A DNA stretch of 64,000 nt, from contig VMGJ01000003.1 of the NCBI GenBank assembly GCA_007376485.1, forward strand, positions 81,252-145,251, given 5' to 3'. The number at the start of each line of letters is the position of its first letter. Positions within the stretch are counted from its first letter, which is position 1. A program made the translations under genes and the position numbers. This DNA comes from Parcubacteria group bacterium Licking1014_17. Its GTDB lineage: Bacteria; Patescibacteriota; Minisyncoccia; 2-02-FULL-40-12; IGHO2-01-FULL-4-A. Positions 1 through 64,000 of the stretch are shown here, in pieces. Below the pieces are notes generated by a model. It was not told where the DNA came from, did not search any database, and saw only the letters and a program-made list of their open reading frames with translations.

Positions 1-28
1 TGTTGAAAATTAAGGGTTGGGGCGAAAA

Positions 29-1132
29 TTACTTGTTTGCAACCAGAGAAACAATCTTTTTCTTGAAAACCTCCACGTCAAATTTTTTGGCGTGCTCGCG
101 GATGAATTCCGGGTCAAATTTAGTTTTAAAATATTCCCCCACCGCCAGAGAAATCGCAATCTCCGACTGGTCGTTGAAAAAAATTCCGGTCTTGCCCTCA
201 ACCACTGTTTCCAGCGCTCCCCCGCCGCGATAAGCAATCACCGGCCTGCCCGAAGCCATTGATTCAAGGGCGACGAGTCCAAAATCTTCTTCCTGTGGAA
301 ATATCAGCGCCTGCGCCCGCGAGTAAATATCCGGCATTCTGTAATCGGAAACAAGGCCGAGAAATTCAATATTCCCTCCGGTAATTTTCTCCAGCCGTTT
401 CCGTTCCGGCCCGTCCCCCGCTATTTTCAAGGGAATGCCCATGGCGCTGAAAGCTTTTACCGCCAATTCAAAACGTTTGTAGCTCACCAGCCGCCCGACC
501 ATCAAAAAATAATCGCCCAAATTTTCCGAAATGAAATACTTGCCCGTTTTTACCGGCGGATAAATCAAATCCGAATCCTGCTCGTAATATTTTTTGATTC
601 TCTCCCTCACGAAACTTGAAATCCCGACATACTTATCAACCCGCAGAGACGCTTCTTTGTCCCAAATCCGGAGATAAGTTATGAAAAACGGAATTAGCCT
701 TTTTATAGGCCAGGGGAGCTTGAATTCGTCAATGTAGCGGTGGCTGTCGTCCCAAAGAAATCTCGTCGGGGTGAGGCAATAATTTATGTGCTTTGTGTGT
801 GGTTTGGTTATGATACCCTTCGCGAAAGACGCCGACACTGACAAAACCACGTCAAAATATGACAAATCGAACTGCTCGACGGCAATGGGCATCAGCGCCG
901 GAAAAAGCCGGTGATGGCGCTTGGCAAGCGGTAGTTTCTGCAGAAAAGAAGTGTGGATTTCTTTCTCCCTGAAAACCCCGCCGGTGGCTCTCTCATCATA
1001 AATCAAAGTGTAAATCGGCGCGTCCGGAAATATTTCACACAGAACCTCAAGCACCCTTTCGGCGCCCCCGTATTGGACCAAATAGTCGCTCACAAGCGCG
1101 ATTCTCATCCCGTATGAAGTAGTAACAGCCAA
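29..1132 (-). CDS. Glycosyltransferase family 1 (GT4-like). The true start is probably the internal Met at 1108 (MRIALVSDY...), because the annotated N-terminus MAVTTSYG is encoded by the repeat arm
   Basis: 367-aa ORF with the typical GT-B GT1 C-terminal region (EEDFGLVALESMASGRPVIA). Confidence 0.8.
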   Translation of the reverse strand: MAVTTSYGMRIALVSDYLVQYGGAERVLEVLCEIFPDAPIYTLIYDERATGGVFREKEIHTSFLQKLPLAKRHHRLFPALMPIAVEQFDLSYFDVVLSVSASFAKGIITKPHTKHINYCLTPTRFLWDDSHRYIDEFKLPWPIKRLIPFFITYLRIWDKEASLRVDKYVGISSFVRERIKKYYEQDSDLIYPPVKTGKYFISENLGDYFLMVGRLVSYKRFELAVKAFSAMGIPLKIAGDGPERKRLEKITGGNIEFLGLVSDYRMPDIYSRAQALIFPQEEDFGLVALESMASGRPVIAYRGGGALETVVEGKTGIFFNDQSEIAISLAVGEYFKTKFDPEFIREHAKKFDVEVFKKKIVSLVANK

Positions 1133-1220
1133 GCATAAGTTTGAGCTGTATCCACTGGTTAATGATTTTATTAGGAAAACTAATGTTTATGAACCCGCGC
1201 GGGCTACTTCGTACGGGATT
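1106..1220. repeat. About 115-bp element bounded by 18-bp inverted repeats: catcccgtatgaagtagt at 1106-1123 and gctacttcgtacgggatt at 1203-1220
   Basis: Read directly. The same arm sequence and spacing recur at 26056-26173. Confidence 0.5.
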
Positions 1221-1287
1221 CATGTCCGCCAGTGTAGCAGGTTAAACAAAAAAATAAACCCCAAAGAAAAAACAATATTACATAAGT

Positions 1288-1430
1288 AGGGTTAATACAT
1301 TTTTCGGGCTGTTTAGGTTGCCGCCAGCATGGTCTTGTCAATGACTTTATGTCTTGACAAGGGGTGGCAACCTAACCAGATGGATTTTCTTCGCTGGAGA
1401 AAATCCAGTCCCGAAAAGTGTATTAACCGA
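1288..1430 (+). ncRNA. Structured element copy A. An outer stem encloses two internal hairpins (three-way junction). It is related to 10086-10238 and 36383-36530
   Basis: P1 is aatacatttttcggg paired with cccgaaaagtgtatt. P2 is tttaggttgcc paired with ggcaacctaa. P3 is tggattttc paired with gaaaatcca, with a conserved loop tcgctgg. There are compensatory changes relative to copy C. Confidence 0.4.
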
Positions 1431-1439
1431 GTAGGGGTT

Positions 1440-2858
1440 CTACACCGCCGACCTGTCGCGGATTAGCTTAAGAAAAGTTAAAATCAATATTCTTACGTCG
1501 GTAAAAAATGACCAGCGCTCTATGTATACCGTGTCCAACGCCACTTCTTCTTCAAACGGCAAATCGGAACTGCCGGCAATTTGAGCCATGCCGGTCATGC
1601 CGGCTTTGATTGCCAGCACTTTTTTGTGGTGCTTTTCGTAACGGGCGATTTCATCCGGTTGGTGCGGGCGGGGACCGACAAGCGACATTTCTCCCTTCAG
1701 CACGTTTATCAGCTGGGGTAGTTCGTCAATTCTCGTCCGGCGCAGGAATCTGCCGACATTTGTGATTCTCGGATCGTTTTTCATTTTGAAAAGCGGCCCG
1801 TCTTTACGCTCGTTGTATTTCAACAGCCGCGTTTTCAGCGCCTCGGCGGTTTTTACCATTGAACGGAATTTATAAACCCTGAACCGCCTGTTCCGGCTGA
1901 TTCTTTCCAACCGGACGAAAACCGGCCCGGTGGTTTCCCATTTTATCAGAAAGGCGATTATCAAAAACAACGGCGATAAAATAATCAGTCCCAAAACCGA
2001 ACCGGCGGCATCCGCTGTTCTTTTGGCGACTCTTCCCCAGCCGTCCAACGCCGTCCTTTTAAGTTCAATCAGGGGCATGCCAATAATCGTATCCACGGCG
2101 TAGTTTACCGTGAGCGCCTGATGGATATTCGGCACAAATTTAAAAACCAAATGGTTCTCGTTGCAGAAATCAATCAAAGCCGAAACTTTTTCCGCCGGAT
2201 AATTCGGGTTCGCCAGAATCACTTCGTCAATTCCGGGATTACCGACGGCGAATTTAATTTCTTCCACTTCTGGGTCGGCTAATTGTTTGACCACGCGGTA
2301 GCCGAGAGCCAAATTCGCCCGCAGGGTTTTGGTGATGGTATCGGAAACTTTATCACTGCCGATAATCATTACCCTATGAACCCCGAAATCGCGGCGTGTT
2401 ATCGCCGACTTCTGGATTTTACGCATTATCAGCCGGCCGATAGCCACAAAAACTATCGCCGTAATCCAGGCGCCCAAAACCAAAAATCTTGAGTTGAAAA
2501 GCTCCTGCCTTAAGAAAATATAGATTATAACCGCCATTATACCGGCGGAAGAAGCGATACCGATTCTGAAAATTTCTTCAATGGTTGAACGGGTGCTCTT
2601 TAAAGAATATAAGCCCGAAAGCGCGTAGGCGGCCATAAAAAGCAAGGAAACAAAAATCACGAGCATCAAATATCTCTCAAATGTCAGATTCAGATGGAAT
2701 TGGACCGGCCTTAAAGCGTCCAGGATTCTGGTCCTGAAAAGATAAGTGGCAACGCCGGATAAAACCAGCATTACGAAATCCACCGGAACTAAAAGCACGC
2801 TGAATATCAGCTCACCTTTTTTCATGTTTGTACCTATGTTATACAACGAATTATACAA
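1440..2858 (-). CDS. Polyprenyl glycosylphosphotransferase (bacterial sugar transferase, WbaP/CpsE-like), the initiating enzyme of EPS/glycan synthesis
   Basis: 472 aa, N-terminal TM helices, and a C-terminal sugar-transferase domain ([33 protein letters not shown]). Confidence 0.85.
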
Positions 2859-2871
2859 AAAGAAAAGCCCC

Positions 2872-2905
2872 CATCGGTACGTTGGTGGAGGCTTTATTCT
2901 TCGAT
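2872..2905 (-). terminator. Rho-independent terminator downstream of 2915..3739
   Basis: A GC stem (agcctcca...tgggggct) followed by TTTTCTTTTTGT on the minus strand. Confidence 0.5.
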
Positions 2906-2914
2906 ATAGGAACT

Positions 2915-3739
2915 TTACCAGGAGTAGCCCATCGCGAACGACGGCCAGATTTTACTCTTGGCGATGGGATTTTCCACGCCGGAATCGTTGGCCACTTGCC
3001 AATTAAAGGCAGGGGTGAAATGTATTGACCCCCATTGGGCAGACACGGAAACTAAACCTTGGGTATGGCTAAAAGATTGTCCAGTGAATCCACATAGCCC
3101 GTTATGACCGCCGAAAATAATCTCAAAATTCACGGTGTCCAAGTGTTTGTTTAATTCCGCAAGTGAAAAAAAAGCTCCGCAAGACATACCCCAGAAAATC
3201 CCGCCCGGCAATACATTTGGATTCGTCGCCCAGTCTTTTTCCAATGTTATCCCCACATAGGGTTGAAAGCTGTTTATTTTGCCACCGCTTTTCAAAAGAG
3301 GATTGTACGCTATTGATCCACGCGCGAAGGAAAAATTATTTGCCGTCCCTCTTCCAAGGTCATGGACATCATAGAATCCCCCGGCAGCGTTAATAGCCAC
3401 TATACCCTTCTCTTTCCCTAACTGCCAGATTTTATTAATTCCAAGAGTATAGTCCGCTTCGTCTCCAAAACTACTATGGAGACCGCCGCTTGGCTCGGCG
3501 AAAGTGAAAATTTCACCGTAGATGTCGCATTTAGGGTTAAGGTAAGTAGCACGGAAGCCTGTCTGGAAATTCAATCTTTCGGTGTTGACGACCCCGCAAG
3601 ACCCGACATATTTGTCGCTGATGGTTGTCGCGATGTCTAATTGGATTGGCTTGGTATCACTATCCTCATCTTCAGCCGCAAAAACCGCGACCGAAAAAAA
3701 CACGATGAACAGCACGACTCCGAGAATCTTTACCTTCAT
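2915..3739 (-). CDS. Secreted hypothetical protein with a cleavable signal peptide
   Basis: N-terminus MKVKILGVVLFIVFFSVAVFAA, no recognisable domain, and a C-terminus ending in an aromatic residue. Confidence 0.5.
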   Translation of the reverse strand: MKVKILGVVLFIVFFSVAVFAAEDEDSDTKPIQLDIATTISDKYVGSCGVVNTERLNFQTGFRATYLNPKCDIYGEIFTFAEPSGGLHSSFGDEADYTLGINKIWQLGKEKGIVAINAAGGFYDVHDLGRGTANNFSFARGSIAYNPLLKSGGKINSFQPYVGITLEKDWATNPNVLPGGIFWGMSCGAFFSLAELNKHLDTVNFEIIFGGHNGLCGFTGQSFSHTQGLVSVSAQWGSIHFTPAFNWQVANDSGVENPIAKSKIWPSFAMGYSW

Positions 3740-3884
3740 GGTTTCCTCCTATTGGATTAGGCAGTTAGTGATTTCAATTTTCAAATCAAAAAGGAGCACT
3801 ATACCCCTTTTCTATACTGCATTCTTAATAACATAATCGAGTTATTATTGTCAAACGTCCAGTGTTTCATAGTCTCCCCTAAAC

Positions 3885-3912
3885 CTAACCCCCCACCGTA
3901 TGGTGGGGGGTT
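3885..3912 (-). terminator. Perfect hairpin (ccccccacc-atac-ggtgggggg) immediately 3' of the RNase P RNA
   Basis: Read directly. There is no strong U-tract, so it may be a processing or stability hairpin instead. Confidence 0.4.
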
Positions 3913-3913
3913 A

Positions 3914-4392
3914 GTGTCGCGGCGGGTCTATAAGCCGGATTTTGTCTTCGCCCTCCTTCGCACGGGGCTACGGAAGGGCAATGTGCGATCATTTGTCTGG
4001 GATGAACATTGCTGTTCACCTCAAGCCCTTGCGGGCTATGCGTACGAACTTTTCGGAGCCCTATCCCGCTTGCGCGGAACGGACAACGCTGTACTTGCAC
4101 CGGGCAGGGTTTAGCACGCACCTATGTCACCATAGGGCGATCAGCCTTAGGCTGAACTTTTCACCTTTCACCCGCCTTGCGGCGGATTAGTATTGTCTCT
4201 GTGCCACTTTCCCTAAGTTTTGGCTCGCGCCTTTTCTCTTAAGAAGAAAAACTGCGAAACCTTATGCTTGGTGGTCGTTAGCCACTGCCCACTTCTTCAA
4301 CTTGCAGAGGGCTTGCCCTGAGCTTGTCGAAGGGAGTCCGGACTTTCCTCTGCCGCCTTGCGGGCGACAGCAACCGCCCAACCCACCGCGAC
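3914..4392 (-). ncRNA. rnpB: RNase P RNA, bacterial type A
   Basis: The minus strand contains GAGGAAAGTCCGGACTCC (P4 5' strand) and ACAAAATCCGGCTTATAG (P4 3' strand). P1 pairing is gtcgcggtgggt with acccgccgcgac, and internal GGGCAGTGGCTAACGACCACC-like elements are present. Confidence 0.85.
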
Positions 4393-4399
4393 TTTTATA

Positions 4400-4435
4400 G
4401 AGTAACATAAATTCTATGCTTTTGCAATTCTATAA
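4400..4435 (-). promoter_or_regulatory. Candidate sigma70 promoter for rnpB (TTGCAA, 17 bp, TACTCT)
   Basis: The hexamers and spacing were read on the minus strand just upstream of the P1 5' end. Confidence 0.4.
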
Positions 4436-4867
4436 AAGTTTCCTTGTTTCTCTGTCCAAAGCCACATTCACCAGTTTGTCGGCGGCTTTGTTTTTATCCC
4501 GGGTGAGATGGATAAACGAAATATTTTTGAATCCGATTTTTAGATTCCAAAGTTCAAGAAAAAGTTTCTGGATATCCGGCTCTTCAACTTTGTATTCCCC
4601 ATTGATTTGTTTCGCCATAAATTCGCTGTCCATATGAACTTCCACGCGGGCGTTCCGGGCTTTTTCTTTTCCGACAAGAAGTTTCAATTTCTTTAACGCA
4701 AAAATCGCCGCCTGATACTCGGCTTCATTGTTGGTCGCCTGCCCGATAAACTCGCCGTATTCTTTTTTCAGCGAACCGTCAGCTAACGCGATTACCGCCC
4801 CTATCGCCGCCGGCCCCGGATTTCCCCGCGATCCCCCATCAACATGAATTATGTATTTATTATTCAT
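4430..4867 (-). CDS. rnhA: Ribonuclease HI
   Basis: N-terminal HVDGGSRGNPGPAAIG, the RNase H fold motif. The ATG overlaps the TGA stop of the upstream GIY-YIG gene (ATGA). Confidence 0.85.
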   Translation of the reverse strand: MNNKYIIHVDGGSRGNPGPAAIGAVIALADGSLKKEYGEFIGQATNNEAEYQAAIFALKKLKLLVGKEKARNARVEVHMDSEFMAKQINGEYKVEEPDIQKLFLELWNLKIGFKNISFIHLTRDKNKAADKLVNVALDRETRKLL

Positions 4868-5121
4868 CCCGTATGAGACAGGAAACGCTTCAATCTGCTT
4901 TTGAGATAGCGTTTACCCGTTCCTGATTTAAGATACTTCTCTCTTTGGCGAGCATCATTCTCATCAAGACACGCTTCGTAATATATCAGTTCGTAGGGAC
5001 TGTGATGCTTCGTATATTCCGATTCCTTGTTGTTATGTTCTTTGAAGCGTTTCCGTAGATCATAAGTGAATCCAGTGTATAAACGATTATTCTTATTTTT
5101 TAGCACATATGTGTAAAACAT
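4864..5121 (-). CDS. GIY-YIG nuclease family protein (small UPF0213/YhbQ-like)
   Basis: 85 aa carrying YTYVLKN...LYTGFTYDLRKRFKEHN, the GIY-YIG core. Confidence 0.75.
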   Translation of the reverse strand: MFYTYVLKNKNNRLYTGFTYDLRKRFKEHNNKESEYTKHHSPYELIYYEACLDENDARQREKYLKSGTGKRYLKSRLKRFLSHTG

Positions 5122-5147
5122 ACTATTGCTGTCTCATTCGGGACTAG
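4865..5147. repeat. 16-18-bp inverted repeats flanking the GIY-YIG gene: catcccgtatgagacagg at 4865-4882 and the reverse complement of gctgtctcattcgggactag at 5128-5147
   Basis: Read directly. They share the TCCCGTATGA core with the 1106 and 26056 elements. Confidence 0.4.
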
Positions 5148-6094
5148 TCCTTGTTTAGATAATCTATAATTTCTTCAGCTATTTTCTTAGCTTCTTCAAG
5201 ACTTGTGGAATTACACGCGCCCACGCCTTCATGCCCTCCCCCGCCATATTTTTTCATCAGTAAGCCTATATCGGCGTTACCCTTCTTCTCAATCCACGCG
5301 TTTTTACTAGCCCATATCTTATAATACCCGGATTTGCCGCCGGTTAACCTCACGGCATAAAGGGCCTCTGGGTAAATATAATATGGCAGAGCGCTGGAAG
5401 ATTTAAAAGACCAGTCTAGAATTTCGGTATAAACAAGGTTGCCAATCAATTTACTGCTGTCGGCGTAATGTTTATTGCTTTTTTGGACTTCGATGAGAAC
5501 TTTTTCTATGTCGTTGTGATATTTTTCACTATTTACTATATCTTCGATCGGCCCAGAAGCAATTCTGGTAATTATATCGCTTCTCACAGATTCATATGTT
5601 TCACCGTCCAACACTTTAAAATTGTCCAAAAAGGAAGATAGCCTAAAAGCCGGCTCTTTGCACTCAACCGCCTGTTGGGGAGAGCTGAAAGCGGAATCAA
5701 TAATATCCGACCAGTGGGCGGTATCGGCAAAATATTCCGGCGGCTTGTAACCATGTTTTTCCTCAAGAAATTTAAGGACCATGCTGCAACTGGATTTAGC
5801 ATTGGGGTCATAAAAATGCCAGTCGTCGTTTCTATAATTTTTCTCGTCTTCGGGATTGGTGAAGGTGGTTGAATGATGGTCAAACCACATATCGGCGTCC
5901 TTTCGATAGCGAAGGTCAATAAAAATACACGGTTTTTTTACGTCAAAAGTGAACCACTTGGCAATCAGAGTCGGGCTATAATCCAGAGAATGAAATAAAC
6001 CGACGGAATCCCCTCTTTTTTTGAGAAAATCATACAAGACGGCGCCGGTCGTTATCCCGTCAAAATCGTCGTGATAATAAATACTGTAATCCAT
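5144..6094 (-). CDS. DHH/DHHA1-family phosphoesterase (NrnA-like oligoribonuclease / pAp phosphatase)
   Basis: Motifs HDDFDG, FDHH and the C-terminal GGGGHEG (the GGGH signature of DHHA1). Confidence 0.7.
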   Translation of the reverse strand: MDYSIYYHDDFDGITTGAVLYDFLKKRGDSVGLFHSLDYSPTLIAKWFTFDVKKPCIFIDLRYRKDADMWFDHHSTTFTNPEDEKNYRNDDWHFYDPNAKSSCSMVLKFLEEKHGYKPPEYFADTAHWSDIIDSAFSSPQQAVECKEPAFRLSSFLDNFKVLDGETYESVRSDIITRIASGPIEDIVNSEKYHNDIEKVLIEVQKSNKHYADSSKLIGNLVYTEILDWSFKSSSALPYYIYPEALYAVRLTGGKSGYYKIWASKNAWIEKKGNADIGLLMKKYGGGGHEGVGACNSTSLEEAKKIAEEIIDYLNKD

Positions 6095-7272
6095 TAATAA
6101 TATCTTAACGCTTCCAGGGCGGGCAGTTTTTCGCCGCCCAAGAAAATCAGCATTGCTCCTCCGCCGATTGAAACAAAACTGTATTTTTTCAGTAAGCCGA
6201 GTTTTGTAACTTCGCTGATTGTGTCTCCTCCGCCGATAATTGAATTTTTGGCGGCCGCCACAGCTTCCGCGATTTTCCGTGTCCCCTCCGCGAATGCCTC
6301 GGTCTCCGAAAGCCCCATCGGCCCGTTCCAGATAACCATTCCTGCTTTACCGATAAAATCTGCGTACTTCGCGGCGGTTTTCGTGCCAATGTCTAAAATC
6401 ATTTCCTCGCCCGCCACCTTGTCCGCGTCTTTTATTTCGGCTTTGGAAACTGCGAGCGTATCGGGAGCCGTTACCACGTCTTCGGGAATAACAACTTTAC
6501 TCATATCCAAACCCTCCAGTGAATTTATATCTTCCGCGTCAATTAAAGATTTCCCGACTTCCAGCCCTTTAAATTTTAGAAAATTATTAGCGAGCGCTCC
6601 ACCGATTAAAATCCGCTCGGCTTTATCTAGAAAATGTTTTACCACCGGCAGTTTGGTGGAAATTTTCGCTCCGCCGAGAACCAAAACCTTGCCTTCAGCC
6701 GGCGCCTGAATCGCCCGCGAGAGATTTTCTATTTCGTCCTTCATCAAAAATCCAGCGTAAGAATCAATATATTTTGTTATCGCCGAAACCGAAGCGTGCT
6801 TTCTGTGGGCGACGGCGAATGCGTCATTTACGTAAAAATCAAAGCCCTTCGGCTCACTTCGTTCGCTCAGGGCAGGCCCTTTGGCCAGTTGTTGGGCAAA
6901 GGCATCATCATTTTTTTCTTCGCCTTCATGTCTCCTGACGTTCTCCAATAAAACAAAATTGTGCTCATTTAGAGCTTCGACGACAGCAGGACCAACACAA
7001 TCAGAAACAAAAAATATTTCCTTGCCGAGAATTTCCGATATTTGACTTACAATCGGGCTGAAAGTTTCTATGTCAGTGATGTGGGATAAAAGCGCGACTT
7101 TCGCCCCGGCACCTAATAGATAATCTATTGTTTTCTGAACCGCCTGCACCCGATAGTCGCTTGAAATCCTGCCGTGTTCCACCGGTAAATTAAAATCCAC
7201 CCGAACGAGGATTTTTTTATTTGAAAGCTCCGACTGCGGCAGAGAGTCAATATATTTCATAGTTAAAATCAT
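6094..7272 (-). CDS. pgk: Phosphoglycerate kinase
   Basis: KKILVRVDFNLP N-terminus and a glycine-rich C-terminal domain. The real start is probably the Met at MKYIDS. Confidence 0.9.
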   Translation of the reverse strand: MILTMKYIDSLPQSELSNKKILVRVDFNLPVEHGRISSDYRVQAVQKTIDYLLGAGAKVALLSHITDIETFSPIVSQISEILGKEIFFVSDCVGPAVVEALNEHNFVLLENVRRHEGEEKNDDAFAQQLAKGPALSERSEPKGFDFYVNDAFAVAHRKHASVSAITKYIDSYAGFLMKDEIENLSRAIQAPAEGKVLVLGGAKISTKLPVVKHFLDKAERILIGGALANNFLKFKGLEVGKSLIDAEDINSLEGLDMSKVVIPEDVVTAPDTLAVSKAEIKDADKVAGEEMILDIGTKTAAKYADFIGKAGMVIWNGPMGLSETEAFAEGTRKIAEAVAAAKNSIIGGGDTISEVTKLGLLKKYSFVSIGGGAMLIFLGGEKLPALEALRYY

Positions 7273-8264
7273 AGCAGATTATTTGTATTAGTAATAATCT
7301 CCCTAATTTTGTAAGTATTCCCATGCTTCAATAGCCCAAGATATGAATTGATGGTCTCCGTTCTCGGATTTTCTCTGATTCTTTTCAGCATTCTTCTTTT
7401 TGTCGATGTTCTCAAAATTCTGTGGTCTGGAAAATTAACCCAGCCGAGAAAATCAACTCCTGAAGAAAGGGTTTTAACAAATATCTTCTGGGGATGCAAT
7501 CTTAAATCTAATTCTTGCTTTAAATATTCTCCAATCGGCTGAACAATTTGCTCAAGCCACAATCTATCCTCGGATAAAATCACAAAATCGTCGCAGTATC
7601 TGATGTAATGACGGATTTTTAGTTTGTGTTTAATAAATTGGTCAAATTTATTCATATAAATATTCACAAAAAGCTGCGATGTTAAATTGCCAAGCGGCAA
7701 GCCAATGTCTAAACGGCCCGAATTGAAACTGCCGACAACTTCTTTTAACAGCCAAATAACATTTTCGTCGGAAATATATCCTGAAATGATTTTAAGCAAA
7801 ATCGCATGGTTTATGTTGGCAAAGAATTTCCGGATGTCGCATTTCAAAATCCAGCAGGTTCTTGTATTGTTCCGGCTGACTTTACGCGCGAAATAACGAA
7901 AACGATTCAGAGCTTTGTGAGCGCCTTTATTTAACCGGCAGGAAAAAGAATCGGAAATAAATATTCTATCAAAAAATGGATATAGGATTTTATAAATCGC
8001 GTGGTGCAATAGACGATCTCTGACGCTTGCTTTGTGGATATTTCTCGGCTTCGGGTCGCAGATATTGAATGCCTCATAATTTCCGTGTTTGTATGTATGG
8101 TTTACTAAATCTCGGTGCAATTCCAAAATATTATCCATTAAATTAAACTGGAATTCCTGAACATCCCGCCTATGCCTTTTACCACGTAAAAATTCTTTCC
8201 ATGCTTCCAAAATATTCTCAATGCTGATAATATCTTCAAAACTATGAGCCAATTTGATTTTCAT
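7269..8264 (-). CDS. DGR reverse transcriptase (cassette 1)
   Basis: RT domain with YCDDF (the YxDD box) and LPLGNLTSQ, the [LIV]GxxxSQ motif that separates DGR RTs from group II intron RTs (QGxxxSP). There is an adjacent TR and an Avd-like gene. Confidence 0.85.
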   Translation of the reverse strand: MKIKLAHSFEDIISIENILEAWKEFLRGKRHRRDVQEFQFNLMDNILELHRDLVNHTYKHGNYEAFNICDPKPRNIHKASVRDRLLHHAIYKILYPFFDRIFISDSFSCRLNKGAHKALNRFRYFARKVSRNNTRTCWILKCDIRKFFANINHAILLKIISGYISDENVIWLLKEVVGSFNSGRLDIGLPLGNLTSQLFVNIYMNKFDQFIKHKLKIRHYIRYCDDFVILSEDRLWLEQIVQPIGEYLKQELDLRLHPQKIFVKTLSSGVDFLGWVNFPDHRILRTSTKRRMLKRIRENPRTETINSYLGLLKHGNTYKIREIITNTNNLL

Positions 8265-8648
8265 AAAAACAACCCTTTAAGCCCCCCCCCCAAGATCTTA
8301 CCCTTACTTCAAAAGATAAAAGATATGTATTTATTGTGGTATGAATACTATCAGGTATTACCCAAACCGCATAGATATACTCTCGGTCAAAGAATTGATT
8401 ATTTGCTGGTAGAAATCATAGAAGCAATAGCTACTGCCGCTTTTTTGATGCGTGAAGAAAAAATACCGTATGTTCGTTTGGCAGTCAGGAAAGTTGATGT
8501 TTTGAAAATACTCTTAATGATACTTTGGGAAACCAAATCTCTGGGCGATAAAAAATATATAGCCCTCTCATTAAGAATTGACGGGATAGGCAAAATGCTC
8601 GGCGGTTGGCATGGCCAGCTACAAAAACAAAACTCCCCTGCTAAATAG
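8244..8648 (+). CDS. avd: Avd-like accessory protein (four-helix-bundle / 23S-IVS protein family), divergent from the RT
   Basis: 134 aa carrying HRYTLGQRI...IGKMLGGW, characteristic of the PF05635-type bundle. It starts MSQFDFHKNNPLSPPP, with the PPP encoded by a C10 tract. Confidence 0.8.
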   Translation: MSQFDFHKNNPLSPPPKILPLLQKIKDMYLLWYEYYQVLPKPHRYTLGQRIDYLLVEIIEAIATAAFLMREEKIPYVRLAVRKVDVLKILLMILWETKSLGDKKYIALSLRIDGIGKMLGGWHGQLQKQNSPAK

Positions 8649-8668
8649 CCAGGAGAGAAATGAAGTAA

Positions 8669-8803
8669 TTTGCGACGGGTGAATACCCAGCGGTCGTTGC
8701 CATTCCAGAAGTTATCAGGGTTGCCGTTGTTACCGTTGAGCCACAGGTCATCGTCATTGCGTTCGACGTTGAACACCTTGAGGTTGCCGTCCGAGTCCGT
8801 AAT
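8669..8803 (-). repeat. DGR template repeat TR1
   Basis: 135 bp, identical in register to 9137-9271 except for at least 24 positions. Every one of those is T on the plus strand, that is A in the minus-strand template. In the VR frame it encodes AAC-rich NGNNGNPDNFWNGN. Confidence 0.85.
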
Positions 8804-9057
8804 ATGTACAAGATACCTCCCTTGTCACCACCCCTTGAATACTCTTGGGGTTGTATCGTATTCGGCATCGTAATGCCATAGTATCTTATACCAAGTAGCT
8901 TCATTTTTTGAAGTATCTATATACACCACTCTATCTGAAACCGTAATCGCAGATATTCTCGATGTATGGATACTGGGTTCGGTAGTTGGAAACCTTGGTC
9001 TCCATCATATTCACCTACTGCCGTTTCCATTTTACACGACAAATGCACAAAACAAAA

Positions 9058-9077
9058 CTCGTGCATTTCTGCACGAG
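9058..9077 (-). terminator. 8-bp GC-rich hairpin with a GAAA loop, about 60 nt 3' of VR1 and followed by TTTTGTTTTG. It is either the target-gene terminator or a DGR homing hairpin
   Basis: ctcgtgca-gaaa-tgcacgag on the minus strand. A GC-rich stretch lies between the VR end and the hairpin. Confidence 0.5.
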
Positions 9078-9133
9078 CGGAAGGGCCAAGGGGCCAAGAA
9101 CCAAACGAGGTTCAAGTCCCCAAGGTCAGAGGA

Positions 9134-9799
9134 CTACTTGCGACGGGCGAATACCCAGCGGACGCGGCCAAACCAGAAGACACCAGGGCGGCCGATGCTA
9201 CCGTCGAGCCACAGGTCATCGTCACGGCGTCCGACGTAGAACACCCCGAGGTAGCCGCCCGAGCCCGCAATCGGCTCCATAGCAATCGGGAGCCCCTCGC
9301 CCTTAGGCTGGTCTTTGTATTGCAAACGCAGCTGAGGACCGACTTCGTTGGGGCAGAGCTGGAGACCGAGACTAAGTGCCCGCTCGTAGATGTCCTTGCG
9401 GGTGGCACCGTCTTTGAAGCCAATCTCAGCGACACTGACGTTCACCAGTCCGATTGAGGTTTTCTTGGGGCTTACCTTGAAATCAGGTCCGCCGAGGGTA
9501 TAGTTGCCCCAGTCGCCGATGCGGAAGCCGCCGTTCTTGAGGGCTTCACGGAACTTGCAAGCGTCCGCAAGCCCAGTGCCCAACTTGACGGTCTTCCAGA
9601 TCGGAAAGTTAACCGCTCCGATAACCTGGGGACGCCCGCCATTCTTGAGGAAGGCGGTGAAGCGGCTACCGAACTCGGCGGATGAAAGGTTGATGACTTC
9701 GACCTGGAGCTTGTCTCCATCGAGCTCATCCCAGTTAATCTGGGTTGCGACTCGGGCCGAGATTTCGAGAGCTTGACCGCGTGATACGGCTTTACTCAT
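9134..9799 (-). CDS. DGR variable (target) protein 1. It is cytoplasmic, about 221 aa, with the VR at the C-terminus
   Basis: SD AAAGGAGAAA 7 nt before the ATG (MSKAVSRGQ). The C-terminus ...GRRDDDLWLDGSIGRPGVFWFGRVRWVFARRK is encoded by VR1. Confidence 0.8.
   Translation of the reverse strand: MSKAVSRGQALEISARVATQINWDELDGDKLQVEVINLSSAEFGSRFTAFLKNGGRPQVIGAVNFPIWKTVKLGTGLADACKFREALKNGGFRIGDWGNYTLGGPDFKVSPKKTSIGLVNVSVAEIGFKDGATRKDIYERALSLGLQLCPNEVGPQLRLQYKDQPKGEGLPIAMEPIAGSGGYLGVFYVGRRDDDLWLDGSIGRPGVFWFGRVRWVFARRK
9137..9271 (-). repeat. DGR variable repeat VR1
   Basis: See TR1. The VR runs through the stop codon of the target gene. Confidence 0.85.
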
Positions 9800-9925
9800 T
9801 GTCGTTTCTCCTTTTTCTGCCAGAGGGCTACTATCCGTAGTCATAGCCAGGAAATTCCGATAAATCAGGATCTCCTGGCTATGACTACAATCGCAAGAAG
9901 TATTAAAGAGCGACATTATGTTCTA

Positions 9926-9954
9926 ATGATACTCCGTTTATTTAGTTTTGTCAA
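9926..9954 (-). promoter_or_regulatory. Near-consensus sigma70 promoter for target gene 1 (TTGACA, 17 bp, TATCAT)
   Basis: Read on the minus strand upstream of the target. The 5'UTR also holds an 11-bp hairpin at 9842-9882. Confidence 0.5.
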
Positions 9955-9962
9955 CACACCAC

Positions 9963-9987
9963 AAAACCCTCATTCTATAAGGGTTTT
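9963..9987. terminator. Hairpin aaaaccct-cattctata-agggtttt, probably the terminator of the upstream dedA-GT2 unit. An identical copy lies at 36268-36292
   Basis: Stem flanked by T-runs, and the same sequence sits upstream of target gene 2. Confidence 0.4.
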
Positions 9988-10085
9988 TCATGTAAAACAA
10001 GCCATTGTACTTTGAGGGTTACTGAAGTTGTCGCCCCATCCTCATTAAAACTTCAGAGGGTAAAGCAGTATTTGTACAGTCCAGG

Positions 10086-10238
10086 CTGGAATGTCTTTTC
10101 GGCCGCTTAGAGGCTATGGATTGCTTGGTCGGCAATAGTATAATATCTGGCGTATAGCCAACTATTGCCGAATCCACAGCCTCTAGCGAGTGAGATATTC
10201 CGCCGGAGAATCTTGAACGTGCCGAAAAGACATTCCGG
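10086..10238 (+). ncRNA. Structured element copy B (three-way-junction family)
   Basis: The outer stem ctggaatgtcttttcggc / gccgaaaagacattccgg contains a T-G wobble that is only compatible on the plus strand. It has a long internal imperfect hairpin and a second small hairpin with loop cgccgg. Confidence 0.4.
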
Positions 10239-10275
10239 TCGGACGGGTAGCCCCGAAAAGCGCAATGGCGAGTTT

Positions 10276-10890
10276 TTATTTTTTACCCTTTTTTATATGC
10301 CTCCAAACATACCAAACCAAGCCGATGACGATTAGAGCAATAATTACATACTCAAACTTTTTGAAATACGGCGCCAGGAATTCCCAGTTATTGCCGGCTT
10401 TAAAACCTACGTAGGCCAGCCAGAGATTCCACAAGAATGAGCCCAAAATAGTAGGCAACAGAAAACGCCAGAACGGAATGCGCATGCTACCCAGAGCGAT
10501 ACCACTGACGGTTCTGATGCCAGGCAGAAGGCGCGAAACAAACGCCACCCAAAGCCCGTGCTTCGCCGCCCATTTGTCCACCTTTAAAATATCATCCGTA
10601 TGAATAAACAAAAAATGCCCGTGTTTTTCCACCAAAGGCCGCCCGCCATACCAGCCAAGAAGAAATATTAGCGAAGAGCCGAGTGTATTCGCCAACGTAG
10701 CCGCCAACATCACCAGCCAAAAATTAAATCTCCCCGTTGCGGCCAAAAATCCCGAAAACGGCAGGACAATTTCGGAAGGAATCGGAATCAGGGCGCTTTC
10801 CAAAAATTGGGTAACAAAAATGCCGGCGTAGCCGAAATGGGAAATAACTCCCAACGCCCAACTGGCAAGTGATCCTAAAATGCCGCCCAT
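10276..10890 (-). CDS. DedA/SNARE-associated family membrane protein
   Basis: 204 aa, multi-TM, carrying the FLESALIPIPSEIVLPFSGFLA motif region. Confidence 0.8.
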   Translation of the reverse strand: MGGILGSLASWALGVISHFGYAGIFVTQFLESALIPIPSEIVLPFSGFLAATGRFNFWLVMLAATLANTLGSSLIFLLGWYGGRPLVEKHGHFLFIHTDDILKVDKWAAKHGLWVAFVSRLLPGIRTVSGIALGSMRIPFWRFLLPTILGSFLWNLWLAYVGFKAGNNWEFLAPYFKKFEYVIIALIVIGLVWYVWRHIKKGKK

Positions 10891-11612
10891 CAGGATTTAT
10901 TATACACTTTTTTACAGAGATTGAGGCGGATTTCCAAAATTTCAAAAAGCATTTTTAACATCCCGCTGAATTTCACGTGGCTCCTTTCATAATTCCGCCA
11001 GACAATTGGGGCTTCTTTTATTTTAAATCCCAGCCGGTGGGCAATCGCCAGCGCCTCAACATCAAACGCCCAGCGGGAAATAGTGAGCCGACCAAAAATC
11101 TCCGCGGCGGCTTTAGCGGTAAATAACTTGAAACCGGCTTGCGAATCCTCAACGTCCACCGGAACAATCGTCCGCACGACAAAACGGAAAATCGCGCCCA
11201 GAAAATCGCGGTGCCACGGCTGATGAATGGCAATTTCGGCGCCCTTAATCCGCCTTGAGCCGATAATTACGTCGTAGCCATCTTTGACCCACGGCAAAAA
11301 ATTTTCCACCTGCTCCACAGTGGTGGAGTTATCGGCATCCATAAATATGCGCAAATCCCCATTTGCCTTAAGTATACCATCGCGCACGGCTCCGCCTTTG
11401 CCCTGATTGATTTTATTATCCAGCAAAATTATTTGCGGAAATTGGACCTGTGTTTTTCTCACCGCATCAGCCGTGCCGTCTTTTGAGCCATCATTAACAA
11501 CAATCACTTCGTAATCATACGGCTGTCTTGAAAGATAATCACAAACCAAGCGCAGGGTTTTTTCTATGCGTTTTTCTTCGTTATAGGCAGGAATGATGAC
11601 GGATAAGTGCAT
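10890..11612 (-). CDS. Glycosyltransferase family 2 (polyprenol-phosphate glycosyltransferase, DPM1-like)
   Basis: VIIPAYNEE...VIVVNDGSKDGT...DADNS motifs. Confidence 0.8.
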   Translation of the reverse strand: MHLSVIIPAYNEEKRIEKTLRLVCDYLSRQPYDYEVIVVNDGSKDGTADAVRKTQVQFPQIILLDNKINQGKGGAVRDGILKANGDLRIFMDADNSTTVEQVENFLPWVKDGYDVIIGSRRIKGAEIAIHQPWHRDFLGAIFRFVVRTIVPVDVEDSQAGFKLFTAKAAAEIFGRLTISRWAFDVEALAIAHRLGFKIKEAPIVWRNYERSHVKFSGMLKMLFEILEIRLNLCKKVYNKS

Positions 11613-11616
11613 GGGG

Positions 11617-12420
11617 TTACTTAGCAGATTCTGTAAGGATTCTGGGGCCGTTGGCTGTTATCGCCACTGTGTGTTCAAAATGCGCCGAAAGCGAACCATC
11701 GGCGGTGCGATAGGTAAAGCCGTTCTTGCTTGTCTTTATTCTCCAGTCACCAAGAGACGACATCGGCTCAATCGCTAAAACCATACCGACTTCGAGTTTG
11801 GGACCATCGTTTTGGCTTCCATAATTCGGGATTTTCGGCTCTTCATGCAGGCCTCTGCCCACCCCGTGGCCGACCAATTCTCTGACTATACCCAGCTCGT
11901 TTTTTTCCAAAACTTTTTGTATAGCCGAGCTTATGTGGCCAAGATTATTGCCGGCTACCGCCTGCTTTATACCAGAATTCAAGGCATCTTTTGTCGCTGA
12001 TAAAAGTCTTAATTCTTCGGGATGGCTTTTCGCCCAATTGTCATATTCTCCGGGGTTCAAAACTGGCACCGTCGTGGCCAAATCTAAAATCCACCCTTTA
12101 TATATGACTCCCAGATCAAGACTTATTAAATCTCCGGAATTTAATATAACCGAATTAGATGGTATGCCATGTACCACTTCGTCGTTCACAGAGGTACAAA
12201 TGGAGGCGGGGAATCCTTCAAAACCCAAAAAGGCGGCTCTAACACCGTTTTTTTCTGTAAGCTCTCTTACTTTTGAATCCAAAGTGGCGGTGGTTATGCC
12301 CGGAATAATGTGGTCTACGATTTCATTGAGAATTTCAGCGGCAATTTTGCCGCCCTCCGCCATTTCCTCAATATCTTTTGACGTCTTTAAAATTATCTTT
12401 GACATAGGATGCGATCTCAT
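11617..12420 (-). CDS. map: Methionine aminopeptidase type I
   Basis: Pita-bread fold motifs (GHGVGRGLHEEP, metal ligands), in the conserved position after adk. Confidence 0.9.
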   Translation of the reverse strand: MRSHPMSKIILKTSKDIEEMAEGGKIAAEILNEIVDHIIPGITTATLDSKVRELTEKNGVRAAFLGFEGFPASICTSVNDEVVHGIPSNSVILNSGDLISLDLGVIYKGWILDLATTVPVLNPGEYDNWAKSHPEELRLLSATKDALNSGIKQAVAGNNLGHISSAIQKVLEKNELGIVRELVGHGVGRGLHEEPKIPNYGSQNDGPKLEVGMVLAIEPMSSLGDWRIKTSKNGFTYRTADGSLSAHFEHTVAITANGPRILTESAK

Positions 12421-13081
12421 CGGAAACTTTTTCCAGTTTCTGTTCGCCGTTAATATCTATGACTTTGTATCCTTTCTCCCGCAGAAAGTCCAGCACGGGC
12501 ACGGTTTCCTTTTCGTATGCTTCGTAACGTTCTCTGATGATGTCCGGTTCGTCCAATTTCCTGTGAATCAGCGGCGAGCCGTCCCATGGGCATATTTTCA
12601 AATCTTTGTATTCCGGCGTGTTCGGCACCGGATGCCTGTTTTCTTCGCAAATCCGGCGGTGCCGGTTTCTATCCACAGAAACCTCGAGACTTACGTTGAT
12701 GTGGAAAATCCAAATATTCTCCCTGCCGTAAAGTTCTTCAAAAACCGGCATGTCGGCTTCAGCTTCTTCCACTTTCCTCAACGGACCCGACAAAACCAGA
12801 CTCTTGCCTTCGGCGTGAAGCTTTCTCACGGCGTCAAGCGTCCATTTTATTATCAGTTTCGAATCCAGCAACCCTCCGGATATCCAGATTTTTTTCTGTT
12901 CCTGAATAACTTTGTCGCCGGGCGAAGCGGCGGCAAAATTCTCTTCTATGACTTTAGACATTTCAAACCGCTCAAAACCGAAACGCTGGGCGAAAATTTC
13001 CGCCTGCGTGTCTTTACCCGCTCCGGGAGGAGCGATAAAAGCAACTAATCTTTGGGGTACCATGCATTTACAGTCTACCAC
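12368..13081 (-). CDS. adk: Adenylate kinase (long form with a zinc-lid)
   Basis: P-loop FIAPPGAGKDTQAE and a Cys-containing LID, in the conserved position between secY and map. Confidence 0.75.
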   Translation of the reverse strand: MVDCKCMVPQRLVAFIAPPGAGKDTQAEIFAQRFGFERFEMSKVIEENFAAASPGDKVIQEQKKIWISGGLLDSKLIIKWTLDAVRKLHAEGKSLVLSGPLRKVEEAEADMPVFEELYGRENIWIFHINVSLEVSVDRNRHRRICEENRHPVPNTPEYKDLKICPWDGSPLIHRKLDEPDIIRERYEAYEKETVPVLDFLREKGYKVIDINGEQKLEKVSDEIASYVKDNFKDVKRY

Positions 13082-13089
13082 GGAAATTT

Positions 13090-14349
13090 TTAATACTCAT
13101 ACATGGACAGATGAGCGTTCACGGCTTTAATGACTTCCAAAATAACCGAAACGACGATGAGGATAGATGTGCCGCCGATGGTAAGCACGGTAATGCCGGT
13201 CAGCCCCTTCACAACCGACGGCAATATGGCGATGACGCCAAGAAAAACGGCGCCGACCAAAGTAACTCTATTTAAAAGATGGGTCAAAAATTGTGCCGTC
13301 GGCTGGCCGGGACGGATGCCCGGAATATAGCCGCCCTGTTTCTGGACGTTTTCGGAAATTGATTTGGGGTCAAATGTAACCGCCGTGTAAAAATAAGTGA
13401 ACGCGACAACGAGGATAAAATATAAAGCACCGTAAATCAAGCCGTTCTCCAGGAAACTCTTCAGCGCGCCGGCGATATTTGCCAGCAAAGTTATGTTTGA
13501 AGTGGCAAAAAAAGCGGAAATCATCGTCGGGAATAAAAGCAGTGACAAAGCGAAGATGATAGGCATAACGCCGGCATTATTCACGCGCATTGGCAGATAA
13601 GTGGAAACGCCGCCGTAGATTTTCTGCCCCCTGACCCGGCGGGCGTAATTAATGGGTATATTCCTCTGCGCTTCGGAAAGGTAAACCACACCGGCGATGA
13701 CCACCAGCGCAATGATAACGAAAACAAGATAAGTGAAAAATTGGGTGGATTGGTAGGTAATCTGCCCCTGAACAACGCCGCTAATCAGTCTGCCGACGAT
13801 GCCGGCGAAGATTAAAATAGAAATGCCGTTACCGATATTTTTTTCTGAAATCAGCTCGCCGATCCACATAAGAAAAATCGAGCCGGCGGATGTCGCGGCA
13901 ATAGCCGCGACCCAATCCAAAACACTTAGGCCGCCGATAACGCCCTGCTTCTGGAATAAAATAAGATAAGCGTAGCTTTGGAGAGCCGCCAGTGGCACCG
14001 TGAGCATTCTTGAATACTGGTTTACTTTTTCCCTGCCGGCTTCGCCCTCGTATTTATAAAGCTGTTCCAGAGAAGGAAATATCATGGTCAGCAGCTGCAT
14101 TATGATTGAGGCGGTGATATAAGGACCAACGCCCATCATAACCAGGGAAAAGTTGTCCAAGCCGCCGCCGGTGAACGTGCTGATTAAACTGAAAAACTGG
14201 TTGTTGGCAAAAAAGTTCCGCAACTGGTCCAGATTGACTCCCGGCACCGGAATCGCCCCGACAAGCCGGAAAATAACAAGCATCCCCAGTATGAACAGGA
14301 CGCTGTTTCTTAATTCCGGAATTTTAAATATTCTTAAAATCTTGTCCAT
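13090..14349 (-). CDS. secY: Preprotein translocase subunit SecY
   Basis: 419 aa, 10 TM helices, conserved SecY motifs. Confidence 0.95.
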   Translation of the reverse strand: MDKILRIFKIPELRNSVLFILGMLVIFRLVGAIPVPGVNLDQLRNFFANNQFFSLISTFTGGGLDNFSLVMMGVGPYITASIIMQLLTMIFPSLEQLYKYEGEAGREKVNQYSRMLTVPLAALQSYAYLILFQKQGVIGGLSVLDWVAAIAATSAGSIFLMWIGELISEKNIGNGISILIFAGIVGRLISGVVQGQITYQSTQFFTYLVFVIIALVVIAGVVYLSEAQRNIPINYARRVRGQKIYGGVSTYLPMRVNNAGVMPIIFALSLLLFPTMISAFFATSNITLLANIAGALKSFLENGLIYGALYFILVVAFTYFYTAVTFDPKSISENVQKQGGYIPGIRPGQPTAQFLTHLLNRVTLVGAVFLGVIAILPSVVKGLTGITVLTIGGTSILIVVSVILEVIKAVNAHLSMYEY

Positions 14350-14352
14350 ATG

Positions 14353-14817
14353 CTATTCGGCAACGCTGCCGCCGGCTTCGGCAATTTTCTTGCCGGCGGA
14401 CGCGGAAATTTTTACTCCCGAAAAATTCAGTTTTTTGGTGAGCTTGCCGTCGCCCAGAATTTTTACGCCGTGCTTACCGGTACTTATTATACCGCGTTTC
14501 AAAAGATTTTCCTTGGTCACCGACTCTCCGGCTTTATAAAACTTATCTATGGTTGAAAGATTAATCACGGCCGGCTTCGCGTGGTTTATCCAGTAGGTTC
14601 TGTGCTTGGCTTCAGTCTTTTTTCCGGCTCCTTTCTGTTTCGGGAACAATTTCCAGATCGGATTGTCGCCGCCGCGGAAACCCGGGCGGATGCGATGGCC
14701 CGCGCGCGACTTCTGTCCCTTGCTGCCGTGCCCGGAATAAGTGCCGCGTTTTCCCCCGCGTCCGACCCGTTTGGAATACTTTCTTTTGGTTGTGGATTTA
14801 ACTTCGTGAAGCTGCAT
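14353..14817 (-). CDS. rplO: 50S ribosomal protein L15
   Basis: Glycine/arginine-rich N-terminal region (GRGGKRGTYSGHGSKGQKSRAG). Confidence 0.9.
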   Translation of the reverse strand: MQLHEVKSTTKRKYSKRVGRGGKRGTYSGHGSKGQKSRAGHRIRPGFRGGDNPIWKLFPKQKGAGKKTEAKHRTYWINHAKPAVINLSTIDKFYKAGESVTKENLLKRGIISTGKHGVKILGDGKLTKKLNFSGVKISASAGKKIAEAGGSVAE

Positions 14818-14818
14818 A

Positions 14819-15343
14819 TTATTTGCTATTAACTTTCAAACTTTTAAGCGCTTTCAAAGTAGCTTGGGCGATATTGATTTTGTTTTTGGTGCGCCTGACC
14901 AGCTTCGAAGTGATATTCTGGATGCCCGCCAGTTTGGCAATGGCGCGTACCGGTCCGCCGGCTTTAATGCCGCTTCCGGGACGGGCGGGCTTAAGTATAA
15001 CCATCGCGCTGTGGTATTTACTTGCGGTTTCCCGCGGGATGGTTAACCCGGCCAGCGGGATTTTCATGAGATTCTTGTGGGCTCTGGCGGTAGCTTTCTG
15101 CATCGCCTGCGCCACGTCGACTCCCTGCGCCACGCCGAGCCCCACTTGTCCTTTTTTATCGCCGATAACCAGCGCCACCCTGAAACTGAAGCGTTTGCCG
15201 CCTTTGGTGACTCTGGTCACGCGGGCAATATCCAAAAACTGCGAATCAAATTCTGATTTTTCCCGGGGCGGCCTGGGCCTGCCGCCGAAATCCGATCTGC
15301 GATGATGCCTTATTTCTTTAGTGTTAGTGTTAATTCCATCCAT
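14819..15343 (-). CDS. rpsE: 30S ribosomal protein S5
   Basis: Conserved S5 domains. It is directly followed by L15, with no L30 between them. Confidence 0.9.
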   Translation of the reverse strand: MDGINTNTKEIRHHRRSDFGGRPRPPREKSEFDSQFLDIARVTRVTKGGKRFSFRVALVIGDKKGQVGLGVAQGVDVAQAMQKATARAHKNLMKIPLAGLTIPRETASKYHSAMVILKPARPGSGIKAGGPVRAIAKLAGIQNITSKLVRRTKNKINIAQATLKALKSLKVNSK

Positions 15344-15357
15344 ATTTCAATAATTAT

Positions 15358-15753
15358 TTAAACCTTAATGCCTACGGCGCGCATTGCTTCGGCGATTGCC
15401 TTGATTCTGCCGTGGTACTTATACCCGCCGCGGTCAAAAACGACTTTTTCGATGCCTTTCTTTTTCATGATTTCAGCCAACTGTCCGCCGATCGCCGCCG
15501 CCTTCTGGGTCTTTGTCCCCAATTTGGTTTTCTTGATTCCTTTAATTTCTAAATCGTGAATACTTGCCAGTGTTTTACCCGATTGGTCGTCAACTATTTG
15601 GATGTATATATGGCGGTTGCTTCTGAAAACCGAAATGCGCGGGATTTCCGGCGTTCCGATAATCCGTGAACGCACCCGCTTGTGTCTCGAAATCCTGCCT
15701 GCTCTTTTTTTGTTTTTTATCTTGCTCATCTTAATTGGTTTAGCCGGTGGCAA
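15358..15753 (-). CDS. rplR: 50S ribosomal protein L18
   Basis: Sequence and operon position. Confidence 0.9.
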
Positions 15754-16282
15754 CAGCTTTCTTGCCGGCTTTCCTTTTAATAACTTCCTCGCGGTACTTG
15801 ATTCCCGACCCCTTGTACGGCTCCGGCGGCCTCTTGGCTCTTATCAAAGCCGCGATATGCCCGACTTTTTCCTTGTCCGCGCCGGAAATTATAATAACTC
15901 CTTTCTCTGTTTTGAAAGTTATGCCTTCCGGAGTTTTGATTTTTACCGGATGCGAAAAACCTAGATTTAATTCAAGCAAGTCGCCACTCACCGCGGCTTT
16001 AAAACCTATGCCGGTAAAATCCAGGATTTTCTCAAAACCTTTTGAAACTCCGATCACCATATTGGAAAAAAGCGCCCGCCAAAGGCCCCATATCTCGCTT
16101 TGCCCCGCTTTCTCGCCGGCGGGACTAATCATCGCCTTGCCGTTTTCAATTTCAACTTTTATTGAATCCGGAAATTCTCTTTGAAGCGTTCCCTTCGGCC
16201 CATTAGCCGTTATCAAATTACCGTCGATTTTGACATCGACGCCGTCCGGAATAAAAACTGGTTTTTTGCCTATTTTACTCAT
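15740..16282 (-). CDS. rplF: 50S ribosomal protein L6
   Basis: Sequence and operon position. Confidence 0.9.
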
Positions 16283-16288
16283 AAAAAT

Positions 16289-16684
16289 CTACCAAATTTC
16301 AAACATCACTTCGCCTCCGACTCCTCTCGCGGCGGCGGTTTTATTCGTCATAATACCCAGTGAAGTTGATAAAACAGTTACGCCCTTTCTGCCTAGCTTA
16401 AAAAGTTCACCTTTCCCCGCGTAAATTCTCCTTGATTGGGTAGAAATCATATTGACTCCCGAAATCACGCCCTCGCCGTCGGTATATTTTAATTTGATAT
16501 CCAAAAAATCAAGTTCGCCCTTTCTGCCCTTTTTCTTCTTATTTTCATAGTCGGTGATGTAGCCCGCCGACTTCAAAACTTCGGCGATGTCAGATTTCAT
16601 CCGCGAGGACTGAAAAGTTGCGTTGCTGTGGCCAGCATTCTGGGCATTTTTTATTTTTATAAGCATGTCTGATATCGGGCTCAT
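16289..16684 (-). CDS. rpsH: 30S ribosomal protein S8
   Basis: Sequence and operon position. Confidence 0.9.
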   Translation of the reverse strand: MSPISDMLIKIKNAQNAGHSNATFQSSRMKSDIAEVLKSAGYITDYENKKKKGRKGELDFLDIKLKYTDGEGVISGVNMISTQSRRIYAGKGELFKLGRKGVTVLSTSLGIMTNKTAAARGVGGEVMFEIW

Positions 16685-16686
16685 AA

Positions 16687-16872
16687 TTACCAGCTTGATT
16701 TTTGCACGCCGGGAAGCAAACCTTCGCTCGCAAGTTCACGGAAATGGATACGGCACAAGCCGAACTTTCTCATGTAGCCGTGTTTCCTGCCGCACAAAAA
16801 ACAGCGATTGACTTTCCGCGTCGAAAACTTAGGCTTTTTGTTGGATCTTGCGATTGTTGATTTCTTCGGCAT
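16687..16872 (-). CDS. rpsZ: 30S ribosomal protein S14 type Z (zinc-binding)
   Basis: 61 aa carrying the CxxC...CxxC pattern ([23 protein letters not shown]). Confidence 0.9.
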
Positions 16873-16887
16873 ATTTAAAAAATCTGA

Positions 16888-17442
16888 TTATTTCCTTTCA
16901 AAAGGAAAGCCCATCAAACTCAATAACTCGGCGCCCTCATCCCTGGATTTGGAGCTGGTCGTTATCGTGATTTGAAACCCGAAAATATCCTTGGCTGATT
17001 CGTAAGAAACTTCCGGAAAAATGGTTTGCTCTCTCAGCCCGATATTGTAGTTGCCTTCCTTGTCAAAGGATGAAACTTTCAATCCGCGAAAGTCCCTCGA
17101 CCGGGGCAACGCGACCGAAATCAACTTATCTATAAAATCATACATTCTGAATCCGCGCAAGGTCACCATAAGACCGACATCCATGCCTTCCCTGACCTTA
17201 AAACCGGCTATTGATTGCTTGGCTTTTCTTACCGCTGGCTTCTGGCCGGTAATCTTCGATATGTCCTCTTTTATCCTGTCAATCAGTTTTTGGTCCTTGG
17301 AAAAACGCCCGATGCCGGCGCCGACAACCACCTTAGTCATTTTGGGCACTGCCATGACACTCTCATAACCGAATTTACTCCGCATGGCGGGAATGACTTC
17401 CTTTCTGTATTTATCCAATAATCTCGGAATTCTATTTTTCAT
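16888..17442 (-). CDS. rplE: 50S ribosomal protein L5
   Basis: Sequence and operon position. Confidence 0.9.
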   Translation of the reverse strand: MKNRIPRLLDKYRKEVIPAMRSKFGYESVMAVPKMTKVVVGAGIGRFSKDQKLIDRIKEDISKITGQKPAVRKAKQSIAGFKVREGMDVGLMVTLRGFRMYDFIDKLISVALPRSRDFRGLKVSSFDKEGNYNIGLREQTIFPEVSYESAKDIFGFQITITTSSKSRDEGAELLSLMGFPFERK

Positions 17443-17455
17443 ATTTCATTAAAAA

Positions 17456-17770
17456 TTATTTAAGTTCACCTTTGCACTTTTTACAAACGCGCACTTTAAC
17501 GGCACCGGTAATAACATACCCGACCCTTGTCTGCTTGCCGCAGTGGGGACAAATAATCTGAGCGTCTGAAGCGTCAACCAGCCGTTCTTTGCCGATTATC
17601 TGACCTTTCTGGCCTTGCTTCTTGGCGCGCTGGTGCTTTTTAACTATATTCAATCCTTCAACCATAATCTTCCCCGACTCCGGAAACGCGAAAAGCACTT
17701 TGCCTTTCTTGCCTTTGTCTTTACCGGCGTTCATTACCACTATATCTCCTTTTTTTATCTTCAATTTCAT
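17456..17770 (-). CDS. rplX: 50S ribosomal protein L24 with a C-terminal CxxC-x-CxxC zinc-ribbon extension
   Basis: KOW-domain N-terminus, then the C-terminal ...ICPHCGKQ...VCKKCKG. Confidence 0.85.
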   Translation of the reverse strand: MKLKIKKGDIVVMNAGKDKGKKGKVLFAFPESGKIMVEGLNIVKKHQRAKKQGQKGQIIGKERLVDASDAQIICPHCGKQTRVGYVITGAVKVRVCKKCKGELK

Positions 17771-17779
17771 ATTTAAACT

Positions 17780-18145
17780 TTAAACTATTTCCTGCGCCAA
17801 GCTTGCTATCGTATCAAAACCTTTTTCTTTGATTTCGCGCGGTATCGGACCGAAAATTCTTCCGCCCTTCGGTTCTTTGCCTTCAAGAATCACCACCGCG
17901 TTATCGTCAAAGCGGATATAGCTGCCGTCGTTCCGCCTGAAATTCGCCCTCTGGCGGACAATCAGTGCTTTGTGAACTTCTTTCTTCTTTACCTGCTTGC
18001 GGGGCTCAGCTTCTTTAACGGAAACCACCGCGATATCGCCAATTCTCCCGTACCTGCGCTTGGATCCGCCCAAAATCTTAATAACGCCAACCTTTTTGGC
18101 TCCGCTGTTATCCGCGACATTAACTATGGAACGTAATTGAATCAT
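17780..18145 (-). CDS. rplN: 50S ribosomal protein L14
   Basis: [12 protein letters not shown] signature. Confidence 0.95.
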
Positions 18146-18147
18146 GT

Positions 18148-27382: not shown

Positions 27383-28414
27383 TTAAAAATTAAACAAAGG
27401 AGGAATAAAACCGGTCGCGACCAAGCTGTTAATTATATTAAACAGGGCGAAAAAAATCACGACCAATCCGGCGGCTTTAAAGAAAATGCCGGTCTTTCCC
27501 CTGCTCTTAATGCCGGCGGAACCAAAGCTCAATAAAAGAAGAACCGGCAGGGTGCCTAGGGCAAAAGAAAACATTATCATCGCTCCCTTTATGAAACTGC
27601 CCATAGTTAGAGCGTAAATCTGCATTGATTGAGTGAAACCACAGGGCAAAAAGAAAGTTATGGCGCCGAGCAGAACGGGCATCAGGGTGTGATTAATTTC
27701 TTTTATCTGAAACAGGTGTTTTGAAATGAAACCGGGCAAGGTAGGTTGAAGTTTTTTTACCCAAGGGAAAATATCCAAAAGATTAATGCCGAGAATCAGC
27801 ATCACCGCCCCCACCAAGAAACCAAGAATAAATATGCCAGTCCCGCCAAGCTGGAGAGAAGAACCGACAGCGCCCACTATCCCGCCCAGAACAAAAAATG
27901 AAACAAGTCGGCCGGCGTGAAAAAATATCTGGGGACGATATTTACTCCCCTCTTTGGCAAAATTCGCCGCCACCGAAAGTATCAACCCGCCGACAACGGC
28001 CATGCAGGTTGAAACGGAAGCTATCAGCCCGATGGCAGCCGCCGTGCCATAGCCGACATCGGAGGTTTTAATTAAATTCACCACGCCTAATTTCTGAAGA
28101 AGTATGAAAAACCCGATGAAGGCTACGGCTATCGGTAGGGCGTAATAGAAATCGGACCATCTCACTTCATGGATTTGCTTTTCAACCGACAAATTATAGC
28201 CATGAGCTACAATCATATCGCTTAGTTCCTTAACGATTTCTTCTTCCGACCTGACACCAAAATCGCCGGCAACCATGGCTGTTTTATCCGCAAAACTGAC
28301 CTTCGTGTCCGAGACAAAGGACAATTTCGATAATTCGTTCTCAATCAGCAGAGCGCAGGACTTGCAATGCATGCCGTTAACGTGAAAGGTGTAGGTTTTA
28401 ATATTTGCGCTCAT
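27383..28414 (-). CDS. Heavy-metal-associated (HMA) domain fused to a polytopic membrane domain (CcdA/DsbD-like or metal transporter)
   Basis: N-terminal MHCKSCALLIE HMA motif, then about 8 TM helices. Confidence 0.6.
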   Translation of the reverse strand: MSANIKTYTFHVNGMHCKSCALLIENELSKLSFVSDTKVSFADKTAMVAGDFGVRSEEEIVKELSDMIVAHGYNLSVEKQIHEVRWSDFYYALPIAVAFIGFFILLQKLGVVNLIKTSDVGYGTAAAIGLIASVSTCMAVVGGLILSVAANFAKEGSKYRPQIFFHAGRLVSFFVLGGIVGAVGSSLQLGGTGIFILGFLVGAVMLILGINLLDIFPWVKKLQPTLPGFISKHLFQIKEINHTLMPVLLGAITFFLPCGFTQSMQIYALTMGSFIKGAMIMFSFALGTLPVLLLLSFGSAGIKSRGKTGIFFKAAGLVVIFFALFNIINSLVATGFIPPLFNF

Positions 28415-28418
28415 GTTA

Positions 28419-30698
28419 TTATAGTTTTTTGGTTTTCAGGCGGAGTGAATTTGAAACAACCGAAACACTGGAAAAAGCCATGGCCAGTCCGGCAAAAACC
28501 GGCGAGAGCATCCAGCCAAGCACCGGATAAAACAATCCCGCCGCAAGGGGAATACCCACTATATTATAAAAGAAAGCCCAGAATAAATTCTGTTTTATTC
28601 CTCTCATCGTCAATTTTGAAAGTTTTATCGCTTTCGCCACCTTACTAATATCGCCGTGAAGCAAGGTTACGCCGGCGGATTCAATGGCCACGTCAGTGCC
28701 CGTATCCATGGCAATTCCCACGTCGGCCTGCGCCAAAGCCGGCGCGTCGTTCACGCCGTCGCCAACCATAGCCACTATGTTGCCCGAATCCTGCAGTTCC
28801 TTGATTTTTATGAGTTTGTCTTCCGGCATAACTTCGGCCATCACATCCGTCACGCCAACTTCCTTCGCGATAAAAGAAGCGGTATTTTTATCGTCGCCCG
28901 TGAGCATTACTACCTTAATACCCATTTTAAGAAGATTTTTTATAGCTTCTCCGGCGCCGGGCTTGACCGCGTCGGCCACCATAGCCACGGCTATAATTTT
29001 TTCTTTCGTAGCCAGTAAGACTGGGGTTTTACCCTGAAGGGTTTCATTTTTTATCTTATCGTAATTAAATTCAACGCCGAGATCCCTGATAAGTTTTTCA
29101 TTCCCGGCGAAATATTTCACGCCGCCAATTTGGCCGGTAACTCCTTTGCCCTTGATAATCTCAAAATTCTCCGCTTCGCCAAACACAATATTTTTACCCT
29201 TCGCGTAATCCGTCACGGCGCGGGCAATGGGATGTTCGGACCTGCTTTCAAGCGATGCCAATATTGGAAGGGCCGAAGCTTGATAATCCCTTGACGATAT
29301 TTGAAAACTGACCAGCTCCGGACGGCCGTTGGTTATGGTCCCGGTTTTATCGGCAACCACCACGTTGACCTTATAAAGCTTCTCAATGGTCGCCGCGTCC
29401 TTCACTAATATGCCTTCTTTCGCTCCCTTGCCCACTCCTACTATTACAGCCGTGGGGGTTGCCAACCCGAGCGCGCAAGGGCAGGCGATTACCAGCACGC
29501 CGACAAATGCCATGATTCCGTAAGAAAATGCCTGAGAAAAACCGAGATAATGGCTGCCTAAAATTAGCCAGACTATGAGAGACGCAGCCGCTGTCACCAA
29601 AACTATAGGCACAAAAACGCCCGAGATTTTATCGGCCAATGCCTGGATAGGCGCTTTGCTGTTTTGCGCTTCCTCAACCATCCGGATAATGTGAGACAAC
29701 ATTGTCTTCGAACCCACTCTGGCGGCTTTGAAGGTAAACGCCCCGGTGGTATTAACCGTGCCGGCGGAGATTGAATCGCCGGTTTTTTTCTCCACCGGAA
29801 TCGGCTCGCCAGTGAGCATGGACTCGTCAACATAAGAAAATCCGCCCATGACAACTCCGTCAACCGGAATTCTGGACCCGGGTTTGACTATGATAGTATC
29901 GCCCGCTTTGACCTGTTCAATAGGAATTTCCCGTTCTTCGCCGCTTTCAACCACTAACGCGGTTTTGGCTTGTAGATGAAGCAGTTTTTCTATGGCATCG
30001 CCGGTCTTCATTTTTGAACGCGCCTCAAGATATTTGCCGAGCGAAATAAAAGCGATAACCACTATGGTAACGTCGAAATATTCGTATCGCGCGTCCACAA
30101 AAGATTTTAAATATCCGCTGAAGATTAATATCATAACACTGTAAATGTACGCCACTGAAGTGCCGATTCCTATAAGGGTATCCATGTTGGCTTTCCCGTA
30201 ACGGATGAAGCGGTAAAATCCCAGAAGGTAAGGCCTGCCCGCGATAATAATCGTATAGGTCGCCATAAGAGGCAGAAGGATTTTAAGCAAACCCTCCATA
30301 ACGGCAGGCATTTCGGGCGCCAAATTAAAAGATGCCGCCGCTTCCCACGCCATCACGATTATGCTTAGGACGGCAAGCGGTAAAATCGAAAAAATCTTGT
30401 TCCGCATTGAAACAAGCTCTCTCTGTTTTTTCTCTTTGGTTTTGCCGCCGGCGGCTGCGTGATATCCGGCGTGATTTTCGCCATCAGTAATATCCAGCGA
30501 ATAGCCAAGAGGTTTCAACGATTCGGACAGTTTTTCAATTGTGGTCAGACCGCCGTCAAAAGTTATTTTCGCCGCCTCCGTCACGAAATTTGCCTCGACT
30601 GAAACCACGCCCTCTTTTTTCTTGAGGGTCCTTTCAATAATGCTCGCGCATGAAGCGCAGTGCATCCCTATGACTTTTACAGACACTAATTGCGCCAT
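28419..30698 (-). CDS. copA: Copper-translocating P1B-type ATPase
   Basis: [14 protein letters not shown] metal site, DKTGTIT phosphorylation site, GDGVNDAP. Confidence 0.9.
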
Positions 30699-30700
30699 GT

Positions 30701-30985
30701 TTAGTTTGATAAATTATATATTTTTAACAGTTCCTCAATCGCTTTCTTTTTATCCTCTATAAGCTGATGGGCAACACAGGTGTCTAAATGACCCGCCAAT
30801 AAATCGCGCTTAGCCGTTTTTAAAAGGCCGATAATACTGTCTACCTGCTGAATTATCTCCGGGCAGTATTTTTCCTCGCCTACCATCTGGACGACTTTAG
30901 CCAGCGTGCCCTGTGCCTGCTTTATCGCTTTAAGCGATCTCGTTTTTTGTATGTTGCTGTGTTTGTGTTTCATTTTCATATTCAT
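30701..30985 (-). CDS. csoR: CsoR/RcnR-family metal-sensing transcriptional repressor
   Basis: 94 aa with the conserved Cys/His sensor residues (YCPEI...HLDTCV). Confidence 0.8.
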
Positions 30986-30998
30986 AATATATTAATTA

Positions 30999-31034
30999 AA
31001 CATGAGCCTATAACCTAGGTTATAGGCTCATGTT
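30999..31034. promoter_or_regulatory. Perfect 36-bp palindrome (aacatgagcctataacc-t-aggttataggctcatgtt) about 15 bp upstream of the csoR start. It is a candidate operator and/or bidirectional terminator
   Basis: Read directly. Confidence 0.45.
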
Positions 31035-31041
31035 ACGCTTG

Positions 31042-31269
31042 TCAATAGTAGTTCTTGCGATTCCAGGACATTTTTAAGGATCTGAATATGGCGAGGAGGT
31101 GATTTACAACTCCATTTGCCGTTTTACCCCTATCAATGATATCAAAATGCCTGCTGGTACATCTGGCAATATAGCAGTGATCCTGTCCTTCAAATGATTG
31201 CCCTTCAACCCGATAAACTTTAATTACCGGTTTTCTAAACATTTCGTTCCCCTTCCATTCAAAGAACAA
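31042..31269 (-). CDS. Hypothetical protein
   Basis: 75-aa ORF with no recognisable domain. Confidence 0.35.
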   Translation of the reverse strand: MFFEWKGNEMFRKPVIKVYRVEGQSFEGQDHCYIARCTSRHFDIIDRGKTANGVVNHLLAIFRSLKMSWNRKNYY

Positions 31270-31475
31270 ACGGTTTCAAAATATACCCGACTTCCTCCCA
31301 TCGCCATCCTACCCCGATTTGGGGTGAAGTTCAATCCTTCGACGGGCTCAGGACAAGTTCCTTCGACTCATTTCACTCGTTCAGAACAGGTAATTCATAA
31401 ATAAATATTGCAAAACTGAGGTTTATTTGAAATTATTAATAAGTTACTTTGTTTGAGTGTTAAAAAATTTTTGCA

Positions 31476-32141
31476 ATGAAAGCCATATTTTATAAACTAG
31501 GTAAGAATATCGCGGAGTGCTACGGCGGGAAAAATATATTGTGGTATTTTCTCGCGTTTGCCATTACCGCCGTCATCGTAATTTCCGGCTTTGATTGGTA
31601 TTGGTACGCCGGAACGCAAAATCCCGTTTTGCAATCATTTCTTTTTCCGGCGGCGATAATCGGCGGTCTTTTGCCGTTCATTCTGTTTTTCGTGTTGTAT
31701 GCCGCGGGAAAAATCCGGAAAAACATTAAAATACTGAACACCGCCCTTGCCGTCGCCCAAGCGGGTATTGTCGGCTGGCTGATATCTTCGTTTTATAAAA
31801 TATTTACCGGGAGGATTCAGCCGCCGTTTCATATTGCCGGCGCCGTTGATATAAGCAGGGGGTTTCAGTTCGGATTCTTCCGCCACGGGATATTTTGGGG
31901 TTGGCCCTCCACGCATACGGCGGTGGCATTTGCCATCGCAGTGGCGATTTTTATGCTTTACCAAGATAACCGGCTGATTAAATTCTCCGCATTGTTTGTC
32001 GCTTTTTACATCGGCATCGGCGTATCGACAAACATCCACTGGTTTTCCGATTTTATCGTCGGCGCGATTATCGGGTCAGTTATCGGCATAGTCGTCGGCA
32101 AGAGTTTTCTTGAATGGTTGGGTACTATAACTAAAACTTAA
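31476..32141 (+). CDS. PAP2-superfamily membrane phosphatase (tentative)
   Basis: Polytopic membrane protein. WPSTHT and a downstream His resemble the PAP2 PSGH/SRxxxxxHxxxD motifs. Confidence 0.5.
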   Translation: MKAIFYKLGKNIAECYGGKNILWYFLAFAITAVIVISGFDWYWYAGTQNPVLQSFLFPAAIIGGLLPFILFFVLYAAGKIRKNIKILNTALAVAQAGIVGWLISSFYKIFTGRIQPPFHIAGAVDISRGFQFGFFRHGIFWGWPSTHTAVAFAIAVAIFMLYQDNRLIKFSALFVAFYIGIGVSTNIHWFSDFIVGAIIGSVIGIVVGKSFLEWLGTITKT

Positions 32142-32467
32142 CTCAAAACGATGCCCCCGGGATTGGCGGGGGCTAAATATCAGGAATGGCAAGAGTTATC
32201 TTCCGGGGTCGGAGAATTGGTCGAGAAACCCTTCTTTGACTCCTCGGCTTATTACTCCCGCTATTTTTGTCCCTTTCAAACAGACATTGCAAAACCCTCC
32301 GGGGATTTTATAAACGATTTTTCCGGGGGTCTTCTTCGGCAAGTCTTGTAACAATCTTGAACGCCTTCTCGCCCTCGCGCGGATGATAAACATGCCCATT
32401 TTCACACTGCACCATCGGTACCATGACTGTTCTCCTTTCTCTGTTTCGAATTCTGATTGTCAAAAGA

Positions 32468-33571
32468 CTATTTCTCTTCTGTCTTTTCCGTTTCTGCCAC
32501 CGCTTTTTTGATGCCGACTATGATATCTTTCTCCACTTTTGGATTATCTTTCAGGAATTGGCGGGCGCCGTCTATGCCCTGCCCGAGTTTTTCTTTGTTG
32601 TAGATAAACCAGCTCCCGGACTTTTCAACCACGTTGAAGGCTACGCCGGTATTCACCACGTCGGCCTGTTTTGAAATGCCCTCGTTGTATAAAATATCAA
32701 ACTCGGCGGTTCTGAACGGCGCGGCGACTTTATTTTTCACGACTTTTACTTTCACCCTGTTGCCGATGATTTTTTCTTTTGACTGGATTTGAGCCGAACG
32801 GCGGATTTCAATTCTGACGGACGAATAAAACTTCAGCGCCAAGCCGCCGGTGGTGGTTTCGGGATTGCCAAACATTATGCCGATTTTTAGGCGGATTTGG
32901 TTTATGAAAACAACAGTGGTGTTTGTCTTGGCAATAATGGCGGTGAGTTTCCGCAAAGCGTGGGACATCAGCCGCGCCTGCAAGCCCATGTGCTGCTGGT
33001 CCATTTCGCCTTCAATTTCGGCGCGGGGTGTCAGGGCGGCGACGGAATCAATGACAACCAAACTGACTCCGCCGGAGCGGACAAGGGTTTCGACAATTTC
33101 CAGCCCTTGCTCTCCGGTGTCCGGCTGGGAAATAAGCAAATCCCCGATTTTCACTCCGATTTTTTTGGCGTATTCCGGGTCAAGGGCGTGTTCGGCGTCA
33201 ACGTAAGCGGCAACTCCGCCTTGTTTTTGGGCCTCGGCGACAAGATGCAACGCCAAAGTCGTTTTGCCGGAACTTTCCGGTCCGTAGATTTCAATGACCC
33301 TTCCTCTCGGCACTCCGCCGACGCCGAGCGCGAGGTCAAGCGAAATTGAGCCTGTCGGTATTACGTCAACGTCAACTTTCTTGGCATCGCCAAGCTTCAT
33401 TATTGACCCCTCGCCGTATTTTTCCTGAATCTCCCGAACGGCAAGGTCAATACTTCGACTACGCTCAGTACTTGCGGTACTTCGGCTGTGCTCAGTACCT
33501 GCGGCTCCCTTATTTATCACAGTTTCGCTCTTCGCTTTGACTTCTTCTTTTTTTGTTTTTTCTTTAGGCAT
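32468..33571 (-). CDS. recA: Recombinase RecA (with a low-complexity N-terminal extension, or an over-called start)
   Basis: GPESSGKTT Walker A and conserved RecA L1/L2 regions. Confidence 0.95.
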
Positions 33572-33591
33572 ATATTACTTTTATCTTATCA

Positions 33592-34590
33592 CTATATCAT
33601 CGGATTCCCCAAATTGGCAATAATTCCCCTAAGTTTGAAAGTATTCCCATGTTTCAATAGCCCCAAATATGAATTGACAGTTTCTGTTCTCGGATTTGCC
33701 TTGATTCTTTTCAATATTCTTCTTTTTGTTGACGTCCTCAAAATCCTGTGATTTGGGAAAGTAATCCAGCCGAGAAAATCAATGCCCGAAGAAAGAGTCT
33801 TAATAAATATCTTTTGGGGATGCAATCTTAAATTTAATTTTTGTTCCAGATATTCGCTAACTGGTTGGATAATTTGTTCAAGCCATGGCTTATTTTCGGA
33901 CAAAATCACAAAATCATCGCAATATCTTATGTAATAGCGAATTTTCAGTTTGTGTTTAATAAATTGGTCAAATTCATTCATATAGACATTCACCAAAAGC
34001 TGCGAAGTCAGATTGCCGAGCGGCAGACCGATGCCGAAGTAGCCCGAACTGAAACTGCCAATAACTTCCTTTAACAACCAAATAATGTTTTCATCGGGAA
34101 TATATCTTGAAATGATTTTCAATAAAATCGTATGGTTAATATTGGCAAAGAATCTTCGGATGTCGCATTTCAAAACCCAGCAGGTTCTTGTGTTGTTCCG
34201 GCTGACTTTACGCGCAAAATAACGAAAACGATTTATAGCTTTGTGTGTGCCTTTATTTAATCGGCAGGAAAATGAATCGGAAATAAACGTTCTATTAAAA
34301 AATGGATACAATATCCGGTAAACCGCGTGGTGCAACAGCCGGTCACTGACGCTTGCCTTGTGAATATTCCTCGGTTTCGGGTCGCAGATATTGAATGCTT
34401 GATAATCGCCATGCCTATATGTATGATTTACCAAATCTCGGTGTAATTCCAAGATATTGTCCATTAAATTAAACTGGAATTCCTGAACGTCCCGCCTGTG
34501 TCTTTTGCCCCGCAGAAATTCTTTCCATGCTTCCAAAATGTTCTCAATACTGATAATATCTTCAAAATTATGAGCCAATTTGATTTTCAT
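33592..34590 (-). CDS. DGR reverse transcriptase (cassette 2). The ORF track extends it to 34767, but the homologous start is MKIKLAH at 34590
   Basis: About 88 percent aa identity to RT1, with the same YCDDF and LGNLTSQ motifs. Confidence 0.85.
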   Translation of the reverse strand: MKIKLAHNFEDIISIENILEAWKEFLRGKRHRRDVQEFQFNLMDNILELHRDLVNHTYRHGDYQAFNICDPKPRNIHKASVSDRLLHHAVYRILYPFFNRTFISDSFSCRLNKGTHKAINRFRYFARKVSRNNTRTCWVLKCDIRRFFANINHTILLKIISRYIPDENIIWLLKEVIGSFSSGYFGIGLPLGNLTSQLLVNVYMNEFDQFIKHKLKIRYYIRYCDDFVILSENKPWLEQIIQPVSEYLEQKLNLRLHPQKIFIKTLSSGIDFLGWITFPNHRILRTSTKRRILKRIKANPRTETVNSYLGLLKHGNTFKLRGIIANLGNPMI

Positions 34591-34982
34591 AAAAATAGCC
34601 CTATAAGCCCCCCCCCAGGGTTTCGTTGCCGATATTACAAAGGTTGGTTTCGGCATACAAGCTGTGGCATGAACATCTGTCGCATTTTCCCAAAACCTCA
34701 CGATATACGCTCGGCGGGAAAATTGACAGCTATTTTGTAGACGCCGTCGAAGCGATTCACACCGCAAGTTATCTTGGCAAATCAGAGAAACTCCCTTGGA
34801 TCAGGCGCGCGATAACAAAACTTGATGATCTGAAATTCTTTTTGCAAATCGCTTGGGAACTCAAGGTATTGGATAACAAAAAATACATAGCACTTTCCGA
34901 GCCGCTGGCCGAAATTGGCCGAATGCTGGGCGGATGGATGCGGCAAACGGAGTCGGCAAAAACAAAACCGAACCTGTTATAG
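34498..34982 (+). CDS. avd: Avd-like accessory gene (cassette 2). It appears frameshifted at a C9 tract. The N-terminus MSQFDFHKNSPISPPP (frame A) and the body from 34626 (frame -1) are rejoined by one extra C
   Basis: The body carries SRYTLGGKI...IGRMLGGW. The poly-C is at 34608-34616. Confidence 0.7.
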
Positions 34983-35002
34983 GTTCGGAGAAACTTTGCT
35001 TA

Positions 35003-35126
35003 CTTGCGGCGAGCGAGGAACCGGCAGTCGCCGTCCCACTTGTTACCGAGGTAATTGAGGTTCGCGTTCCGCTCGTTGGCGTTCCTGTAGACGTACACGA
35101 CGTTCCGGTTGCCGTTGCGGTCCTGC
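35003..35126 (-). repeat. DGR template repeat TR2
   Basis: At least 17 mismatches to 35478-35602, all at plus-strand T (minus-strand A) positions of the TR. Confidence 0.85.
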
Positions 35127-35384
35127 TGTGTGCACGGTACCATCTATGCCACTATCCTTTGAATACTCTCGGGACTGAATCGTATTTGGGAGCATAACTC
35201 CGCCAGTACCGTACACCAAGTAGCTTTGTTTTTTGAGATACTGTGAAAATCACTGGCCGGAGGCGTACCCACGGCCACTCCGTTTTACGCAGTTCTGGAA
35301 TTCGGCCGTTTGCAGTCGTAACCGCAAACATATCAGCCTATTATCCGTGATTTACTATACTCACTATTTTCAAAAATGAAAGAG

Positions 35385-35420
35385 CGCCTCGTCCGGAAGA
35401 CCCGAACGAGGCGCAAGAGT
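35385..35420 (-). terminator. Hairpin plus T-tract about 65 nt downstream of VR2 (the target 2 terminator, or a homing hairpin)
   Basis: gcgcctcgt...acgaggcgc stem followed by TCTTTCATTTTTG on the minus strand. Confidence 0.45.
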
Positions 35421-35468
35421 CCAAGGCACTCAAGATCTTGAAGACCTGAGCGCGCAAGGACCCAAGGA

Positions 35469-36113
35469 CTACTTCTGCTTGCGGCGAGCGAGGAACCGGC
35501 AGTCGCCGTCCCACTCGCCACCGAGGTAATCGAGGGACGCGCACCGCTCGTCGGCGTGCCTGCAGACGAACACGACGCACCGGCTGCCGTGGCGGTCCTG
35601 CCAGTGCTGGCCGATGGCCGGGATCGGGAACTCCCGCTGGAGCTCCGGCTTCTCGGCGCCGACGGTCAAGTCCTCGTAGGCGTCGGCGGGCTCGAGGTCG
35701 AGCTTCGCCAGCTCGGTGAGCACCTGCTCGTCGCTCATGTCTCGCCCGAAGTGGACGAGGACGAGGTCGCTCTTGACCCTGCCCTTGAGGCGCGGCGGGA
35801 AGTTCTTGGCGTTGACGTTGCCGTTCTTCCAGTCGTACTTCCCACGCTTGAGCAGATCGGCTATGTCCTCGTCGTAGTCGATGACGTGGCAACCGAGCTT
35901 GGTGATCGTGGGGTCAGGGTAGATCGGGGCGAGGCCGAGGACCTTCCGCAGGGCGTTGCGCTCGGGCAACGTTCCCTGCTTCGAAGCCTCAATCACGTCG
36001 GCGACGATTCCGCTATCGAGCAAGTCCGCCTGGAACTTCTCCACAGTCAGTCCCTTGTCGTTGGCAAGCCGGACAACTTCATTTCCTTGGGCGAGCGTCA
36101 CGTTGTTGGCCAT
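35469..36113 (-). CDS. DGR variable (target) protein 2. It is cytoplasmic and 214 aa. The whole gene is markedly GC-rich relative to its neighbours
   Basis: SD GAAAGGAGGG before the ATG. The C-terminus ...CRHADERCASLDYLGGEWDGDCRFLARRKQK is encoded by VR2. Confidence 0.8.
   Translation of the reverse strand: MANNVTLAQGNEVVRLANDKGLTVEKFQADLLDSGIVADVIEASKQGTLPERNALRKVLGLAPIYPDPTITKLGCHVIDYDEDIADLLKRGKYDWKNGNVNAKNFPPRLKGRVKSDLVLVHFGRDMSDEQVLTELAKLDLEPADAYEDLTVGAEKPELQREFPIPAIGQHWQDRHGSRCVVFVCRHADERCASLDYLGGEWDGDCRFLARRKQK
35478..35602 (-). repeat. DGR variable repeat VR2
   Basis: See TR2. Confidence 0.85.
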
Positions 36114-36382
36114 GACACCCTCCTTTCCTTTGTGGCTATGGAACCACCATAAGCTCCGACGGAATGTCGGTACTCACAGCGTTCCGGTTGCTGATTTTGC
36201 AGGTAAAATCAAGGTACTATGATACCCTATATTATACTAAACTTTACGACAAAAAGCAAGGACACAAAACCCCTCATTCTATAAGGGTTTTTTAATATAA
36301 AGCGAGTCATTATGCTTTGAGGGCTCAAAAAGCACAATAGCGAGACCGCCTAAATTTTGCTTCACAAAACTTGAGCGGGCTT

Positions 36383-36530
36383 GCCAATATGCTTTTTGGG
36401 GCTGTTGAGATTGCCGCTGGTACGGTTTTGTCAATGGCTGAACGAAGTGAACGCCTTGACAAACAGCGGTAATCTCACCAGATGAAATTTTCTCGCTGGG
36501 GAAATTTCAGTCCCCAAAAAGCATATTGGC
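36383..36530 (+). ncRNA. Structured element copy C (three-way-junction family)
   Basis: P1 is gccaatatgctttttgggg / ccccaaaaagcatattggc. P2 is tgagattgccgctg / cagcggtaatctca with a G-T wobble on the plus strand. P3 is tgaaattttc / gaaatttca with the conserved loop tcgctgg. Stems covary with copy A. Confidence 0.4.
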
Positions 36531-36536
36531 AAGTAT

Positions 36537-38807
36537 TTATTCTTCTGTCGCAATCTTTTCATCCAACTTTTCGTCCAAATCCGAACTGACAAGCTGGCTT
36601 GTTGGCACGCCGGGTTTTACGAATACGTCTCTTGGTTTCGCGCCTTCGCCCGGCCCGATAATCCCCCTTTCTTCCAGAATATCAAGCAGACGCGCGGCAC
36701 GGGCGTAGCCGACGCGCAAGCGCCTTTGTAACAGCGACGCCGACGCTTTCTGCGCCTGAATCACAACTTCTCGCGCGTCATTGAACAAAACATCATCAAC
36801 TTCGGCGTCCTCGCCCATCGTCTCTCCTTTTACCGCCGCGTCCAAATCAACTTTAAATTCATCCTCTTTGTTGTATTCGGCAAATTCCTCCAACTGCGAG
36901 GCCTCGTCTTTTATAAACTTAACTACGTCTTTGACTTCTTTTTCGCTGACATACGCCGACTGGACGCGCCGCGGCTTGCTGGTATCGCCGGATTGTAACA
37001 GCATGTCGCCATTGCCAAGCAACCTGTCGGCGCCAGCCATATCAATAATTGTCCTTGAATCAATCTGTGAAGCGACTTGCAAAGCGATTCTTGTGGTGAT
37101 GTTCGCCTTAATCAAACCGGTAATGACTTCAACCGACGGCCTTTGAGTTGAGACAATCAAATGAATGCCGACGGCGCGCGCCATCTGGGCTAAGCGGACA
37201 ACCGCCGCTTCAATATCGCGCCCGTGCGCCGCCATCAGGTCCGCCAGCTCGTCTATAACTATTATGATATATGGCATCAGTTCTTTTTTGGCGTTGATTT
37301 GAATGACGTTATAGGAATTGATGTCGCGCGAACCGCTGGCGGAAAGTTTTTCGTAACGCCGTTCCATTTCATGAACCGCCCAGCGGAAAGCGTTCACGAC
37401 TTTTTTCGGGTCGGTGATAACCGGAGTGATGAGGTGGGGGATGCCGTTGTATAAAGACAGTTCCACTCTTTTCGGGTCAACCAAAATTAATTTCAAAATA
37501 TTCGGAGAATGCTTATATAAAAGCGAAAGTAAAAGCGCGTTTATGGCGACTGATTTGCCGGTCCCCGTGGCGCCGGCAATAAGCATGTGGGGCATTTTTT
37601 CCAATCCCGCGTAAACGGGAAAACCGGCTACGTCCCTGCCGACCGCCAAAGCTAAACTGTATTTGCTCTTTTTGAATTCCTCGGCTTCAATCAAATCACG
37701 CAAACCGACAAGCGCCGATTTTTTGTTCGGAACTTCAATGCCGACAAGCGCTTTTCCGGGAATCGGCGCTTCAATTCTTATCGGGTGCGCAGCCAAAGCC
37801 AGCGACAGGTCGTTTTGGAGAGCGGTTATCCGCGACAATTTAATGCCCATCGCGGGGCGCAGAGTAAATTGAGTAACCGTCGGACCGATGGACACCTCGC
37901 CCATCTCCACGTCAATGCCAAAATTGGAAAGAGTCCTTTTTATTATCGTAACGTTGGTGTTGATGTCGCCGGCGTGGGGTTGCTCTTTATCCGAATGAAG
38001 CATTTCAATCGGGGGCAACTCCCATTTGCCGGATTTTGAAGCCCTGATGACAAATTCTTTTTCCTCGTCCGCTTCCGATTTCTGGGCGGGTTTGGGCTTG
38101 ATAATTTGCGGATGGAAATCACCTTTCTGTTTCGCCGCTTCTTCTTCCGCCCTGGCGTCAATAATCTGCGAACCTCTTTTGACGACGACATTGTCCTTCA
38201 ATTCCTGAACTTCTTCGCCTTCTTCTTTTGCCGGCTTCAAGAAAAACAAAATGCTGTGGATTGGAACATTCAAAGCCACCAGAATTGAAATTATCAAAAC
38301 AAGAAAAAGCACCGTGAACGAAGCTATTGAGCCGACAAATCTAAGCAAGGGAAATCCCAAAACCAATCCCAGATAGCCGCCCTGCGTGACGCGAGTGGCG
38401 ATATCGCCCTTGCCGGTTATGTAAAACAAGCCCAGAAATCCCAAAACAAATATACCGGTGCCGACAAGAGCGCTTGAATAAATTCTGCTGTGGATGGATT
38501 TGAGAAAAGCGATGCCGAGTATCACGAGCGCCAGCGGTATGAGGAATATCCCCCAGCCGAAGAGTCGGCTTGCCACAACGGAGAAAACCAAACCGGCGTC
38601 ACCGGCTTTATTCAGAAAAGCCAGAGTTGTAATGACCGCCAAGCCGAAACAGGCGATGCTCCAGATGCCGTTTTTAGTTTCTTGCGCCAACCCAAAAACC
38701 GAAGAGGATTTCCCATTTGAATCTTTATCGCCATTCGCCTTCTTTTTCTTTTTGCGCCCAATCACATATAAAAGGATACCAAGCAATAGGTAAAATGCAA
38801 CCCACAA
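36537..38807 (-). CDS. ftsK: DNA translocase FtsK/SpoIIIE
   Basis: N-terminal TM segments, Walker A GATGTGKS, and a C-terminal gamma domain. Confidence 0.9.
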   Translation of the reverse strand: MWVAFYLLLGILLYVIGRKKKKKANGDKDSNGKSSSVFGLAQETKNGIWSIACFGLAVITTLAFLNKAGDAGLVFSVVASRLFGWGIFLIPLALVILGIAFLKSIHSRIYSSALVGTGIFVLGFLGLFYITGKGDIATRVTQGGYLGLVLGFPLLRFVGSIASFTVLFLVLIISILVALNVPIHSILFFLKPAKEEGEEVQELKDNVVVKRGSQIIDARAEEEAAKQKGDFHPQIIKPKPAQKSEADEEKEFVIRASKSGKWELPPIEMLHSDKEQPHAGDINTNVTIIKRTLSNFGIDVEMGEVSIGPTVTQFTLRPAMGIKLSRITALQNDLSLALAAHPIRIEAPIPGKALVGIEVPNKKSALVGLRDLIEAEEFKKSKYSLALAVGRDVAGFPVYAGLEKMPHMLIAGATGTGKSVAINALLLSLLYKHSPNILKLILVDPKRVELSLYNGIPHLITPVITDPKKVVNAFRWAVHEMERRYEKLSASGSRDINSYNVIQINAKKELMPYIIIVIDELADLMAAHGRDIEAAVVRLAQMARAVGIHLIVSTQRPSVEVITGLIKANITTRIALQVASQIDSRTIIDMAGADRLLGNGDMLLQSGDTSKPRRVQSAYVSEKEVKDVVKFIKDEASQLEEFAEYNKEDEFKVDLDAAVKGETMGEDAEVDDVLFNDAREVVIQAQKASASLLQRRLRVGYARAARLLDILEERGIIGPGEGAKPRDVFVKPGVPTSQLVSSDLDEKLDEKIATEE

Positions 38808-38848
38808 ATCATGCCCCGGGGTTGCCCGAACGCACTTTTTAAACTAAT

Positions 38849-39133
38849 ATGCCCTTATACCAAGCCCTAACCATGAAGTTGATCATATATTTATATAAGA
38901 ACAATATCAGGCTGGAACTTGAAAAAAATGGAGTGGTTATTGACTGCAAAGACCTGCCGTATTACCATGATTTGCCCGACGTGTTAATAACTTCGCTTGA
39001 CAAACTTTTAAAAGAGAATAGCATTGACATGAAAGCTATCACTTTATGTAAAATAAGGGAAAGGGGCGATGCCGGTATAACGGCTAGGAGGTTGGTCCAA
39101 ATATTTGCCGACGCGTTGAAAATAGGGCAATAA
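38849..39133 (+). CDS. Hypothetical protein
   Basis: 94-aa ORF with no recognisable domain. Confidence 0.35.
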   Translation: MPLYQALTMKLIIYLYKNNIRLELEKNGVVIDCKDLPYYHDLPDVLITSLDKLLKENSIDMKAITLCKIRERGDAGITARRLVQIFADALKIGQ

Positions 39134-39256
39134 AAGCGGGTTTTTCATACAAAAACCAACCAAGTGGTGGCTTAATAATAGAAGGAAGAAAAAAAAAGAG
39201 TGTTTCTGCCGAGCCCCCAAAAATAACAAGTAAAATAGGAAAGGTACCCATATTGG

Positions 39257-42200
39257 GTGGGGTTTTTGCGTTTCGGCTCGGTTGACTCGCAAAAAAGGGG
39301 CATTTACGCGCCTTACGCGCAAATAATTTTTATCAAAACCTTGCGTAAAATATTTTCAAAATATACCCCCGAGACTTTCGAGCCGCCAAATTTGGTTCAG
39401 GTCCAGTTGGATTCATACAACTGGTTTTTTGATGTTGGACTGAAAGAACTGATTAAGGACGCTTCCCCCGTAAACGACTGGACCGACAAGGAACTCGAAT
39501 TGAGATTTTTGGATTTCAAACTGGAAGAACCCAAAAACACCGAGCGCCAGGCGAGAGAAAAAAACATCACCTACGAGGCGCCTTTGAGAATAAAAGCTTC
39601 GCTTACCCATAAACGGACGAAGAAGTATCAGGAGCAGGAAGTTTATCTGGCGGATTTTCCCTTAATGACAACCCGCGGCACTTTTATCATCAACGGCGTT
39701 GAGAGAGTTATTATTTCACAGCTGATACGCAGTCCGGGCGTATTTTTTACGCCCTCGGAAACCGCCACCTATAAAAAATTATTCAGAGCCAAAATAATCC
39801 CCTCGCGCGGCGCGTGGCTTGAATTCGAAACAGAGTCCAACGGCTCTATCACCGTAAGAATTGACCGCAAGAGAAAAATTCCGGTAACCGCCATATTAAG
39901 GGCTTTTGGCATCGGCAAAGACGAAGACATTAAGAAATTATTTGAGGATGTGGACACCGACCCGGAAATGAAATACATCATCGCGACAATCCTGCAGGAT
40001 TCTTCGTCGTCGCACGAAGAAGGTTTAATCGAAATGTATAAGCGTATGAGACCGGGTGATCCGCCGAATGTTGAAAATGCCCGCCAAATGATAAACGGCA
40101 CGTTCAGGAATTACGCGCGCTATGACCTGTCACAAGTCGGAAGATATAGAATCAATCAGCGTTTCAATCATAATTATCCGCTGGATGAAGCAAATCGCAC
40201 GCTGAAAATCGAAGATATTATTGATGTTATCCGTGAAATCATAAGATTAAACAACGACCCGAACGCCGAGCCCGACAACATTGACCATCTGGGCAACAGG
40301 AGAGTAAAAACTCTGGGCGAGTTGCTTCAGGATAAACTTCGCCAAGCTTTCAGCCGAATGGAAAGAACGGTCAAAGACAGGATGAGTACAACCGACTTGA
40401 ATATTGTTACTCCGGCAATGCTTATAAACGGCAGACCGGTAGTGGCGGCTTTGCGCGAATTCTTTTCTTCCGGCCAACTGTCGCAGTTCATGGACCAGGT
40501 TAATCCCCTCGCCGAGCTTGAACATAAGAGACGTATGTCGGCGATGGGTCCCGGCGGCTTGACCCGCGAGCGCGCCAGCTACGAAGTTCGCGACGTCCAC
40601 CCGTCCCACTACGGACGCATCTGCCCGATTCAAACTCCCGAAGGTCCGAATATCGGTCTTGTCAGCTATCTCGCCATAAACGCCAAAATTTCGCCGCTCG
40701 GTTTTATTCTCACTCCTTATAAAAAAGTCGAGAAAGGCGTTGTCACCGAAGAAATAAAATATATGGACGCCAATGAAGAGGAAAAAGAAATCATCGCTTA
40801 CGCCGGCGTCAAAATAAACGAACACGGAAAAATCATTGATGACGAGATCCCGGCACGCATCCCCGGCGAAGAGGTGGGTTTGGCGAAAGCAAATGAAATT
40901 ACTTATGTTGACGTTTCATCCAAACAGCCGTTTTCGGTGGCGACTTCGCTTATACCGTTTTTAGAAAACGACGATGCCAACCGCGCCCTGATGGGATCTA
41001 ACATGCAACGGCAGGCGGAGCCGGTAATCATGCCTGAAGCGCCCATAGTAGGAACAGGCATGGAAGAAAAAGTGGCGCGTGATTCCGGAATGCTGATACT
41101 TGCCGAGGAAAACGGCATTATTGAGGAAATCGACGGTAAACATATAGTTATTAAGACTGATAAAGGCAAAAAAATCGAGTATTTGCTGATGAAGTTTATG
41201 CGTTCAAACGCGTTTACCGCCATCAACCAAAGACCGATAGTAAAACTGGGGCAGAAAGTTAAAAAAGGCGACGTGCTGGCTGACGGACCGGCAACGCGGG
41301 ACGGCGAACTGGCACTGGGAAGAAATCTGGTTGTGGCGTTTATGTCTTTCGAGGGCGCAAATTTTGAAGATGCCGTGGTTCTGTCCAACCGTGTGGTAAA
41401 AGACGACTATTTCACTTCTATCCATATTGAAGATTATTCGGTTGACGTCCGTGAAACCAAGCTCGGTCCCGAAGTGACCACCTACGATATCCCCAACCGT
41501 TCCGAATCGAAACTTAAAGACCTTGATTCCGACGGCATAGTGAGAATCGGCGCTGAAGTCAGATCGCAGGATATTCTTGTCGGAAAAATTTCTCCCAAAG
41601 GCGAGAACGACCTGACAGCCGAAGAAAGGCTGCTCAAAGCGATATTCGGAGAGAAATCAAGAGACGTCAAAGACTCGTCACTGACGTTGGACTACGGAAA
41701 AATCGGCCGGGTCGTCGGCGTAAAAGTTTTTTCGCGCGACCAGGGCGATAAACTGCAGGCGGGTGTTATCAAAAGCATCCAGGTTTCGGTGGCGCGCATG
41801 CGCAAAGTTCAGGCGGGCGACAAACTCGCGGGGCGGCACGGAAACAAGGGCGTCATTTCAACGATTCTGCCGGAGGAAGACATGCCGGTGCTCCCGGACG
41901 GACAGCCCGTTGATATGATTCTAAGTCCCCTCGGTATTTTCTCCCGTATGAACATAGGTCAGGTTCTTGAAACGCACCTCGGTTGGGCCGCCGCCAAGCT
42001 TGGTTATAAGGCAATGGTACCGGCGATGGCCGGGCCGTCCGAAGAAACCATCAAGGAAGAATTAAGAAAAGCCGGTTTGCCCGAGGATGGAAAAATTTAT
42101 TTGAGAGACGGACGCACGGGTGCGCAGTTTGACCAGAAAACGACTGTCGGCGTTATTTATTTCATGAAACTCAACCACATGGTTGAAGACAAAATCCACA

Positions 42201-42496
42201 TGCGTTCTATCGGCCCTTATTCTTTGATTACACAGCAGCCGCTGGGCGGCAAAGCCCAGTTCGGCGGCCAAAGGTTTGGAGAAATGGAAGTTTGGGCGCT
42301 TGAAGGTTACGGCGCGGCGCACACGCTTCAGGAAATGCTGACAATTAAATCGGATGACGTTCAGGGGCGTTCCAGGACATACGAGGCGATAATCAACGGC
42401 GAGGAAATTAAAGCCCCCCAGTTGCCGGAATCGTTCAAGGTTCTGCTTTCCGAAATAAAGGGTTTGGGATTGAGCGTCGAATTGGTGGAGAGATAA
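39257..42496 (+). CDS. rpoB: DNA-directed RNA polymerase subunit beta. The start is uncertain and is probably a TTG/GTG a few codons downstream
   Basis: Conserved N-terminus NLVQVQLDSY and the Rpb2 domains. Confidence 0.95.
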   Translation: MGFLRFGSVDSQKRGIYAPYAQIIFIKTLRKIFSKYTPETFEPPNLVQVQLDSYNWFFDVGLKELIKDASPVNDWTDKELELRFLDFKLEEPKNTERQAREKNITYEAPLRIKASLTHKRTKKYQEQEVYLADFPLMTTRGTFIINGVERVIISQLIRSPGVFFTPSETATYKKLFRAKIIPSRGAWLEFETESNGSITVRIDRKRKIPVTAILRAFGIGKDEDIKKLFEDVDTDPEMKYIIATILQDSSSSHEEGLIEMYKRMRPGDPPNVENARQMINGTFRNYARYDLSQVGRYRINQRFNHNYPLDEANRTLKIEDIIDVIREIIRLNNDPNAEPDNIDHLGNRRVKTLGELLQDKLRQAFSRMERTVKDRMSTTDLNIVTPAMLINGRPVVAALREFFSSGQLSQFMDQVNPLAELEHKRRMSAMGPGGLTRERASYEVRDVHPSHYGRICPIQTPEGPNIGLVSYLAINAKISPLGFILTPYKKVEKGVVTEEIKYMDANEEEKEIIAYAGVKINEHGKIIDDEIPARIPGEEVGLAKANEITYVDVSSKQPFSVATSLIPFLENDDANRALMGSNMQRQAEPVIMPEAPIVGTGMEEKVARDSGMLILAEENGIIEEIDGKHIVIKTDKGKKIEYLLMKFMRSNAFTAINQRPIVKLGQKVKKGDVLADGPATRDGELALGRNLVVAFMSFEGANFEDAVVLSNRVVKDDYFTSIHIEDYSVDVRETKLGPEVTTYDIPNRSESKLKDLDSDGIVRIGAEVRSQDILVGKISPKGENDLTAEERLLKAIFGEKSRDVKDSSLTLDYGKIGRVVGVKVFSRDQGDKLQAGVIKSIQVSVARMRKVQAGDKLAGRHGNKGVISTILPEEDMPVLPDGQPVDMILSPLGIFSRMNIGQVLETHLGWAAAKLGYKAMVPAMAGPSEETIKEELRKAGLPEDGKIYLRDGRTGAQFDQKTTVGVIYFMKLNHMVEDKIHMRSIGPYSLITQQPLGGKAQFGGQRFGEMEVWALEGYGAAHTLQEMLTIKSDDVQGRSRTYEAIINGEEIKAPQLPESFKVLLSEIKGLGLSVELVER

Positions 42497-42504
42497 AAAA
42501 TAAA

Positions 42505-46110
<3,606 letters not shown>

Positions 46111-46189
46111 CCCCGGCTCCGGTAATCTTCTCCCATAAAATAGATCCTCTTGCCTGCTGCGTGTTTTGCGTTAAAATCATTGGGTACTT

Positions 46190-47272
46190 ATGTATTTCAT
46201 CGCGGCTTTGAGAAAACTGGATTGGGCAATAATCGGCATTATTTGCCTTATTCTCACGCTGGGACTCTTCACTTTCATGAGTCTGGAAGCCGGGGATTAC
46301 GTAATAACCGTCCGCCAGCTTATATTTATTGCCACCGGCCTCGCAGTGATGTTCTTAGTGGCATTTCTTGACTACCGCGTGTTCAAAAATAGTTCTCTTG
46401 TAGCGCTTCTTCCTTACCTGATATCGGTGCTTTTGTTGATTATTGTTTTTGCTTTTAAGGAAATACGCGGCGCCAGTTCTTGGATAAAAATCGGCGTATT
46501 TCGTCTCGAGCCCTCGGAGTTCGCGAAAGTGTCTTTAATAATTCTTCTGGCGAAGTATTTTTCGCTTAAACATATAGAAATATCGCGCATTCGCCATATT
46601 TTCATATCGGGCATCTACGCTGTTGTTCCGGCGACCCTCGCTTTTTTTCAACCCGACCTCGGCTCGGCGCTTGTTATGATTGCCATCTGGTTGGGAATGC
46701 TGATGTTTTCCGGCGTCAGAAAATCGCATCTGGCGGCTATTTTTATTGTCGGTATTGTCATTTCCACTCTCGGCTGGTTTTTCCTTTTAAAACCTTACCA
46801 GCGGACGCGAATCACCACTTTTATAAATCCCTACGTTGACCCGCGCGGGACCGGTTACAGCACTATTCAGTCGCGCATAACCTTCGGCTCCGGAAAAATA
46901 TTGGGCATACTCGGCGCGCGCAAGGAAGAAAGGCCGCCGACCTCAATCCCAGAGCCTTTCACAGATTTTACTTTCGCGGCGTTCGCCCAGAAATTCGGCT
47001 TCGTCGGCGTTGTTGTTTTGCTGGGCGCTTTCTTTCTGCTGATTCAGAGGATAGGAAATATCGGCGGGCAGGCGAGCAACAATTTCGCCAAGCTTTTTTC
47101 GCTTGGCTTGATTACTATGATATTCACCCACCTGTTCATCAACGCGGGTATGAATATGGGTATTATGCCCATTACCGGCATCCCGCTGACGTTTCTAAGC
47201 CACGGGGGCAGCCATCTGATAGCCGTAATGGCCGGAATCGGGCTGATTCAAAGCATAAAACTGCACGGCTAA
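46190..47272 (+). CDS. ftsW: SEDS-family peptidoglycan polymerase (FtsW/RodA)
   Basis: 10-TM topology and conserved SEDS motifs. Confidence 0.85.
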   Translation: MYFIAALRKLDWAIIGIICLILTLGLFTFMSLEAGDYVITVRQLIFIATGLAVMFLVAFLDYRVFKNSSLVALLPYLISVLLLIIVFAFKEIRGASSWIKIGVFRLEPSEFAKVSLIILLAKYFSLKHIEISRIRHIFISGIYAVVPATLAFFQPDLGSALVMIAIWLGMLMFSGVRKSHLAAIFIVGIVISTLGWFFLLKPYQRTRITTFINPYVDPRGTGYSTIQSRITFGSGKILGILGARKEERPPTSIPEPFTDFTFAAFAQKFGFVGVVVLLGAFFLLIQRIGNIGGQASNNFAKLFSLGLITMIFTHLFINAGMNMGIMPITGIPLTFLSHGGSHLIAVMAGIGLIQSIKLHG

Positions 47273-47291
47273 AAATAAATATTTTCAGCTA

Positions 47292-48173
47292 TTAGTACAT
47301 CTGTTGGAATCTTTCTTCGCCGCCGTAAGCTTTGATGAAATTTTCGTCGCCGAAGACATTCGCGTTGGCTTCAACAACTACCCGGCTGACCTGCCCCGAT
47401 ACGGGAGACGTCCAAACGGCTTCAAACCCGCGGTTTGTTTTGGACAAAACCGTCCTGATTTCGCTGGTATTCACAGAGATGGGTTCATTGTTTGCATCCA
47501 TCAGGACAACAACAATATCAACTAAATTTAAATCAAAACCCGAATCATTGAAAACGTCGCTCCTCGCTTTGGCGTAAACCCCCGGCTGGTTTAGCGGCAC
47601 GAAAACTGGATTCCTGACTGTCAAAGATATACCGGCTGGCGCCAGCGGATTCAGTTTTTTCCAGTCTATGCTTTTTATTTTCATAGCCGCTTCCGTAACC
47701 GGCTGGCTGAATCTTTGCATCATCAAAACAACGTATTTTGTCTGGCCGGGCATAATGTAAAAACTGCCGGTTCTGGTTTCCGGCCCGGCATCGCCGGTAA
47801 AAGTAACTTCGTAATCAACTTCCGGCGAGCCAAAATCCGCGTTCGGATTCCTGACCTGGGCGAGAAAATCATAATCGCCGCCGGCTGAAGAAAAAAGCTT
47901 GGATGAAATTATTTCAATGTTATTTATCGTTGGCGTCGGGGTCGGTGTCGGCGGGGGGATATAGGGAAACATCCACCTGTAGCCCAAATAGCAAATACTG
48001 CCGACGACAAAAAGAAAAACCGCGAGATAAATGAGTTGTTTGCCTAATCTGATAGCGGGATTCATAAGTTTTATTATACCAGAATAATAAAAACGAAAAA
48101 CCCCCGGCCGTTGTAGCGCCGAGGGCCCCTTTACGCCCCCAGGGTCGGGGAATCCCTGGGAGGCATCCATCAT
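47292..48173 (-). CDS. Membrane-anchored hypothetical protein with a PT-repeat linker. The likely start is the internal MNPAIRL
   Basis: A TM helix followed by PPPTPTPTPT and an extracytoplasmic beta-rich domain. Confidence 0.4.
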   Translation of the reverse strand: MMDASQGFPDPGGVKGPSALQRPGVFRFYYSGIIKLMNPAIRLGKQLIYLAVFLFVVGSICYLGYRWMFPYIPPPTPTPTPTINNIEIISSKLFSSAGGDYDFLAQVRNPNADFGSPEVDYEVTFTGDAGPETRTGSFYIMPGQTKYVVLMMQRFSQPVTEAAMKIKSIDWKKLNPLAPAGISLTVRNPVFVPLNQPGVYAKARSDVFNDSGFDLNLVDIVVVLMDANNEPISVNTSEIRTVLSKTNRGFEAVWTSPVSGQVSRVVVEANANVFGDENFIKAYGGEERFQQMY

Positions 48174-48426
48174 TTTTCATCTATGAGAGTAGGATGCGTT
48201 ACCCCCATAGATATATCCCTGTCTCTTTTCTATCCCACCGCCGTAAGACCGGGAAACGTCTCTGCTGTGGTCTGGGCCATTTTGCTTAACACTTGGAAGA
48301 CCTACCCAGATTGTTGGTTCCAAGTGTTTGTTTAATTATAGCACCTGCGTAATTTTTGTCAATGGCTCATTATAAGACCCCTCTTCATGGTAAAAACTTG
48401 TTATTTCATCGCCAAAAATAAAAAAC

Positions 48427-48546
48427 ATTGGTCTGGCGGCTACCCACTTTCGCAGTCATACGACCACTATCATAGGCCTTGATGGATTTCACTTCTGAGT
48501 TCGGAATGGGATCAGGTGGGACACCATCGGTATAGTCGCCAAGCCA
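48427..48546 (-). rRNA. rrf: 5S ribosomal RNA
   Basis: The minus strand reads ...CCCACCTGATCCCATTCCGAACTCAGAAGTGAAA... with a helix-I closure. Confidence 0.85.
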
Positions 48547-48983
48547 ATGTTTTTTATTACACGGCAAACAATGTCGCCTTAATGGCAACAGAATAAATTG
48601 GACACTCAACCTTGTAAGGAAATACAGACGATCTATTAGTAACTCTTGGCTCAAAGCCTTGCGGCTCTTACACCTGAGTCCTATCAACGTGGTAGTCTTC
48701 CACGGATCTGCGAAGCCTAATCTTGGGGCCCGTTTCGCGCTTATATGCTTTCAGCGCTTATCGGAACCGAACATAGCTGCCCAGCGCTGCCCTTGGCAGG
48801 ACAACTGGTAGACCAGAGGTTCGTTCATCCCGGTCCTCTCGTACTAGGGACAACCCCCCTCAAGCTTCTAACGCCCACACCAGATAAGGACCAACCTGTC
48901 TCACGACGGTTTGAACCCAGCTCGCGTACCCTTTTAATTGGCGAACAGCCAAACCCTTGGCAGCTTCTTCACCGCCAGGATAG

Positions 48984-49862
48984 GGCGCACATTTATCTTC
49001 TATTACTAGAAGTGCAGACTATATCTTCTCCCGTCTTCCAATCGAAAGGTGGGAGTTGGCGTATTATAGCAGTTAAAAAACTGCTATCCTCTCGCAATAG
49101 CGAGAAAGTCGTTACGGGGTAAGAGAAACTTTATACAATAGACTATCTAAAATATACGGCTTGATGATTTCACAAAACTTTTGCGATGATCTTTCCGGAA
49201 TATATATGTTGAATGTTTTACCCTTTTTATGGATTGCCGCTACGATTCCGAAATTCATCTTCAGACAATCCACTAGCATTTGCTGTTCTTGATACGAAAA
49301 TATATCCGTATTAAGTCTCAGCGCATTACAATCGTTCCGTTTATATCCGTCGTCCATTACCCAAACCGCCAGCGATAATGGTTCAATAAGAATTTCTTGA
49401 ATATTATCAGGAACTATTTTGATTCTATTCTTGTAAAACATATCCCGCCATTCCTGAAATATTCCGTTTGAACATGTCGAGAAATGTAACCGCCTGTATT
49501 CTTTATTCTCTTTCTTGTGGAACGAAGTGATAACTCTGGGCTTACTTGGCACAAGGTTTTTAAATACTTCATATTTCCATAATACATACTCCTTCTGTGC
49601 CATGCCGTGGTCTACTTTTAGACGCACGCCCTTGCCATTTTGCTCCAGATGCCCGTCGCCGAGCATTGTTCCAATTAATATCGCTTTTTGTGTTGCCGTT
49701 AATAGCATACTGTATAAAGCCTCTCCTACTTCCCACGATATTATCCTATCATAGCTGGGTAGCCTCTAATAGGACTCCATCGTTATTAGCCAACGTTGCA
49801 AGTTTATTTCTTAAAAGACACAAACTTGCCAACTCGAATTACTTCGAGTACGGCCCGTTTTG
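48984..49862 (-). mobile_element. Intron-like insertion (putative group I intron) in 23S domain V. It interrupts GATGTCGGCTCA | (T)ATCCTGG and carries a LAGLIDADG gene
   Basis: The exon sequence is contiguous with E. coli-like 23S on both sides, and the boundaries were located by eye. Confidence 0.6.
49112..49708 (-). CDS. LAGLIDADG homing endonuclease (two-motif, monomeric type)
   Basis: [11 protein letters not shown] and [10 protein letters not shown] motifs. Confidence 0.85.
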
Positions 49863-50172
49863 TTGAGCCGACATCGAGGTGCCGAACACTGCCGTCGCTA
49901 TGGACGCTCGGGCAGTACCAGCCTGTTATCCCCGGAGTAGCTTTTATCTGATGATCTTCCCCGTTCCTACGAACAAGGGTCGGTTCACTAACACCTGCTT
50001 TCGCATCTGCTTGACACATCCGTCTCACAGTTAAGCCGGCTTATGCGTTTGCACTATCGCTCCGATTTCCATCCGGAGCTAGCCGACCTTCGTACGCCTC
50101 CGTTACTCTTTAGGAGGCAACAGCCCCAGTTAAACTGCCCGCCAGACACTGTCTTGATGGCACCCTAGAAGG

Positions 50173-50474
50173 GGACGAGTAAACTCGTCCGAGCATCCTG
50201 TAATATTCGTTCAAATATCACAGGATGTTATAGATTATGAGCATTAAAGAATCTAATCTCATTTTTTTGATCGCTGATACAGGTCAGAAAGAGTTTTTCA
50301 TCCCCAAAACAAAAGGGTTGTAAACTCCTGTCGCCTATGTTTTTCAACACCGCATTGGCGACATGTTTCTCTAGATCCGAACTTTCAAAATCAAACTTTA
50401 TCTGCTGTGTTCGGACTTCTGGCCCGCCTTCACATTTATTAAAGTGAAGTTTCAGAAGTATCATTTTATTTCCT
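50173..50474 (-). other. About 300-nt insertion in the terminal loop of a 23S domain-V helix. The arms are ggtggcaccctggaagg and ccttctagggtgcc. It contains an SD-led ORF plus two 3' hairpins
   Basis: The helix arms are perfectly complementary and flank the insert, and the equivalent E. coli helix is a short hairpin. Confidence 0.5.
50228..50464 (-). CDS. Small ORF of 78 aa from the SD-proximal ATG, embedded in the 23S helix-loop insertion
   Basis: GGAAGGAGGAAATAAA-ATG. The ORF ends just before two stable hairpins. No recognisable domain. Confidence 0.4.
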   Translation of the reverse strand: MILLKLHFNKCEGGPEVRTQQIKFDFESSDLEKHVANAVLKNIGDRSLQPFCFGDEKLFLTCISDQKNEIRFFNAHNL

Positions 50475-50770
50475 CCTTCCAGGGTGCCACCAGTTAGAAT
50501 TACAAATGACAAAGATGGGTGTTTCATTGGCGGATCCACGCCTCCCGAAAGAGGCGCTTCAAATCCTCCCCACTACGCTACGCATTGCCGCTCGTAACCC
50601 AATATCAAGCTACAGTAAAGCTTCCGGGGTCTTTCCGTCTTGGTGCGGGTAGTCAGCATCTTTACTGACATTGCATTTTCACCGGGCTAGTGGCTGAGAC
50701 AGTCCCCCAGTCGTTACGCTATTCATGCGCGTGGGAACTTACCCCACAAGGTATTTCGCTACCTTTGGAC

Positions 50771-51522
50771 AGTTCATTCTTTTTATTAGTCTCGGCGGAT
50801 TCAATAAACTCGCCACCGGACAGCCTCATAGTCGCCTATGAGATCGGACTCTATCTTATCGCAATTTTTTGCGATTCTGACGTATTAGTCTCTGGGGATT
50901 CTCGAGATTTTTGGTAATCAGAAAGAGAATATTTTCGCTTCCTGCCCTTACCTTCATTTAACTTCTCTCTTAATTCAATAATTTTTTCAAGACCCTCACG
51001 GGTAAAATGTTTGCCATTCGAGATGGTCTCAACGATTCTTTTGAATATCGAGAAGTTTGTTTTCTTTGAAGATGATAAAAAATTATATCTTTCAAAGAAT
51101 GGCACAATGATATCTCTCAATGAGTTTAGATTATTCACTGAATAATTCCAAACTCCATCTTTTCTTAACTCTAACCTTCCTGCCCCGAAATGTTTTTTCA
51201 TTAACGCCAGGACTGTCTGATCTCTTTGAGCCACATTGAAGGTCAAATAGATTTTCCAGCCAAAGCGGTAGTCATTCCTGGGAATTAACGAAACATTGAA
51301 GCTACCTTCACCATCCACAAAACCGGTAAAATACCAAGCTGTCGAGATGGGAATTTGTTTAATAACTTCTTTCATTTTGTTTAGAGTCTCGAGTCTTTCC
51401 TGCGGATTATCTGCACTGATGTTTTATTACTGATCTTCGACGTTCGGATCTAGTAACATCAGATACTAACCAGACTTTCCCGCATATAGTCAGATTTTAC
51501 AACTACAACTGTCGTTATAGTT
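50771..51522 (-). mobile_element. Intron-like insertion (putative group I intron) in 23S domain IV at the helix-69 region. It interrupts GGTAACTATAACG | GTCCAAAGGTAGCG, near E. coli position 1917, and carries a LAGLIDADG gene
   Basis: Exon junctions were read directly. Confidence 0.6.
50851..51375 (-). CDS. LAGLIDADG homing endonuclease (single-motif, homodimeric type)
   Basis: FTGFVDGEGSF motif. Confidence 0.85.
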   Translation of the reverse strand: MKEVIKQIPISTAWYFTGFVDGEGSFNVSLIPRNDYRFGWKIYLTFNVAQRDQTVLALMKKHFGAGRLELRKDGVWNYSVNNLNSLRDIIVPFFERYNFLSSSKKTNFSIFKRIVETISNGKHFTREGLEKIIELREKLNEGKGRKRKYSLSDYQKSRESPETNTSESQKIAIR

Positions 51523-52554
51523 ACCGCCGTCGTTCACGGGTGCTTCGGGCATCTGCAATGAGCTTGCGCCCACCACTTCAACCGTTAACATTCCCGCACC
51601 GGACAAGCGTCACCCCGTATACATCCTCTTTCGAGTTAGCACGGAGTTGTGTTTTTGATAAACAGTCGCCAGGGGTCTTTCGCTGCGTCCGCGCTTGCGC
51701 GCGGAAGGCCTTATCGCTAACTTACGGCCGCTTTTTTGCCGAGTTCCTTAGCCACTAATCACCCGTTCGCCTTGGTACAATCATACCGGTCCACCTGTTT
51801 CGGTTTTAAATACGTACCCAATCCTTTTGTCTTTAGAAGTTTTTCTTGGAAGCGCGCTCCCTTGAATTTCACCTTGCGATGATTTCCACAACGCTTGGGT
51901 TTCGCACTGAAGCGGCGACACGGATTTGCCAATGTCGCACCCTTACGCCATGAACGCAAATCCTTAATGCGCTCAGGGTACTGCATTTCGTCTCTCCATC
52001 AGAAAGGACCGGGGGGCCGGAATATTAACCGGCTATCCTTCGGCCTCCCCCGCCCGCAAGCGGGGTTATCCTTAGGCACGCCTAACCCTCCGTTGATTGT
52101 CATTGCGGAGGAAATCTTGGACTTTCGGCGAGAGGGGTTTTCACCCTCTTTGCGGTTACTCATCCGAGCATTCTCTCCTCCAAGCGCTCCAGCATGTCTC
52201 ACGGCACACCTTCACTGCGCTTGAAGTGCTCCCCTACCGTATGGAGACTTCGTAAAGGACTTAAGAATAAAAATTCTTAAGAAAAAAAAATGGACGGCGA
52301 GGAAGTAACTATGGTATCCAGGCACCACCAAGGACTTGCCCGGTCCCGGAACCCCACTTTTATACGTGAGGTTCTTAAGTTGGACTTTTAGGGAGCAGTA
52401 GCCATGGTTTAGCGGTCCGCGATAGTTAACTTCCTCGCTTATTTTTCCTTTACGAAATCTCCACACCCACGCATTCGGTACTATGCTTAGCCCCGTTGAA
52501 TTTTCGGCGCATCTTGCCTCGCACGGCCGAAGCCGTGTATCGAATAGTAAGCTG

Positions 52555-52596
<42 letters not shown>

Positions 52597-53227
52597 TATC
52601 TGTCTAAGGCAAAACACTTCCTTCTGTCACTTAGCATAGATTTAGGGACCTTAAGCTGTGGTTAAACGGCTATTCCCGTCGCGACCGTGAAGCTTTGCCC
52701 CCACGGTCTCACTACCGGTCATTACGCCGCGGTATTCAAAGTTTGGTTGATAATCCTACCCAGAGGGCACAGAAAATCATCCAGAGCTTTACCCCCGCGG
52801 TTACTAACCGGCGCTGCCCCTAAAGGCATTTCGGGGAGAACCAGCTATTACCGAGTTCGATTAGCTTTTCACTCCTACCCGCAAGTCATCCGATGATGTT
52901 GCGCTATCAACCAGTTCGGGCCTCCATCCGCCTTTCGGCGAACTTCACCCTGCTCACGGGTAGCTCACCCGGCTTCGGGTCTTTTACAAGCTACGTACAC
53001 ACATATATAAACCGAGGTGCAAACTCACCCGGTTTATATAGATGTGAGTCGCGCTATTAACACTTGGTTTCCCTTTGTCTCCGCCCTGTCGGGCTTAGAC
53101 TTTGCAACTTGTAAAAACTCGCTCGGTCATTCTTCAATAGGCACACCGTCGCCCCTTCGTCTTGCGACGAAAGAGTTCCGGCTCTTTGTAGGCATATGGT
53201 TTCAGTTACTATTTCACTCCCCTCACC

Positions 53228-53270
<43 letters not shown>

Positions 53271-54292
53271 ATCATCAAAAGTATTTAGTCTTGGACCGTA
53301 GTAGGCCCGGATTCACCACGGATAGTCTCGTCCATGGTTACTTAGGTAAAGAGACTTTCGCCTCAATAATACGTAGAGTTCGGAAATTTTCGCTTACGGG
53401 GCTATCACCCTCTTTGGCCGGCCTTTCCAGGACCGTTCTGCTAACCGCCGAATTTGTAACTCTATTTATCTTTGGAGCACAGCTTTCAGCCTCCCATGCC
53501 TCATGGCAGTGGAAGCTGGTCGCCGTGCAGATAATTGTATTATCCCTGCAACACCCGTTTATGTACTTTTAGGTACGAACAGGTTTAGACTATTGCCCCT
53601 TTCGCTCGCCACTACTTGGGGTATCGCGAACAACAAACGCCTGTATGCCTTGCGGCACACGGGTGTTCATTGTTACGTTCGCTTTTTTTTCCTCTGGGTA
53701 CTGAGATGTTTCACTTCCCCAGGTACGCCTCCCGGCTTGCGCCGGAATCACCGCATGTTACTGCAGTGGGGTTTCCCCATTCGGACATCTCCGGATCAAA
53801 GCCCGCTAGACGGCTCCCCGAAGCTTATCGCAGTCACGCCACGTCCTTCATCGCCTTTTGATGTCAAGGCATCCTCCATACGCCCTTGTTATGCATTTCC
53901 TTACAAGGTTGAGTTTCCAATTCCTTGTAGTACTTCCGATACCAAAGCCGCATCTTCTTATACCAGAAGTTCTAATCAGACTTAATTGTTAAAATTCTTG
54001 CCTTTTGCTCCCTGCGGCTGGCTCCTTAAAGAGGCAATCGTAGGAGGCTCTCCTTCGCCGAAAACGTATCATGGCTTCGGGGGAGTGGGCAAATTAGACT
54101 TAAAAACCGCGTCCGGCGCGGCTGTTTTGAATCGCTTCAAGTTAAAAATCAGCACCAGCCGCTTGTTTTTATAAGTCTATTGTATTTGGTATTCATTTGT
54201 CTTTGGTAATTGTAGCAGAACCCAACCTACGGAGTCAATACGTATGTTGATAAGGCGTTGATATCGCTAAGGACATCTTCAGACGGCGCGCC

Positions 54293-54410
54293 CCTCACCA
54301 CTTTTGCCGCCCAGCCAACGATTACTTCCGTTAAAACCTATTGCTGATTGCGCCGTTGGTTTTAAGCTTAAAACCAACGGTAATTTTCTGGCAAAAGTGG
54401 TGGGGGGGGT
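54293..54410. other. Nested inverted-repeat structure about 400 nt upstream of the 23S 5' end. Outer stem ccaccacttttgcc / ggcaaaagtggtgg, inner perfect hairpin ccgttggtttt-aagctt-aaaaccaacgg
   Basis: Read directly. It may be an rRNA leader or processing element. Confidence 0.3.
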
Positions 54411-54425
54411 CAGCGTAAAACTCAA

Positions 54426-55121
54426 CTAATCATTTACATGCTTGCGCAAGTCGCCGATCAACGAATCGGCATGTTCCTTTCCGCCTAACCCAAAGGCAAT
54501 GCCTGCCGCCAACGCGGCGGCGGCGATAATACCCATGATTGCCGTGCGGATAATATCCGTGCCTACTTCAAGTTTCTCCAGAGCGATAAGGAAAGAGAAA
54601 ATCAGCACCGCCCACCTTGCTATAGACCCAAGGAAATTGGCTGACGCCAACTTTGCCGCTTTCATTGAACCGCGCACCAACCCTTCCGCGAACTTGGCGA
54701 CGAGAGCTCCGATAATAAGGACTATCGCCGCTACGAATACATTCGGCAGATAGAGCACGACGGTCTGCAAAAATTCCGTCACCTGATCTAAGCCGAGTAT
54801 ATCAGTGGCAGCCATCAACGATACTATTATGAAGAACCACTTCACCAATTCATAGAAGAATATCGGGCTGTCCAGTTTATATCCGCTCCTGTCCCAAATC
54901 TTTTTGAAGCCGATGCTTTCAAGAATCTTGTCCAGTTGAATTATTCTGACGAGGTGCCAGACAAGCTTCCCGATAATAATGGCGACAATCCAGCCGATTA
55001 TGAAAACCAAAATCGCCGCGATCAGCTGAGGCAGAAAATTCACAACACTGCCCCAAAGACTCGTAAAGGTATCTCTGATTATATCCAAACCACTTGCTCC
55101 GTAACTGTTATACATACTCAC
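54426..55121 (-). CDS. Small polytopic membrane protein with conserved TM-helix repeats (MscS-related / YnaI-like, tentative)
   Basis: 231 aa and about 5 TM helices. Confidence 0.45.
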   Translation of the reverse strand: MSMYNSYGASGLDIIRDTFTSLWGSVVNFLPQLIAAILVFIIGWIVAIIIGKLVWHLVRIIQLDKILESIGFKKIWDRSGYKLDSPIFFYELVKWFFIIVSLMAATDILGLDQVTEFLQTVVLYLPNVFVAAIVLIIGALVAKFAEGLVRGSMKAAKLASANFLGSIARWAVLIFSFLIALEKLEVGTDIIRTAIMGIIAAAALAAGIAFGLGGKEHADSLIGDLRKHVND

Positions 55122-55282
55122 ACCTCCTTTCCTTTTTTTCTTTAATCTCCATAACCAAAGGCAATAAAAAACGCTCCCCTATATTTTAACATTAAAAGAA
55201 AGAAAGCTATCCACAGAGACATACAGGGGGGCGGCCGTTCCGGCCGCCCCCCTGTATTTTACAATTCGGAAATAATAAAAGT

Positions 55283-57337
55283 TCAAATCAAAAATCTCGC
55301 TATCAGCAGCGCCACGATGTTTGCTACCTTAATCATCGGATTGATCGCCGGTCCCGCCGTGTCTTTGTAGGGGTCGCCGACTGTGTCGCCTGTCACCGCC
55401 GCCTGGTGGGCGGGGGATTTTTTGCCGCCGAAGTTCCCTTCCTCAATATATTTCTTGGCGTTGTCCCAGGCGGCGCCGCCGGAAGTCATTGATATTGCCA
55501 TAAACAAACCGGTGATAATTACGCCAACCAACAGACCACCCAACGCTTGTGGTCCCAGCAGAAAGCCGACAGCGATGGGAATTACGATTGGAATCAAGGC
55601 GGGGATTATCATTTCTTTCAAAGCCGCCCTGGTAACAATATCTACCGCCGCCGCGTAATCGGGTTTTCCCGTCCCCTCCATTATGCCGGCGATTTCCCTG
55701 AACTGCCGGCGCACTTCTTCAACTATCGCGCTACCGGCTTTGCCCACCGCCTTCATCGCCATCGAGCCGAAAAGATAAGGCATCATGCCGCCGATTAATA
55801 AACCGATTAAAACCGAAGGGTTAGTCAAATCAAAACTGATGGGCGCTCCGGCGCCGGCAAATTCTTGGGTGTAAGCCGAAAACAAAACCAGAGCCGCCAG
55901 TCCCGCCGAGCCGATAGCATAACCCTTGGTTACCGCCTTGGTAGTATTACCCACAGCGTCCAACGGATCCGTCGCCTGCCTTACTTCTTCCGGCAGGTTA
56001 GCCATCTCGGCGATGCCGCCGGCGTTATCCGTAATGGGACCGAAAGCGTCAATTGCCAAAACTATCGCCGCCAGCGAAAGCATGCTCAAAGTAGCCAGCG
56101 CCACTCCGTACACGCCGACAAAAATATATGAGCCGAGTATCGCCGCGCAAATCACCACCACCGGCCAGACCGTTGACCGCATGGAAACCGCCAGCCCGGC
56201 GATGATATTTGTGCCGTGCCCGGTCTTGGATGCTTCGGCAATCCCCCGCACCGGTGAGAATTTTTTTGAAGTGTAATAATCCGTAATCCAGAAAATCAAG
56301 CCGGTAACCGCCAGTCCTATTATCAGGGCCAGAAATATTCTATAGCCGGCGATTTCGCCCAGCACCGGTTTCCAGACCAACGTCACGTAAAAAGAAGCGA
56401 CAGCCAGTATCGCTGTAAGAATCAGTCCCTTGTACATTGAACCCATAATACCCCCGTTCGGCCCATTCGATGGACTCAGGGCAGGCAGGCTCGGGGCAAG
56501 CACCTTGGGACCCAATTTTACAACCAGCGAACCTACAATTGACGCCAGCACGCCGATAGCGCCGATAAAAAGCGGAAAGGTAATTATATTCGCGATTGAA
56601 GAATAAAGTAGATTGCCCAGAAGCATTACCGAAATCGTAGAGACCAGATAAGTTTCAAAGACATCCGCCGCCATGCCTGCTGTGTCGCCGACGTTGTCGC
56701 CTACGTTGTCAGCAATGACCGCCGGATTGCGCGGGTCGTCTTCCGGAATTCCGGCCTCAACTTTGCCGACCAAATCCGCGCCGACATCCGCGCCCTTCGT
56801 GTAAATCCCCCCGCCAAGGCGGGCAAAAACCGAAATCAGCGAACCGCCAAAGCCCAAACCAATCAAGGCGGTTACGTCTTTAGTGAACCAATAAAATAAA
56901 GTCAGAACCAGAAGCCCGAGGCCGACCACGAAAAAGCCGGTTACCGCCCCGCCGCGGAAAGCCAGATTGAAAGCGTTGACGATGCCCGATTTTGCCGCTT
57001 CCGCTACCCGCACGTTCGCCCGCACCGCCACAAACATCCCGATATAGCCGGCGAGCGCCGAAGCCGCCGCGCCCACAATAAACCCAATTGCCGTGGTTAC
57101 GCCCAGAAATATATACAGGATTATCGCTACCAAAATGCCGACGACGACTACGACCTTATACTGCCTTTTCAGATAGGCATTCGCTCCTTCGCGGATTGCC
57201 TGCGAGATGGACTTCATCTTTTCATCCCCCTGCGGTTGTTTCAAAACGTTAAGTATCAAAACCGCCCCGTAAACCAGCGCCGCCAGAGCCGACGCCAAAG
57301 AAAAAATTAAAATAGTCATATGGATTAAAACTAACAA
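55283..57337 (-). CDS. hppA: Membrane-bound proton/sodium-translocating pyrophosphatase
   Basis: [14 protein letters not shown] and other V-PPase signature segments, about 16 TM. Confidence 0.9.
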
Positions 57338-58356
57338 ATAGATATCTTTTTTTCCAGTTTTGACTCCATCGCTTTCTGAATATTATAACCGCAACAATGT
57401 TTCAAAACTCCCAGATAAGATTGTAAGTTATCGGTGTTAACTTTTTTCAAAATTCTTCTTCTTGTTTTTGTTCTCAAATTTACGCAGTATGGTCTGACAA
57501 TATAACCCAGAAAATCAATTCCCTGCCGGTATTTTCTAATGATAATTTTTTGCGGATGAAGATTTAATTGTAATATATTATTCAGATAATTGCCGACTAA
57601 AAACGATAATTCGTATAAATAATTTTTATCTTCGCTTAAAATAATAAAATCATCGCAATATCGGAGATAAAATTTCAATTTCAGATGGTGTTTTACAAAC
57701 TCATCCAACTCATTCAAGTATATATTCGCGAATAGCTGGCTTGTCACGTTGCCGAGTGGTAATCCTTTGTCAATATCTTTTTTAAAACTACTAATAATAA
57801 CTCCCAACAGCCAGAGTACGTTTTCGCCGTGAATCTTTCTTTTTATTAGACCAACTAGAATTTCGTGATCTATCGAATCAAAAAATCTCTTGACATCGCA
57901 TTTCAAAGCAAAAATATTCCTGCTGTTGTTTCTGCTCAATTTGCGGCAAAAAGATTTTAATCTCCTGATTCCTCTATACGTGCCTTTTCCCAGCCGACAA
58001 GAATAAGAATCAAAAATAAACCCAGCATCAAAAATTGGATAAAGAATCCTGAAAACGGCGTGATGCAGGATTCTATCTCTAACTGTGGCCTTATGAATGT
58101 GCCGAAGCTTTGGGTCAGTGATGCAAAAAGATTCGTATGGTGAGTGCTGATAAATCTTGGCTGATAGTTGATTGTGTAACCCAAATAGGTTATCTTCCAG
58201 ATTAAATTCGAATTCTAAAATGTCGCGTCTCTTCTTCTTTCCACGCCTAAATTCTTTCCACGCTAAAAACAAATTTTCCAAACTGATTATTTCTCCAAAT
58301 AAATCATGACTCTTATAAGCCCCCCCCCAAAAAAAAACTCCATACCTTTGATTCAT
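57331..58356 (-). CDS. DGR reverse transcriptase (cassette 3). The start is ambiguous, and the ORF as drawn reads through a T9/G9 homopolymer
   Basis: RYCDDFIIL and LPLGNVTSQ motifs. Confidence 0.8.
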
Positions 58357-58671
58357 AGTATTTGCGATTTATACAGGAAAATATATCTTGTCGGACTTAA
58401 AATCCCCAAAAGAGACAGGCTGGGAATTTGCGCAAAAATTGAATCTATATGCCTTGATTTAATAAACTTACTAATTTCAGCCGCTTTTGAATCTAAAGAT
58501 AGGAAATTGTCTTTTCTTACTATTGCTCGTGTTAAAACAGAAATTCTAAAAAGATTGGTCCGGCTTGCGCATGAAATTGACGTAATCAAATCAGTTAATT
58601 ATATAGAATTGGAATCGCAATTGCAGGAAATATCAAAAATGATAAATGGCTGGATCAAATATTTAAAGTGA
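58306..58671 (+). CDS. avd: Avd-like accessory protein (cassette 3)
   Basis: 121 aa, [10 protein letters not shown] encoded by a C9A9 tract, with a C-terminal ...EISKMINGWIKYLK. Confidence 0.8.
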   Translation: MTLISPPPKKNSIPLIHSICDLYRKIYLVGLKIPKRDRLGICAKIESICLDLINLLISAAFESKDRKLSFLTIARVKTEILKRLVRLAHEIDVIKSVNYIELESQLQEISKMINGWIKYLK

Positions 58672-58700
58672 GAAAAACTCCCTAAGGAGTTTTTCTCACA

Positions 58701-58824
58701 AAACTACCTGACGGGCACGGAGGTTGTCGTTGGCATTGCCTGTGTTGTTCCAGTTCACGTTGACCTTGTCATCGCTGTTCCGATACATGTTTGGCACGTC
58801 GCCATCCTTGTTGCGAGAACCCGC
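58701..58824 (-). repeat. DGR template repeat TR3
   Basis: 124 bp at a constant offset of 410 from VR3. At least 20 mismatches, all at plus-strand T positions of the TR. It is AAC-rich in the VR frame. Confidence 0.85.
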
Positions 58825-59034
58825 CTTGGTACCTGACCTCATCTTTCCCACCGAAAATCTTGGAAAAATTTTCTGTGTTGGCTGGCTCCATGGCCAGAAT
58901 TATTCAAGAAACATCTCTAGTTAGAGAATCTTCACCAAGATCAGGCACGTAGTTTCTCTGTTTCAGGCAAACCGCTATCCACTTGGGATCGGTTATAATA
59001 GCCGGGTCTATTCTACAAAAATATAGCAAAAAGA

Positions 59035-59066
59035 GAAAGGCCCGCATCAGTCAGCCACTGCGGGCC
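59035..59066 (-). terminator. Hairpin plus T-tract downstream of target gene 3
   Basis: aggcccgca...tgcgggcct stem followed by TTCTCTTTTTGC on the minus strand. Confidence 0.45.
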
Positions 59067-59102
59067 TTATAAAAAGCGAACGAGAAAAAAGGAATAAGAG
59101 AA

Positions 59103-59873
59103 CTACAGAGAAACTACCTGACGGGCACGGAGGCGGCCGCTGGCAAGGCCTGTGAGGTCCCAGCTCACGTAGACCCTGACATCGCTGCCCCGATACATGA
59201 CAGGCACGACGCCATCCTTGTGGCGAGAACCCGCACATAAAGTTACGTTCTTATTGTCGAGATGGCCACTGGTCTTCCAATTGAACCATCGCCCAAGAAG
59301 AAGCCTTTCAAGAAGATTTATACTATTGATTTTCTTCTCCGCGACCCAACTGGCGGAGAGATTCTTGAGCTCTTCGTCAGCCTCTACGCGGTCACGCGTC
59401 CAGATAACGTAGGGCTTGCCGACGGGCATCCTGACGTTTTTTGTGACGACTTCATCCAAATTAGCATCACAAAATTTCCATTTCTCCGGGAACGAATCGA
59501 AAACCATCTGCATTGTCACACCGGGAACAACCAGCACACCCCAATTAAAACCGGGGGTTACTGGGGGCAGGGGAATTTGCGATGTTTTTCGGATTCTGAT
59601 GTTAAGCGCCTCCTTATAGAAATCCGCCCAGTCCTTCAGGAAGGATTTAACATCCAGCCCCGAGGTGGCATAGGTGATGCCTCCGTTGTCCTGATTAGTG
59701 GCTGTAGTTACGTCACCAACCAGTACGATTTCTGCCTCGCCGCGAAGGGCTTTGAGATGTTGACTGGCAATATTGCCACCACTCAGCTTTTTCACGTCTT
59801 CTGGCGTCCACCCCCCACGCTCAAAAGCGTGATCCAGCTCGGCTGCCTGTCGACTTGTCATAATTGATCCCAT
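59103..59873 (-). CDS. DGR variable (target) protein 3. It is cytoplasmic and 256 aa
   Basis: SD AGGAGA before the ATG. The C-terminus ...GSRHKDGVVPVMYRGSDVRVYVSWDLTGLASGRLRARQVVSL is encoded by VR3. Confidence 0.75.
   Translation of the reverse strand: MGSIMTSRQAAELDHAFERGGWTPEDVKKLSGGNIASQHLKALRGEAEIVLVGDVTTATNQDNGGITYATSGLDVKSFLKDWADFYKEALNIRIRKTSQIPLPPVTPGFNWGVLVVPGVTMQMVFDSFPEKWKFCDANLDEVVTKNVRMPVGKPYVIWTRDRVEADEELKNLSASWVAEKKINSINLLERLLLGRWFNWKTSGHLDNKNVTLCAGSRHKDGVVPVMYRGSDVRVYVSWDLTGLASGRLRARQVVSL
59111..59234 (-). repeat. DGR variable repeat VR3
   Basis: See TR3. Confidence 0.85.
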
Positions 59874-60050
59874 GACGTGTCTCCTCTGTTTTGCGACCTG
59901 TCTTTTCAGACGTGTCGCGGGTTTGTGTTTGGCTCAAAGTGAGCCGATATCAAAGTACTAAAAGCACATTAACGTTACCAATAATTACCCTACTTGTCAA
60001 CCCCGAACGAAGCCGCAAGGGTTCGCAGCGTGTTCCCGCTTCGTTTGGGG

Positions 60051-61115
60051 TCAAGCCAGCAGATTTTTGTCTTCTTTATTTTCCTTCTCCCCCAGCTCAA
60101 TAATATTTTTAGTTCTGTCCAGCATCAATCCCAGCCTTTTTTCGGTATCGTTATAAGAACCGGAGGCATCCGTAAGGTGTTTGCCGAGCCGCCGGAAGTC
60201 CTCGGCGAGCTTGGCGCCGTCAATGGTGATTCTTTCCAGCCGCTTAATAATCTCCTTCGTTTGCGAGCCAACTTGAATGTCCCTCAACCAGTGCCTTATC
60301 GCCGAAATTGACAGGGCAAAAGTATTGGGTGATACCAAAATCACCCTTTTGCTTCGGGCGTAGGCGGTGATGTCAATTTCTTTCATATTGCTGATAATTT
60401 CGTAATAAACCGTTTCGGCGGGAACGTACATCAGCGCCAAATCGGTCGTCCCCTCGGAAGGCAGAATATATTTGGCGGCGATTTCATCTATTTTCTTTTT
60501 AACGTCGGAGAAAAATATTTTTCTATACTGCTCCTTCTCGGCGTCGGAATTGGCATTGACCATTTTCTCAAAATTTTCCCAGTTGAATTTGGAATCAACC
60601 GGCAGGAGCAAGCCGTTGGGCAAAGTCAAAACCGCGTCCACCGCTTCCCCGCTTTTGAAATAATGCTGGAGCTGGAAATTATCGCGGGCGAAATATTGGT
60701 TCAGCGATGCCTCCAGCGACGACTCGCCCCAGATGCCGCGGAGCTTCGGGGATTTAAAAATATTTTGGAACGAAGAAACATCTTTCACACTGTCGTGAAC
60801 TTGTTTGACGGTGTCTTTCAGCTGGGTCAGCCCGCTGGTAAAACCCTCCACTTGTTTGTGGACATTAATGGAAGACCGCTCCACGGTTTCGCGGCTTTCT
60901 TTTAATTGGTCCGAAACCAATTTCAGAGTGTCTCTAAGAGCTTGACTGGTTGAGTTGCTAAGGCTTTCTATCCGCTGGCTCAAAATCTCAATTCCCTTGT
61001 CGTCTTTGGGTTCACGCCGGCGGACGAGAAAATAAGCCACAGCCATTCCTACAACCAACCCGACAATTCCGATAATTAAAGTCTGGGACATATTATGTAA
61101 TAAATCTAAACTCAA
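60051..61115 (-). CDS. rmuC: DNA recombination protein RmuC
   Basis: N-terminal TM anchor, coiled-coil, and the conserved RmuC C-terminal domain. Confidence 0.85.
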   Translation of the reverse strand: MSLDLLHNMSQTLIIGIVGLVVGMAVAYFLVRRREPKDDKGIEILSQRIESLSNSTSQALRDTLKLVSDQLKESRETVERSSINVHKQVEGFTSGLTQLKDTVKQVHDSVKDVSSFQNIFKSPKLRGIWGESSLEASLNQYFARDNFQLQHYFKSGEAVDAVLTLPNGLLLPVDSKFNWENFEKMVNANSDAEKEQYRKIFFSDVKKKIDEIAAKYILPSEGTTDLALMYVPAETVYYEIISNMKEIDITAYARSKRVILVSPNTFALSISAIRHWLRDIQVGSQTKEIIKRLERITIDGAKLAEDFRRLGKHLTDASGSYNDTEKRLGLMLDRTKNIIELGEKENKEDKNLLA

Positions 61116-61251
61116 AAGGCGGTATGGTCAAATTTTTTGGAGTCACGGGGTTTACTTATAAAATAAGATAGGATACAATGAGAATGCCACTTGCCTGTAG
61201 CTTACTAAACAATTGCCCAGTTCTTTTCTGAAGAAAGGAGGTGATAATAGT

Positions 61252-61317
61252 ATGTATAATAGCAATCATAACGCGGCGGCGTGGAAACGCCCTAAACTGC
61301 GCGCGAATAAACAATAA
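61252..61317 (+). CDS. Candidate 21-aa small ORF (MYNSNHNAAAWKRPKLRANKQ) with a near-perfect SD
   Basis: AAAGGAGGTGA 7 nt upstream of the ATG, and 11 nt upstream of the FecR-domain gene. Confidence 0.3.
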   Translation: MYNSNHNAAAWKRPKLRANKQ

Positions 61318-61328
61318 TTTATAAACAT

Positions 61329-62723
61329 ATGAAAAAAGCCATATTTATCGTAGTTTTTCTCATTGTGATAGTCGGTATCGGTTTGTATCTGACCCAAATG
61401 ACTCCGACGGGCGGCAATCTGGCGAAAATGACCGCCTCGCCCTCCGTCAGTGAAATCGTCGAAGTGAGCCAGCCGTGGATTGAGGTTCTCTCCGCCGGCG
61501 TTTACATCTCCGGCGCCGAAACCGGCGAATCCCCCGCCAAAACCGAATTAAAAACCGGAGATGAGGTGATAGCCGGAAGCGTTATTGAAACCGATAAAAC
61601 AGGGCTTGCTGAAATCCATTTCCCAGATGGCTCGGTTGCCCGCGTTGATTCCGACACAAAATTAACCATCAAAAACGCGAGTTATGATAAAAATACCGAA
61701 ACGCTGGTTGTAAAAATCGGTCTCGCGCTGGGGCGCGTCTGGTCCAAGGTGATCGGATTAGCTACTCCCGAATCGTCATGGGAAGTGGAAACCTCAAACG
61801 CCGTGGCTACGGTGAGAGGCACAGCTTTCGGTATGGAAATTGTCGGCGACGAAACAACCGTTGTCGGTTCGGAAAACGAGGTTGAAGTCCAGGCGATTGG
61901 TCCCAAATCCGGAAAACCGATTGAAAAACCGACAAAAGTCATTAAAGGCATGTTTTTGACTTTTAAAAATCAGGACATAATTGACGTGGCTTACGGCAGA
62001 AAAGCTTTTGCCGCCAAACGGATAACTGCGGCGCTGGCTCAAAAAGAATGGATAACCCGCTTTCAAAAAGCCGATACCTCTTTTGACGAACGGATAAATA
62101 GTGTGAAGTCAAATATCACTGACAACGACCCGATAAAAATAAGAAATGAAATCAGGATGGATATGGCAAAACGGCTGATTGAACTGCGCAAAGAAATTCT
62201 TCAAAATACCGCCAGTCCTTCCGCGTCTCCCAGCCCTGTGTCGGGAAACGAAAATCTAAAGCTTGGAAACTTGAGCAATGCTATCTCCTCGGGGCTTGGC
62301 CAAGAACTTAGTGTTACCGTAGCTAAACCGGTTTCATTGGAAATTGCTTCGGCTCAGCCGCTGGAAAAAATCACGGAAGGCAGCGCTGTAATTTTCAAAT
62401 CAATCCTGACTCTAAGCGATGGCAGTAAAAAAGCGGTTACCGATTTGTCCGAGTGGAAAGTTTCGGGTTCTATCGGCTCAATTACGAGCCCGGGAACGCT
62501 GGCGGCGAAAATCGGCACATTGGAATTAAGAGCCCAAACGGCTTACGGCTATGTTACCGCCTCGTGGAAGGACCCCAAAACCGGCGCGATTTTTACGGGC
62601 AAGTCAGTTGTCTTCAATGTTTACCCAAAAACGGCGACTCCCACGCCAACGCCGTCTCTTCTTAAATCGCTGATTCCTCCTTTGCTTATCAAGCCAACAC
62701 CCACGCCGACTCAAGGCAGATAA
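61329..62723 (+). CDS. Membrane-anchored FecR-domain protein with a C-terminal Ig-like region and a PT-rich tail
   Basis: An N-terminal TM helix, then a FecR-like beta-sandwich (VATVRGTAFGMEI...). Confidence 0.7.
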   Translation: MKKAIFIVVFLIVIVGIGLYLTQMTPTGGNLAKMTASPSVSEIVEVSQPWIEVLSAGVYISGAETGESPAKTELKTGDEVIAGSVIETDKTGLAEIHFPDGSVARVDSDTKLTIKNASYDKNTETLVVKIGLALGRVWSKVIGLATPESSWEVETSNAVATVRGTAFGMEIVGDETTVVGSENEVEVQAIGPKSGKPIEKPTKVIKGMFLTFKNQDIIDVAYGRKAFAAKRITAALAQKEWITRFQKADTSFDERINSVKSNITDNDPIKIRNEIRMDMAKRLIELRKEILQNTASPSASPSPVSGNENLKLGNLSNAISSGLGQELSVTVAKPVSLEIASAQPLEKITEGSAVIFKSILTLSDGSKKAVTDLSEWKVSGSIGSITSPGTLAAKIGTLELRAQTAYGYVTASWKDPKTGAIFTGKSVVFNVYPKTATPTPTPSLLKSLIPPLLIKPTPTPTQGR

Positions 62724-62731
62724 AAATTATC

Positions 62732-64000
62732 CATGAAAAATAAGACCGCCATCCTCGGAATCGGGATTACCGCCGGAGTTCTGGTCTGGCTTTCTTTTTA
62801 TGTTGGCTTATTTAAGGGTTTTGAATATTTTATTGAAGACCGTCTTGTTTCGGAAAAACCGGTCAGTCCCGATATTCTGATACTTTCCGTAGATAACGAG
62901 TCAATCAGCCGCATAGGCCAGTGGCCGTGGCCACGATCGGTTTTCGCGAGGGCTTTAGATAAAATGCATGATTACAAGCCGGCGGTCTTGGGAATTGACG
63001 TAATATTTTCCGAACCGTCACGTTTCGGTTCTGCCGATGATATGGTATTATCGCAGGCAATCGGCAGAAGCGGTTTCCCCGTAGTTATGACTGAAGAAGC
63101 CTCGCCTTTGATAATCAGAAAAGGCGAATCGCCGTTTTTAGCCGGTAACGTCATCTCAACCCTTCCAATTTTCACAAAAAATTCAAATGTTGCCTTGGGG
63201 CACGTAAATCTTGTGCAGGATAAAGACGGCGTCGTCCGCCGGCTACCCTACCGCATCGAAACAAACGGCCCCGCACGACTTCCGCCGATGGTTAGTTTTT
63301 CTTCGGAAGTTGCCAGATTAAGCGGGAAGGACGGGGCAAGCACAGCCGGCATTTCGCCTTCCGAGAGAATTGTATACGCCGGTCCGCCCGGTTCGGTAAG
63401 ACAAATTTCGTTTTACAGAATCCTCGAAGAAGAATATCTGGTAAAATCGCTCAAAAACAAAATTATTCTTATCGGCGCGACTTCGCCGGATTTGCATGAT
63501 GAAAAGCTGACGCCCGTTTCCAAGGGCACGGAAATGCCCGGGGTTGAAATCCAGGCGCAGGCGGTAAATATGTTTCTGAAGGGTTACCGGCTATTCGACA
63601 TCCCGGATTATTTGTCCGCCTTGTGGGTATTGCTGGCGGCTGTCATCGCGTCGCTAGTATTTCTGATACTGAATCGCCCTCTCGCGCCCATACTTGCAAA
63701 TGTCGGGCTCGGCGTTATTTATTCAGTAGCCATACTTTTGCTCTTTGACGCGGGGAAGGTCGCAAACTTTTTGCATATAAATCTGGCGTGGACTTTGCCG
63801 ACAATTTTGGTGCCCAGTTACAGATATTTTGCCGGAGAGAAAGAAAAGCAGAAAATGAAACGGCTATTCGGCAAATATGTTTCAAAAAGCGTGCTGAATG
63901 AAATTTTGAAAAATCCCGATAAAGTGAAAATCGGGGGCGAGGAAAGGGAAATCACCGTGTTGTTTTCGGACATCAGGGGATTCACGACTCTGTCCGAAAA
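62732..64000 (+). CDS. CHASE2 sensor domain fused to a class III adenylate/guanylate cyclase (3'-partial at the window end)
   Basis: Extracytoplasmic CHASE2-like region flanked by TM helices, then ITVLFSDIRGFTTLSE. Confidence 0.75.

Follow-up and report, generated by a model that had tools for sequence, protein, structure and literature searches.

Genes and repeats of the cassette

The window, the whole 64,000-nucleotide stretch of DNA that was analysed, comes from a public Parcubacteria MAG and carries at 7269-9954 a target gene ending in a variable repeat (VR), a template repeat (TR), an avd gene and a reverse transcriptase (RT) gene. The RT (331 amino acids; 7269..8264, minus strand) contains the DGR-specific LGNLTSQ motif, as part of GLPLGNLTSQ, and YCDD, both as named in the first-pass annotation; the catalytic D and YxDD and the [I/L]GxxxSQ motif are conserved. 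Its best PDB match was bRT (8ub7), the RT of the Bordetella phage DGR, with an E value of 1.2e-42, followed by group II RTs at about 1e-20. By this similarity search, the RT is of DGR type and lies nearer to the RTs of DGRs than to those of group II introns or retrons, in agreement with the earlier reading. No relatives of the RT were found in viral contigs by a search sensitive to close relatives only.

The avd gene (accessory variability determinant; 8244..8648, plus strand) had been noted as an Avd-like gene next to the RT, to which we add that it lies on the strand opposite RT, TR and target; avd is inverted within the same cassette in all 105 related loci. Its product matched Pfam bAvd (1.2e-12; 48.7 bits, above the cut-off of 40) and NCBIfam DivGenRetAVD (4.9e-18; 65.4 bits, under the equivalog cut-off of 80), with the family model starting at residue ~19. 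Between the divergent RT and avd starts lies a 10-bp G:C homopolymer (8282..8291), which is poly-G on the RT strand and poly-C inside the avd ORF and is kept in related loci at 8-13 bp. Most of these loci start avd at a TTG 7-15 nt past the poly-C. In the present locus that codon is TTA, and the only canonical start in frame ahead of helix 1 is ATG 8244, which lies upstream of the poly-C and, with 10 C's, is in frame with avd. On the other strand, after the G-run come an SD-like AGAGG and the RT ATG; we found no convincing RT promoter, and a -10 box directly 3' of the G-run, with the run as promoter spacer, was rejected because just 16 of 78 non-redundant loci have one. A weaker possibility is that the homopolymer acts as a slipped-strand switch turning hypermutation on and off, which would mean stochastic control of a mutator.

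The TR (8669..8803, minus strand) contains 38 adenines, 35 of them at codon positions 1 or 2, with 8 AAC and 2 AAT codons, and the VR (9137..9271, minus strand) forms the final 45 codons of the target gene. Compared without gaps at an offset of 468 on the minus strand (8803->8669 against 9271->9137), the repeats showed 110 identities and 25 mismatches over 135 nt. The alignment agrees with the 135-bp match described in the first-pass annotation, which had counted "at least 24" differing positions and restricted them to TR adenines: tabulated by TR base, all 25 mismatches fall on A (15 A>G, 7 A>T and 3 A>C), so that 25 of the 38 adenines are changed. If mismatches were random with respect to base, the probability of this would be ~1.7e-14. 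The peptides quoted earlier were also correct (N-G-N-N-G-N-P-D-N-F-W-N-G-N for the TR, ...S-I-G-R-P-G-V-F-W-F-G-R for the VR), and across 41 homologues the VR entropy was 2.41 bits at A-templated codons against 0.66 bits at other VR codons (P = 2e-7). The most 3' mismatch, at 8669, sets AAA against AAG directly before the stop. Since related loci show a fixed TR/VR difference at the equivalent position (TR ...CGCAA[A/C]T, VR ...CGCAAGTAG), this mismatch is more likely a boundary difference of IMH/IMH* type than a product of mutagenesis. The 3' end of both repeats is GC-rich and conserved (CGTCGCAA), with a VR-specific G-TAG against A/C-T in the TR.

Could the RT belong to a group II intron, a retron or a defence system, and the repeats be a plain duplication with biased substitutions? 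The generic RVT_1 domain would fit all of these classes, and the top NCBIfam match by score was the group II RT/maturase model. However, that model (TIGR04416) reached 140.6 of the 300 bits required by its cut-off, the retron St85 model 51.5 of 235, and Drt2, 3a, 4 and 5 remained far under their cut-offs, while Rfam found neither group II intron RNA nor retron RNA in the window. Given that a DGR RT leads the PDB ranking by 20 orders of magnitude, that the substitutions replace A alone, by each of C, G and T, at codon positions 1 and 2, and that Avd is adjacent, we regard this explanation as extremely improbable and, as far as sequence can tell, refuted. The exclusive A mismatches, the DGR-type RT and Avd support what had been proposed from the start, a complete DGR with adenine-directed mutagenesis.

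Because the 135 nt contain no non-A mismatch and RT, avd and target all retain intact ORFs, the DGR has apparently been active recently. A dead relic, in which the TR/VR pair records past mutagenesis and, for example, Avd is crippled by the TTG->TTA change and the slippery 10-C tract, would account for the unusual avd start, and decayed cassettes do occur among relatives, consisting of the target and a leader remnant without TR, avd and RT. We nevertheless think it rather improbable that the present element is one of them: ATG 8244 leaves avd in frame, the leader RNA scored 256 bits in the covariance model, among the higher scores, and drift after inactivation should have added non-A mismatches beside the 25 changed adenines, as it has in the decayed loci.

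The target gene had been annotated with the VR at its 3' end, which stands, and with a start at 9916, to which the database ORF (hypothetical protein, Parcubacteria bacterium Licking1014_17) also runs. The start is most likely ATG 9799 instead, because AAGGAG lies 7 nt upstream and the resulting 221 amino acids (9134..9799 with the stop, minus strand) equal the homologue length. The target has more than 580 homologues and a single database copy of the exact protein. We found no Pfam domain in the 221-aa target, and neither a recognisable domain nor a membrane segment in this small protein. Its AF2 model, which is confident (pLDDT 88.5), weakly resembles the C-type lectin/FGE fold and had no significant Foldseek match in the PDB; the target is probably a small, non-secreted binding protein with a lectin fold.

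Upstream of the target gene are a promoter-like site (TTGACA-17-TATCAT; 9926..9954, minus strand), which is a consensus match only (11/12), and, in the presumed 5'UTR, a hairpin with 25-nt arms that are 88% complementary (9837..9888, minus strand). Just 3' of the VR is an interrupted hairpin (9086..9125, minus strand), its stem segments split by T-T mismatches in an 8-nt periodic CTTGG-like pattern. It is found in all related loci with differing stem sequences, is distinct from the hairpin after the TR and occupies a position analogous to that of the hairpin/cruciform which follows the IMH in the DGR of Bordetella phage (PMC5758913). An intrinsic-terminator-like hairpin with a U-run (9047..9078, minus strand) is predicted to end the target transcript.

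The RNA that holds the template

The TR is embedded in a conserved non-coding unit of ~400 nt (9024→8623), whose length was 390-416 nt in the 29 loci of a MAFFT alignment (A2). Ahead of it is a -10-like hexamer, TAAAAT (9029..9034, minus strand); a TAnnnT hexamer is in place in 32 of 32 related loci, in 18 with an extended TG. The 3' tail (8623..8668, minus strand) consists of a hairpin (8658-8634) and a U-tract (8633-8623) and covers the end of avd on the other strand, namely its stop codon and the ~8 codons before it. In related loci, the TR is 14-50 nt from the avd stop codon, except in one locus with a tandem duplication. We infer the ends of the RNA from the consensus -10 box and the terminator-like hairpin. 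An Avd-binding stem-loop has been predicted 3' of the TR in many DGRs (bioRxiv 10.1101/2023.10.23.563531), and the hairpin could by analogy serve as one instead of, or besides, acting as a terminator. Transcription may also pass through the TR unit into antisense avd and on to the RT.

The part of the unit preceding the TR forms a structured 5' domain of about 245 nt with five covarying helices (8806..9024, minus strand). H1 (9022-8975) and H2 (8965-8923) are followed by a single-stranded A-rich/UACUUGG segment (8909-8892) and by H3, in which 8891-8880 is paired with 8817-8806 and which encloses the hairpins H4 (8877-8864) and H5 (8851-8830). RNAalifold predicted 56 pairs on A2, 41 with compensatory changes. 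In total, 97.1% of the alignment cells were paired, in comparison with 81% in shuffles and 39-50% when the partner was slid, and the 288 compensatory double changes, against 75 in shuffles, were reached in 0 of 500 shuffles. A covariance search placed the TR RNA upstream of 64 independent RT loci, and in this RT-anchored metagenome set 95.3% of cells were paired, with 673 double changes against 188. At gathering thresholds, Rfam gave nothing relevant across the window.

Two features tie the 5' domain to the TR. The TR-VR homology starts -3 to +7 nt from the end of H3 in 29 of 29 loci, with a mode of +1, and in most of them H3 ends 0-1 nt ahead of it. Furthermore, a long-range duplex of 9 bp joins 8666-8658, 3' of the TR, to 8906-8898, upstream of H3 (92% paired against ~50% when slid; 8 compensatory cells against 2.7). 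A local hairpin ACUUC/GAAG in the single-stranded segment, considered as an alternative to this duplex, was rejected as its signal did not exceed that of shuffles. We conjecture that the invariant UACUUGG pairs in register with CGCAA at the TR 3' end, a pairing that can form in 97% of cells and, because its bases are invariant, lies beyond a covariation test.

The window contains two further DGRs, making three paralogous cassettes in all. DGR2 has the 5' RNA domain, yet its target is unrelated: BLASTP of target 1 against targets 2 and 3 was not significant, the collinear alignment of targets 1 and 2 having 23% identity and an E value of 0.29 (not significant). On DGR3, covariance model R1 gave a weak partial match (E = 0.035), and the single-sequence fold suggests a like layout. 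These patterns bear on whether the 5' region could stand outside the reverse-transcription RNP, as a cis-regulatory leader for the level or stability of the TR RNA or as an unrelated neighbouring small RNA, with the RT-binding RNA elsewhere, such as in a read-through RNA antisense to avd. The link between the 5' domain and the RT rests on sequence, the hairpin 3' of the TR may terminate inefficiently, and in the Bordetella phage the RT-binding RNA does sit 3' of the TR, all of which would suit a separate leader. We still find it unlikely: the 5' domain occurs only beside TRs, shares the strand of TR and RT in every case and keeps a constant spacing from the RT, and, as DGR2 illustrates, it tracks the RT/avd cassette across target families. 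H3 remains within a few nucleotides of the TR boundary in every aligned locus, the single-stranded segment pairs with bases adjoining the TR on its 3' side, and beyond the hairpin, in the 3' direction, avd coding constrains the sequence.

A proposed role for the 5' domain

We are confident that 7269-9954 is a complete chromosomal DGR of CPR type (B3: target/VR - TR - inverted avd - RT). Under the mechanism that we propose, an extended -10 promoter belonging to the TR unit (about 9034) would drive its transcription and the transcript would end at the hairpin/U-tract over the avd stop codon, giving a stand-alone template RNA. This RNA would be bound by RT and pentameric Avd, the products of the two divergent genes, and cDNA synthesis would begin at the TR's GC-rich 3' end (…CGTCGCAA), misincorporate opposite adenines and be stopped by H3 at the TR 5' edge. 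The cDNA would then replace the VR, with the recipient marked by the conserved CGCAAG end and the interrupted hairpin 3' of the VR, and about 10^19-10^20 C-terminal variants of the target would be accessible.

To our knowledge, the function of a DGR RNA has been worked out for one element only, the Bordetella phage DGR, whose functional RNA is 3' of the template. Because only ~45 nt follow the TR in the present locus, the RT-binding and priming roles of the 140-nt 3' spacer of that phage are probably taken here by the 5' domain. A broader claim, which we offer tentatively and at somewhat less than even odds, is that the CPR (B3, clade 2) DGRs as a class use a self-contained template RNA of ~400 nt in which the 3'-spacer functions, RT and Avd recruitment, primer positioning and the cDNA stop, have moved to the 245-nt 5' domain, with H3 as the stop. 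If true, this would be a permuted and previously undescribed class of DGR RNA, and a 5' domain doing the same job would mean that a permuted RNA can also serve to assemble the ribonucleoprotein. A compact RNA of ~400 nt with two small proteins would suit reconstitution or engineered targeted mutagenesis. The three cassettes of the window and ~100 related loci define the non-coding anatomy of the CPR class precisely: promoter, 5' domain, exact boundaries of the template as set by helices, a terminator shared with avd and a recipient hairpin.

Comparison with known systems

CPR bacteria are rich in DGRs. [quoted passage not shown] 2018, PMC5758913), and DGR clade 2 is restricted to CPR and has domain-less targets (Roux et al. 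2021, PMC8144416). The present locus has the B3 layout, with the TR upstream of the RT and avd between them on the reverse strand, and it matches clade 2 as well. With other CPR/Patescibacteria DGRs it shares the gene order, the inverted avd, a chromosomal site surrounded by housekeeping genes, a small target in which neither a domain nor a membrane segment is recognisable, and the presence of several DGRs per genome; at the level of the cassette we see no difference. As a DGR alone, the locus thus adds little to the standard CPR layout, and its value is that of a well-resolved example. To the C-type-lectin-fold variable proteins of DGRs (Mtd, TvpA; FGE-sulfatase-like), the likeness of the target model is weak.

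The DGR of Bordetella phage BPP-1 (mtd-avd-TR-brt; Handa et al., PMC6182149; bioRxiv 10.1101/2023.10.23.563531) has in common with the present one the adenine-specific transfer from TR to VR, the Avd partner, an RT that shares the catalytic and LTSQ motifs and is 30-40% alignable, and a VR at the target C-terminus with a GC-rich 3' end and a hairpin after it. In both, moreover, a stem-loop directly follows the TR on its 3' side, a duplex joins the TR flanks so that the TR is looped out, and a helix lies where cDNA synthesis should stop. The differences are that the BPP-1 element is phage-borne and has avd upstream on the same strand, whereas the present element is cellular and its avd inverted, and that the RNA is arranged differently. 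In BPP-1, the functional RNA, with the primer strand, the thumb ring and the RT-binding stem, forms the 140-nt spacer on the 3' side of the TR, and no more than ~11-20 nt are needed upstream; here, 245 structured nucleotides precede the TR and ~45 nt follow it before the U-tract and inverted avd. The helix abutting the TR 5' end is formed with downstream RNA in BPP-1 but is here H3, local to the 5' domain. The locus accordingly lacks an RNA of the Bordetella type, a TR followed by a structured spacer of ~140 nt, and has no match to Rfam RT-10, which is the BPP-1 TR-RT spacer and one of the RT-associated RNA motifs RT-1 to RT-19 (Weinberg et al. 2017, PMC5737381), or to another family. Like those motifs, the RNA of this locus is structured, conserved and located beside a bacterial RT gene, and is presumed to work for the retroelement, but 8200-9200 matches no Rfam 15 family even at E values up to 10. 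A 245-nt RNA 5' of the TR, a TR-specific promoter or terminator and a G:C homopolymer are not described in the main text of PMC5758913 or in PMC8144416, the two papers on which this comparison rests. What appears to be new is the conserved, highly structured RNA of ~400 nt that holds the TR; the DGR itself is ordinary for its kind.

Template repeat, variable repeat and the cassette proteins

We listed the ORFs of region 6800-11000 and compared the template repeat (TR) and variable repeat (VR) of DGR1 with the offset fixed at 468. Similarity was confined to the plus-strand blocks 8669-8803 and 9137-9271, with identity collapsing on either side. On the minus strand, the 135 nt contained 25 mismatches, and the TR, the lower-coordinate copy, had A at all 25 while the VR had G at 15, T at 7 and C at 3. 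With 25 of the 38 TR adenines altered and the TR being 28% A, the probability of all mismatches falling on A by chance is ~1.7e-14. The VR forms the final 45 codons of ORF 9134..9916(-), and in its frame 35 of the 38 TR adenines occupy codon position 1 or 2, the TR containing eight AAC and two AAT codons. The first-pass annotation had described a complete DGR with repeats differing only at template adenines: aligning 8669-8803 with 9137-9271 and tabulating the mismatches bore this out, and translation in the VR frame reproduced the peptides it had given for both repeats. Together with the codon-position bias, the observation therefore stands, and the element is correctly called complete. Because the 135 nt lack any non-A mismatch and the genes are intact, the sequence argues for recent activity of DGR1.

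The reverse transcriptase (RT; 7269-8264, minus strand) matches Pfam RVT_1 and, among all solved structures, is closest to the Bordetella phage DGR RT 8ub7 (E 1.2e-42, residues 9-296), with the catalytic aspartate, the LTSQ motif and YxDD all conserved. Group II intron RTs and "retron-type" RT entries rank after it at ~1e-20, consistent with the annotated DGR type over a group II or retron affinity, and every score against the NCBIfam group II, retron, DRT and AbiA RT models was far under cut-off. The Avd-like gene reported beside the RT matches Pfam bAvd and NCBIfam DivGenRetAVD from around residue 19; its ORF is now placed on the plus strand (8244-8648).

A G:C homopolymer (8282-8291) is located between the divergently oriented starts of RT and avd, and in DGR1 it is in frame within the sole full-length avd ORF. 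Runs of at least 8 bp were found in 85 of 105 related loci (L001-L160), with a mode of 10 and lengths up to 13. Two loci (L099 and L102) share 6969 nt identical save for the run length, 10 versus 9, and L115 and L116 likewise differ from L122 as judged on 80-nt flanks on each side. Either a slipped-strand switch or an artefact of sequencing may explain the run.

The target gene probably starts at ATG 9799, which has AAGGAG 7 nt upstream and gives a product of 221 aa, the length of its homologues. Its sequence is that of a hypothetical protein from "Parcubacteria group bacterium Licking1014_17", with no match in Pfam, NCBIfam or PDB sequences; its homologues number at least 580, nearly all from Patescibacteria. 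In an alignment of 41 of them, a conserved core is followed by a C-terminus alternating conserved scaffold and hypervariable residues, and the column entropy was 2.41 bits at codons A-templated at position 1 or 2 versus 0.66 in other VR codons (P value 2e-7). The AlphaFold model is confident (pLDDT 88.5) and weakly suggests a putative, divergent lectin-like fold. The sequence shows no hydrophobic segment at its N-terminus, in agreement with the targets of CPR bacteria described by Roux et al. (PMC8144416).

The target genes of the three cassettes in the window have G+C contents of 59% (9134-9799), 64% (35469-36113) and 52% (59103-59873), whereas the window has 46.7% and RT and avd have 36-38%. 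The elevation spans the entire ORF, beyond the VR. Across 62 related loci (among L001-L080), targets averaged 56.5% and flanks 42%, the target being higher in 60; of third codon positions, 45% are C and 12% A. Between target promoter and start codon, a hairpin with 25-nt arms of 88% complementarity (9837-9888) occurs once in the window.

Three cassettes in the window and their relatives

The window contains three DGRs with a common layout of target(-) with VR, TR(-), avd(+) and RT(-), amounting to three mutator cassettes in 64 kb of a small genome. Like DGR1 (7269-9954), DGR2 (33592-36113; TR 35003-35126, VR 35478-35601) and DGR3 (57331-59873; TR 58701-58824, VR 59111-59234) have all their repeat mismatches, 16 and 20, respectively, at TR adenines. 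Their targets (214 and 256 aa) match no Pfam domain and are not significantly similar to that of DGR1, and no TR-VR cross-similarity was found among the three cassettes. The RTs of DGR1 and DGR2 are 85% identical, and that of DGR3 is ~52% identical to both.

Housekeeping genes surround the cassettes (PGK, RecA, FtsK, SecY and a proton pyrophosphatase), and the window includes genes for 5S rRNA (48431-48543) and RNase P RNA (3915-4389). The 23S rRNA gene (48616-53900) measures 5285 nt against a 2925-position model, implying ~2.3 kb of insertions, either intervening sequences or introns; such insertions are often reported in CPR bacteria. Between the DGR1 target promoter and a DedA/VTT-family gene, we observed a nested, near-perfect hairpin of ~150 nt (10088-10236; arms of 16, 15 and 11 nt, folding energy -85 kcal/mol, z -9.1) with no Rfam match and no second copy in the window. 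A repeat finder also gave a 65-nt inverted repeat whose arms lie 25 kb from each other (1105-1169 and 26110-26174; 85% complementary) and a 44-nt direct repeat (24964-25007 and 36232-36275; 73% identical).

We scanned the target alignment against one genome per species (231 loci, 80 kept) and the RT against metagenome contigs (487 loci, 80 kept). Roughly half of the 80 target loci carry a TR, an inverted avd and an RT directly downstream at nearly constant spacing, and the remaining half have no DGR genes within 4 kb. The avd was opposite in strand to the RT in all 105 judgeable loci. TR-(avd)-RT with reversed avd is architecture B3, found in 90% of CPR DGRs (Wu et al., PMC5758913), and DGR clade 2 is cellular and restricted to CPR (Roux et al., PMC8144416). 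DGR1 belongs to this known CPR kind (B3/clade 2) and is, as such, an ordinary example of an element type that is both known and common, in a publicly available genome.

The related loci include some departures from this layout. In L012, L023, L034, L051, L059, L066 and L077, a degenerate TR-leader RNA copy follows the target homologue, and the next 1.7-3.7 kb contain neither TR nor avd nor RT; these resemble cassettes that decayed and left behind a "frozen" target gene. Two loci carry two tandem identical copies each of leader and TR (L005 4570-5317 and L026 1163-1995; periods 481 and 523 nt), which may represent genuine duplications that supply two templates or may be artefacts of assembly. 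Target family members were also found on large contigs labelled non-CPR: L019 (Bryobacterales, 1.17-Mb contig), L072 (Syntrophorhabdaceae, 5.5-Mb chromosome) and the Verrucomicrobiota-related L056 and L065. L019 has a full TR-(avd)-RT cassette and leader RNA upstream of the target, not downstream. Horizontal transfer or mis-binning could account for these placements.

RNA anatomy around the template repeat

When the region from target stop to RT start was aligned across relatives, conservation extended far past the TR, an anatomy additional to what the first-pass annotation described. On the minus strand, an interrupted hairpin directly after the VR, with stem sequences varying by locus but pairing kept, is followed in the 5' to 3' direction by a putative target terminator and by a TAnnnT hexamer, present in every one of 32 loci and frequently accompanied by an extended TG. 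The TR unit itself (9024→8623, minus strand) is very constant in length, 390-416 nt across loci, and consists of a 245-nt 5' domain, the TR and a short tail, which reads …CUUCAUUU, a hairpin and then UUUUGUUUU. The hairpin and its U-tract overlap, on the opposite strand, the final ~8 codons of avd together with its stop codon.

RNAalifold on a MAFFT alignment of 29 loci predicted 56 pairs, 41 with compensatory changes, and zero pairs within the TR. Counting pairs in the same loci, we found 97.1% of cells paired versus 81% in shuffled alignments and 39-50% with partners slid by 1-3 columns; doubly changed cells numbered 288 versus 75 in shuffles, with none of 500 shuffles as high. A 9-bp duplex joins an A-rich single-stranded segment (8906-8898) with the tail just 3' of the TR (8666-8658); 92% of its cells were paired, against ~50% after sliding, and compensatory cells numbered 8, against 2.7. 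A local hairpin that would compete with this duplex had no support. The TR-VR homology starts -3 to +7 nt (mode +1) past the 3' end of H3, a 12-bp helix of the 5' domain, in 29 of 29 loci, and the long-range duplex starts 3-4 nt past the 3' end of the homology. These positions at the TR edges make the TR a ~135-nt loop with its ends joined at the H3/duplex junction.

We built a covariance model of the 5' domain. In the window, it matched the DGR1 and DGR2 copies only; DGR3 gave no significant match, but its predicted single-sequence fold resembles the DGR1 arrangement: a helix of 12 bp borders the TR, which is followed by a hairpin of 14 bp. The model matched beside TRs in target-anchored loci, and in RT-anchored loci, none of which were used for building, it gave 64 matches, all on the RT strand and upstream of the RT at near-constant distance wherever the upstream flank was complete. 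Pair counts in the RT-anchored set were 95.3% paired and 673 versus 188 double changes, in an alignment that is fitted to the model and leans towards the structure. Rfam 15 had no match to the TR RNA even at E up to 10. The RNA anatomy predicted around the TR is well supported by these comparisons and, as far as we have checked, apparently undescribed.

Proposed mechanism and comparison with the Bordetella phage DGR

In the likeliest scheme, the target would be transcribed from a near-consensus promoter (9954-9926) and the TR RNA produced as a separate transcript, with RT and Avd supplied by the head-to-head gene pair. The RNA-bound RT-Avd would start copying at the GC-rich 3' end of the TR, misread adenines and proceed as far as H3, and the cDNA would replace the VR, marked by its CGCAAG end and the downstream hairpin. 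The 22 variable codons allow ~10^19.6 protein variants.

The Bordetella phage DGR, the sole element whose DGR RNA is understood, needs ~11-20 nt on the 5' side of the TR and a downstream spacer of 140 nt with an Avd-binding stem-loop directly after the TR, a primer strand, a strand whose pairing with an upstream segment gives the cDNA "stop," a single-stranded "thumb ring" and a long RT-binding stem (PMC6182149; bioRxiv 10.1101/2023.10.23.563531). Post-TR stem-loops and upstream/downstream duplexes have been predicted in 207 of 278 DGRs, CPR included, in a survey limited to 40 nt on the upstream side and 100 nt on the downstream side (bioRxiv 10.1101/2023.10.23.563531). The DGR1 RNA similarly has a stem-loop after the TR and a duplex between upstream and downstream segments. 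Unlike the Bordetella RNA, it has no room 3' of the TR for the remaining elements and instead carries 245 structured nt upstream; we infer that this 5' domain may supply the remaining spacer elements and that H3 may act as a physical cDNA stop.

Follow-up and report, generated by a model that had tools for sequence, protein, structure and literature searches.

Three DGR cassettes lie within one 64 kb window (the whole 64,000-nucleotide stretch analysed here) of the MAG of Parcubacteria group bacterium Licking1014_17. They are read here, with a probability of roughly 70%, as lineage-specific insertions in tiny spacers between core genes, with RT ORFs that end in promoter-like boxes of the downstream genes pgk, recA and hppA. 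The first-pass annotation had noted that each RT gene stops within a few bases of one of these housekeeping genes on the same strand, and had taken this as a consistent integration or retention pattern and not a chance arrangement. The shared strand was confirmed, all three RT genes and pgk, recA and hppA being on the minus strand.

Cassette identity and layout

All three cassettes are genuine DGRs. Pfam searches of the window ORFs returned RVT_1 for three (E=1e-18 to 1e-23) and bAvd for two, together with PGK, RecA and H_PPase, and the LGNxxSQ motif (GLPLGNLTSQ) is present in RT1, RT2 and RT3. The features of the cassettes and of the genes downstream are as follows.

6094..7272, minus strand: pgk ORF (Pfam PGK, E=2e-111), probable start at 7260
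7268..7276, minus strand: extended -10-like motif TGCTATGAT, containing the RT1 stop and the first pgk ATG and ending 7 nt upstream of the ATG at 7260
7269..8264, minus strand: RT1, 331 aa, RVT_1, exact match to deposited TSC91568
8244..8648, plus strand: avd1, bAvd-like (PF22296, E=1.2e-12), divergent from RT1
8670..8803, minus strand: TR1, of the TR/VR repeat
8808..9034, minus strand: conserved structured RNA directly 5' of TR1, with a -10-like box (9034-9029) ahead of it
9134..9916, minus strand: cassette 1 target (variable-protein) gene, VR 9138-9271, no Pfam domain
9917..10275, minus strand: cassette 1 5' leader, with a palindromic element (~10085-10280) directly after the DedA stop
32468..33571, minus strand: recA (Pfam RecA, E=3e-135), 100% match to a deposited 367-aa protein
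33591..33620, minus strand: promoter-like TTGCCA-18-TG-A-TATAGT, whose -10 hexamer, 19 nt from the recA ATG, includes the RT2 stop TAG
33592..34590, minus strand: RT2, ATG at 34590, ORF extending to a TTG at 34767
34626..34982, plus strand: avd2 (Pfam bAvd, PF22296, E=1.9e-13)
35003..35126, minus strand: TR2, with a terminator-like hairpin after it (34968-34988), at the same place as the 3' end of avd2
35469..36113, minus strand: cassette 2 target gene, VR 35478-35601, with a hairpin after the VR (35384-35414)
36114..36536, minus strand: cassette 2 5' leader, with a palindromic element (~36375-36540) after the ftsK stop
55283..57319, minus strand: hppA, 678 aa, TSC91620 (Pfam H_PPase, E=2e-268; deposited annotation)
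57328..57357, minus strand: hppA promoter-like CTGGAA-18-TG-T-TAGTTT, in which the final 9 codons of RT3 and its stop are encoded, ending 8 nt before the ATG at 57319
57331..58356, minus strand: RT3, 341 aa, RVT_1
58306..58671, plus strand: avd3, assigned by tblastn with avd1 (E=1.7e-9), divergent from RT3
58701..58824, minus strand: TR3, followed by a 12-bp hairpin (58670-58697) at the avd3 3' end
59103..59873, minus strand: cassette 3 target gene, VR 59111-59234

The common order is a leader with promoter, the target gene with its VR, a hairpin, the structured RNA, TR, a hairpin, divergent avd and RT, the hairpins 3' of VR and 3' of TR being terminator-like. VRs occupy the 3' ends of the target genes, 4-9 nt from their stops. 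TR/VR mismatches fall at TR adenines in 24/24 cases in cassette 1, 16/16 in cassette 2 and 20/20 in cassette 3 (60/60 in total) and are A-to-N on the minus strand throughout, a divergence that speaks to past mutagenic activity only. The 80 nearest RT relatives all come from Patescibacteria-type MAGs, at loci with avd and TR/VR-like repeats, and avd was divergent from RT in 76/76 related loci.

RT1 and RT2 share 84% of amino acids and 85% of nucleotides, and RT3 is 51% identical to RT1; RT1 and RT2 are close paralogues (by intragenomic duplication or gene conversion), and RT3 is of a separate lineage. The target, TR and avd modules of cassettes 1 and 2 are unrelated despite the near-identical RT genes. 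Nucleotide homology between the two cassettes ends 18-21 nt short of the RT stops (in RT1 at 7287, 18 nt before the stop), and the RT tail lengths are typical for the RT family. The cassette 1 leader contains a hairpin (9962-9984), a promoter-like TTGACA-17-TATCAT (9954-9926) and a 61-nt stretch (9960-10018) that is 85% identical to 36263-36323 of cassette 2, where the shared 61-nt segment with its hairpin is accompanied by a TATAAT box.

DGRs of Patescibacteria/CPR were reportedly first surveyed by Paul et al. 2017; in the literature consulted, which lay outside that survey, no discussion of DGR insertion sites in CPR genomes was found. Chromosomal DGRs of this group correspond to DGR clade 2 of Roux et al. 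2021 (PMC8144416) and are cellular, not phage-borne, and described as mostly vertically inherited (PMC8144416). The window cassettes belong to this known type, with which they share a target gene with C-terminal VR followed by TR, avd and RT, adenine-specific mutagenesis, and targets without recognisable domains. They differ from those described in that three occur in 64 kb, two of them with near-identical RTs, and in that exact insertion junctions and core-pair empty sites are defined for them. The DGR of Bordetella phage BPP-1 is arranged mtd-VR, avd, TR, brt. BPP-1 and the window have in common that information passes from TR to VR with adenine specificity, that an accessory protein of the Avd family is present and that a hairpin follows VR; unlike in BPP-1, the window avd genes are on the opposite strand and divergent from RT, an RNA domain of ~220 nt with covariation precedes TR, and the elements are chromosomal between housekeeping genes, not in a phage tail-fibre module.

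This structured RNA upstream of TR is a separate item, of more interest than the abutment at the junctions. It showed 70-84% nucleotide identity in >35 related loci, compensatory changes in 44/51 predicted pairs, and 93.9% of cells paired versus 40-47% in slid controls. Rfam searches at the gathering threshold and at E<=1 matched nothing relevant in the cassettes, this RNA included.

Insertion sites and junctions

Empty sites, which the first-pass annotation had proposed to look for by synteny, were located for all three cassettes in related Patescibacteria genomes. The nearest pgk relatives in metagenomes are only 50-54% identical. About 30 syntenic metagenome loci share the order GT-galT-DedA-tpiA-pgk-DHH-RNaseH, with tpiA directly upstream of pgk and typically joined to it by an ATGA overlap; no tpiA was found in the window, where cassette 1 takes the usual place of that gene (DedA-[tpiA]-pgk). 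At the second site, ftsK directly precedes recA in three loci (gaps of 127, 1 and 44 bp, the 1 bp gap in L162). At the third, the order in relatives is RmuC, hppA, an MscS-like gene, 23S rRNA; RmuC and hppA are 146 bp apart in one locus and 5 bp apart in another (L166), and two further loci have extra ORFs. Because the sites are empty in relatives, the cassettes are read as lineage-specific insertions into operon-like pairs, each placed by synteny where two conserved, co-directional core genes are separated by a very short spacer. The literature consulted on CPR DGRs yielded no such analysis of base-level DGR junctions with matching empty sites.

The distance between RT and housekeeping gene was refined at each junction. 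At pgk, the RT1 stop had been said to abut the pgk start, and the stop TGA (7271-7269) does overlap the first pgk ATG (7272-7270) as ATGA; the N-termini of 17 homologues, which begin MK/MIK-x-I/L-D/E, fit instead the second ATG at 7260 (MKYIDSL), and from this start the gap is 8 nt. At recA the proposed closeness was upheld, with the RT2 stop TAG at 33594-33592, the recA ATG at 33571 and a gap of 20 nt. The overlap claimed between RT3 and an hppA start at 57337 was traced to a TTG extension of the ORF: annotation and homologues start at the ATG at 57319, 11 nt from the RT3 stop TAG (57333-57331). A longer alignment that would derive the last ~20 codons of RT3 from RmuC was rejected, the IQK... 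tail being conserved within the RT family; the match to the empty sites covers the last 9 codons only, from ACTGGAA onward.

Cassette coding content comprises only target, avd and RT, with no recombinase or transposase gene, and left-versus-right flank alignments for target-site duplications or terminal (inverted) repeats gave only weak similarities, such as TTGCCAAT...TTTGGGGA on both sides of cassette 2. Tn7 inserts site-specifically at attTn7, downstream of glmS. As with Tn7 at attTn7, a mobile module here adjoins a conserved housekeeping gene without disrupting it; unlike Tn7, the window cassettes carry no transposase or integrase and show neither defined ends nor duplication of the target, and their neighbouring gene varies among genomes.

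The idea of a consistent, non-chance integration or retention pattern was not sustained, since small gaps are normal in this genome and the neighbours of related RTs are diverse, with orientation at background. The source MAG packs its genes with very short spacers: among 41 adjacent co-directional pairs of window genes, 54% have gaps <=20 nt (median 14 nt), and small gaps at 3/3 cassettes have p ~0.13-0.16 given this spacing. As such gaps are the norm, the tight abutment is attributed mostly to genome compaction and not to a targeting rule. Of the genes next to the RT in 72 related loci, 64% are co-directional with it, versus 66% in the background, and 26/72 (36%) are convergent. Twenty downstream genes, 19 of them tight co-directional neighbours, were scanned; two gave no Pfam match, and the families represented are unrelated. 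Related RTs are followed by, among others, genes for Mur ligase, MurB, UDG, PGI, four aaRS, UvrC, PilC, SpoU, VKOR and NuoB. A site-specific element would be expected to share one target gene or site between genomes, and no such sharing was seen among these 20. In RT-centred loci (~760 kb of flanks) pgk occurred once, recA twice and hppA three times versus ~0.85 expected, which is not significant. The gap between RT and next gene in the family has a median of 27 nt versus 64.5 nt in the background (p ~0.047).

A residual signal for the proposed pattern is seen upstream of pgk, where three related contigs (L084, L085 and L090) carry DGR material of another RT lineage. These are among the closest pgk relatives (49-54% identity), and a 1.1-1.6 kb insert lies between their tpiA and pgk; it encodes a protein with a 3' end that matches VR and TR of RT3-like DGR loci, and L090 additionally carries an RT fragment. 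TR repeats were found in none of L084, L085, L090 and L094, on which basis the inserts of the first three are taken as orphan or remnant targets. Such recurrent remnants hint that something beyond chance may operate at this junction. Elsewhere, L094 has an RT 68-82% identical to RT1 located 3.6 kb upstream in the same pgk syntenic block, in L045 an RT is convergent with recA and 5 bp beyond its stop, and in the RT3-like loci L055, L068 and L077 hppA is 1.4-4.6 kb away.

Promoter-like motifs at the junctions

All three RT genes terminate within an extended -10 motif (TGnTAnnnT) that is 7-19 nt upstream of the ATG of the housekeeping gene. The embedded stop codon is TGA in TATGAT for RT1, TAG in TATAGT for RT2 and TAG in TAGTTT for RT3; as -10 boxes, TATGAT and TAGTTT are imperfect. 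Among tight pairs in the background, 4.2% have the extended -10 versus 3/3 junctions here, a comparison in which the junction motifs were partly recognised after the fact; 3/3 is more regular than simple compaction predicts. Across 1357 Patescibacteria genes from the fetched loci, -10 boxes show enrichment at 6 nt upstream of the ATG. Among 401 tight pairs, TAnnnT overlies the stop codon of the upstream gene in 39.9%, versus 28.1% at convergent ends (p=3e-4), and at RT gene stops it does so in 14/25 tight versus 14/47 other cases. Genome-wide, promoter-like counts showed no excess over the shuffled expectation.

The hppA motif recurs with the same architecture in the empty sites L165 and L166 (CTGGAA/CTGGCA-18-TGCTAGAGT-7-ATG) and is absent from the empty site L164; its conservation in the first two, both free of a cassette, indicates that it predates the insertion. 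Boxes resembling TGCTATGAT (TGCTATAAT / TGTTATAAT, with TGCTATAAT in L084/L085) precede pgk in L084, L085 and L090, where pgk is uncoupled from tpiA, and the extended -10 is absent in tpiA-coupled relatives. The recA site, which scored 10/12 with TG extension in the scan and gave the top promoter score among RT 3' ends (11), has no clear counterpart in the ftsK-recA empty sites. A junction promoter brought in by the cassette was rejected for hppA, whose motif is present in empty sites, and is unlikely for pgk and recA, as homology between cassettes 1 and 2 ends before the -10 boxes.

In compact bacterial genomes, promoters are known to lie within the 3' end of the preceding gene, and leaderless mRNAs to occur. 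The junctions resemble such embedded promoters in having a -10 box 6-8 nt before the ATG that overlaps the stop codon of the upstream ORF, and differ from the usual case in that this ORF is a retroelement RT whose last codons come from flanking promoter DNA. Judged from sequence, any promoter of pgk, recA or hppA must sit inside the last codons of the RT ORF, and the junction motifs are putative functional promoters, from which the pgk and hppA mRNAs would be leaderless or nearly so. The first-pass annotation had held that the three genes are likely transcribed through or from within the retroelement, and had named independent promoters between RT and gene as an observation against its reading of the cassettes. 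Such promoters are apparently present, given that every RT stop coincides with an extended -10 and that two genomes without the cassette conserve the hppA motif, and the housekeeping genes probably keep their own. No terminator-like hairpin was found between RT and downstream gene at any of the three junctions, so read-through transcription may add to housekeeping expression; this addition is expected to be small.

Competing readings and implications

In the favoured reading, a cassette with a long 5' leader and no terminator-like hairpin after RT would enter the spacer of a co-directional core pair, leaving an extended -10 motif immediately ahead of the second gene of the pair, at 7-19 nt from the ATG. 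The RT ORF would run into this AT-rich box and terminate at a stop codon embedded there, and RT would consequently end within a few bases of the housekeeping start. The cassettes might instead have split operons so that pgk, recA and hppA lost their promoters and now depend mainly on read-through from an RT or TR-RNA promoter, in which case loss of a cassette would silence an essential gene and the DGR would be stabilised. The operon-like ancestral pairs (the tpiA-pgk overlap, and the 1-5 bp gaps of L162 and L166), the lack of a hairpin after any RT, the somewhat shorter RT-next-gene gaps of the family and the orientation shared by all three cassettes with their flanks are in keeping with this. 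We nevertheless regard it as unlikely: extended -10 motifs stand at all three junctions, that of hppA being older than the insertion, the terminator-like hairpins after VR and TR would block transcription from further upstream, co-orientation at 3/3 cassettes has a p of ~0.24, and the 36% of related RTs that face a convergent neighbour imply that co-transcription is not a family property.

Slightly less likely again is that the DGRs of this clade turn over at preferred or long-retained core junctions, especially upstream of pgk, whether through a recombination hot spot or through ancient residence with local rearrangement. The RT3-like inserts at tpiA-pgk, the RT1-like RT of L094, the RTs beside recA (L045) and near hppA (L055, L068, L077), and the pgk extended -10 box common to the window and L084/L085 would fit such turnover; it is opposed by the non-significant counts of the three genes near RTs, by orientations and exact junctions that vary among genomes, by clean empty sites in the closest recA and hppA relatives, and by the lack of any target-site duplication, terminal inverted repeat or recombinase gene. 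Chimeric assembly joins at repeated RT genes, placing RTs beside unrelated genes, are hardly credible, even in a MAG with RT1 and RT2 85% identical, because both flanks of every cassette are the expected syntenic neighbours in independent genomes, 85% identity is too low for assembly collapse, and the cassettes are complete and internally coherent.

More speculatively, and about as improbable as the loss of housekeeping promoters, junctions of operons split by a DGR may stay open as docking sites at which RT lineages turn over, the essential gene gaining or keeping an extended -10 over the RT stop. This would account for the RT3-type remnants at the pgk junction of L084, L085 and L090, for an RT1-type cassette having displaced tpiA in the window, for the similarity of the pgk -10 boxes (TGCTATAAT in L084/L085, TGCTATGAT in the window), and for the extended -10 at 3/3 junctions against 4% in the background. 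If true, the insertion of DGRs would drive both the fission of operons and the birth of promoters in ultra-small genomes.

Under the favoured reading of lineage-specific insertion, the apparent targeting rule has a mostly ordinary explanation, namely that the genome of this CPR bacterium is compact and its DGRs occupy tiny spacers within conserved gene pairs. The junction data raise the questions of how cassettes move or duplicate, how cassette 1 came to stand at the place of tpiA, and what role the RNA upstream of TR plays. If the junction motifs are real promoters, this streamlined genome tolerates a retroelement of 2.5-3 kb within an operon without silencing an essential gene.

Anatomy of the three cassettes

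The three diversity-generating retroelements (DGRs; cassettes 1, 2 and 3, with reverse transcriptase genes RT1, RT2 and RT3) lie upstream of pgk, recA and hppA, respectively, and all genes of these junctions are on the minus strand. Pfam models identified RVT_1 in all three RTs and bAvd in the accessory genes avd1 and avd2, and confirmed PGK, RecA and H_PPase. Template and variable repeats (TR and VR) differ only at TR adenines (24/24, 16/16 and 20/20), which, with the Pfam matches, identifies three genuine DGRs. Each cassette reads leader, target gene with VR, hairpin, noncoding segment, TR, divergent avd and RT. The leaders, which follow the stop of the upstream gene and run for 359, 423 and 177 nt in cassettes 1, 2 and 3, contain hairpins and, ahead of the target gene, a promoter-like site. 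The elements within the cassettes are as follows.

7269-8264, minus strand: RT1, stop TGA at 7271-7269
8244-8648, 34626-34982 and 58306-58671, plus strand: avd genes, opposite to RT, TR and target
34968-34988 and 58670-58697, minus strand: hairpin just 3' of TR2 and TR3, at the avd stop, also found in relatives
8808-9034, minus strand, with a weaker copy at about 35127-35370: noncoding RNA domain of about 220 nt immediately 5' of the TR, recognized by conservation and covariation

Whereas avd is co-oriented in the BPP-1 prototype, here it runs opposite to the RT, its start diverging from or overlapping the RT start (start-to-start median about -2 nt), as in 76/76 related loci with an avd match (L001-L080). 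The hairpin after the TR often has flanking runs of A and T and, in many relatives, is preceded 5' by a conserved ACTCTyTTCATTTCTCTCC stretch, which suggests a discrete TR RNA ending at a bidirectional terminator rather than a TR-RT co-transcript.

RT1 and RT2 share 85% DNA identity over 7287-8290 and 33613-34616, homology that stops 18-21 nt short of their stop codons, and a 61-nt leader segment is likewise 85% identical (9960-10018 and 36263-36323). Protein identity between avd1 and avd2 is only 48%, and neither the TRs nor the target genes of the two cassettes are related; such a mosaic speaks for swapped modules or gene conversion, not simple duplication. RT3 is 51% identical to RT1. Past the G.LKH motif the RT tails measure 17, 18 and 21 aa, within a family range of 10-24 aa.

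The RNA domain upstream of the TR is 70-84% identical in more than 35 Patescibacteria DGR loci (for example L024:331-550, L017:1549-1734 and L042:5250-5467), although their RTs share just 60-70% identity; a TGnTAnAAT-like box, also conserved, precedes it. When 22 sequences were aligned, compensatory changes were found in 44 of 51 predicted pairs, and 93.9% of cells were paired compared with 40-47% in slid controls; the observed value was reached by 0/500 shuffles. Rfam, its RT motifs included, gave no match, and the domain probably forms the 5' domain of the template RNA of the DGR. The DGR type itself is already known: all three cassettes are members of a Patescibacteria-restricted cellular clade (Roux et al. 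2021, PMC8144416). No description of the insertion junctions of this clade was found in the accessible literature. The covarying RNA is the most noteworthy by-product of the analysis.

Cassette-free sites in relatives

Synteny in related genomes located an empty site for each cassette. Related metagenome contigs carry the pgk block in the order secY ... glycosyltransferase-galT-DedA-tpiA-pgk-DHH-(GIY-YIG)-RNase H-sugar transferase, and in about 30 of them tpiA lies directly 5' of pgk, usually with an ATGA stop/start overlap. The window has the same flanks, with cassette 1 exactly at the tpiA position; tpiA and galT are absent from the entire 64 kb, although both belong to the glycosyltransferase-galT-DedA-tpiA-pgk block of relatives (regions 10276-11612 and 6094-10275). 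In three genomes (RecA 82-85% identical) ftsK is immediately upstream of recA, with gaps of 127, 1 and 44 bp, and the surrounding order matches the window, rpoB/C flanking one side and S18-SSB-S6-EF-Tu the other. RmuC is upstream of hppA in four contigs (HppA 73-77% identical), separated by 146 and 5 bp in two and by small extra ORFs in the others, and the synteny continues in two contigs, as in the window, with an MscS-like gene and 23S rRNA.

Since the flanks of every cassette are normal mutual neighbors elsewhere, an assembly chimera was excluded. Going by gene order, the cassettes are insertions into housekeeping contexts, and this part of the first-pass annotation is borne out.

Also in the window are a ribosomal-protein gene cluster (EF-Tu, S10, L3, L4, SecY), rpoB/rpoC, RNase P RNA and 5S rRNA; 16S rRNA and tRNA genes were not found within it. 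Its 23S rRNA gene is 5.3 kb against a 2.9-kb model and so carries large insertions, which are known in CPR rRNA genes; the ORFs that fall within it are likely to be spurious or intron-encoded. Right after three gene stops there are palindromic elements of 140-190 nt.

48616-53900, minus strand: 23S rRNA gene
36375-36540, minus strand: palindromic element after ftsK
10085-10280, minus strand: palindromic element after DedA
1290-1430, minus strand: palindromic element after the sugar transferase gene

Each palindromic element has a long outer stem, the inner architecture is common to them, and RNAfold gives -66 to -87 kcal/mol. Copies at 36393-36519 and 1300-1417 are 71% identical, with outer stems that have changed yet remain complementary. 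None matched Rfam; complex terminators, 3'-UTR RNAs and MITE-like repeats are candidate identities. The ftsK-recA spacer of the related contig L161 also holds one. The sequence TTGCCAAT...TTTGGGGA occurs in the RT2 tail (33613-33635) and again at 36510-36534, within the left arm of the post-ftsK element, both on the minus strand, so that an imperfect direct repeat flanks cassette 2.

Spacing and promoter-like motifs at the junctions

The first-pass annotation held that the RT stops abut the starts of pgk, recA and hppA in a non-chance pattern of integration or retention. Re-read from the ORFs, its coordinates were essentially right. The first pgk ATG (7272-7270) forms an ATGA overlap with the RT1 stop; 17 pgk homologues start MK/MIK-x-I/L-D/E and align with a second ATG at 7260 (MKYIDSL), 8 nt from that stop. 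The RT2 stop (TAG, 33594-33592) is 20 nt from the recA ATG at 33571. An overlap of hppA with RT3 at 57337 was rejected because only an extension of the ORF to a TTG produces it: in the deposited protein of 678 aa the start is ATG 57319, leaving 11 nt after the RT3 stop (TAG, 57333-57331).

The abutment is no more than chance allows. Mechanical gene modeling gives the window 41 co-directional adjacent pairs, of which the median gap is 14 nt and 54% are at most 20 nt apart, so three of three would arise with p ~0.13-0.16. Among 80 loci with related RTs (47-70% identity; species-representative genomes, all Patescibacteria-type MAGs), the next gene is co-directional in 46/72 scorable cases against a 66% background, with marginally shorter gaps (median 27 vs 64.5 nt, one-sided p=0.047). 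Twenty downstream genes were scanned, 19 of them tight neighbors, and they belong to unrelated families, including Mur ligase, MurB, UDG, PGI, UvrC, PilC, SpoU, VKOR, NuoB, His/Pro-type, Leu and Ala tRNA synthetases, class-V aminotransferase and peptidases. No particular gene is singled out for insertion. The annotation was supported for insertion and for a promoter within the RT end (below), and not for a non-chance pattern.

At 3/3 junctions the RT stop codon lies inside an extended -10 motif (TGnTAnnnT).

7276-7268, minus strand: TGCTATGAT, cassette 1, 7 nt before ATG 7260
33599-33591, minus strand: TGATATAGT, cassette 2, TTGCCA 18 nt upstream, recA ATG 19 nt downstream; top-scoring promoter-like site that the scan gave for the region
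57336-57328, minus strand: TGTTAGTTT, cassette 3, CTGGAA 18 nt upstream, hppA ATG 8 nt downstream

The hppA element is kept in two cassette-free contigs, L165 and L166 (CTGGAA/CTGGCA-18-TGCTAGAGT-7-ATG), within the spacer or the RmuC 3' end, and is not present in a further empty site, L164. This conservation argues that the last nine RT3 codons and stop are ancestral hppA promoter-like DNA. Relatives with tpiA-coupled pgk have no extended -10 box before pgk; where pgk is apart from tpiA (L084, L085, L090), TGCTATAAT or TGTTATAAT, resembling the pgk box of the window, stands 7-11 nt before the ATG.

In the 1357 genes of the retrieved loci, -10 boxes are enriched at 6 nt from the ATG, as would be expected of leaderless mRNAs. 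Of 401 tight co-directional pairs, 39.9% have a TAnnnT hexamer overlapping the upstream stop compared with 28.1% of convergent ends (p=3e-4), and among RT genes it is 14/25 with tight neighbors compared with 14/47 of the rest; RT 3' ends are slightly more promoter-like where a tight co-directional neighbor follows (p=0.019). One feature that goes beyond compaction is the extended -10 over all three stops, against a 4.2% background among tight pairs.

Origin and possible use of the junctions

A DGR hot-spot, or turnover, at core-gene junctions is possible. Inserts of 1.1-1.6 kb on the opposite strand separate tpiA from pgk in three relatives, as orphan DGR variable-protein genes.

L084:2656-3276, opposite strand: orphan variable-protein gene
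L085:1579-2571, opposite strand: orphan variable-protein gene
L090:787-1964, opposite strand: orphan variable-protein gene

Their VR-like 3' ends match VR and TR of RT3-like loci (L057, L071, L074, L080), and the L090 insert also encodes an 85-aa RT fragment; no TR was found in these three contigs. An RT1-like RT lies 3.6 kb upstream within the same pgk block in L094, and in L045 an RT is convergent with recA. Against recurrence, counts in the RT-centered sample (recA 2, hppA 3, pgk 1, with ~0.85 expected) are not significant. The cassettes also differ from a site-specific mobile element, having no recombinase, defined ends or constant target.

The most economical reading is that each cassette inserted into a tiny spacer, just 5' of the core promoter of the downstream gene, and that its RT ORF terminates within the -10 box, which is rich in stops. 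No terminator-like hairpin was found between RT and next gene at the three junctions. Judged by where the motifs lie and how they are conserved, the junction promoters are probably those used by the housekeeping genes, and read-through from the RT may add to their expression.

Follow-up and report, generated by a model that had tools for sequence, protein, structure and literature searches.

A homopolymeric C:G run at the start of avd as a putative contingency switch in B3-type DGRs of CPR bacteria

In a clade of DGRs from CPR bacteria, a poly-C:G run of 9-10 bp sits close behind the avd start codon as the usual form of a hypermutable simple-sequence repeat (SSR). The run is conserved among related loci and specific to the avd/RT junction, its length decides whether Avd is read in frame with an upstream ATG, and ON and OFF length alleles occur naturally. 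We propose that it acts as a slipped-strand contingency switch on Avd and, in the layout represented by the third cassette described below, on RT as well, a reading to which we assign a probability of roughly 55%. Replication slippage would alter the run length by one or more bases, and the length change would move the Avd four-helix-bundle domain in or out of frame with the ATG; in the cassette-3 layout RT would be shifted in or out of frame too. The capacity for mutagenic retrohoming would hereby be switched ON and OFF within a lineage, stochastically and reversibly. The rate of switching, its reversibility within populations and its effect on DGR activity and retrohoming are what we infer from the sequences.

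DGRs are unusually abundant in CPR bacteria, and to our knowledge little is known about the regulation of their activity, especially in uncultured CPR bacteria. If the proposal is correct, the run would provide a simple, heritable and reversible way to confine costly hypermutation to a subpopulation. Moreover, it would account for many CPR avd and RT genes that are annotated as truncated or mis-started, and run length could be used as a direct marker of the DGR ON/OFF state in metagenomic reads. Phase variation by SSRs, known mostly from host-adapted pathogens, would then reach Patescibacteria too.

The whole stretch of Licking1014_17 DNA that was analysed, 64 kb in length (hereafter the window), contains three cassettes (Table 1), all of which are genuine DGRs. 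Each has, on the minus strand, a target gene that carries its VR at the C-terminus; about 280-340 nt of spacer separate this gene from TR, and RT follows, with avd between TR and RT on the plus strand. TR and VR are 124-134 nt long in the three cassettes, and in the TR/VR alignments every mismatch falls at a TR adenine. In all three cassettes the VR ends 4-9 nt upstream of the target stop codon. The 3' terminal stretch is identical between TR and VR, except for one A-to-G change 12 nt from the 3' end in cassette 1, and this conserved 3' end is a candidate IMH-like element. Domain searches matched the RTs to RVT_1 with E values of 1e-18 to 1e-23, and LGN(L/V)TSQ and YCDD are invariant in all three; we take motifs of the form (I/L/V)GxxxSQ and YxDD to mark an RT as DGR type. 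The plus-strand Avd-like ORFs are real, as the preliminary description of this DNA had them, since all three pass the gathering score of Pfam bAvd (PF22296; 48.7-58 bits versus a cut-off of 40), with the match beginning just 3' of the C-run. With NCBIfam DivGenRetAVD the same ORFs score 54-73 bits, under the cut-off of 80. The GenBank entry for Avd1 of Licking1014_17 (P0002) has its annotated start at M28 and is 100% identical over the part covered. An Rfam search of the cassettes retrieved no known RNA family.

Table 1. Coordinates of the features of the three DGR cassettes in the window (ON refers to the reading frame of the genes concerned)
Feature	Positions	Strand	Remarks
RT1	7269..8264	-	331 aa; RVT_1; LGNLTSQ, YCDD
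avd1	8244..8648	+	134 aa; bAvd domain from about aa 19-21
avd/RT 5' overlap, cassette 1	8244-8264		21 nt
Homopolymer, cassette 1	8282..8291		C10 in avd sense, G10 in RT sense; in avd N-terminal extension (S-P-P-P); Avd in frame (ON)
Hairpin, cassette 1	8633..8657	-	Better paired on - owing to a G-U pair; T-rich tail 8621-8632; found by eye, not called by scan
TR1	8670..8803	-	24/24 mismatches at TR adenines
Target gene 1	9134..9916	-	C-terminal VR 9138-9271; terminator-like site 9057-9078
RT2	33592..34590	-	84% identical to RT1; homologous start ATG 34590
avd2	34570..34982	+	ATG 34570 through C-run; Avd domain frame 34626-34982; frameshifted at run
avd/RT 5' overlap, cassette 2	34570-34590		21 nt
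Homopolymer, cassette 2	34608..34616		C9; one C short of in-frame length
Terminator-like hairpin, cassette 2	34968..34988	-	TTTTGTTTTT tail; immediately 3' of TR2; called by scan
TR2	35003..35126	-	16/16 mismatches at TR adenines
Target gene 2	35469..36113	-	VR 35478-35601; terminator-like site 35384-35414
RT3	57331..58356	-	341 aa; M-N-Q start upstream of run; reads through T9G9
avd3	58306..58671	+	121 aa
avd/RT 5' overlap, cassette 3	58306-58356		51 nt
Double homopolymer, cassette 3	58320..58337		C9A9; within avd/RT overlap; both genes in frame (ON)
Hairpin, cassette 3	58668..58699	-	14 bp, between TR3 and avd3; T-rich tail in TR sense; found by eye
TR3	58701..58824	-	20/20 mismatches at TR adenines
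Target gene 3	59103..59873	-	VR 59111-59234

The preliminary description had regarded this architecture as non-canonical. Its anatomy is correct, with avd opposite to RT, TR and target in all three cassettes, but the arrangement is not exceptional. The order TR-(avd)-RT with a reversed avd corresponds to architecture B3, which according to the B3 passages of Wu, Gingery, Abebe et al. (2018, NAR 46:11, PMC5758913) comprises 90% of CPR DGRs. As relatives we used 80 loci from GTDB species representatives and 80 loci from metagenome contigs, retrieved with an RT alignment as query. In 143 of the 143 relatives with enough upstream sequence, avd lies directly upstream of RT on the opposite strand. 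The TR-(avd)-RT order of CPR bacteria is reportedly also to be found in Paul et al. 2017. Since B3 has been described and all of these relatives share the layout, the reading as non-canonical fails; comparison with CPR DGR cassettes, which the preliminary description itself had suggested, returns the layout as the form already usual. The cassettes of the window are ordinary members of the CPR-type B3 DGRs, and their architecture alone is of no import because it is already textbook for CPR DGRs.

At the junction, avd and RT stand back to back, each ATG being antisense to an in-frame His codon (CAT) of the partner gene: the avd1 ATG is the reverse complement of the CAT of RT His7, and the CAT of avd His7 is the reverse complement of the RT ATG. 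The extents of the 5' overlaps and the three homopolymers were correctly located at the outset (Table 1). The C9-C10 start 14-38 nt past the avd ATG, and the three junction runs are the only C-runs of at least 7 in the 64-kb window. The earlier statement that the overlap always holds the homopolymer is true of cassette 3 but not of cassettes 1 and 2, where the run lies 18 nt past the overlap in avd sense. In these two cassettes it forms part of the avd N-terminal extension and of the RT leader, and the G-run stands, as had been noted, 17 nt upstream of the RT ATG. RT1 is not frame-gated, because its start lies downstream of the G-run.

Similarly, the run had been said to encode the SPPP of Avd. 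This applies to cassette 1; the predicted Avd N-terminal sequence reads MSQFDFHKNNPLSPPPK.... It does not apply to cassette 2, where SPPP is not joined to Avd: as C9 is one short of the C10 of cassette 1, the frame of ATG 34570 does not match that of the Avd domain. An extra C in cassette 2 would give MSQFDFHKNSPISPPPRVSLPILQRL..., parallel to cassette 1. The avd gene of cassette 2 may be OFF, or may depend on slippage or on TTG 34626. In cassette 3 both strands of the run are coding, giving PPPKK(N) on the Avd side and (V)FFWGG on the RT side. The start of RT3 had been called unclear; however, ATG 58356 matches the upstream N-terminal ATG of homologues with the same layout, which commonly begin with M-N/H-Q (MNQ in L065 and L076, MHQ in L060). 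Under the proposed switch, cassettes 1 and 3 of the window would be ON and avd of cassette 2 would be OFF.

The attention drawn to the homopolymer was well founded, and the run turns out to be clade-wide and length-variable, beyond what one window could reveal. A junctional G-run (RT sense) of at least 7 is present in 121 of 137 non-redundant related loci, with lengths of 7-12 and a mode of 9-10. When all fetched loci with 6 or more in the run are counted (142), its length varies between 6 and 12, and the commonest values are 9 (56 loci) and 10 (46 loci). In 847 kb of related loci, 125 G/C runs of at least 8 lie at the junction versus 0 elsewhere. The run-bearing loci span RT identities of 48-71%. 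A more distant sub-clade is without the run (L054, L061, L064, L066, L070, L071, L074 and L080), and there Avd starts with M-(N/D/T)-(N/D/E)-(F/H)-D-(I/T)-P-I, e.g. MNDFDIPIF. In locus L024 a (CA) repeat of about 16 units is found at the site of the run, which argues that mutability is conserved and not the sequence itself. Interrupted or short runs are present in L008 (ACC CCA CCA GCC), L118 (GCC TCC CCT GCA) and L015 (C5).

The repeat is over-represented versus the flanking background, and it is the repeat which is conserved rather than the encoded residues; its proline codons are CCC throughout, in a window of 47% GC. Several other functions of the run were considered and ruled out. Selection at the protein level for PPP does not fit codons that are uniformly CCC and prolines that vary from 2 to 4. 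As a ribosome-binding site of RT the G-run is too distant, with a spacing of 17-21 nt or more, and a G-quadruplex is ruled out by the presence of a single run only. A sequence-specific RNA- or protein-binding motif is ruled out by the (CA) repeat together with the interrupted in-frame variants.

Concerning the reading frame through the run, the first in-frame CAT (His) codon of RT past the run is the one whose reverse complement forms the avd ATG. The frame of this His-antisense ATG is open up to the run in 118 of 121 loci, the other two frames in 22/121 and 24/121. With the His-antisense ATG held fixed (n=122), the Avd domain is in frame in 35 loci, whereas the run exceeds the in-frame length by one C in 55 and falls short of it by one C in 32 (chi-square about 7.7, for loci that are not phylogenetically independent). 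If every upstream ATG whose frame stays open through the run is accepted, 39/121 are in frame. All three offsets occur, by which a fixed programmed frameshift is ruled out. Of the 82 out-of-frame loci, 81 have an intact Avd ORF past the run, with a median of 122 codons, and the out-of-frame avd genes are therefore not decaying genes. Relatives without a long repeat, those with interrupted runs included, are in frame in 17 of 17 cases. Two observations count against a switch: an in-frame share of about 1/3 is also the value given by a non-coding run, and C7 runs are in frame in 1/9, short runs being no more often in frame. Moreover, many loci of the cassette-1 type have a conserved TTG (Leu of LPVLE) 5-12 nt past the run; OFF may not be fully off, because this TTG could serve as an alternative start.

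Length alleles were sought in near-identical sequences. Independent assemblies of this genome were looked for by exact protein match with RT1, P0002 and the neighbouring Pgk, and none was found on record. Same-strain comparisons were therefore taken from relatives, namely ten contig pairs from independent assemblies with identical or near-identical flanks. Three of the ten pairs show a single indel, of one base and within the run, by which one member is ON and the other OFF. These are L091/L093 (5969 nt aligned, 0 mismatches, run 10/9), L115/L117 (2212 nt, 0 mismatches, run 10/9) and L157/L160 (4623 nt, 17 mismatches, run 11/10). In each of the three, a full-length Avd is read from the upstream ATG in one allele and not in the other. 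Errors in the consensus of a homopolymer could also produce such one-base differences between assemblies. Among 5.8 billion proteins, a search retrieved many long-form Avds of the pattern M..F.H...PP(P)(P)..LP.LQK; these include near-identical Avd domains preceded by PPP, by PPPP, or by an interrupted or frame-shifted N-terminus.

The related loci fall into two layouts. In the cassette-1/2 type, with 77 non-redundant loci, RT can start at an ATG of its own frame downstream of the run, so that only Avd is gated. In the cassette-3 type, with 44 non-redundant loci, there is no RT-frame ATG after the run and the RT ATG lies upstream of it; in cassette 3, L067 and similar loci this ATG is antisense to the His of the Avd motif P-L-(I/V)-H-K. 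The same length change brings the RT ATG and the avd ATG into frame in 43 of 43 cassette-3-type loci, the 43 being those with an upstream RT ATG open through the run, while 8 further loci of the same layout are without one. RT and Avd need the same length change because their starts stand in codon-aligned antisense register. In L067, for example, C10 leaves both genes out of frame, and C9 would put both in frame. One run would in this manner gate both RT and Avd in cassette-3-type loci. More tentatively, and at odds slightly short of even, we suggest that a large CPR DGR clade has a built-in mutational switch: slippage would toggle the whole hypermutation machine, with the run translated on both strands (PPP/GGG) in 44/121 loci, and populations would be a mosaic of DGR-active and DGR-silent cells; a diversity generator would thereby itself be under a contingency locus.

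With the B3 DGRs of CPR bacteria the cassettes share gene order and strands (target/VR, TR, reversed avd, RT), the Patescibacteria/CPR host and adenine-specific TR-VR mutagenesis. The published descriptions of B3, as far as the B3 passages of PMC5758913 go, are without the homopolymer, frame variation of avd, the reciprocal ATG/CAT overlap and a TR-sense terminator on the avd stop. The DGR of Bordetella phage BPP-1 (mtd-avd-TR-brt) has in common with the window an RT with LGxxxSQ and YxDD, a four-helix-bundle Avd, a TR/VR pair and a C-terminal VR. In BPP-1, however, avd is co-directional, upstream of TR and contains no repeat, whereas in the window avd is antisense between TR and RT. The DGR RNA of BPP-1 includes part of the avd 3' end as well as the TR-brt spacer.

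The closer parallel to the run itself is found in SSR contingency loci of Campylobacter, Neisseria, Haemophilus and Helicobacter, with poly-G/C in 5' coding regions. Likewise, these have 7-12 G/C just past the start, ON and OFF frames, polymorphism between near-identical strains and interchangeable repeats. Unlike them, the DGR run is found in an uncultured CPR host, and the gated gene would be an accessory factor of hypermutation instead of a surface or restriction-modification gene; furthermore, the cassette-3 run is translated on both strands and would gate two divergent genes at once. A single repeat between or within divergent genes also controls expression in the TA-repeat of hifA/hifB in Haemophilus influenzae and the poly-C of fim in Bordetella, as we propose here. 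These switches act via promoter spacing, whereas the evidence on the DGR run points to control of the coding frame. A literature search, to whose coverage Paul et al. 2017 did not belong, returned no prior report of the DGR repeat, its dual-strand reading or its frame behaviour.

The main rival to a DNA-level switch is slippage of RNA polymerase or the ribosome. Recoding would then occur at the RNA level, by polymerase stutter on G9-12 or by a +1 ribosome shift at CCC-C; every genomic run length would yield some Avd and RT in frame, expression would be low whatever the frame, the run would be an attenuator keeping DGR proteins scarce, and drift of its length in the DNA would be tolerated. We consider this unlikely, even though all three frame states are common with the downstream ORF intact (81/82), and the state with one C too many, which a +1 shift could rescue, is in modest excess (55 vs 32). 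It also agrees with such recoding that CCC-C is +1-prone and that PPP stalls ribosomes. However, a programmed frameshift predicts one conserved offset, and none is seen; the (CA) repeat of L024 is neither proline nor a homopolymeric slippery site, and the ON/OFF pairs differ at the level of DNA. Transcriptional slippage, moreover, is best documented for A/T runs.

A purely non-coding role of the run is a weaker rival, and a rather improbable one. Avd would start past the run, e.g. at TTG, and the run would be a promoter spacer or 5' leader of divergent avd and RT promoters, its length tuning transcription. The chance value of 1/3 for the in-frame share is as expected from this, and so are the TTG 5-12 nt past the run in many cassette-1-type loci, the GenBank start of Avd1 at M28 and the location of the run within the RT leader of cassettes 1 and 2. 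Against it stands the open frame from ATG to run in 118/121 loci versus about 19% for control frames, and relatives with an interrupted or no repeat are in frame from the ATG in 17/17. Cassette 1 offers no canonical start codon in the stretch from the run to helix 1, and cassette-3-type loci are without a conserved alternative start for either Avd or RT. In addition, when the three junctions were scanned for sigma-70 promoters, hits were no more numerous than in shuffled controls, and none of the sites was conserved.

The preliminary description had further deduced a sense transcript from TR to RT that would carry about 400 nt of antisense avd. That such a long transcript exists, the overlap mediating antisense control of avd, appears very improbable to us. 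TR, antisense avd and RT are indeed collinear on the minus strand, and terminators can be leaky. Yet in a simple scan a terminator-like site, a hairpin with a T-run, lies between TR and avd in TR sense in 89/135 relatives, versus 2/135 on the avd strand, and according to the B3 passages of Wu et al. (PMC5758913) co-transcription of TR and RT is not required. Because the hairpin and T-run on the TR strand are situated between the TR 3' end and the avd stop, the TR RNA is probably a separate short transcript which ends at a putative terminator over the avd stop codon. Least credible of all is an artefact or gene decay, i.e. Illumina or assembler errors in homopolymers and out-of-frame avd genes as pseudogenes: poly-G/C is error-prone and some contigs are of low coverage (their names give cov 2-3), but about 2/3 of the loci are out of frame, a share that consensus errors come nowhere near, an intact Avd ORF follows the run in 81/82, loci with RT identities of 48-71% retain the run, 847 kb of flanks are free of it, and a dinucleotide repeat substitutes for it in L024.

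In the window, all three hairpins overlap the avd stop codon of their own cassette (Table 1). The terminator-like hairpins have a recurring stem sequence, CTCTCC...GGGGAG, and target genes 1 and 2 are each provided with a terminator-like site of their own.

In all three diversity-generating retroelement (DGR) cassettes the starts of avd and RT mirror each other: the ATG of avd lies antisense to an in-frame His codon of RT, and the RT ATG lies antisense to an in-frame His codon of Avd. The two frames are therefore codon-aligned on opposite strands. In cassette 3 the C9 run within this region is directly followed by A9, giving two adjoining hypermutable runs, and C9-10 followed by A8 is found in L091 and L093, a pair of related contigs of the same strain. 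Another related locus, L024 (CAITNV010000038.1), has no poly-C run at this site in the N-terminal extension of avd; instead it carries some 16 units of a (CA)/(GT) dinucleotide repeat, about 57 nt before RT begins. L092 and L094 are related loci from different samples whose contigs are identical except for a 30-nt indel, which lies about 60 nt downstream of the match to RT.

At the other end of avd, a conserved hairpin followed by a T-run, in the orientation of the template repeat (TR) strand, spans the avd stop codon in each cassette. Among the related loci such a structure was found on the TR strand in 89 of 135 as compared to 2 of 135 on the avd strand, with a recurrent stem CTCTCC...GGGGAG and the tail TTTTGTTTT. 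The hairpin and its T-run could terminate the TR RNA, belong to the structure that primes the DGR RNA, or do both. Directly 5' of TR, about 100 nt are common to cassettes 1 and 2, with the shared pattern ...AAGCTACTTGGT.TA.G.TACT...CCAAGAGTATTCAA.GG.T.GTG.CA...; the similarity is weaker in cassette 3. This conserved stretch may be where the TR RNA has its promoter, or it may form the 5' portion of that RNA.

Coordinates of features in the window
Feature	Position	Strand
avd/RT start codons, cassette 1	8244-8264	
avd/RT start codons, cassette 2	34570-34590	
avd/RT start codons, cassette 3	58306-58356	
A9 run, cassette 3	58329-58337	
Hairpin and T-run, cassette 1	8633-8657	TR strand
Hairpin and T-run, cassette 2	34968-34988	TR strand
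Hairpin and T-run, cassette 3	58668-58699	TR strand
Sequence 5' of TR, cassette 1	8804-8960	-
Sequence 5' of TR, cassette 2	35127-35290	-
RNase P RNA, bacterial class A (154.9 bits)	3915-4389	-
5S rRNA	48431-48543	
23S rRNA match	48616-53900	-
G8 run	54402-54409	

Concerning the RNA genes, the match to 23S rRNA extends over 5.3 kb, whereas the model measures 2.9 kb, so that insertions of about 2.3 kb in total are implied; insertions of introns or intervening sequences are typical of CPR rRNA genes. Only one G-run in the window reaches 7 nt or more, a G8 located upstream of the gene for 23S rRNA.

What the first reader, a model, noticed from the sequence alone, without database searches (positions are those of the whole stretch)
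33592..36113. Complete DGR number 2 (TR 35003-35126, VR 35478-35602)
It has the same organisation as cassette 1. RT2 is about 88 percent identical to RT1. At least 17 TR/VR mismatches are all adenine-specific. The target is a different 214-aa cytoplasmic protein ending ...DCRFLARRKQK.
Basis: partly seen in the sequence, partly recalled or inferred. Interest (0 to 1): 0.75.

Follow-up and report, generated by a model that had tools for sequence, protein, structure and literature searches.

The report
Complete diversity-generating retroelement, cassette two
This is an intact diversity-generating retroelement of the kind already known from ultra-small (CPR) bacteria, which rewrites the tip of a small lectin-fold protein. 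The element is ordinary for these organisms, but comparison with about 100 relatives showed a conserved folded RNA in front of the template and a conserved G-run in front of the reverse transcriptase that I could not find described.

Summary
TR (35003-35126) and VR (35478-35601), both read on the minus strand, are 124-nt repeats. They have 16 mismatches, every one at a TR adenine.

The cassette is complete:
- a 214-aa target with the VR at its 3' end
- a GC-rich hairpin after the VR
- the TR
- an Avd gene on the opposite strand
- a DGR-type reverse transcriptase of 332 aa, not the 391-aa ORF

About 100 related loci added three points:
- A covarying RNA domain of about 105 nt (helices P0-P3) directly abuts the 5' end of the TR.
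- A conserved G9-G12 tract lies between the divergent avd and RT start codons.
- Target genes are systematically GC3-rich.

None of these three was found in Rfam or in the papers I could read.

The parts
33592..34590 (-). DGR reverse transcriptase (332 aa, starts MKIKLAH)
   Evidence: Pfam RVT_1, E 1.2e-23. The best solved relative is 8ub7_A, E 1.4e-42, against 1e-22 or weaker for group II and retron RTs. It is 85% identical to RT1. The LPLGNxTSQL and RYxDDF motifs are invariant across 12 lineage RTs.
34608..34616 (.). Homopolymeric tract: C9 on the avd strand, G9 on the RT strand. It lies in the 35-nt gap between the divergent avd and RT start codons.
   Evidence: Sequence. A G7 or longer tract is present upstream of the RT in 48 of 71 independent metagenome loci, and G9-G12 in 39 of 71. 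About 1.5% of control windows have one.
34626..34982 (+). avd accessory gene (118 aa, TTG start), on the strand opposite to RT, TR and target
   Evidence: Pfam bAvd, E 1.9e-13, above its cut-off. NCBIfam DivGenRetAVD, E 1.4e-20, 73.5 bits against a cut-off of 80.
34958..34988 (-). Stem-loop (8 bp, CCGAACCU/AGGUUCGG) followed by UUUUGUUUUU, 14 nt after the TR. It overlaps the avd stop codon.
   Evidence: Terminator scan. A hairpin plus T-run lies within 60 nt of the TR end in 17 of 25 lineage loci, against 4% of control windows. In DGR2 the U-tract pairs with the A-rich leader in the unconstrained fold.
35003..35126 (-). Template repeat (TR), 124 nt with 31 adenines. It has 8 AAC and 1 AAT codons in the target frame.
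35131..35235 (-). Structured RNA domain directly 5' of the TR. Components: A-rich leader 35235-35220; P1 35215-35205 with 35141-35131; P2 35201-35198 with 35192-35189; P3 35175-35171 with 35158-35154.
   Evidence: RNAalifold finds compensatory changes in 21 of 22 pairs. Pair counts are 91.6-95.9% paired against 73-75% in shuffles and 33-50% in slid controls. The covariance model scores 117 bits here.
35384..35414 (-). GC-rich hairpin (14 bp counted by the scan, 10 of them G-C, 3-nt loop) followed by a T-rich run, 63 nt after the VR. It is a candidate target-recognition hairpin and/or terminator of the target gene.
   Evidence: z -5.5 for the 161-nt region. An equivalent long hairpin plus T-run follows the VR within 120 nt in 19 of 27 lineage VRs, against 9% of controls.
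35478..35515 (-). IMH-like segment: the last 38 nt of the VR, G+C-rich and identical to TR 35003-35040. The flanks diverge immediately after it.
   Evidence: Alignment.
35478..35601 (-). Variable repeat (VR), encoding residues 171-212 of the target
35469..36113 (-). Target (variable protein) gene, 214 aa: an N-terminal helical region followed by a C-terminal C-type-lectin/FGE-like domain

Best explanation
Cassette 2 is a chromosomal diversity-generating retroelement of the CPR lineage. It has Wu et al.'s architecture B3, target/VR - TR - (avd, reverse strand) - RT, and probably belongs to Roux et al.'s clade 2.

Shown directly:
- All parts are intact.
- TR and VR differ only at TR adenines.
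- The variable codons sit in the last 43 codons of a lectin-fold protein.

Inferred by homology with the Bordetella phage BPP-1 system:
- The TR is transcribed on the minus strand.
- The RT-Avd complex reverse-transcribes the TR and misincorporates opposite adenines.
- The cDNA replaces the VR. Homing is guided by the 38-nt invariant GC-rich 3' segment and the downstream GC hairpin.
- 17 codons (27 adenines) are mutable. This gives up to about 2e16 DNA variants and 6e15 protein variants of a ligand-binding surface. Only one of these codons can mutate to a stop.

Inferred from my comparison of about 100 related loci:
- The template RNA is a discrete unit. It consists of an A-rich leader, a three-helix domain (P1-P3) whose closing helix P1 ends 4 nt before the TR, the TR itself, and a stem-loop with a U-tract.
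- The leader pairs with sequence just 3' of the TR (helix P0), so both TR ends are clamped.
- I propose that this 5' domain does the job of the 3' 'spacer' RNA of BPP-1: RT binding, and a stop for cDNA synthesis at P1. In this layout the space 3' of the TR is taken by the convergent avd gene.

The ligand and the cellular role of the target are unknown. It is most likely a soluble binding protein.
For: TR/VR pair:
- 16 of 16 mismatches fall at TR adenines, and 0 of 93 non-A positions differ.
- 12 of 17 mutable codons are changed, all non-synonymously, and the TR carries 9 AAY codons.

RT and Avd:
- The RT matches Pfam RVT_1, and its best solved relative is 8ub7_A at E 1.4e-42.
- Avd matches Pfam bAvd and NCBIfam DivGenRetAVD.

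Sequence elements:
- A 38-nt GC-rich invariant 3' segment is shared by TR and VR, and a 14-bp GC hairpin follows the VR.

Target:

Architecture in relatives:
- 24 target genes at 23 genome loci show the same target - TR - (avd) - RT order.
- Avd is on the opposite strand in 70 of 71 metagenome loci.

Activity of the lineage:
- Orthologous loci L010 and L025 have TRs 98% identical, while all 20 VR differences fall at TR-adenine positions.
- Across 65 TR/VR pairs, about 60% of TR adenines are mutated and 0-3% of non-A positions in the core differ.

Template RNA:
- 21 of 22 pairs of P1-P3 carry compensatory changes.
- 95% of cells are paired in an independent set of 62 hits, against 73% in shuffles and 34-50% in slid controls.
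- The motif is found in 56 of 58 loci fetched by RT homology alone that have room for it.
- In 38 of 40 of those loci the TR/VR homology starts at the motif's 3' end.
- P0: own-locus duplexes beat cross-locus ones in two sets, 0 of 20000 permutations each.
Against: - No population data. The A-to-N pattern of TR2 found nothing in metagenome contigs, and the target's 90% cluster has one member. Ongoing activity of this particular copy is therefore inferred only from the clean mismatch pattern.
- Avd scores 73.5 bits against NCBIfam's cut-off of 80. It starts with TTG 9 nt after a C9 tract, with no obvious Shine-Dalgarno sequence.
- In DGR2 the usual leader-linker pairing (P0) is not evident: -4.1 kcal/mol, no better than cross-locus pairs. 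Only an alternative pairing with the U-tract is predicted.
- The GC hairpin lies 63 nt from the VR, not adjacent to it as in BPP-1.
- The functional reading of the 5' RNA domain is analogy only.
- If transcription reads through the stem-loop, an antisense-avd 'spacer' 3' of the TR could still exist.
Confidence: 0.9

Rival explanations
1. A recently inactivated (relic) DGR. The parts are still recognisable but the cassette no longer diversifies, and the VR is frozen in its last state.
For: - The P0 leader-linker pairing typical of the lineage is disrupted in DGR2.
- Avd has a TTG start behind a C9 tract. The upstream ATG (34571) that is in frame with Avd in cassette 1 is out of frame here.
- Avd scores below the NCBIfam cut-off.
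- No VR variants were retrievable.
Against: - 0 of 93 non-A positions differ between TR and VR, so there has been no drift since the last homing event.
- The RT has no frameshift or stop and keeps the lineage's invariant catalytic motifs.
- A TTG start 5-9 nt after the tract is the commonest arrangement in the lineage.
- An alternative P0 with the U-tract is predicted at -11.7 kcal/mol.
Confidence: 0.08
2. Not a DGR. The RT belongs to a group II intron, retron or defence RT, and the 124-nt repeat is an ordinary duplication or gene-conversion tract.
For: The best NCBIfam hit of the RT is the group II intron RT/maturase model, at 141 bits.
Against: - That hit is far below its 300-bit cut-off.
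- Rfam finds no group II intron or retron RNA in the window.
- The closest solved RT is 8ub7_A, 20 orders of magnitude ahead of group II and retron RTs.
- An Avd gene is adjacent.
- The exclusively adenine-specific mismatches are not expected from duplication.
Confidence: 0.01
3. The DGR assignment is right, but the conserved 5' RNA domain is not a functional substitute for the BPP-1 spacer. It could be a 5' UTR, stability or regulatory element of the TR transcript. The true RT-binding and priming elements would lie 3' of the TR, in the stem-loop and in RNA antisense to avd, as in the canonical model.
For: - A survey of 278 Avd-containing DGRs, which included CPR DGRs, predicted Avd-binding stem-loops just downstream of the TR in 207 of them (bioRxiv 10.1101/2023.10.23.563531).
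- Such a stem-loop exists here.
- TR, antisense avd and RT are on one strand, so read-through is possible.
Against: - In 17 of 25 loci the stem-loop is followed by a T-run like an intrinsic terminator.
- Sequence antisense to avd is constrained by protein coding.
- P1 abuts the start of the TR/VR homology in 38 of 40 loci. P0 links the leader to the 3' end of the TR. Both point to a role tied to the template boundaries.
Confidence: 0.3

Closest known systems
CPR (Patescibacteria) DGRs: architecture B3 of Wu et al. 2018 (PMC5758913) and DGR clade 2 of Roux et al. 2021 (PMC8144416)
   Same: - TR-(avd)-RT with avd on the reverse strand, and the target upstream on the RT strand.
- Chromosomal, in a Parcubacteria genome.
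- The target has no recognisable transmembrane or conserved domain.
   Different: Nothing in the gene-level anatomy differs. The papers I could read do not describe the 5' TR-leader RNA domain, the G-tract or the GC3 bias. Paul et al. 2017, the primary CPR DGR paper, was not available.
Bordetella phage BPP-1 DGR (mtd-avd-TR-brt), the mechanistic prototype
   Same: - Adenine-specific TR-to-VR information transfer.
- VR at the 3' end of a C-type-lectin-fold protein.
- A GC-rich IMH-like segment and a downstream GC hairpin.
- An Avd plus RT pair. The RT's best PDB match is 8ub7_A, a 328-aa 'Reverse transcriptase'. I believe this is bRT from the cryo-EM series 8ub7-8ube, but that identification is from memory.
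   Different: [quoted passage not shown]
- There is no room for a 140-nt non-coding spacer 3' of the TR. Instead a covarying domain of about 105 nt lies 5' of the TR.
- The hairpin is 63 nt from the VR.
- The element is cellular rather than phage-borne, and the target is not a tail fibre.
Treponema denticola TvpA and other lectin/FGE-fold proteins, including Bdellovibrio Bd2740 C-terminal domain
   Different: - Sequence identity is 6-11%, and there is no Pfam FGE-sulfatase or lectin match.
- There is no lipoprotein or secretion signal.
- Foldseek is not significant.
RT-10 motif and BPP-1 spacer RNA (Weinberg et al. 2017, PMC5737381; Handa et al., bioRxiv 10.1101/2023.10.23.563531)
   Same: - A structured non-coding RNA flanks the TR.
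- A duplex next to the 5' end of the TR resembles the 'cPRT Stop' duplex.
- There is pairing between sequences upstream and downstream of the TR, and a stem-loop right after the TR.
   Different: - The domain lies on the other side of the TR, 5' rather than 3'.
- No Rfam 15 family matches this region, even at E up to 10.

Membership tests
Diversity-generating retroelement (DGR) | A TR/VR repeat pair whose differences are (almost) only at TR adenines | tested here: met
   16 of 16 mismatches fall at TR adenines, and 0 of 93 non-A positions differ.
Diversity-generating retroelement (DGR) | The VR lies at the 3' end of a protein-coding gene, with TR adenines in codon positions 1 and 2 (AAY codons) | tested here: met
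   The VR encodes residues 171-212 of 214. The TR has 8 AAC and 1 AAT codons. All 12 changed codons are non-synonymous.
Diversity-generating retroelement (DGR) | A DGR-clade reverse transcriptase with intact catalytic motifs next to the TR | tested here: met
   RVT_1, E 1.2e-23. Best solved relative 8ub7_A, E 1.4e-42, full length. LGNxTSQ and YxDD are conserved. No curated DGR-RT model was available, and the NCBIfam hits are all below their cut-offs.
Diversity-generating retroelement (DGR) | An accessory variability determinant (Avd) | tested here: met
   Pfam bAvd, 51.3 bits against a cut-off of 40. NCBIfam DivGenRetAVD, E 1.4e-20 at 73.5 bits, just under its 80-bit cut-off.
Diversity-generating retroelement (DGR) | An IMH-like GC-rich 3' boundary shared by VR and TR, and a GC-rich inverted repeat downstream of the VR | tested here: met
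   A 38-nt invariant GC-rich end is followed by divergent flanks. A 14-bp GC hairpin lies at 35384-35414, 63 nt downstream of the VR. The hairpin is conserved in position in 19 of 27 relatives.
Diversity-generating retroelement (DGR) | Demonstrated mutagenic retrohoming: VR variation within a population, or experimental evidence | tested here: inconclusive
   No variants were retrievable. There is only indirect support from orthologues L010 and L025, where all 20 VR differences fall at TR-A positions.
Architecture B3 / CPR DGR lineage | Order TR-(avd)-RT with avd on the reverse strand, in a CPR genome | tested here: met
   The definition is from PMC5758913. RTs from 80 metagenome loci are 58-69% identical to RT2, and avd has the same arrangement in 70 of 71 loci examined.
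C-type-lectin-fold DGR variable proteins | A CLec/FGE-like fold with the VR forming the C-terminal strands | tested here: met
Rfam RNA families, including the RT-associated motifs of Weinberg et al. 2017 | A match of the TR-flanking RNA to a curated covariance model | tested here: not met
   Nothing reaches gathering score in the window except rRNAs and RNase P. There is nothing meaningful at E up to 10 in 34900-35500.

The most novel reading that the evidence does not exclude
CPR-type DGRs use a permuted template RNA. A conserved 5' three-helix domain (P1-P3) and a leader-to-3'-flank helix (P0) would replace the 3' spacer of the BPP-1 paradigm as the RT-binding and boundary-defining scaffold. 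A slippage-prone G9-G12 tract between the divergent avd and RT starts would act as an on/off or tuning switch for hypermutation. Neither feature appears to have been described.
Probability: 0.35. Interest if true: 0.65.

Novelty: new member of a known kind. Interest (0 to 1): 0.4.

Why it matters
As a DGR, this adds one more example to a well-documented class. CPR bacteria are known to be rich in DGRs, and three cassettes in 64 kb of a small genome fits that picture.

The comparative by-products matter more:
- **Template RNA.** CPR DGRs are a large DGR lineage. No CPR DGR is among the experimentally studied elements in the papers I read. A defined template-RNA architecture (P0-P3, TR, stem-loop) says exactly which RNA to synthesise to reconstitute one. 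It also tests whether the BPP-1 'spacer' logic is universal or can be permuted.
- **G-tract.** This is a cheap, testable candidate for regulating when hypermutation is switched on.
- **Targets.** The target families of cassettes 1 and 2 are large (7504 cluster representatives, and 1426 database hits). They have no Pfam match and no signal peptide, yet share one lectin-like scaffold. This bears on the open question of whether CPR DGR targets act inside the cell.

Tried and rejected
- **VR variants in metagenomes.** A scan of metagenome contigs with the TR2 pattern (every A replaced by N) gave 0 hits, so there is no population evidence.
- **Fold searches.** The afdb50 library was unavailable. 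Foldseek against the PDB gave no significant hit.
- **Single-sequence hhalign.** Targets 1 and 3 against the target-2 profile were not significant. Only the profile-profile comparison with the target-1 family worked.
- **Pseudoknot.** An AUAC/GUAU pairing inside the RNA domain is only 69.8% paired and mostly conserved, so it is not supported.
- **First leader pairing test.** My first test of the leader against the 3' flank used wrong leader coordinates and gave z about 0. I redid it with alignment-derived leaders.
- **GC-rich target as adenine erosion.** I tested whether the GC-rich target reflects adenine-specific erosion by RT acting on the mRNA. This is rejected: A3 and T3 are equally depleted and C3 is enriched.
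- **GC-rich target as recent transfer.** Recent horizontal transfer into this genome alone is unlikely, because the bias recurs in most of the lineage loci examined.
- **First avd-start analysis.** My first analysis of avd starts relative to the C-tract was flawed by the extent of the HMM alignment. I redid it.
- **Literature.** Paul et al. 2017 (Nat Microbiol) could not be read.
Full report
**1. Observation**

The region holds one direct-repeat family, 35003-35126 and 35478-35601, 124 nt at 87% identity. Read on the minus strand, the two copies differ at 16 positions. In every case the 35003-35126 copy has A, and the other copy has G (9 times), T (4) or C (3). None of the 93 non-adenine positions differs. 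The template has 31 adenines. If mismatches fell at random on the 124 positions, all 16 hitting adenines has a probability of about 2e-10 (my arithmetic). The template with every A replaced by N matches only these two places in the window and none in shuffles.

- There are 16 mismatches, not at least 17.
- RT1 and RT2 are 85% identical in protein, not 88%.
- The VR ends at 35601.
- The RT starts at ATG 34590 (332 aa), not at the TTG of the 391-aa ORF.

**2. Anatomy**

On the minus strand, 5' to 3':
- The target gene, 36113-35469 (214 aa). Its last 43 codons are the VR.
- Two hairpins. The second (35414-35384) has a 14-bp stem with 10 G-C pairs, followed by a T-rich run.
- A conserved RNA domain, 35235-35131.
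- The TR, 35126-35003.
- A stem-loop with a U-tract, 34988-34958.
- The RT, 34590-33592.

[quoted passage not shown] It matches Pfam bAvd above its cut-off and NCBIfam DivGenRetAVD at E 1.4e-20.

The RT matches RVT_1. Its closest solved relative is 8ub7_A, a 328-aa 'Reverse transcriptase', at E 1.4e-42 over its full length. Group II intron and retron RTs reach only 1e-22. From memory, 8ub7-8ube are the Bordetella phage bRT-Avd-RNA structures. Rfam finds no group II intron or retron RNA in the window.

In the target frame the TR reads WQDRNGNRNVVYVYRNANERNANLNYLGNKWDGDCRFLARRK. It has 8 AAC and 1 AAT codons. 12 of the 17 adenine-containing codons in the mutable part are changed in the VR, all non-synonymously. 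Only one of these codons can mutate to a stop. The theoretical repertoire is about 2e16 DNA variants and 6e15 protein variants. The last 38 nt of TR and VR are identical and G+C-rich, after which the flanks diverge. This is an IMH-like boundary.

Cassettes 1 and 3 have the same layout.

**3. Source and context**

The target is 100% identical to hypothetical protein CEN90_406 of the MAG 'Parcubacteria group bacterium Licking1014_17', on a 163.5-kb contig. The cassette sits between ftsK and recA. It is therefore chromosomal and not in an obvious prophage.

**4. Relation to what is known**

Wu et al. (PMC5758913) define architecture B3 as TR-(avd)-RT with avd on the reverse strand. They state that it accounts for 90% of their CPR set. 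Roux et al. (PMC8144416) describe a cellular, CPR-restricted DGR clade 2. Its targets typically lack any recognisable transmembrane or conserved domain.

Cassette 2 fits both descriptions. The same target - TR - (avd) - RT order is seen for 24 target genes at 23 genome loci fetched through the target family. Avd is on the opposite strand in 70 of 71 metagenome loci fetched through the RT alone. So the inverted avd, which at first looked unusual, is the published norm for this lineage. Cassette 2 is a new member of a known kind.

**5. The target**

The target has no Pfam or NCBIfam family. It has no hydrophobic segment (maximum Kyte-Doolittle 19-residue mean 0.65) and no signal-like N-terminus.

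A word-indexed search found only 17 relatives. A full profile search found 7504 cluster representatives at E up to 1e-3 and 1597 at E up to 1e-30, mostly about 200 aa. In the species-representative genomes they are almost all in Patescibacteria.

- dozens of C-type lectins

Only 7 of 38 metagenome DGRs of this RT lineage carry a target of the target-2 family. The RT/avd/RNA module is thus combined with several target families.

**6. Evidence for activity**

No VR variants of this copy could be retrieved. The absence of any non-adenine difference argues for recent homing. In the lineage, orthologous loci L010 and L025 have TRs 98% identical, while all 20 differences between their VRs fall at TR-adenine positions. 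Across 65 TR/VR pairs, about 60% of TR adenines are changed, against 0-3% of other bases in the core. Cassette 2 is typical, with 16 of the 26 adenines upstream of the invariant end changed.

**7. A conserved RNA domain 5' of the TR**

Aligning the 140 nt upstream of the TR in 26 loci showed a conserved block ending at the TR. RNAalifold on 24 sequences predicts three helices:
- P1, 11 bp, which closes the domain. In DGR2 its 3' strand ends 4 nt before the TR.
- P2, a 4-bp hairpin.
- P3, 5+2 bp.

21 of the 22 pairs carry compensatory changes. Pair counting gives 91.6% of cells paired, against 73.5% in column shuffles (0 of 500 reached it) and 33-48% when partners are slid.

A covariance model built from this alignment found 31 hits in 754 kb. 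All lie between a target gene and a TR, with none elsewhere. In the window it scores 117 bits (DGR2), 109 bits (DGR1) and a weak 19.9 bits (DGR3).

As an independent test, I fetched 80 metagenome loci by RT homology only. The model hit 56 of the 58 loci that have room for the motif, always about 540 nt upstream of the RT. There, 95.4% of cells are paired and 21 of 22 pairs have compensatory changes. A conserved U-G pair shows the structure belongs to the TR-sense strand. In 38 of 40 of these loci the TR/VR homology begins at the motif's 3' end.

The A-rich leader just 5' of P1 pairs with the U-rich linker just 3' of the TR (helix P0). Compensatory variants include AAAUAAAGA/UCUUUAUUU, AAAUGAAGA/UCUUCAUUU and AAAGUGAAGA/UCUUCACUU. 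Own-locus duplexes are stronger than cross-locus ones in both sets: -6.4 against -3.8 kcal/mol, and -7.0 against -5.0 kcal/mol. In each set, 0 of 20000 permutations reached the observed value.

In DGR2 itself the linker pairing is not evident. Instead the leader pairs with the U-tract after the stem-loop, at -11.7 kcal/mol.

A stem-loop with a T-run follows the TR within 60 nt in 17 of 25 loci, against 4% of control windows.

No Rfam 15 family matches the region.

In BPP-1, the elements that bind RT and Avd, prime, and stop cDNA synthesis lie in a 140-nt spacer 3' of the TR, plus 20 nt upstream of it. The published survey of other DGRs examined only 40 nt upstream and 100 nt downstream of the TR (bioRxiv 10.1101/2023.10.23.563531). 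My reading is that this lineage places the scaffold 5' of the TR, with P1 as the analogue of the 'cPRT Stop' duplex. This is analogy, not a demonstration.

**8. Other lineage-wide features**

*G-tract.* A homopolymeric tract lies in the 20-35 nt between the divergent avd and RT start codons. It reads G on the RT strand and C on the avd strand.
- It is C9 at 34608-34616 in DGR2 and G10 in DGR1. It is absent in DGR3.
- Among 71 independent loci, 48 have G7 or longer and 39 have G9-G12, against about 1.5% of control windows.
- Close relatives differ in length: L010 has G14 and L026 has G10.
- In most loci avd starts, usually with TTG, 5-9 nt after the tract, as in DGR2. In DGR1 the only in-frame start is upstream, so the tract is coding there.
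- A slippage-based switch is a hypothesis only. I found no paper linking DGRs to homopolymer tracts.

*GC3 bias.* The target gene is far more GC-rich than its surroundings.
- In DGR2, GC3 is 0.90, against 0.56-0.57 for ftsK and recA and 0.43 for the RT.
- The bias recurs in most of the lineage loci examined.
- It reflects C3 enrichment, with A3 and T3 equally depleted. It is therefore not adenine-specific erosion.
- It remains unexplained.

**9. Verdict**

The finding is real and correctly interpreted: a complete DGR of the known CPR type, probably recently active, in a public genome. On its own it is of modest interest. The template-RNA domain, the G-tract and the GC3 bias are lineage-wide observations that deserve a check against the primary CPR DGR literature and a simple experimental test.

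Noticed in passing
window 35131-35235 (-); also 8794-8923 (-) and weakly 58816-58980 (-); loci L007-L161: A covarying RNA domain (P1-P3, plus leader helix P0) lies directly 5' of the TR. It is present in 56 of 58 related DGR loci that have room for it, and it is absent from Rfam 15.
   Followed up: yes
window 34608-34616; cassette 1 near 8280-8292; 48 of 71 metagenome loci: A conserved homopolymeric G/C tract, usually 9-12 nt, lies between the divergent avd and RT start codons. Its length differs between close relatives. Its relation to the avd reading frame differs between DGR1 (coding) and DGR2 (just upstream of a TTG start).
   Followed up: partly
window 35469-36113; target genes of about 23 related loci: Target genes are much more GC3-rich than host genes and than the RT. 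In DGR2, GC3 is 0.90 against 0.56 and 0.43. The enrichment is mainly in C3. It is not adenine-specific and is unexplained.
   Followed up: partly
window 48616-53900 (-): The 23S rRNA match spans 5285 nt for a 2925-position model, so the gene carries about 2.3 kb of insertions. These are probably introns, as reported for CPR rRNA genes. The RNase P RNA at 3915-4389 is also longer than its model.
   Followed up: no
window 7269-7272, 57331-57337, 33571-33592: Each RT gene ends at, or overlaps, the start of a housekeeping gene on the same strand: pgk by 4 nt, an H+-pyrophosphatase-like ORF by 7 nt, and recA after a 20-nt gap. This suggests co-transcription with host genes.
   Followed up: no
L001:8001-9681: Two tandem paralogues of the target-2 family, with bodies 98% identical and divergent C-termini, sit in a high-GC contig. 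They lie next to CBASS-like genes (CD-NTase, Cap15) and a type I restriction-modification system. No RT or TR lies within the 3.4 kb available downstream.
   Followed up: partly
loci L002-L081: Only about 30 of 80 genomic loci encoding a target-2-family protein have a TR or RNA motif nearby. The others may be served in trans by a distant DGR, or may not be diversified.
   Followed up: partly
L010 and L025: Between these orthologous cassettes the TR is more conserved (98%) than the non-variable body of the target gene (90%).
   Followed up: no
window 57331-59873 (cassette 3): Cassette 3 is the outlier. Its RT is only 52% identical to RT2, the 5' RNA motif scores 19.9 bits, there is no G-tract, and the post-TR hairpin lacks a clear T-run.
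   Followed up: no
window 36326-36398: A 34-nt inverted repeat (76% complementary, 5-nt spacer) lies between the target gene and ftsK.
   Followed up: no
L082:1529-1608 (-): A partial hit of the RNA motif lies on the strand opposite to the RT, at the contig end. This may be a second, oppositely oriented DGR cassette.
   Followed up: no

Follow-up and report, generated by a model that had tools for sequence, protein, structure and literature searches.

The second diversity-generating retroelement (DGR) cassette of Parcubacteria Licking1014_17 raises the question of why its accessory gene, avd, is split at a run of nine cytosines, and whether this run could act as a switch. The locus lies in a 64-kb stretch of the genome (the window), in which we found three DGRs with one common layout. 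In all three cassettes, avd on the forward strand and the reverse transcriptase gene (RT) on the reverse strand are arranged head to head at their starts, and a poly-C tract separates the avd ATG from the four-helix body. The features of cassette 2 are as follows.

33592-34590, reverse strand: RT2, with a Pfam RVT_1 match; its ATG at 34590 was placed by RT1 homology.
34498-34740, forward strand: mechanical ORF from an upstream GTG start, following the leader frame through C9 into out-of-frame sequence.
34570-34607, forward strand: avd2 leader, an ATG and 12 further codons (MSQFDFHKNSPIS) that lead into the tract.
34608-34616, forward strand: poly-C tract of cassette 2 (C9), the candidate switch; its assembled length places avd out of frame.
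34626-34982, forward strand: avd2 body (LPILQRL...), in the -1 frame, a complete four-helix bAvd domain.
34968-34988, reverse strand: terminator-like hairpin, immediately 3' of TR2, which overlaps the avd2 stop and precedes UUUUGUUUUU.
35003-35126, reverse strand: TR2 (template repeat), with 16/16 TR/VR mismatches at TR adenines.
35469-36113, reverse strand: cassette 2 target gene, 214 aa, with no Pfam match.
35478-35601, reverse strand: VR2 (variable repeat), at the 3' end of the target gene.

The initial annotation had described avd2 as split by C9 with its body in the -1 frame from 34626, and the sequence agrees. The frame opened by ATG 34570 reads MSQFDFHKNSPISPPPGFRC... and ends at 34740; the mechanical ORF is no real protein past the tract. 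The body matched PF22296 with an E-value of 1.9e-13 over profile positions 5-106 of 107. The claim that one added C restores a protein colinear with Avd1 was confirmed by an in-silico edit, and the removal of two Cs also works (+1 C or -2 C yields a protein of 137 or 136 aa). The N-terminus that had been called conserved is indeed shared by cassettes 1 and 2, but its conservation is not independent evidence of translation because the avd and RT ORFs overlap by 21 nt: MSQFDFH, the avd N-terminus, is the reverse complement of the RT start MKIKLAH, and the first 21 nt of the avd2 leader are antisense to the RT2 start. As had also been stated, the tract sits in the RT 5' region on the other strand; we place it 17 nt upstream of the RT ATG (RT2 ATG 34590, RT1 ATG 8264). 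The RT2 translation contains the motif LGNLTSQ, which we take to be DGR-typical.

The other two cassettes comprise the following features.

7269-8264, reverse strand: RT1, Pfam RVT_1, with its ATG at 8264.
8244-8648, forward strand: avd1, 134 aa including the leader, from ATG 8244 (MSQFDFHKNNPLSPPPKILPLLQK...), Pfam bAvd.
8282-8291, forward strand: poly-C tract of cassette 1 (C10), in frame (ON).
8670-8803, reverse strand: TR1, with 24/24 TR/VR mismatches at adenines.
9138-9271: VR1, inside the cassette 1 target (9134-9916, reverse strand).
57331-58356, reverse strand: RT3, RVT_1, whose sole in-frame ATG (58356) lies beyond the tract.
58306-58671, forward strand: avd3, 121 aa from ATG 58306, Pfam bAvd (E=1.5e-15).
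58320-58337, forward strand: compound tract of cassette 3 (C9A9), in frame for avd3.
58701-58824, reverse strand: TR3, with 20/20 TR/VR mismatches at adenines.
59111-59234: VR3, inside the cassette 3 target (59103-59873, reverse strand).

All three cassettes are DGRs by three features: RT1, RT2 and RT3 each match RVT_1, PF22296 (bAvd) is matched in every cassette, and the TR/VR mismatches fall at adenines only (24/24, 16/16 and 20/20 in cassettes 1, 2 and 3, respectively). They resemble architecture B3, which is reported to account for 90% of CPR DGRs (Wu et al. 2018, PMC5758913), in having an RT, a bAvd-type accessory gene, a TR, a target whose VR is at the C-terminus, and adenine-only mismatches, with the order or orientation of avd and TR varied. 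The claim that C10 gives an intact Avd in cassette 1 held, since the 134-aa ORF from ATG 8244 matches bAvd. GenBank annotates avd1 as 107 aa from an internal ATG, with the leader left out (P0002). The RT3 ORF also runs through the cassette 3 tract, as T9G9. The three avd tracts cannot be attributed to chance, because they are the sole C runs of at least 7 in the window, against about 0.18 runs of at least 9 expected by chance in 64 kb.

As avd2 is out of frame as assembled, it might be taken for a decaying pseudogene in a dead cassette. We find this hardly credible, given that the body ORF and RT2 are both intact, the former matching its Pfam profile in full length, and that TR2 and VR2 differ at adenines alone, with no other substitution in 124 nt. 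The 16/16 mismatches at adenines, together with the intact body domain, indicate that the cassette has not decayed.

We then compared the avd/RT junction across related loci, of which 168 were analysable and were dereplicated to 133 flank clusters with 140 states. A simple repeat occupied the avd-leader site in 128 of the 140 states from these 133 distinct loci. The tract was C7-C13 in 117 states (mode C9-C10) and another repeat in 11, and it was degenerate in 12. The non-poly-C repeats were (GCCA)9-11, (CAAC)7-11, (CAAT)7, (TCAG)5, (AGCAATC)11 and (GA)6, and none of their unit lengths is divisible by 3. The repeat type differs between lineages, and its position is constant. Within 380 kb of related loci, all C/G runs of at least 8 except one were at this junction. 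One mark of a contingency locus, a hypermutable repeat at the promoter or early in the coding sequence, is hence present at the window tracts and in 128/140 related states. No match was obtained in a metagenome collection for a DNA pattern that covers the cassette 1 and 2 leader, and exact look-ups of the window RecA and the 134-aa Avd1 in sequence collections gave none. We rejected the idea of a phage feature, as only 2 relatives were in viral contigs.

The upstream ATG was in frame with the avd body in 48/117 poly-C loci, which is about chance; 59% were out of frame (OFF), and the three frames held 43, 43 and 28 loci. Near-random frames in poly-C loci are equally expected of a non-coding tract. 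Non-poly-C loci were in frame in 17/23 cases (Fisher p=0.005 versus poly-C); the figures were 6/6 for loci without any C-run and 8/11 for loci with tetra-, hepta- or dinucleotide repeats. In 135/140 loci there was an ATG open to the tract, compared with 56 +/- 5.7 in shuffles.

These counts bear on an alternative that we consider unlikely, namely that the tract is non-coding for avd, with Avd starting at or near the body (TTG 34626 in cassette 2), and that the repeat acts mainly on RT, through its 5'-UTR or promoter spacing, or on the overlap of the divergent transcripts. Such an arrangement would suit the position of the tract, whose distance to the downstream RT ATG is about 13 nt (median) in relatives and 17 nt here, and also the near-random frame of the upstream ATG in poly-C loci, although that ATG is in frame in all six loci without a C-run and in 8/11 loci with other repeats, and open ATGs to the left of the tract are far above the shuffles. 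The body alone is a complete bAvd domain, and TTG or GTG stands at the body start in about half of the OFF loci; however, 32 of the 66 OFF poly-C loci have no canonical body start (TTA, CTA or ATA instead), and the next start cuts helix 1, as in the 96-aa P0144. Unrelated repeats of 28-77 nt replace poly-C in other lineages, so that no fixed RNA or promoter motif fits, and sigma-70 promoter scans of the cassettes revealed nothing conserved between them. A role of poly-G as a Shine-Dalgarno sequence for RT was also rejected; the spacing is too long and variable (median about 13 nt; 17 nt here), and such sites are largely absent from the Licking1014_17 genome.

The preferred reading, a coding tract that switches avd, was also considered in light of the start codons and the predicted protein. 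The avd ATGs have A/T-rich contexts, as is usual for this genome. TTG 34626 is the first codon of the avd2 body and a possible weak alternative start, but it lies in a GC-rich context that sets it apart from the other starts in the window. Since this TTG sits exactly at the body start, the OFF state of cassette 2 may be leaky, and OFF loci may make a complete four-helix protein without the leader. A canonical start codon was present at the body start in 34/66 OFF poly-C loci. An enrichment of TTG, GTG and ATG at OFF body starts was apparent in the first 80 loci, but the dereplicated counts were 34/66 versus 17/48, and it was not used. The AF2 model of Avd1 comprised four helices with a mean pLDDT of 86.9; the leader was predicted to be disordered (pLDDT <50, residues 1-16), with the helical bundle beginning at LPLLQK. 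Where the run decays, PPP is lost as protein (for example PPV, PSR, NAT), except in L006, in which CCGCCGCCG still encodes PPP; this loss suggests that selection acts on the DNA run and not on the encoded peptide. It is accordingly unlikely that Pro-Pro-Pro itself is selected for, the runs also being pure C and not mixed proline codons.

Near-identical backgrounds revealed differences in tract length. In Moranbacteria, C10 (OFF) and C12 (ON) occurred with 0 mismatches in 3293 nt; 19 contigs carried the truncated product, and C10 was present in the 5/5 of these that were read. A C9 variant (ON) from the same group showed 1 mismatch in 564 nt. L095 (C9, ON) and L124 (C10, OFF) had 0 mismatches in 1158 nt, and L107 (C10) and L166 (C11) had 1 mismatch in 2736 nt. 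In four lineages of relatives of Licking1014_17, with 0-1 substitutions per 1.1-3.3 kb, the tract was the sole indel. The length variants came from independent assemblies and included both in-frame and out-of-frame states, and Avd N-termini within protein clusters at 90% identity read PPP, PPPP, PPPPP or were truncated. Two further marks of a contingency locus are therefore seen: repeat polymorphism among near-identical strains, in relatives of Licking1014_17, and a repeat number that shifts the start codon in or out of the body frame, in cassette 2 and in the ON/OFF variants. Some loci (L034/L125, L107/L166) have two ATGs in different frames, so two out of three tract lengths would be ON there. 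One apparent ON/OFF pair in cluster 6 (P0058 versus P0164, 132 versus 118 aa) was discarded; all seven contigs were 100% identical and carried C9, and the length gap therefore reflects the choice of the gene caller.

The same data bear on whether assembly or polishing introduced the C9 of cassette 2 by mistake, the true length being C10 (or C7) and avd2 intact. There is a single assembly of the Licking1014_17 genome on record, homopolymers of 9-10 are prone to error, and a few of the related genomes were assembled from long reads, in which homopolymer lengths are easily miscalled. An error of this kind is nevertheless quite improbable, as 59% of homologous poly-C loci were out of frame across many independent assemblies, lengths were reproducible across independent samples (Moranbacteria C10 in 5/5 contigs read), and length differences of 2 nt occur. 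Such an error would touch the cassette 2 locus alone and not the family-wide pattern.

Long homopolymers can cause transcriptional slippage, and CCC-C sites can cause +1 shifts. Because C9-C10 runs can cause slippage of RNA polymerase or tRNA-Pro, the distinction between ON and OFF could be blurred. In its strong form, this effect would give frame-independent expression, in which slippage or tRNA-Pro frameshifting on C9-C13 would make the tract an attenuator that holds Avd low and not a switch. The nearly uniform poly-C frames (43, 43 and 28) are in line with this, as is the stability of the OFF C10 tract in one population (5/5 contigs read; 19 with the truncated product). We nonetheless judge it decidedly unlikely, because this mechanism is not available to the tetra- and heptanucleotide repeats that occupy the site in other loci, because shifts would be needed in both directions in similar numbers when programmed sites have one direction, and because no conserved stimulatory element was seen. 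A programmed ribosomal frameshift has a fixed direction and a conserved stimulator, in contrast to the three frames found here and the differences between close relatives.

Taken together, the conserved simple sequence repeat (SSR) site, the length-only differences, the frame statistics and the ATG excess uphold the earlier proposal of a candidate slipped-strand switch on avd, and these comparative data raise phase variation from a guess to the best-supported reading. On the basis of sequence comparison, we think it rather probable that the poly-C tract is a hypermutable SSR in the unstructured avd leader that phase-switches avd. The layout appears to be conserved in CPR/Patescibacteria DGRs with avd and RT head to head. 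Translation would start at the ATG to the left of the tract, often antisense-overlapping the RT start, and would continue across the tract, which mostly encodes Pro-Pro-Pro, to the four-helix Avd body. During replication, repeat units would be gained or lost by slipped-strand mispairing, so that the ATG and the body would come to share a frame or cease to do so. In Licking1014_17, cassettes 1 (C10) and 3 (C9A9) would be ON and cassette 2 (C9) OFF. PMC6182149 describes bRT, Avd and DGR RNA as necessary and sufficient for cDNA synthesis. By analogy with the Bordetella phage DGR, where cDNA synthesis needs Avd as well as RT and from which the halt of retrohoming upon Avd loss is taken, an OFF tract would deprive the cassette of Avd, adenine mutagenesis of its target would be stopped or strongly reduced, and the variable region would be frozen. 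A later slip would re-arm the cassette, and three independent tracts would give the Licking1014_17 population mixed diversification states. More broadly, there is perhaps an even prospect that, in most Patescibacteria DGRs, each cassette is armed and disarmed at random by a hypermutable repeat in the avd leader, which possibly also affects the divergent RT.

We found no paper describing an avd repeat switch in the literature searched, and neither PMC5758913 nor the other literature searched mentions a repeat tract, a frame problem or phase variation in avd. An always-on DGR erodes its own well-adapted variants, and a heritable, reversible OFF state would solve this problem. If true, the switch would be the first principle of regulation to be found for CPR DGRs, which are very abundant, and it would form a two-tier evolvability circuit in which an OFF slip locks a useful target variant and an ON slip resumes the search. 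Multi-cassette genomes, with three cassettes here, would then show combinatorial states, and the majority of assembled populations would be OFF at present. The tract would also explain the frequent truncated or missing avd annotations in CPR genomes, such as the 107-aa deposit for cassette 1, and DGR surveys that demand an intact avd would undercount tract-bearing elements. Contingency loci would be extended from pathogens to uncultured environmental episymbionts.

Translational phase variation through repeats in the 5' coding region occurs in Haemophilus influenzae lic1A, with (CAAT)n, and lgtC, with (GACA)n, and phase-variable poly-G/C tracts occur in Campylobacter jejuni and Neisseria. The avd loci resemble these in that the repeat closely follows the start codon, within a dispensable leader, the units are not divisible by 3 or are C/G runs of 7-13, and some loci (L034/L125, L107/L166) have two ATGs in different frames; one avd lineage even uses (CAAT)n, as lic1A does. 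Unlike the classic loci, avd encodes an accessory of targeted hypermutation and not a surface structure or a restriction-modification enzyme, its hosts are environmental CPR bacteria and not host-adapted pathogens, and its tract is at the same time part of the 5' region of RT, which diverges from avd and overlaps it.

In H. influenzae hifA/hifB, with (TA)n, and in the poly-C promoters of Bordetella fim, the repeat is outside the ORFs and determines the spacing of promoter elements. The avd tract is similar to that of hifA/hifB in being one repeat between two divergently transcribed genes, and to fim in being poly-C, whereas the evidence for avd favours a coding-frame effect and no promoter was found in the scans. 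Tandem-repeat indels in Salmonella mutL form a reversible mutator switch that acts on the genome-wide mutation rate. In both systems, a slippery repeat would toggle a system that sets the mutation supply; in contrast to mutL, the avd switch would gate one variable region of about 120 nt per cassette.

The three DGR cassettes of the window, which is from Parcubacteria group bacterium Licking1014_17, shared a single layout, in which the target gene with its VR at the 3' end, followed by the TR, lay on the minus strand, as did the RT. The avd gene lay on the plus strand after the TR, and the avd and RT starts were head to head.

Features of the three DGR cassettes
7269-8264, minus strand, RT1
8244-8648, plus strand, avd1 (134-aa open ORF)
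8670-8803, minus strand, TR1
9138-9271, minus strand, VR1 (3' end of target gene)
33592-34590, minus strand, RT2
34626-34982, plus strand, avd2 body
35003-35126, minus strand, TR2
35478-35601, minus strand, VR2 (3' end of target gene)
57331-58356, minus strand, RT3
58306-58671, plus strand, avd3
58701-58824, minus strand, TR3
59111-59234, minus strand, VR3 (3' end of target gene)

All three Avd proteins matched Pfam bAvd and all three RTs matched RVT_1, and the TR/VR mismatches fell at TR adenines in cassettes 1 (24/24), 2 (16/16) and 3 (20/20). Architecture B3, with varied avd/TR order and orientation, accounts for 90% of CPR DGRs (Wu et al. 2018, PMC5758913). The database protein for avd1 (P0002) was 100% identical to the avd1 body; it is publicly annotated as a 107-aa fragment from an internal ATG despite the open ORF, and the calls of many Avd homologues have truncated or odd N-termini. 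Gene callers (Prodigal) probably avoid the 5'-5' overlap with the RT. Additionally, a hairpin followed by UUUUGUUUUU was present at 34968-34988 (minus strand), directly 3' of TR2 on the TR strand, and a similar hairpin with UUUUGUUUUU-like sequence followed avd1 (about 8625-8660) and avd3 (about 58670-58700). The hairpin after each TR overlapped the avd 3' end on the opposite strand, and conserved KQNSP codons of the Avd C-terminus supplied the U-run of the TR-strand hairpin. This hairpin could terminate the TR RNA, and it could also be the counterpart of the Avd-binding segment downstream of the TR in the Bordetella phage DGR.

The cassette 1 tract was C10 (8282-8291), and the ATG at 8244 was read through Ser-Pro-Pro-Pro into the body (LPLLQK...). 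In cassette 2, the tract was C9 (34608-34616); the ATG at 34570 read MSQFDFHKNSPISPPP and then continued in the wrong frame until a stop at 34740, with the Avd body in the -1 frame from 34626. The initial annotation had described avd1 as intact and avd2 as split in this way, and all of its details were correct in the sequence. Its claim that one added C restores a protein colinear with Avd1 was also borne out, and removal of two C had the same effect. The cassette 3 tract was C9A9 (58320-58337) and was in frame. Judged from the assembled tract lengths, cassettes 1 and 3 are ON, with the leader ATG in frame with the body, and cassette 2 is OFF. That avd2 is a decaying pseudogene is very unlikely, as every TR/VR difference of its cassette was adenine-type; because the Avd body, RT and TR/VR are also intact, cassette 2 is not, on its sequence, a dead element.

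The only C runs of at least 7 in the 64-kb window were these three tracts. Other long homopolymers were G8 (54402-54409), which closely follows the stop end of an ORF at 54426-55121 (minus strand), and two A9 runs, one (39189-39197) upstream of a large ORF starting at 39257 and one (52282-52290) within the 23S region. The 23S rRNA match (48616-53900, minus strand) spanned 5.3 kb compared with the 2.9-kb model, and the gene therefore carries large insertions; ORFs lay within this region, such as 49112-49708 and 50851-51375. Two further RNA features were present:
48431-48543, 5S rRNA
3915-4389, RNase P RNA

More than 1,300 Avd1 homologues were found, with Patescibacteria as the origin of nearly all those with a named source, and many had an N-terminal leader matching M-x-x-L-N-F-H ... 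P-P-P-x-x-L-P-L-L-Q-K. We sampled 80 loci from species-representative genomes, 80 from metagenomes and 14 through exact protein look-up. In almost all fetched loci, the RT was divergent; some 28-35 nt separated its ATG, on the left, from the avd body, with a repeat in the interval. Dereplication at a flank identity of at least 97% yielded 133 clusters and 140 cluster-plus-tract states.

Tract classes among the cluster-plus-tract states
Poly-C, C7-C13 (mode C9-C10): 117 states; 48 in frame with an upstream ATG, 66 out of frame, 3 without ATG
Different repeat at the same spot: 11 states; 8 in frame with an upstream ATG
Degenerate tract: 12 states; 9 in frame with an upstream ATG

The non-poly-C repeats were (GCCA)9-11, (CAAC)7-11, (CAAT)7, (TCAG)5, (AGCAATC)11 and (GA)6, none with a unit length divisible by three. 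All but one of the C/G runs of at least 8 in 380 kb of related loci were at this junction. Across the related loci, the tract site had no specific sequence, peptide or RNA motif in common; the conserved item is the presence of a slippery repeat. In one lineage (L086-L092), about 100 nt of additional sequence with the inverted repeat CCGCCAGCTGGCGG separated the RT ATG from the avd leader; the avd and RT ORFs did not overlap here, yet ATG-leader-C9 was retained. One genome contig locus (L050) had ACG at the usual leader ATG and a tract of only C6, and may be a cassette with a lost leader start.

Tract length also differed between near-identical backgrounds. In the Rifle Moranbacteria lineage, a truncated 96-aa avd product occurred on 19 contigs, which came from several different samples and MAGs, and the tract was C10 and out of frame in all 5 contigs read of the 19 (L081-L085). 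A locus from another metagenome (L093) carried an in-frame C12 and showed 0 mismatches and 1 gap over 3293 nt against these contigs; within the same comparison, L094 (C9, in frame) showed 1 mismatch in 564 nt. Similarly, 0 mismatches over 1158 nt separated L095 (in-frame C9) from L124 (out-of-frame C10), L055 (C13) was 99.9% identical to L138 and L140 (C11), and L107 (C10) and L166 (C11) had 1 mismatch over 2736 nt, with a different upstream ATG in frame for each. Within protein clusters at 90% identity, N-termini varied between PPP, PPPP and PPPPP, and some called products were truncated. The C9 of cassette 2 may be an assembly error confined to this locus, which would leave the family-wide pattern unchanged.

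Observations on start codons and frames indicate that the avd leader is coding. In the 21 nt shared by the two ORFs, the leader MSQFDFH is encoded by the reverse complement of the RT start MKIKLAH; that this leader is conserved in cassettes 1 and 2 therefore adds no independent evidence that it is translated. An ATG open up to the tract was present in 135/140 loci, compared with 56 +/- 5.7 in shuffled sequence, including loci where the RT start was not overlapped, such as those with ATGATG-C10 (L012, L014 and L016) and cassette 3, whose ATG lay 14 nt before the tract. An upstream ATG was in frame at 41% of poly-C loci, approximately chance, and frames 0/1/2 relative to the body occurred in 43/43/28 loci when the ATG lying closest to a distance of 37 nt before the tract was used. 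In contrast, 17/23 loci without a working poly-C were in frame (Fisher p=0.005 against the poly-C loci), as were 6/6 in which the C-run was wholly absent.

Alternatively, the tract may serve the RT as a 5'-UTR or promoter element, with avd beginning at the body. TTG is the first body codon of cassette 2, and a start codon stood there in about half of the OFF loci; however, 32/66 OFF poly-C loci had none, and locked loci retained an in-frame upstream ATG. In favour of a coding leader, Shine-Dalgarno sites were mostly absent in this genome; the avd ATG context was A/T-rich like its other starts, and the TTG at 34626 was preceded by GC-rich sequence. The tract may also affect the RT, as the initial annotation proposed. 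In cassettes 1 and 2, 17 nt separated the tract from the RT ATG downstream of it. In cassette 3, the sole in-frame RT3 ATG (58356) was beyond the tract, RT3 read through T9G9 as ...VFFWGGA..., no in-frame ATG, GTG or TTG occurred in the RT3 ORF from the tract to the conserved N-terminal region, and RT3 and avd3 overlapped by 51 nt. A single slip in C9A9 would be predicted to frameshift RT3 and Avd3 together.

The peptide was not kept where the C-run had decayed (PPV, PSR, NAT and others), which argues against selection for Pro-Pro-Pro; the exception was L006, whose tract CCGCCGCCG keeps PPP through synonymous changes. In the AlphaFold2 model of Avd1, residues 1-16 were disordered (pLDDT below 50) and four helices began at residue 20, so the leader looks like a dispensable carrier of the start codon and repeat. 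Slippage of RNA polymerase or tRNA-Pro on the C run could make every length partly productive at poly-C loci, but it would leave the tetra- and heptanucleotide repeats unexplained, and the lack of a single fixed shift direction among loci counts against a programmed frameshift site.

Slippage of the tract itself, switching full-length Avd ON and OFF, is the most likely mechanism on the present comparisons. Slipped-strand mispairing would change the repeat number and so the frame of the leader ATG with respect to the Avd body; we infer that Avd would be absent in the OFF state. For cDNA synthesis by the Bordetella phage DGR, the complex of RT and Avd together with DGR RNA is necessary and sufficient (PMC6182149). 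By analogy, the OFF state would impair retrohoming and halt target mutagenesis of that cassette until a compensating slip. The candidate phase-variation switch of the initial annotation gained support from the conserved repeat, the length polymorphism and the frame statistics in relatives; for this population, switching itself is a deduction from cassette anatomy and these relatives.

A literature search on DGR or Avd with phase variation or repeats revealed no description of such a switch; Paul et al. 2017, on CPR DGRs, was outside this search and may contain a prior mention. What is new is the nature of the candidate switched gene, which encodes the accessory protein of a system for targeted hypermutation, and the conservation of the arrangement, among the loci compared, in a large clade of uncultured environmental bacteria. 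Some loci (L034, L056, L125, L129 and L137, and the pair L107/L166) had two upstream ATGs in different frames, so two of three repeat-number classes were in frame: (GCCA)9 used one ATG and (GCCA)10 the other, and neither ATG was in frame at (GCCA)11, a pattern that suggests three-state instead of two-state switching at these loci. The proposed mechanism resembles that of classical contingency loci, in which the repeat lies just after the start codon. H. influenzae lic1A has alternative ATGs in other frames, and some avd loci, such as L034 with (GCCA)10 and L125 with (GCCA)9, or L107 and L166, are similar to it in this respect.
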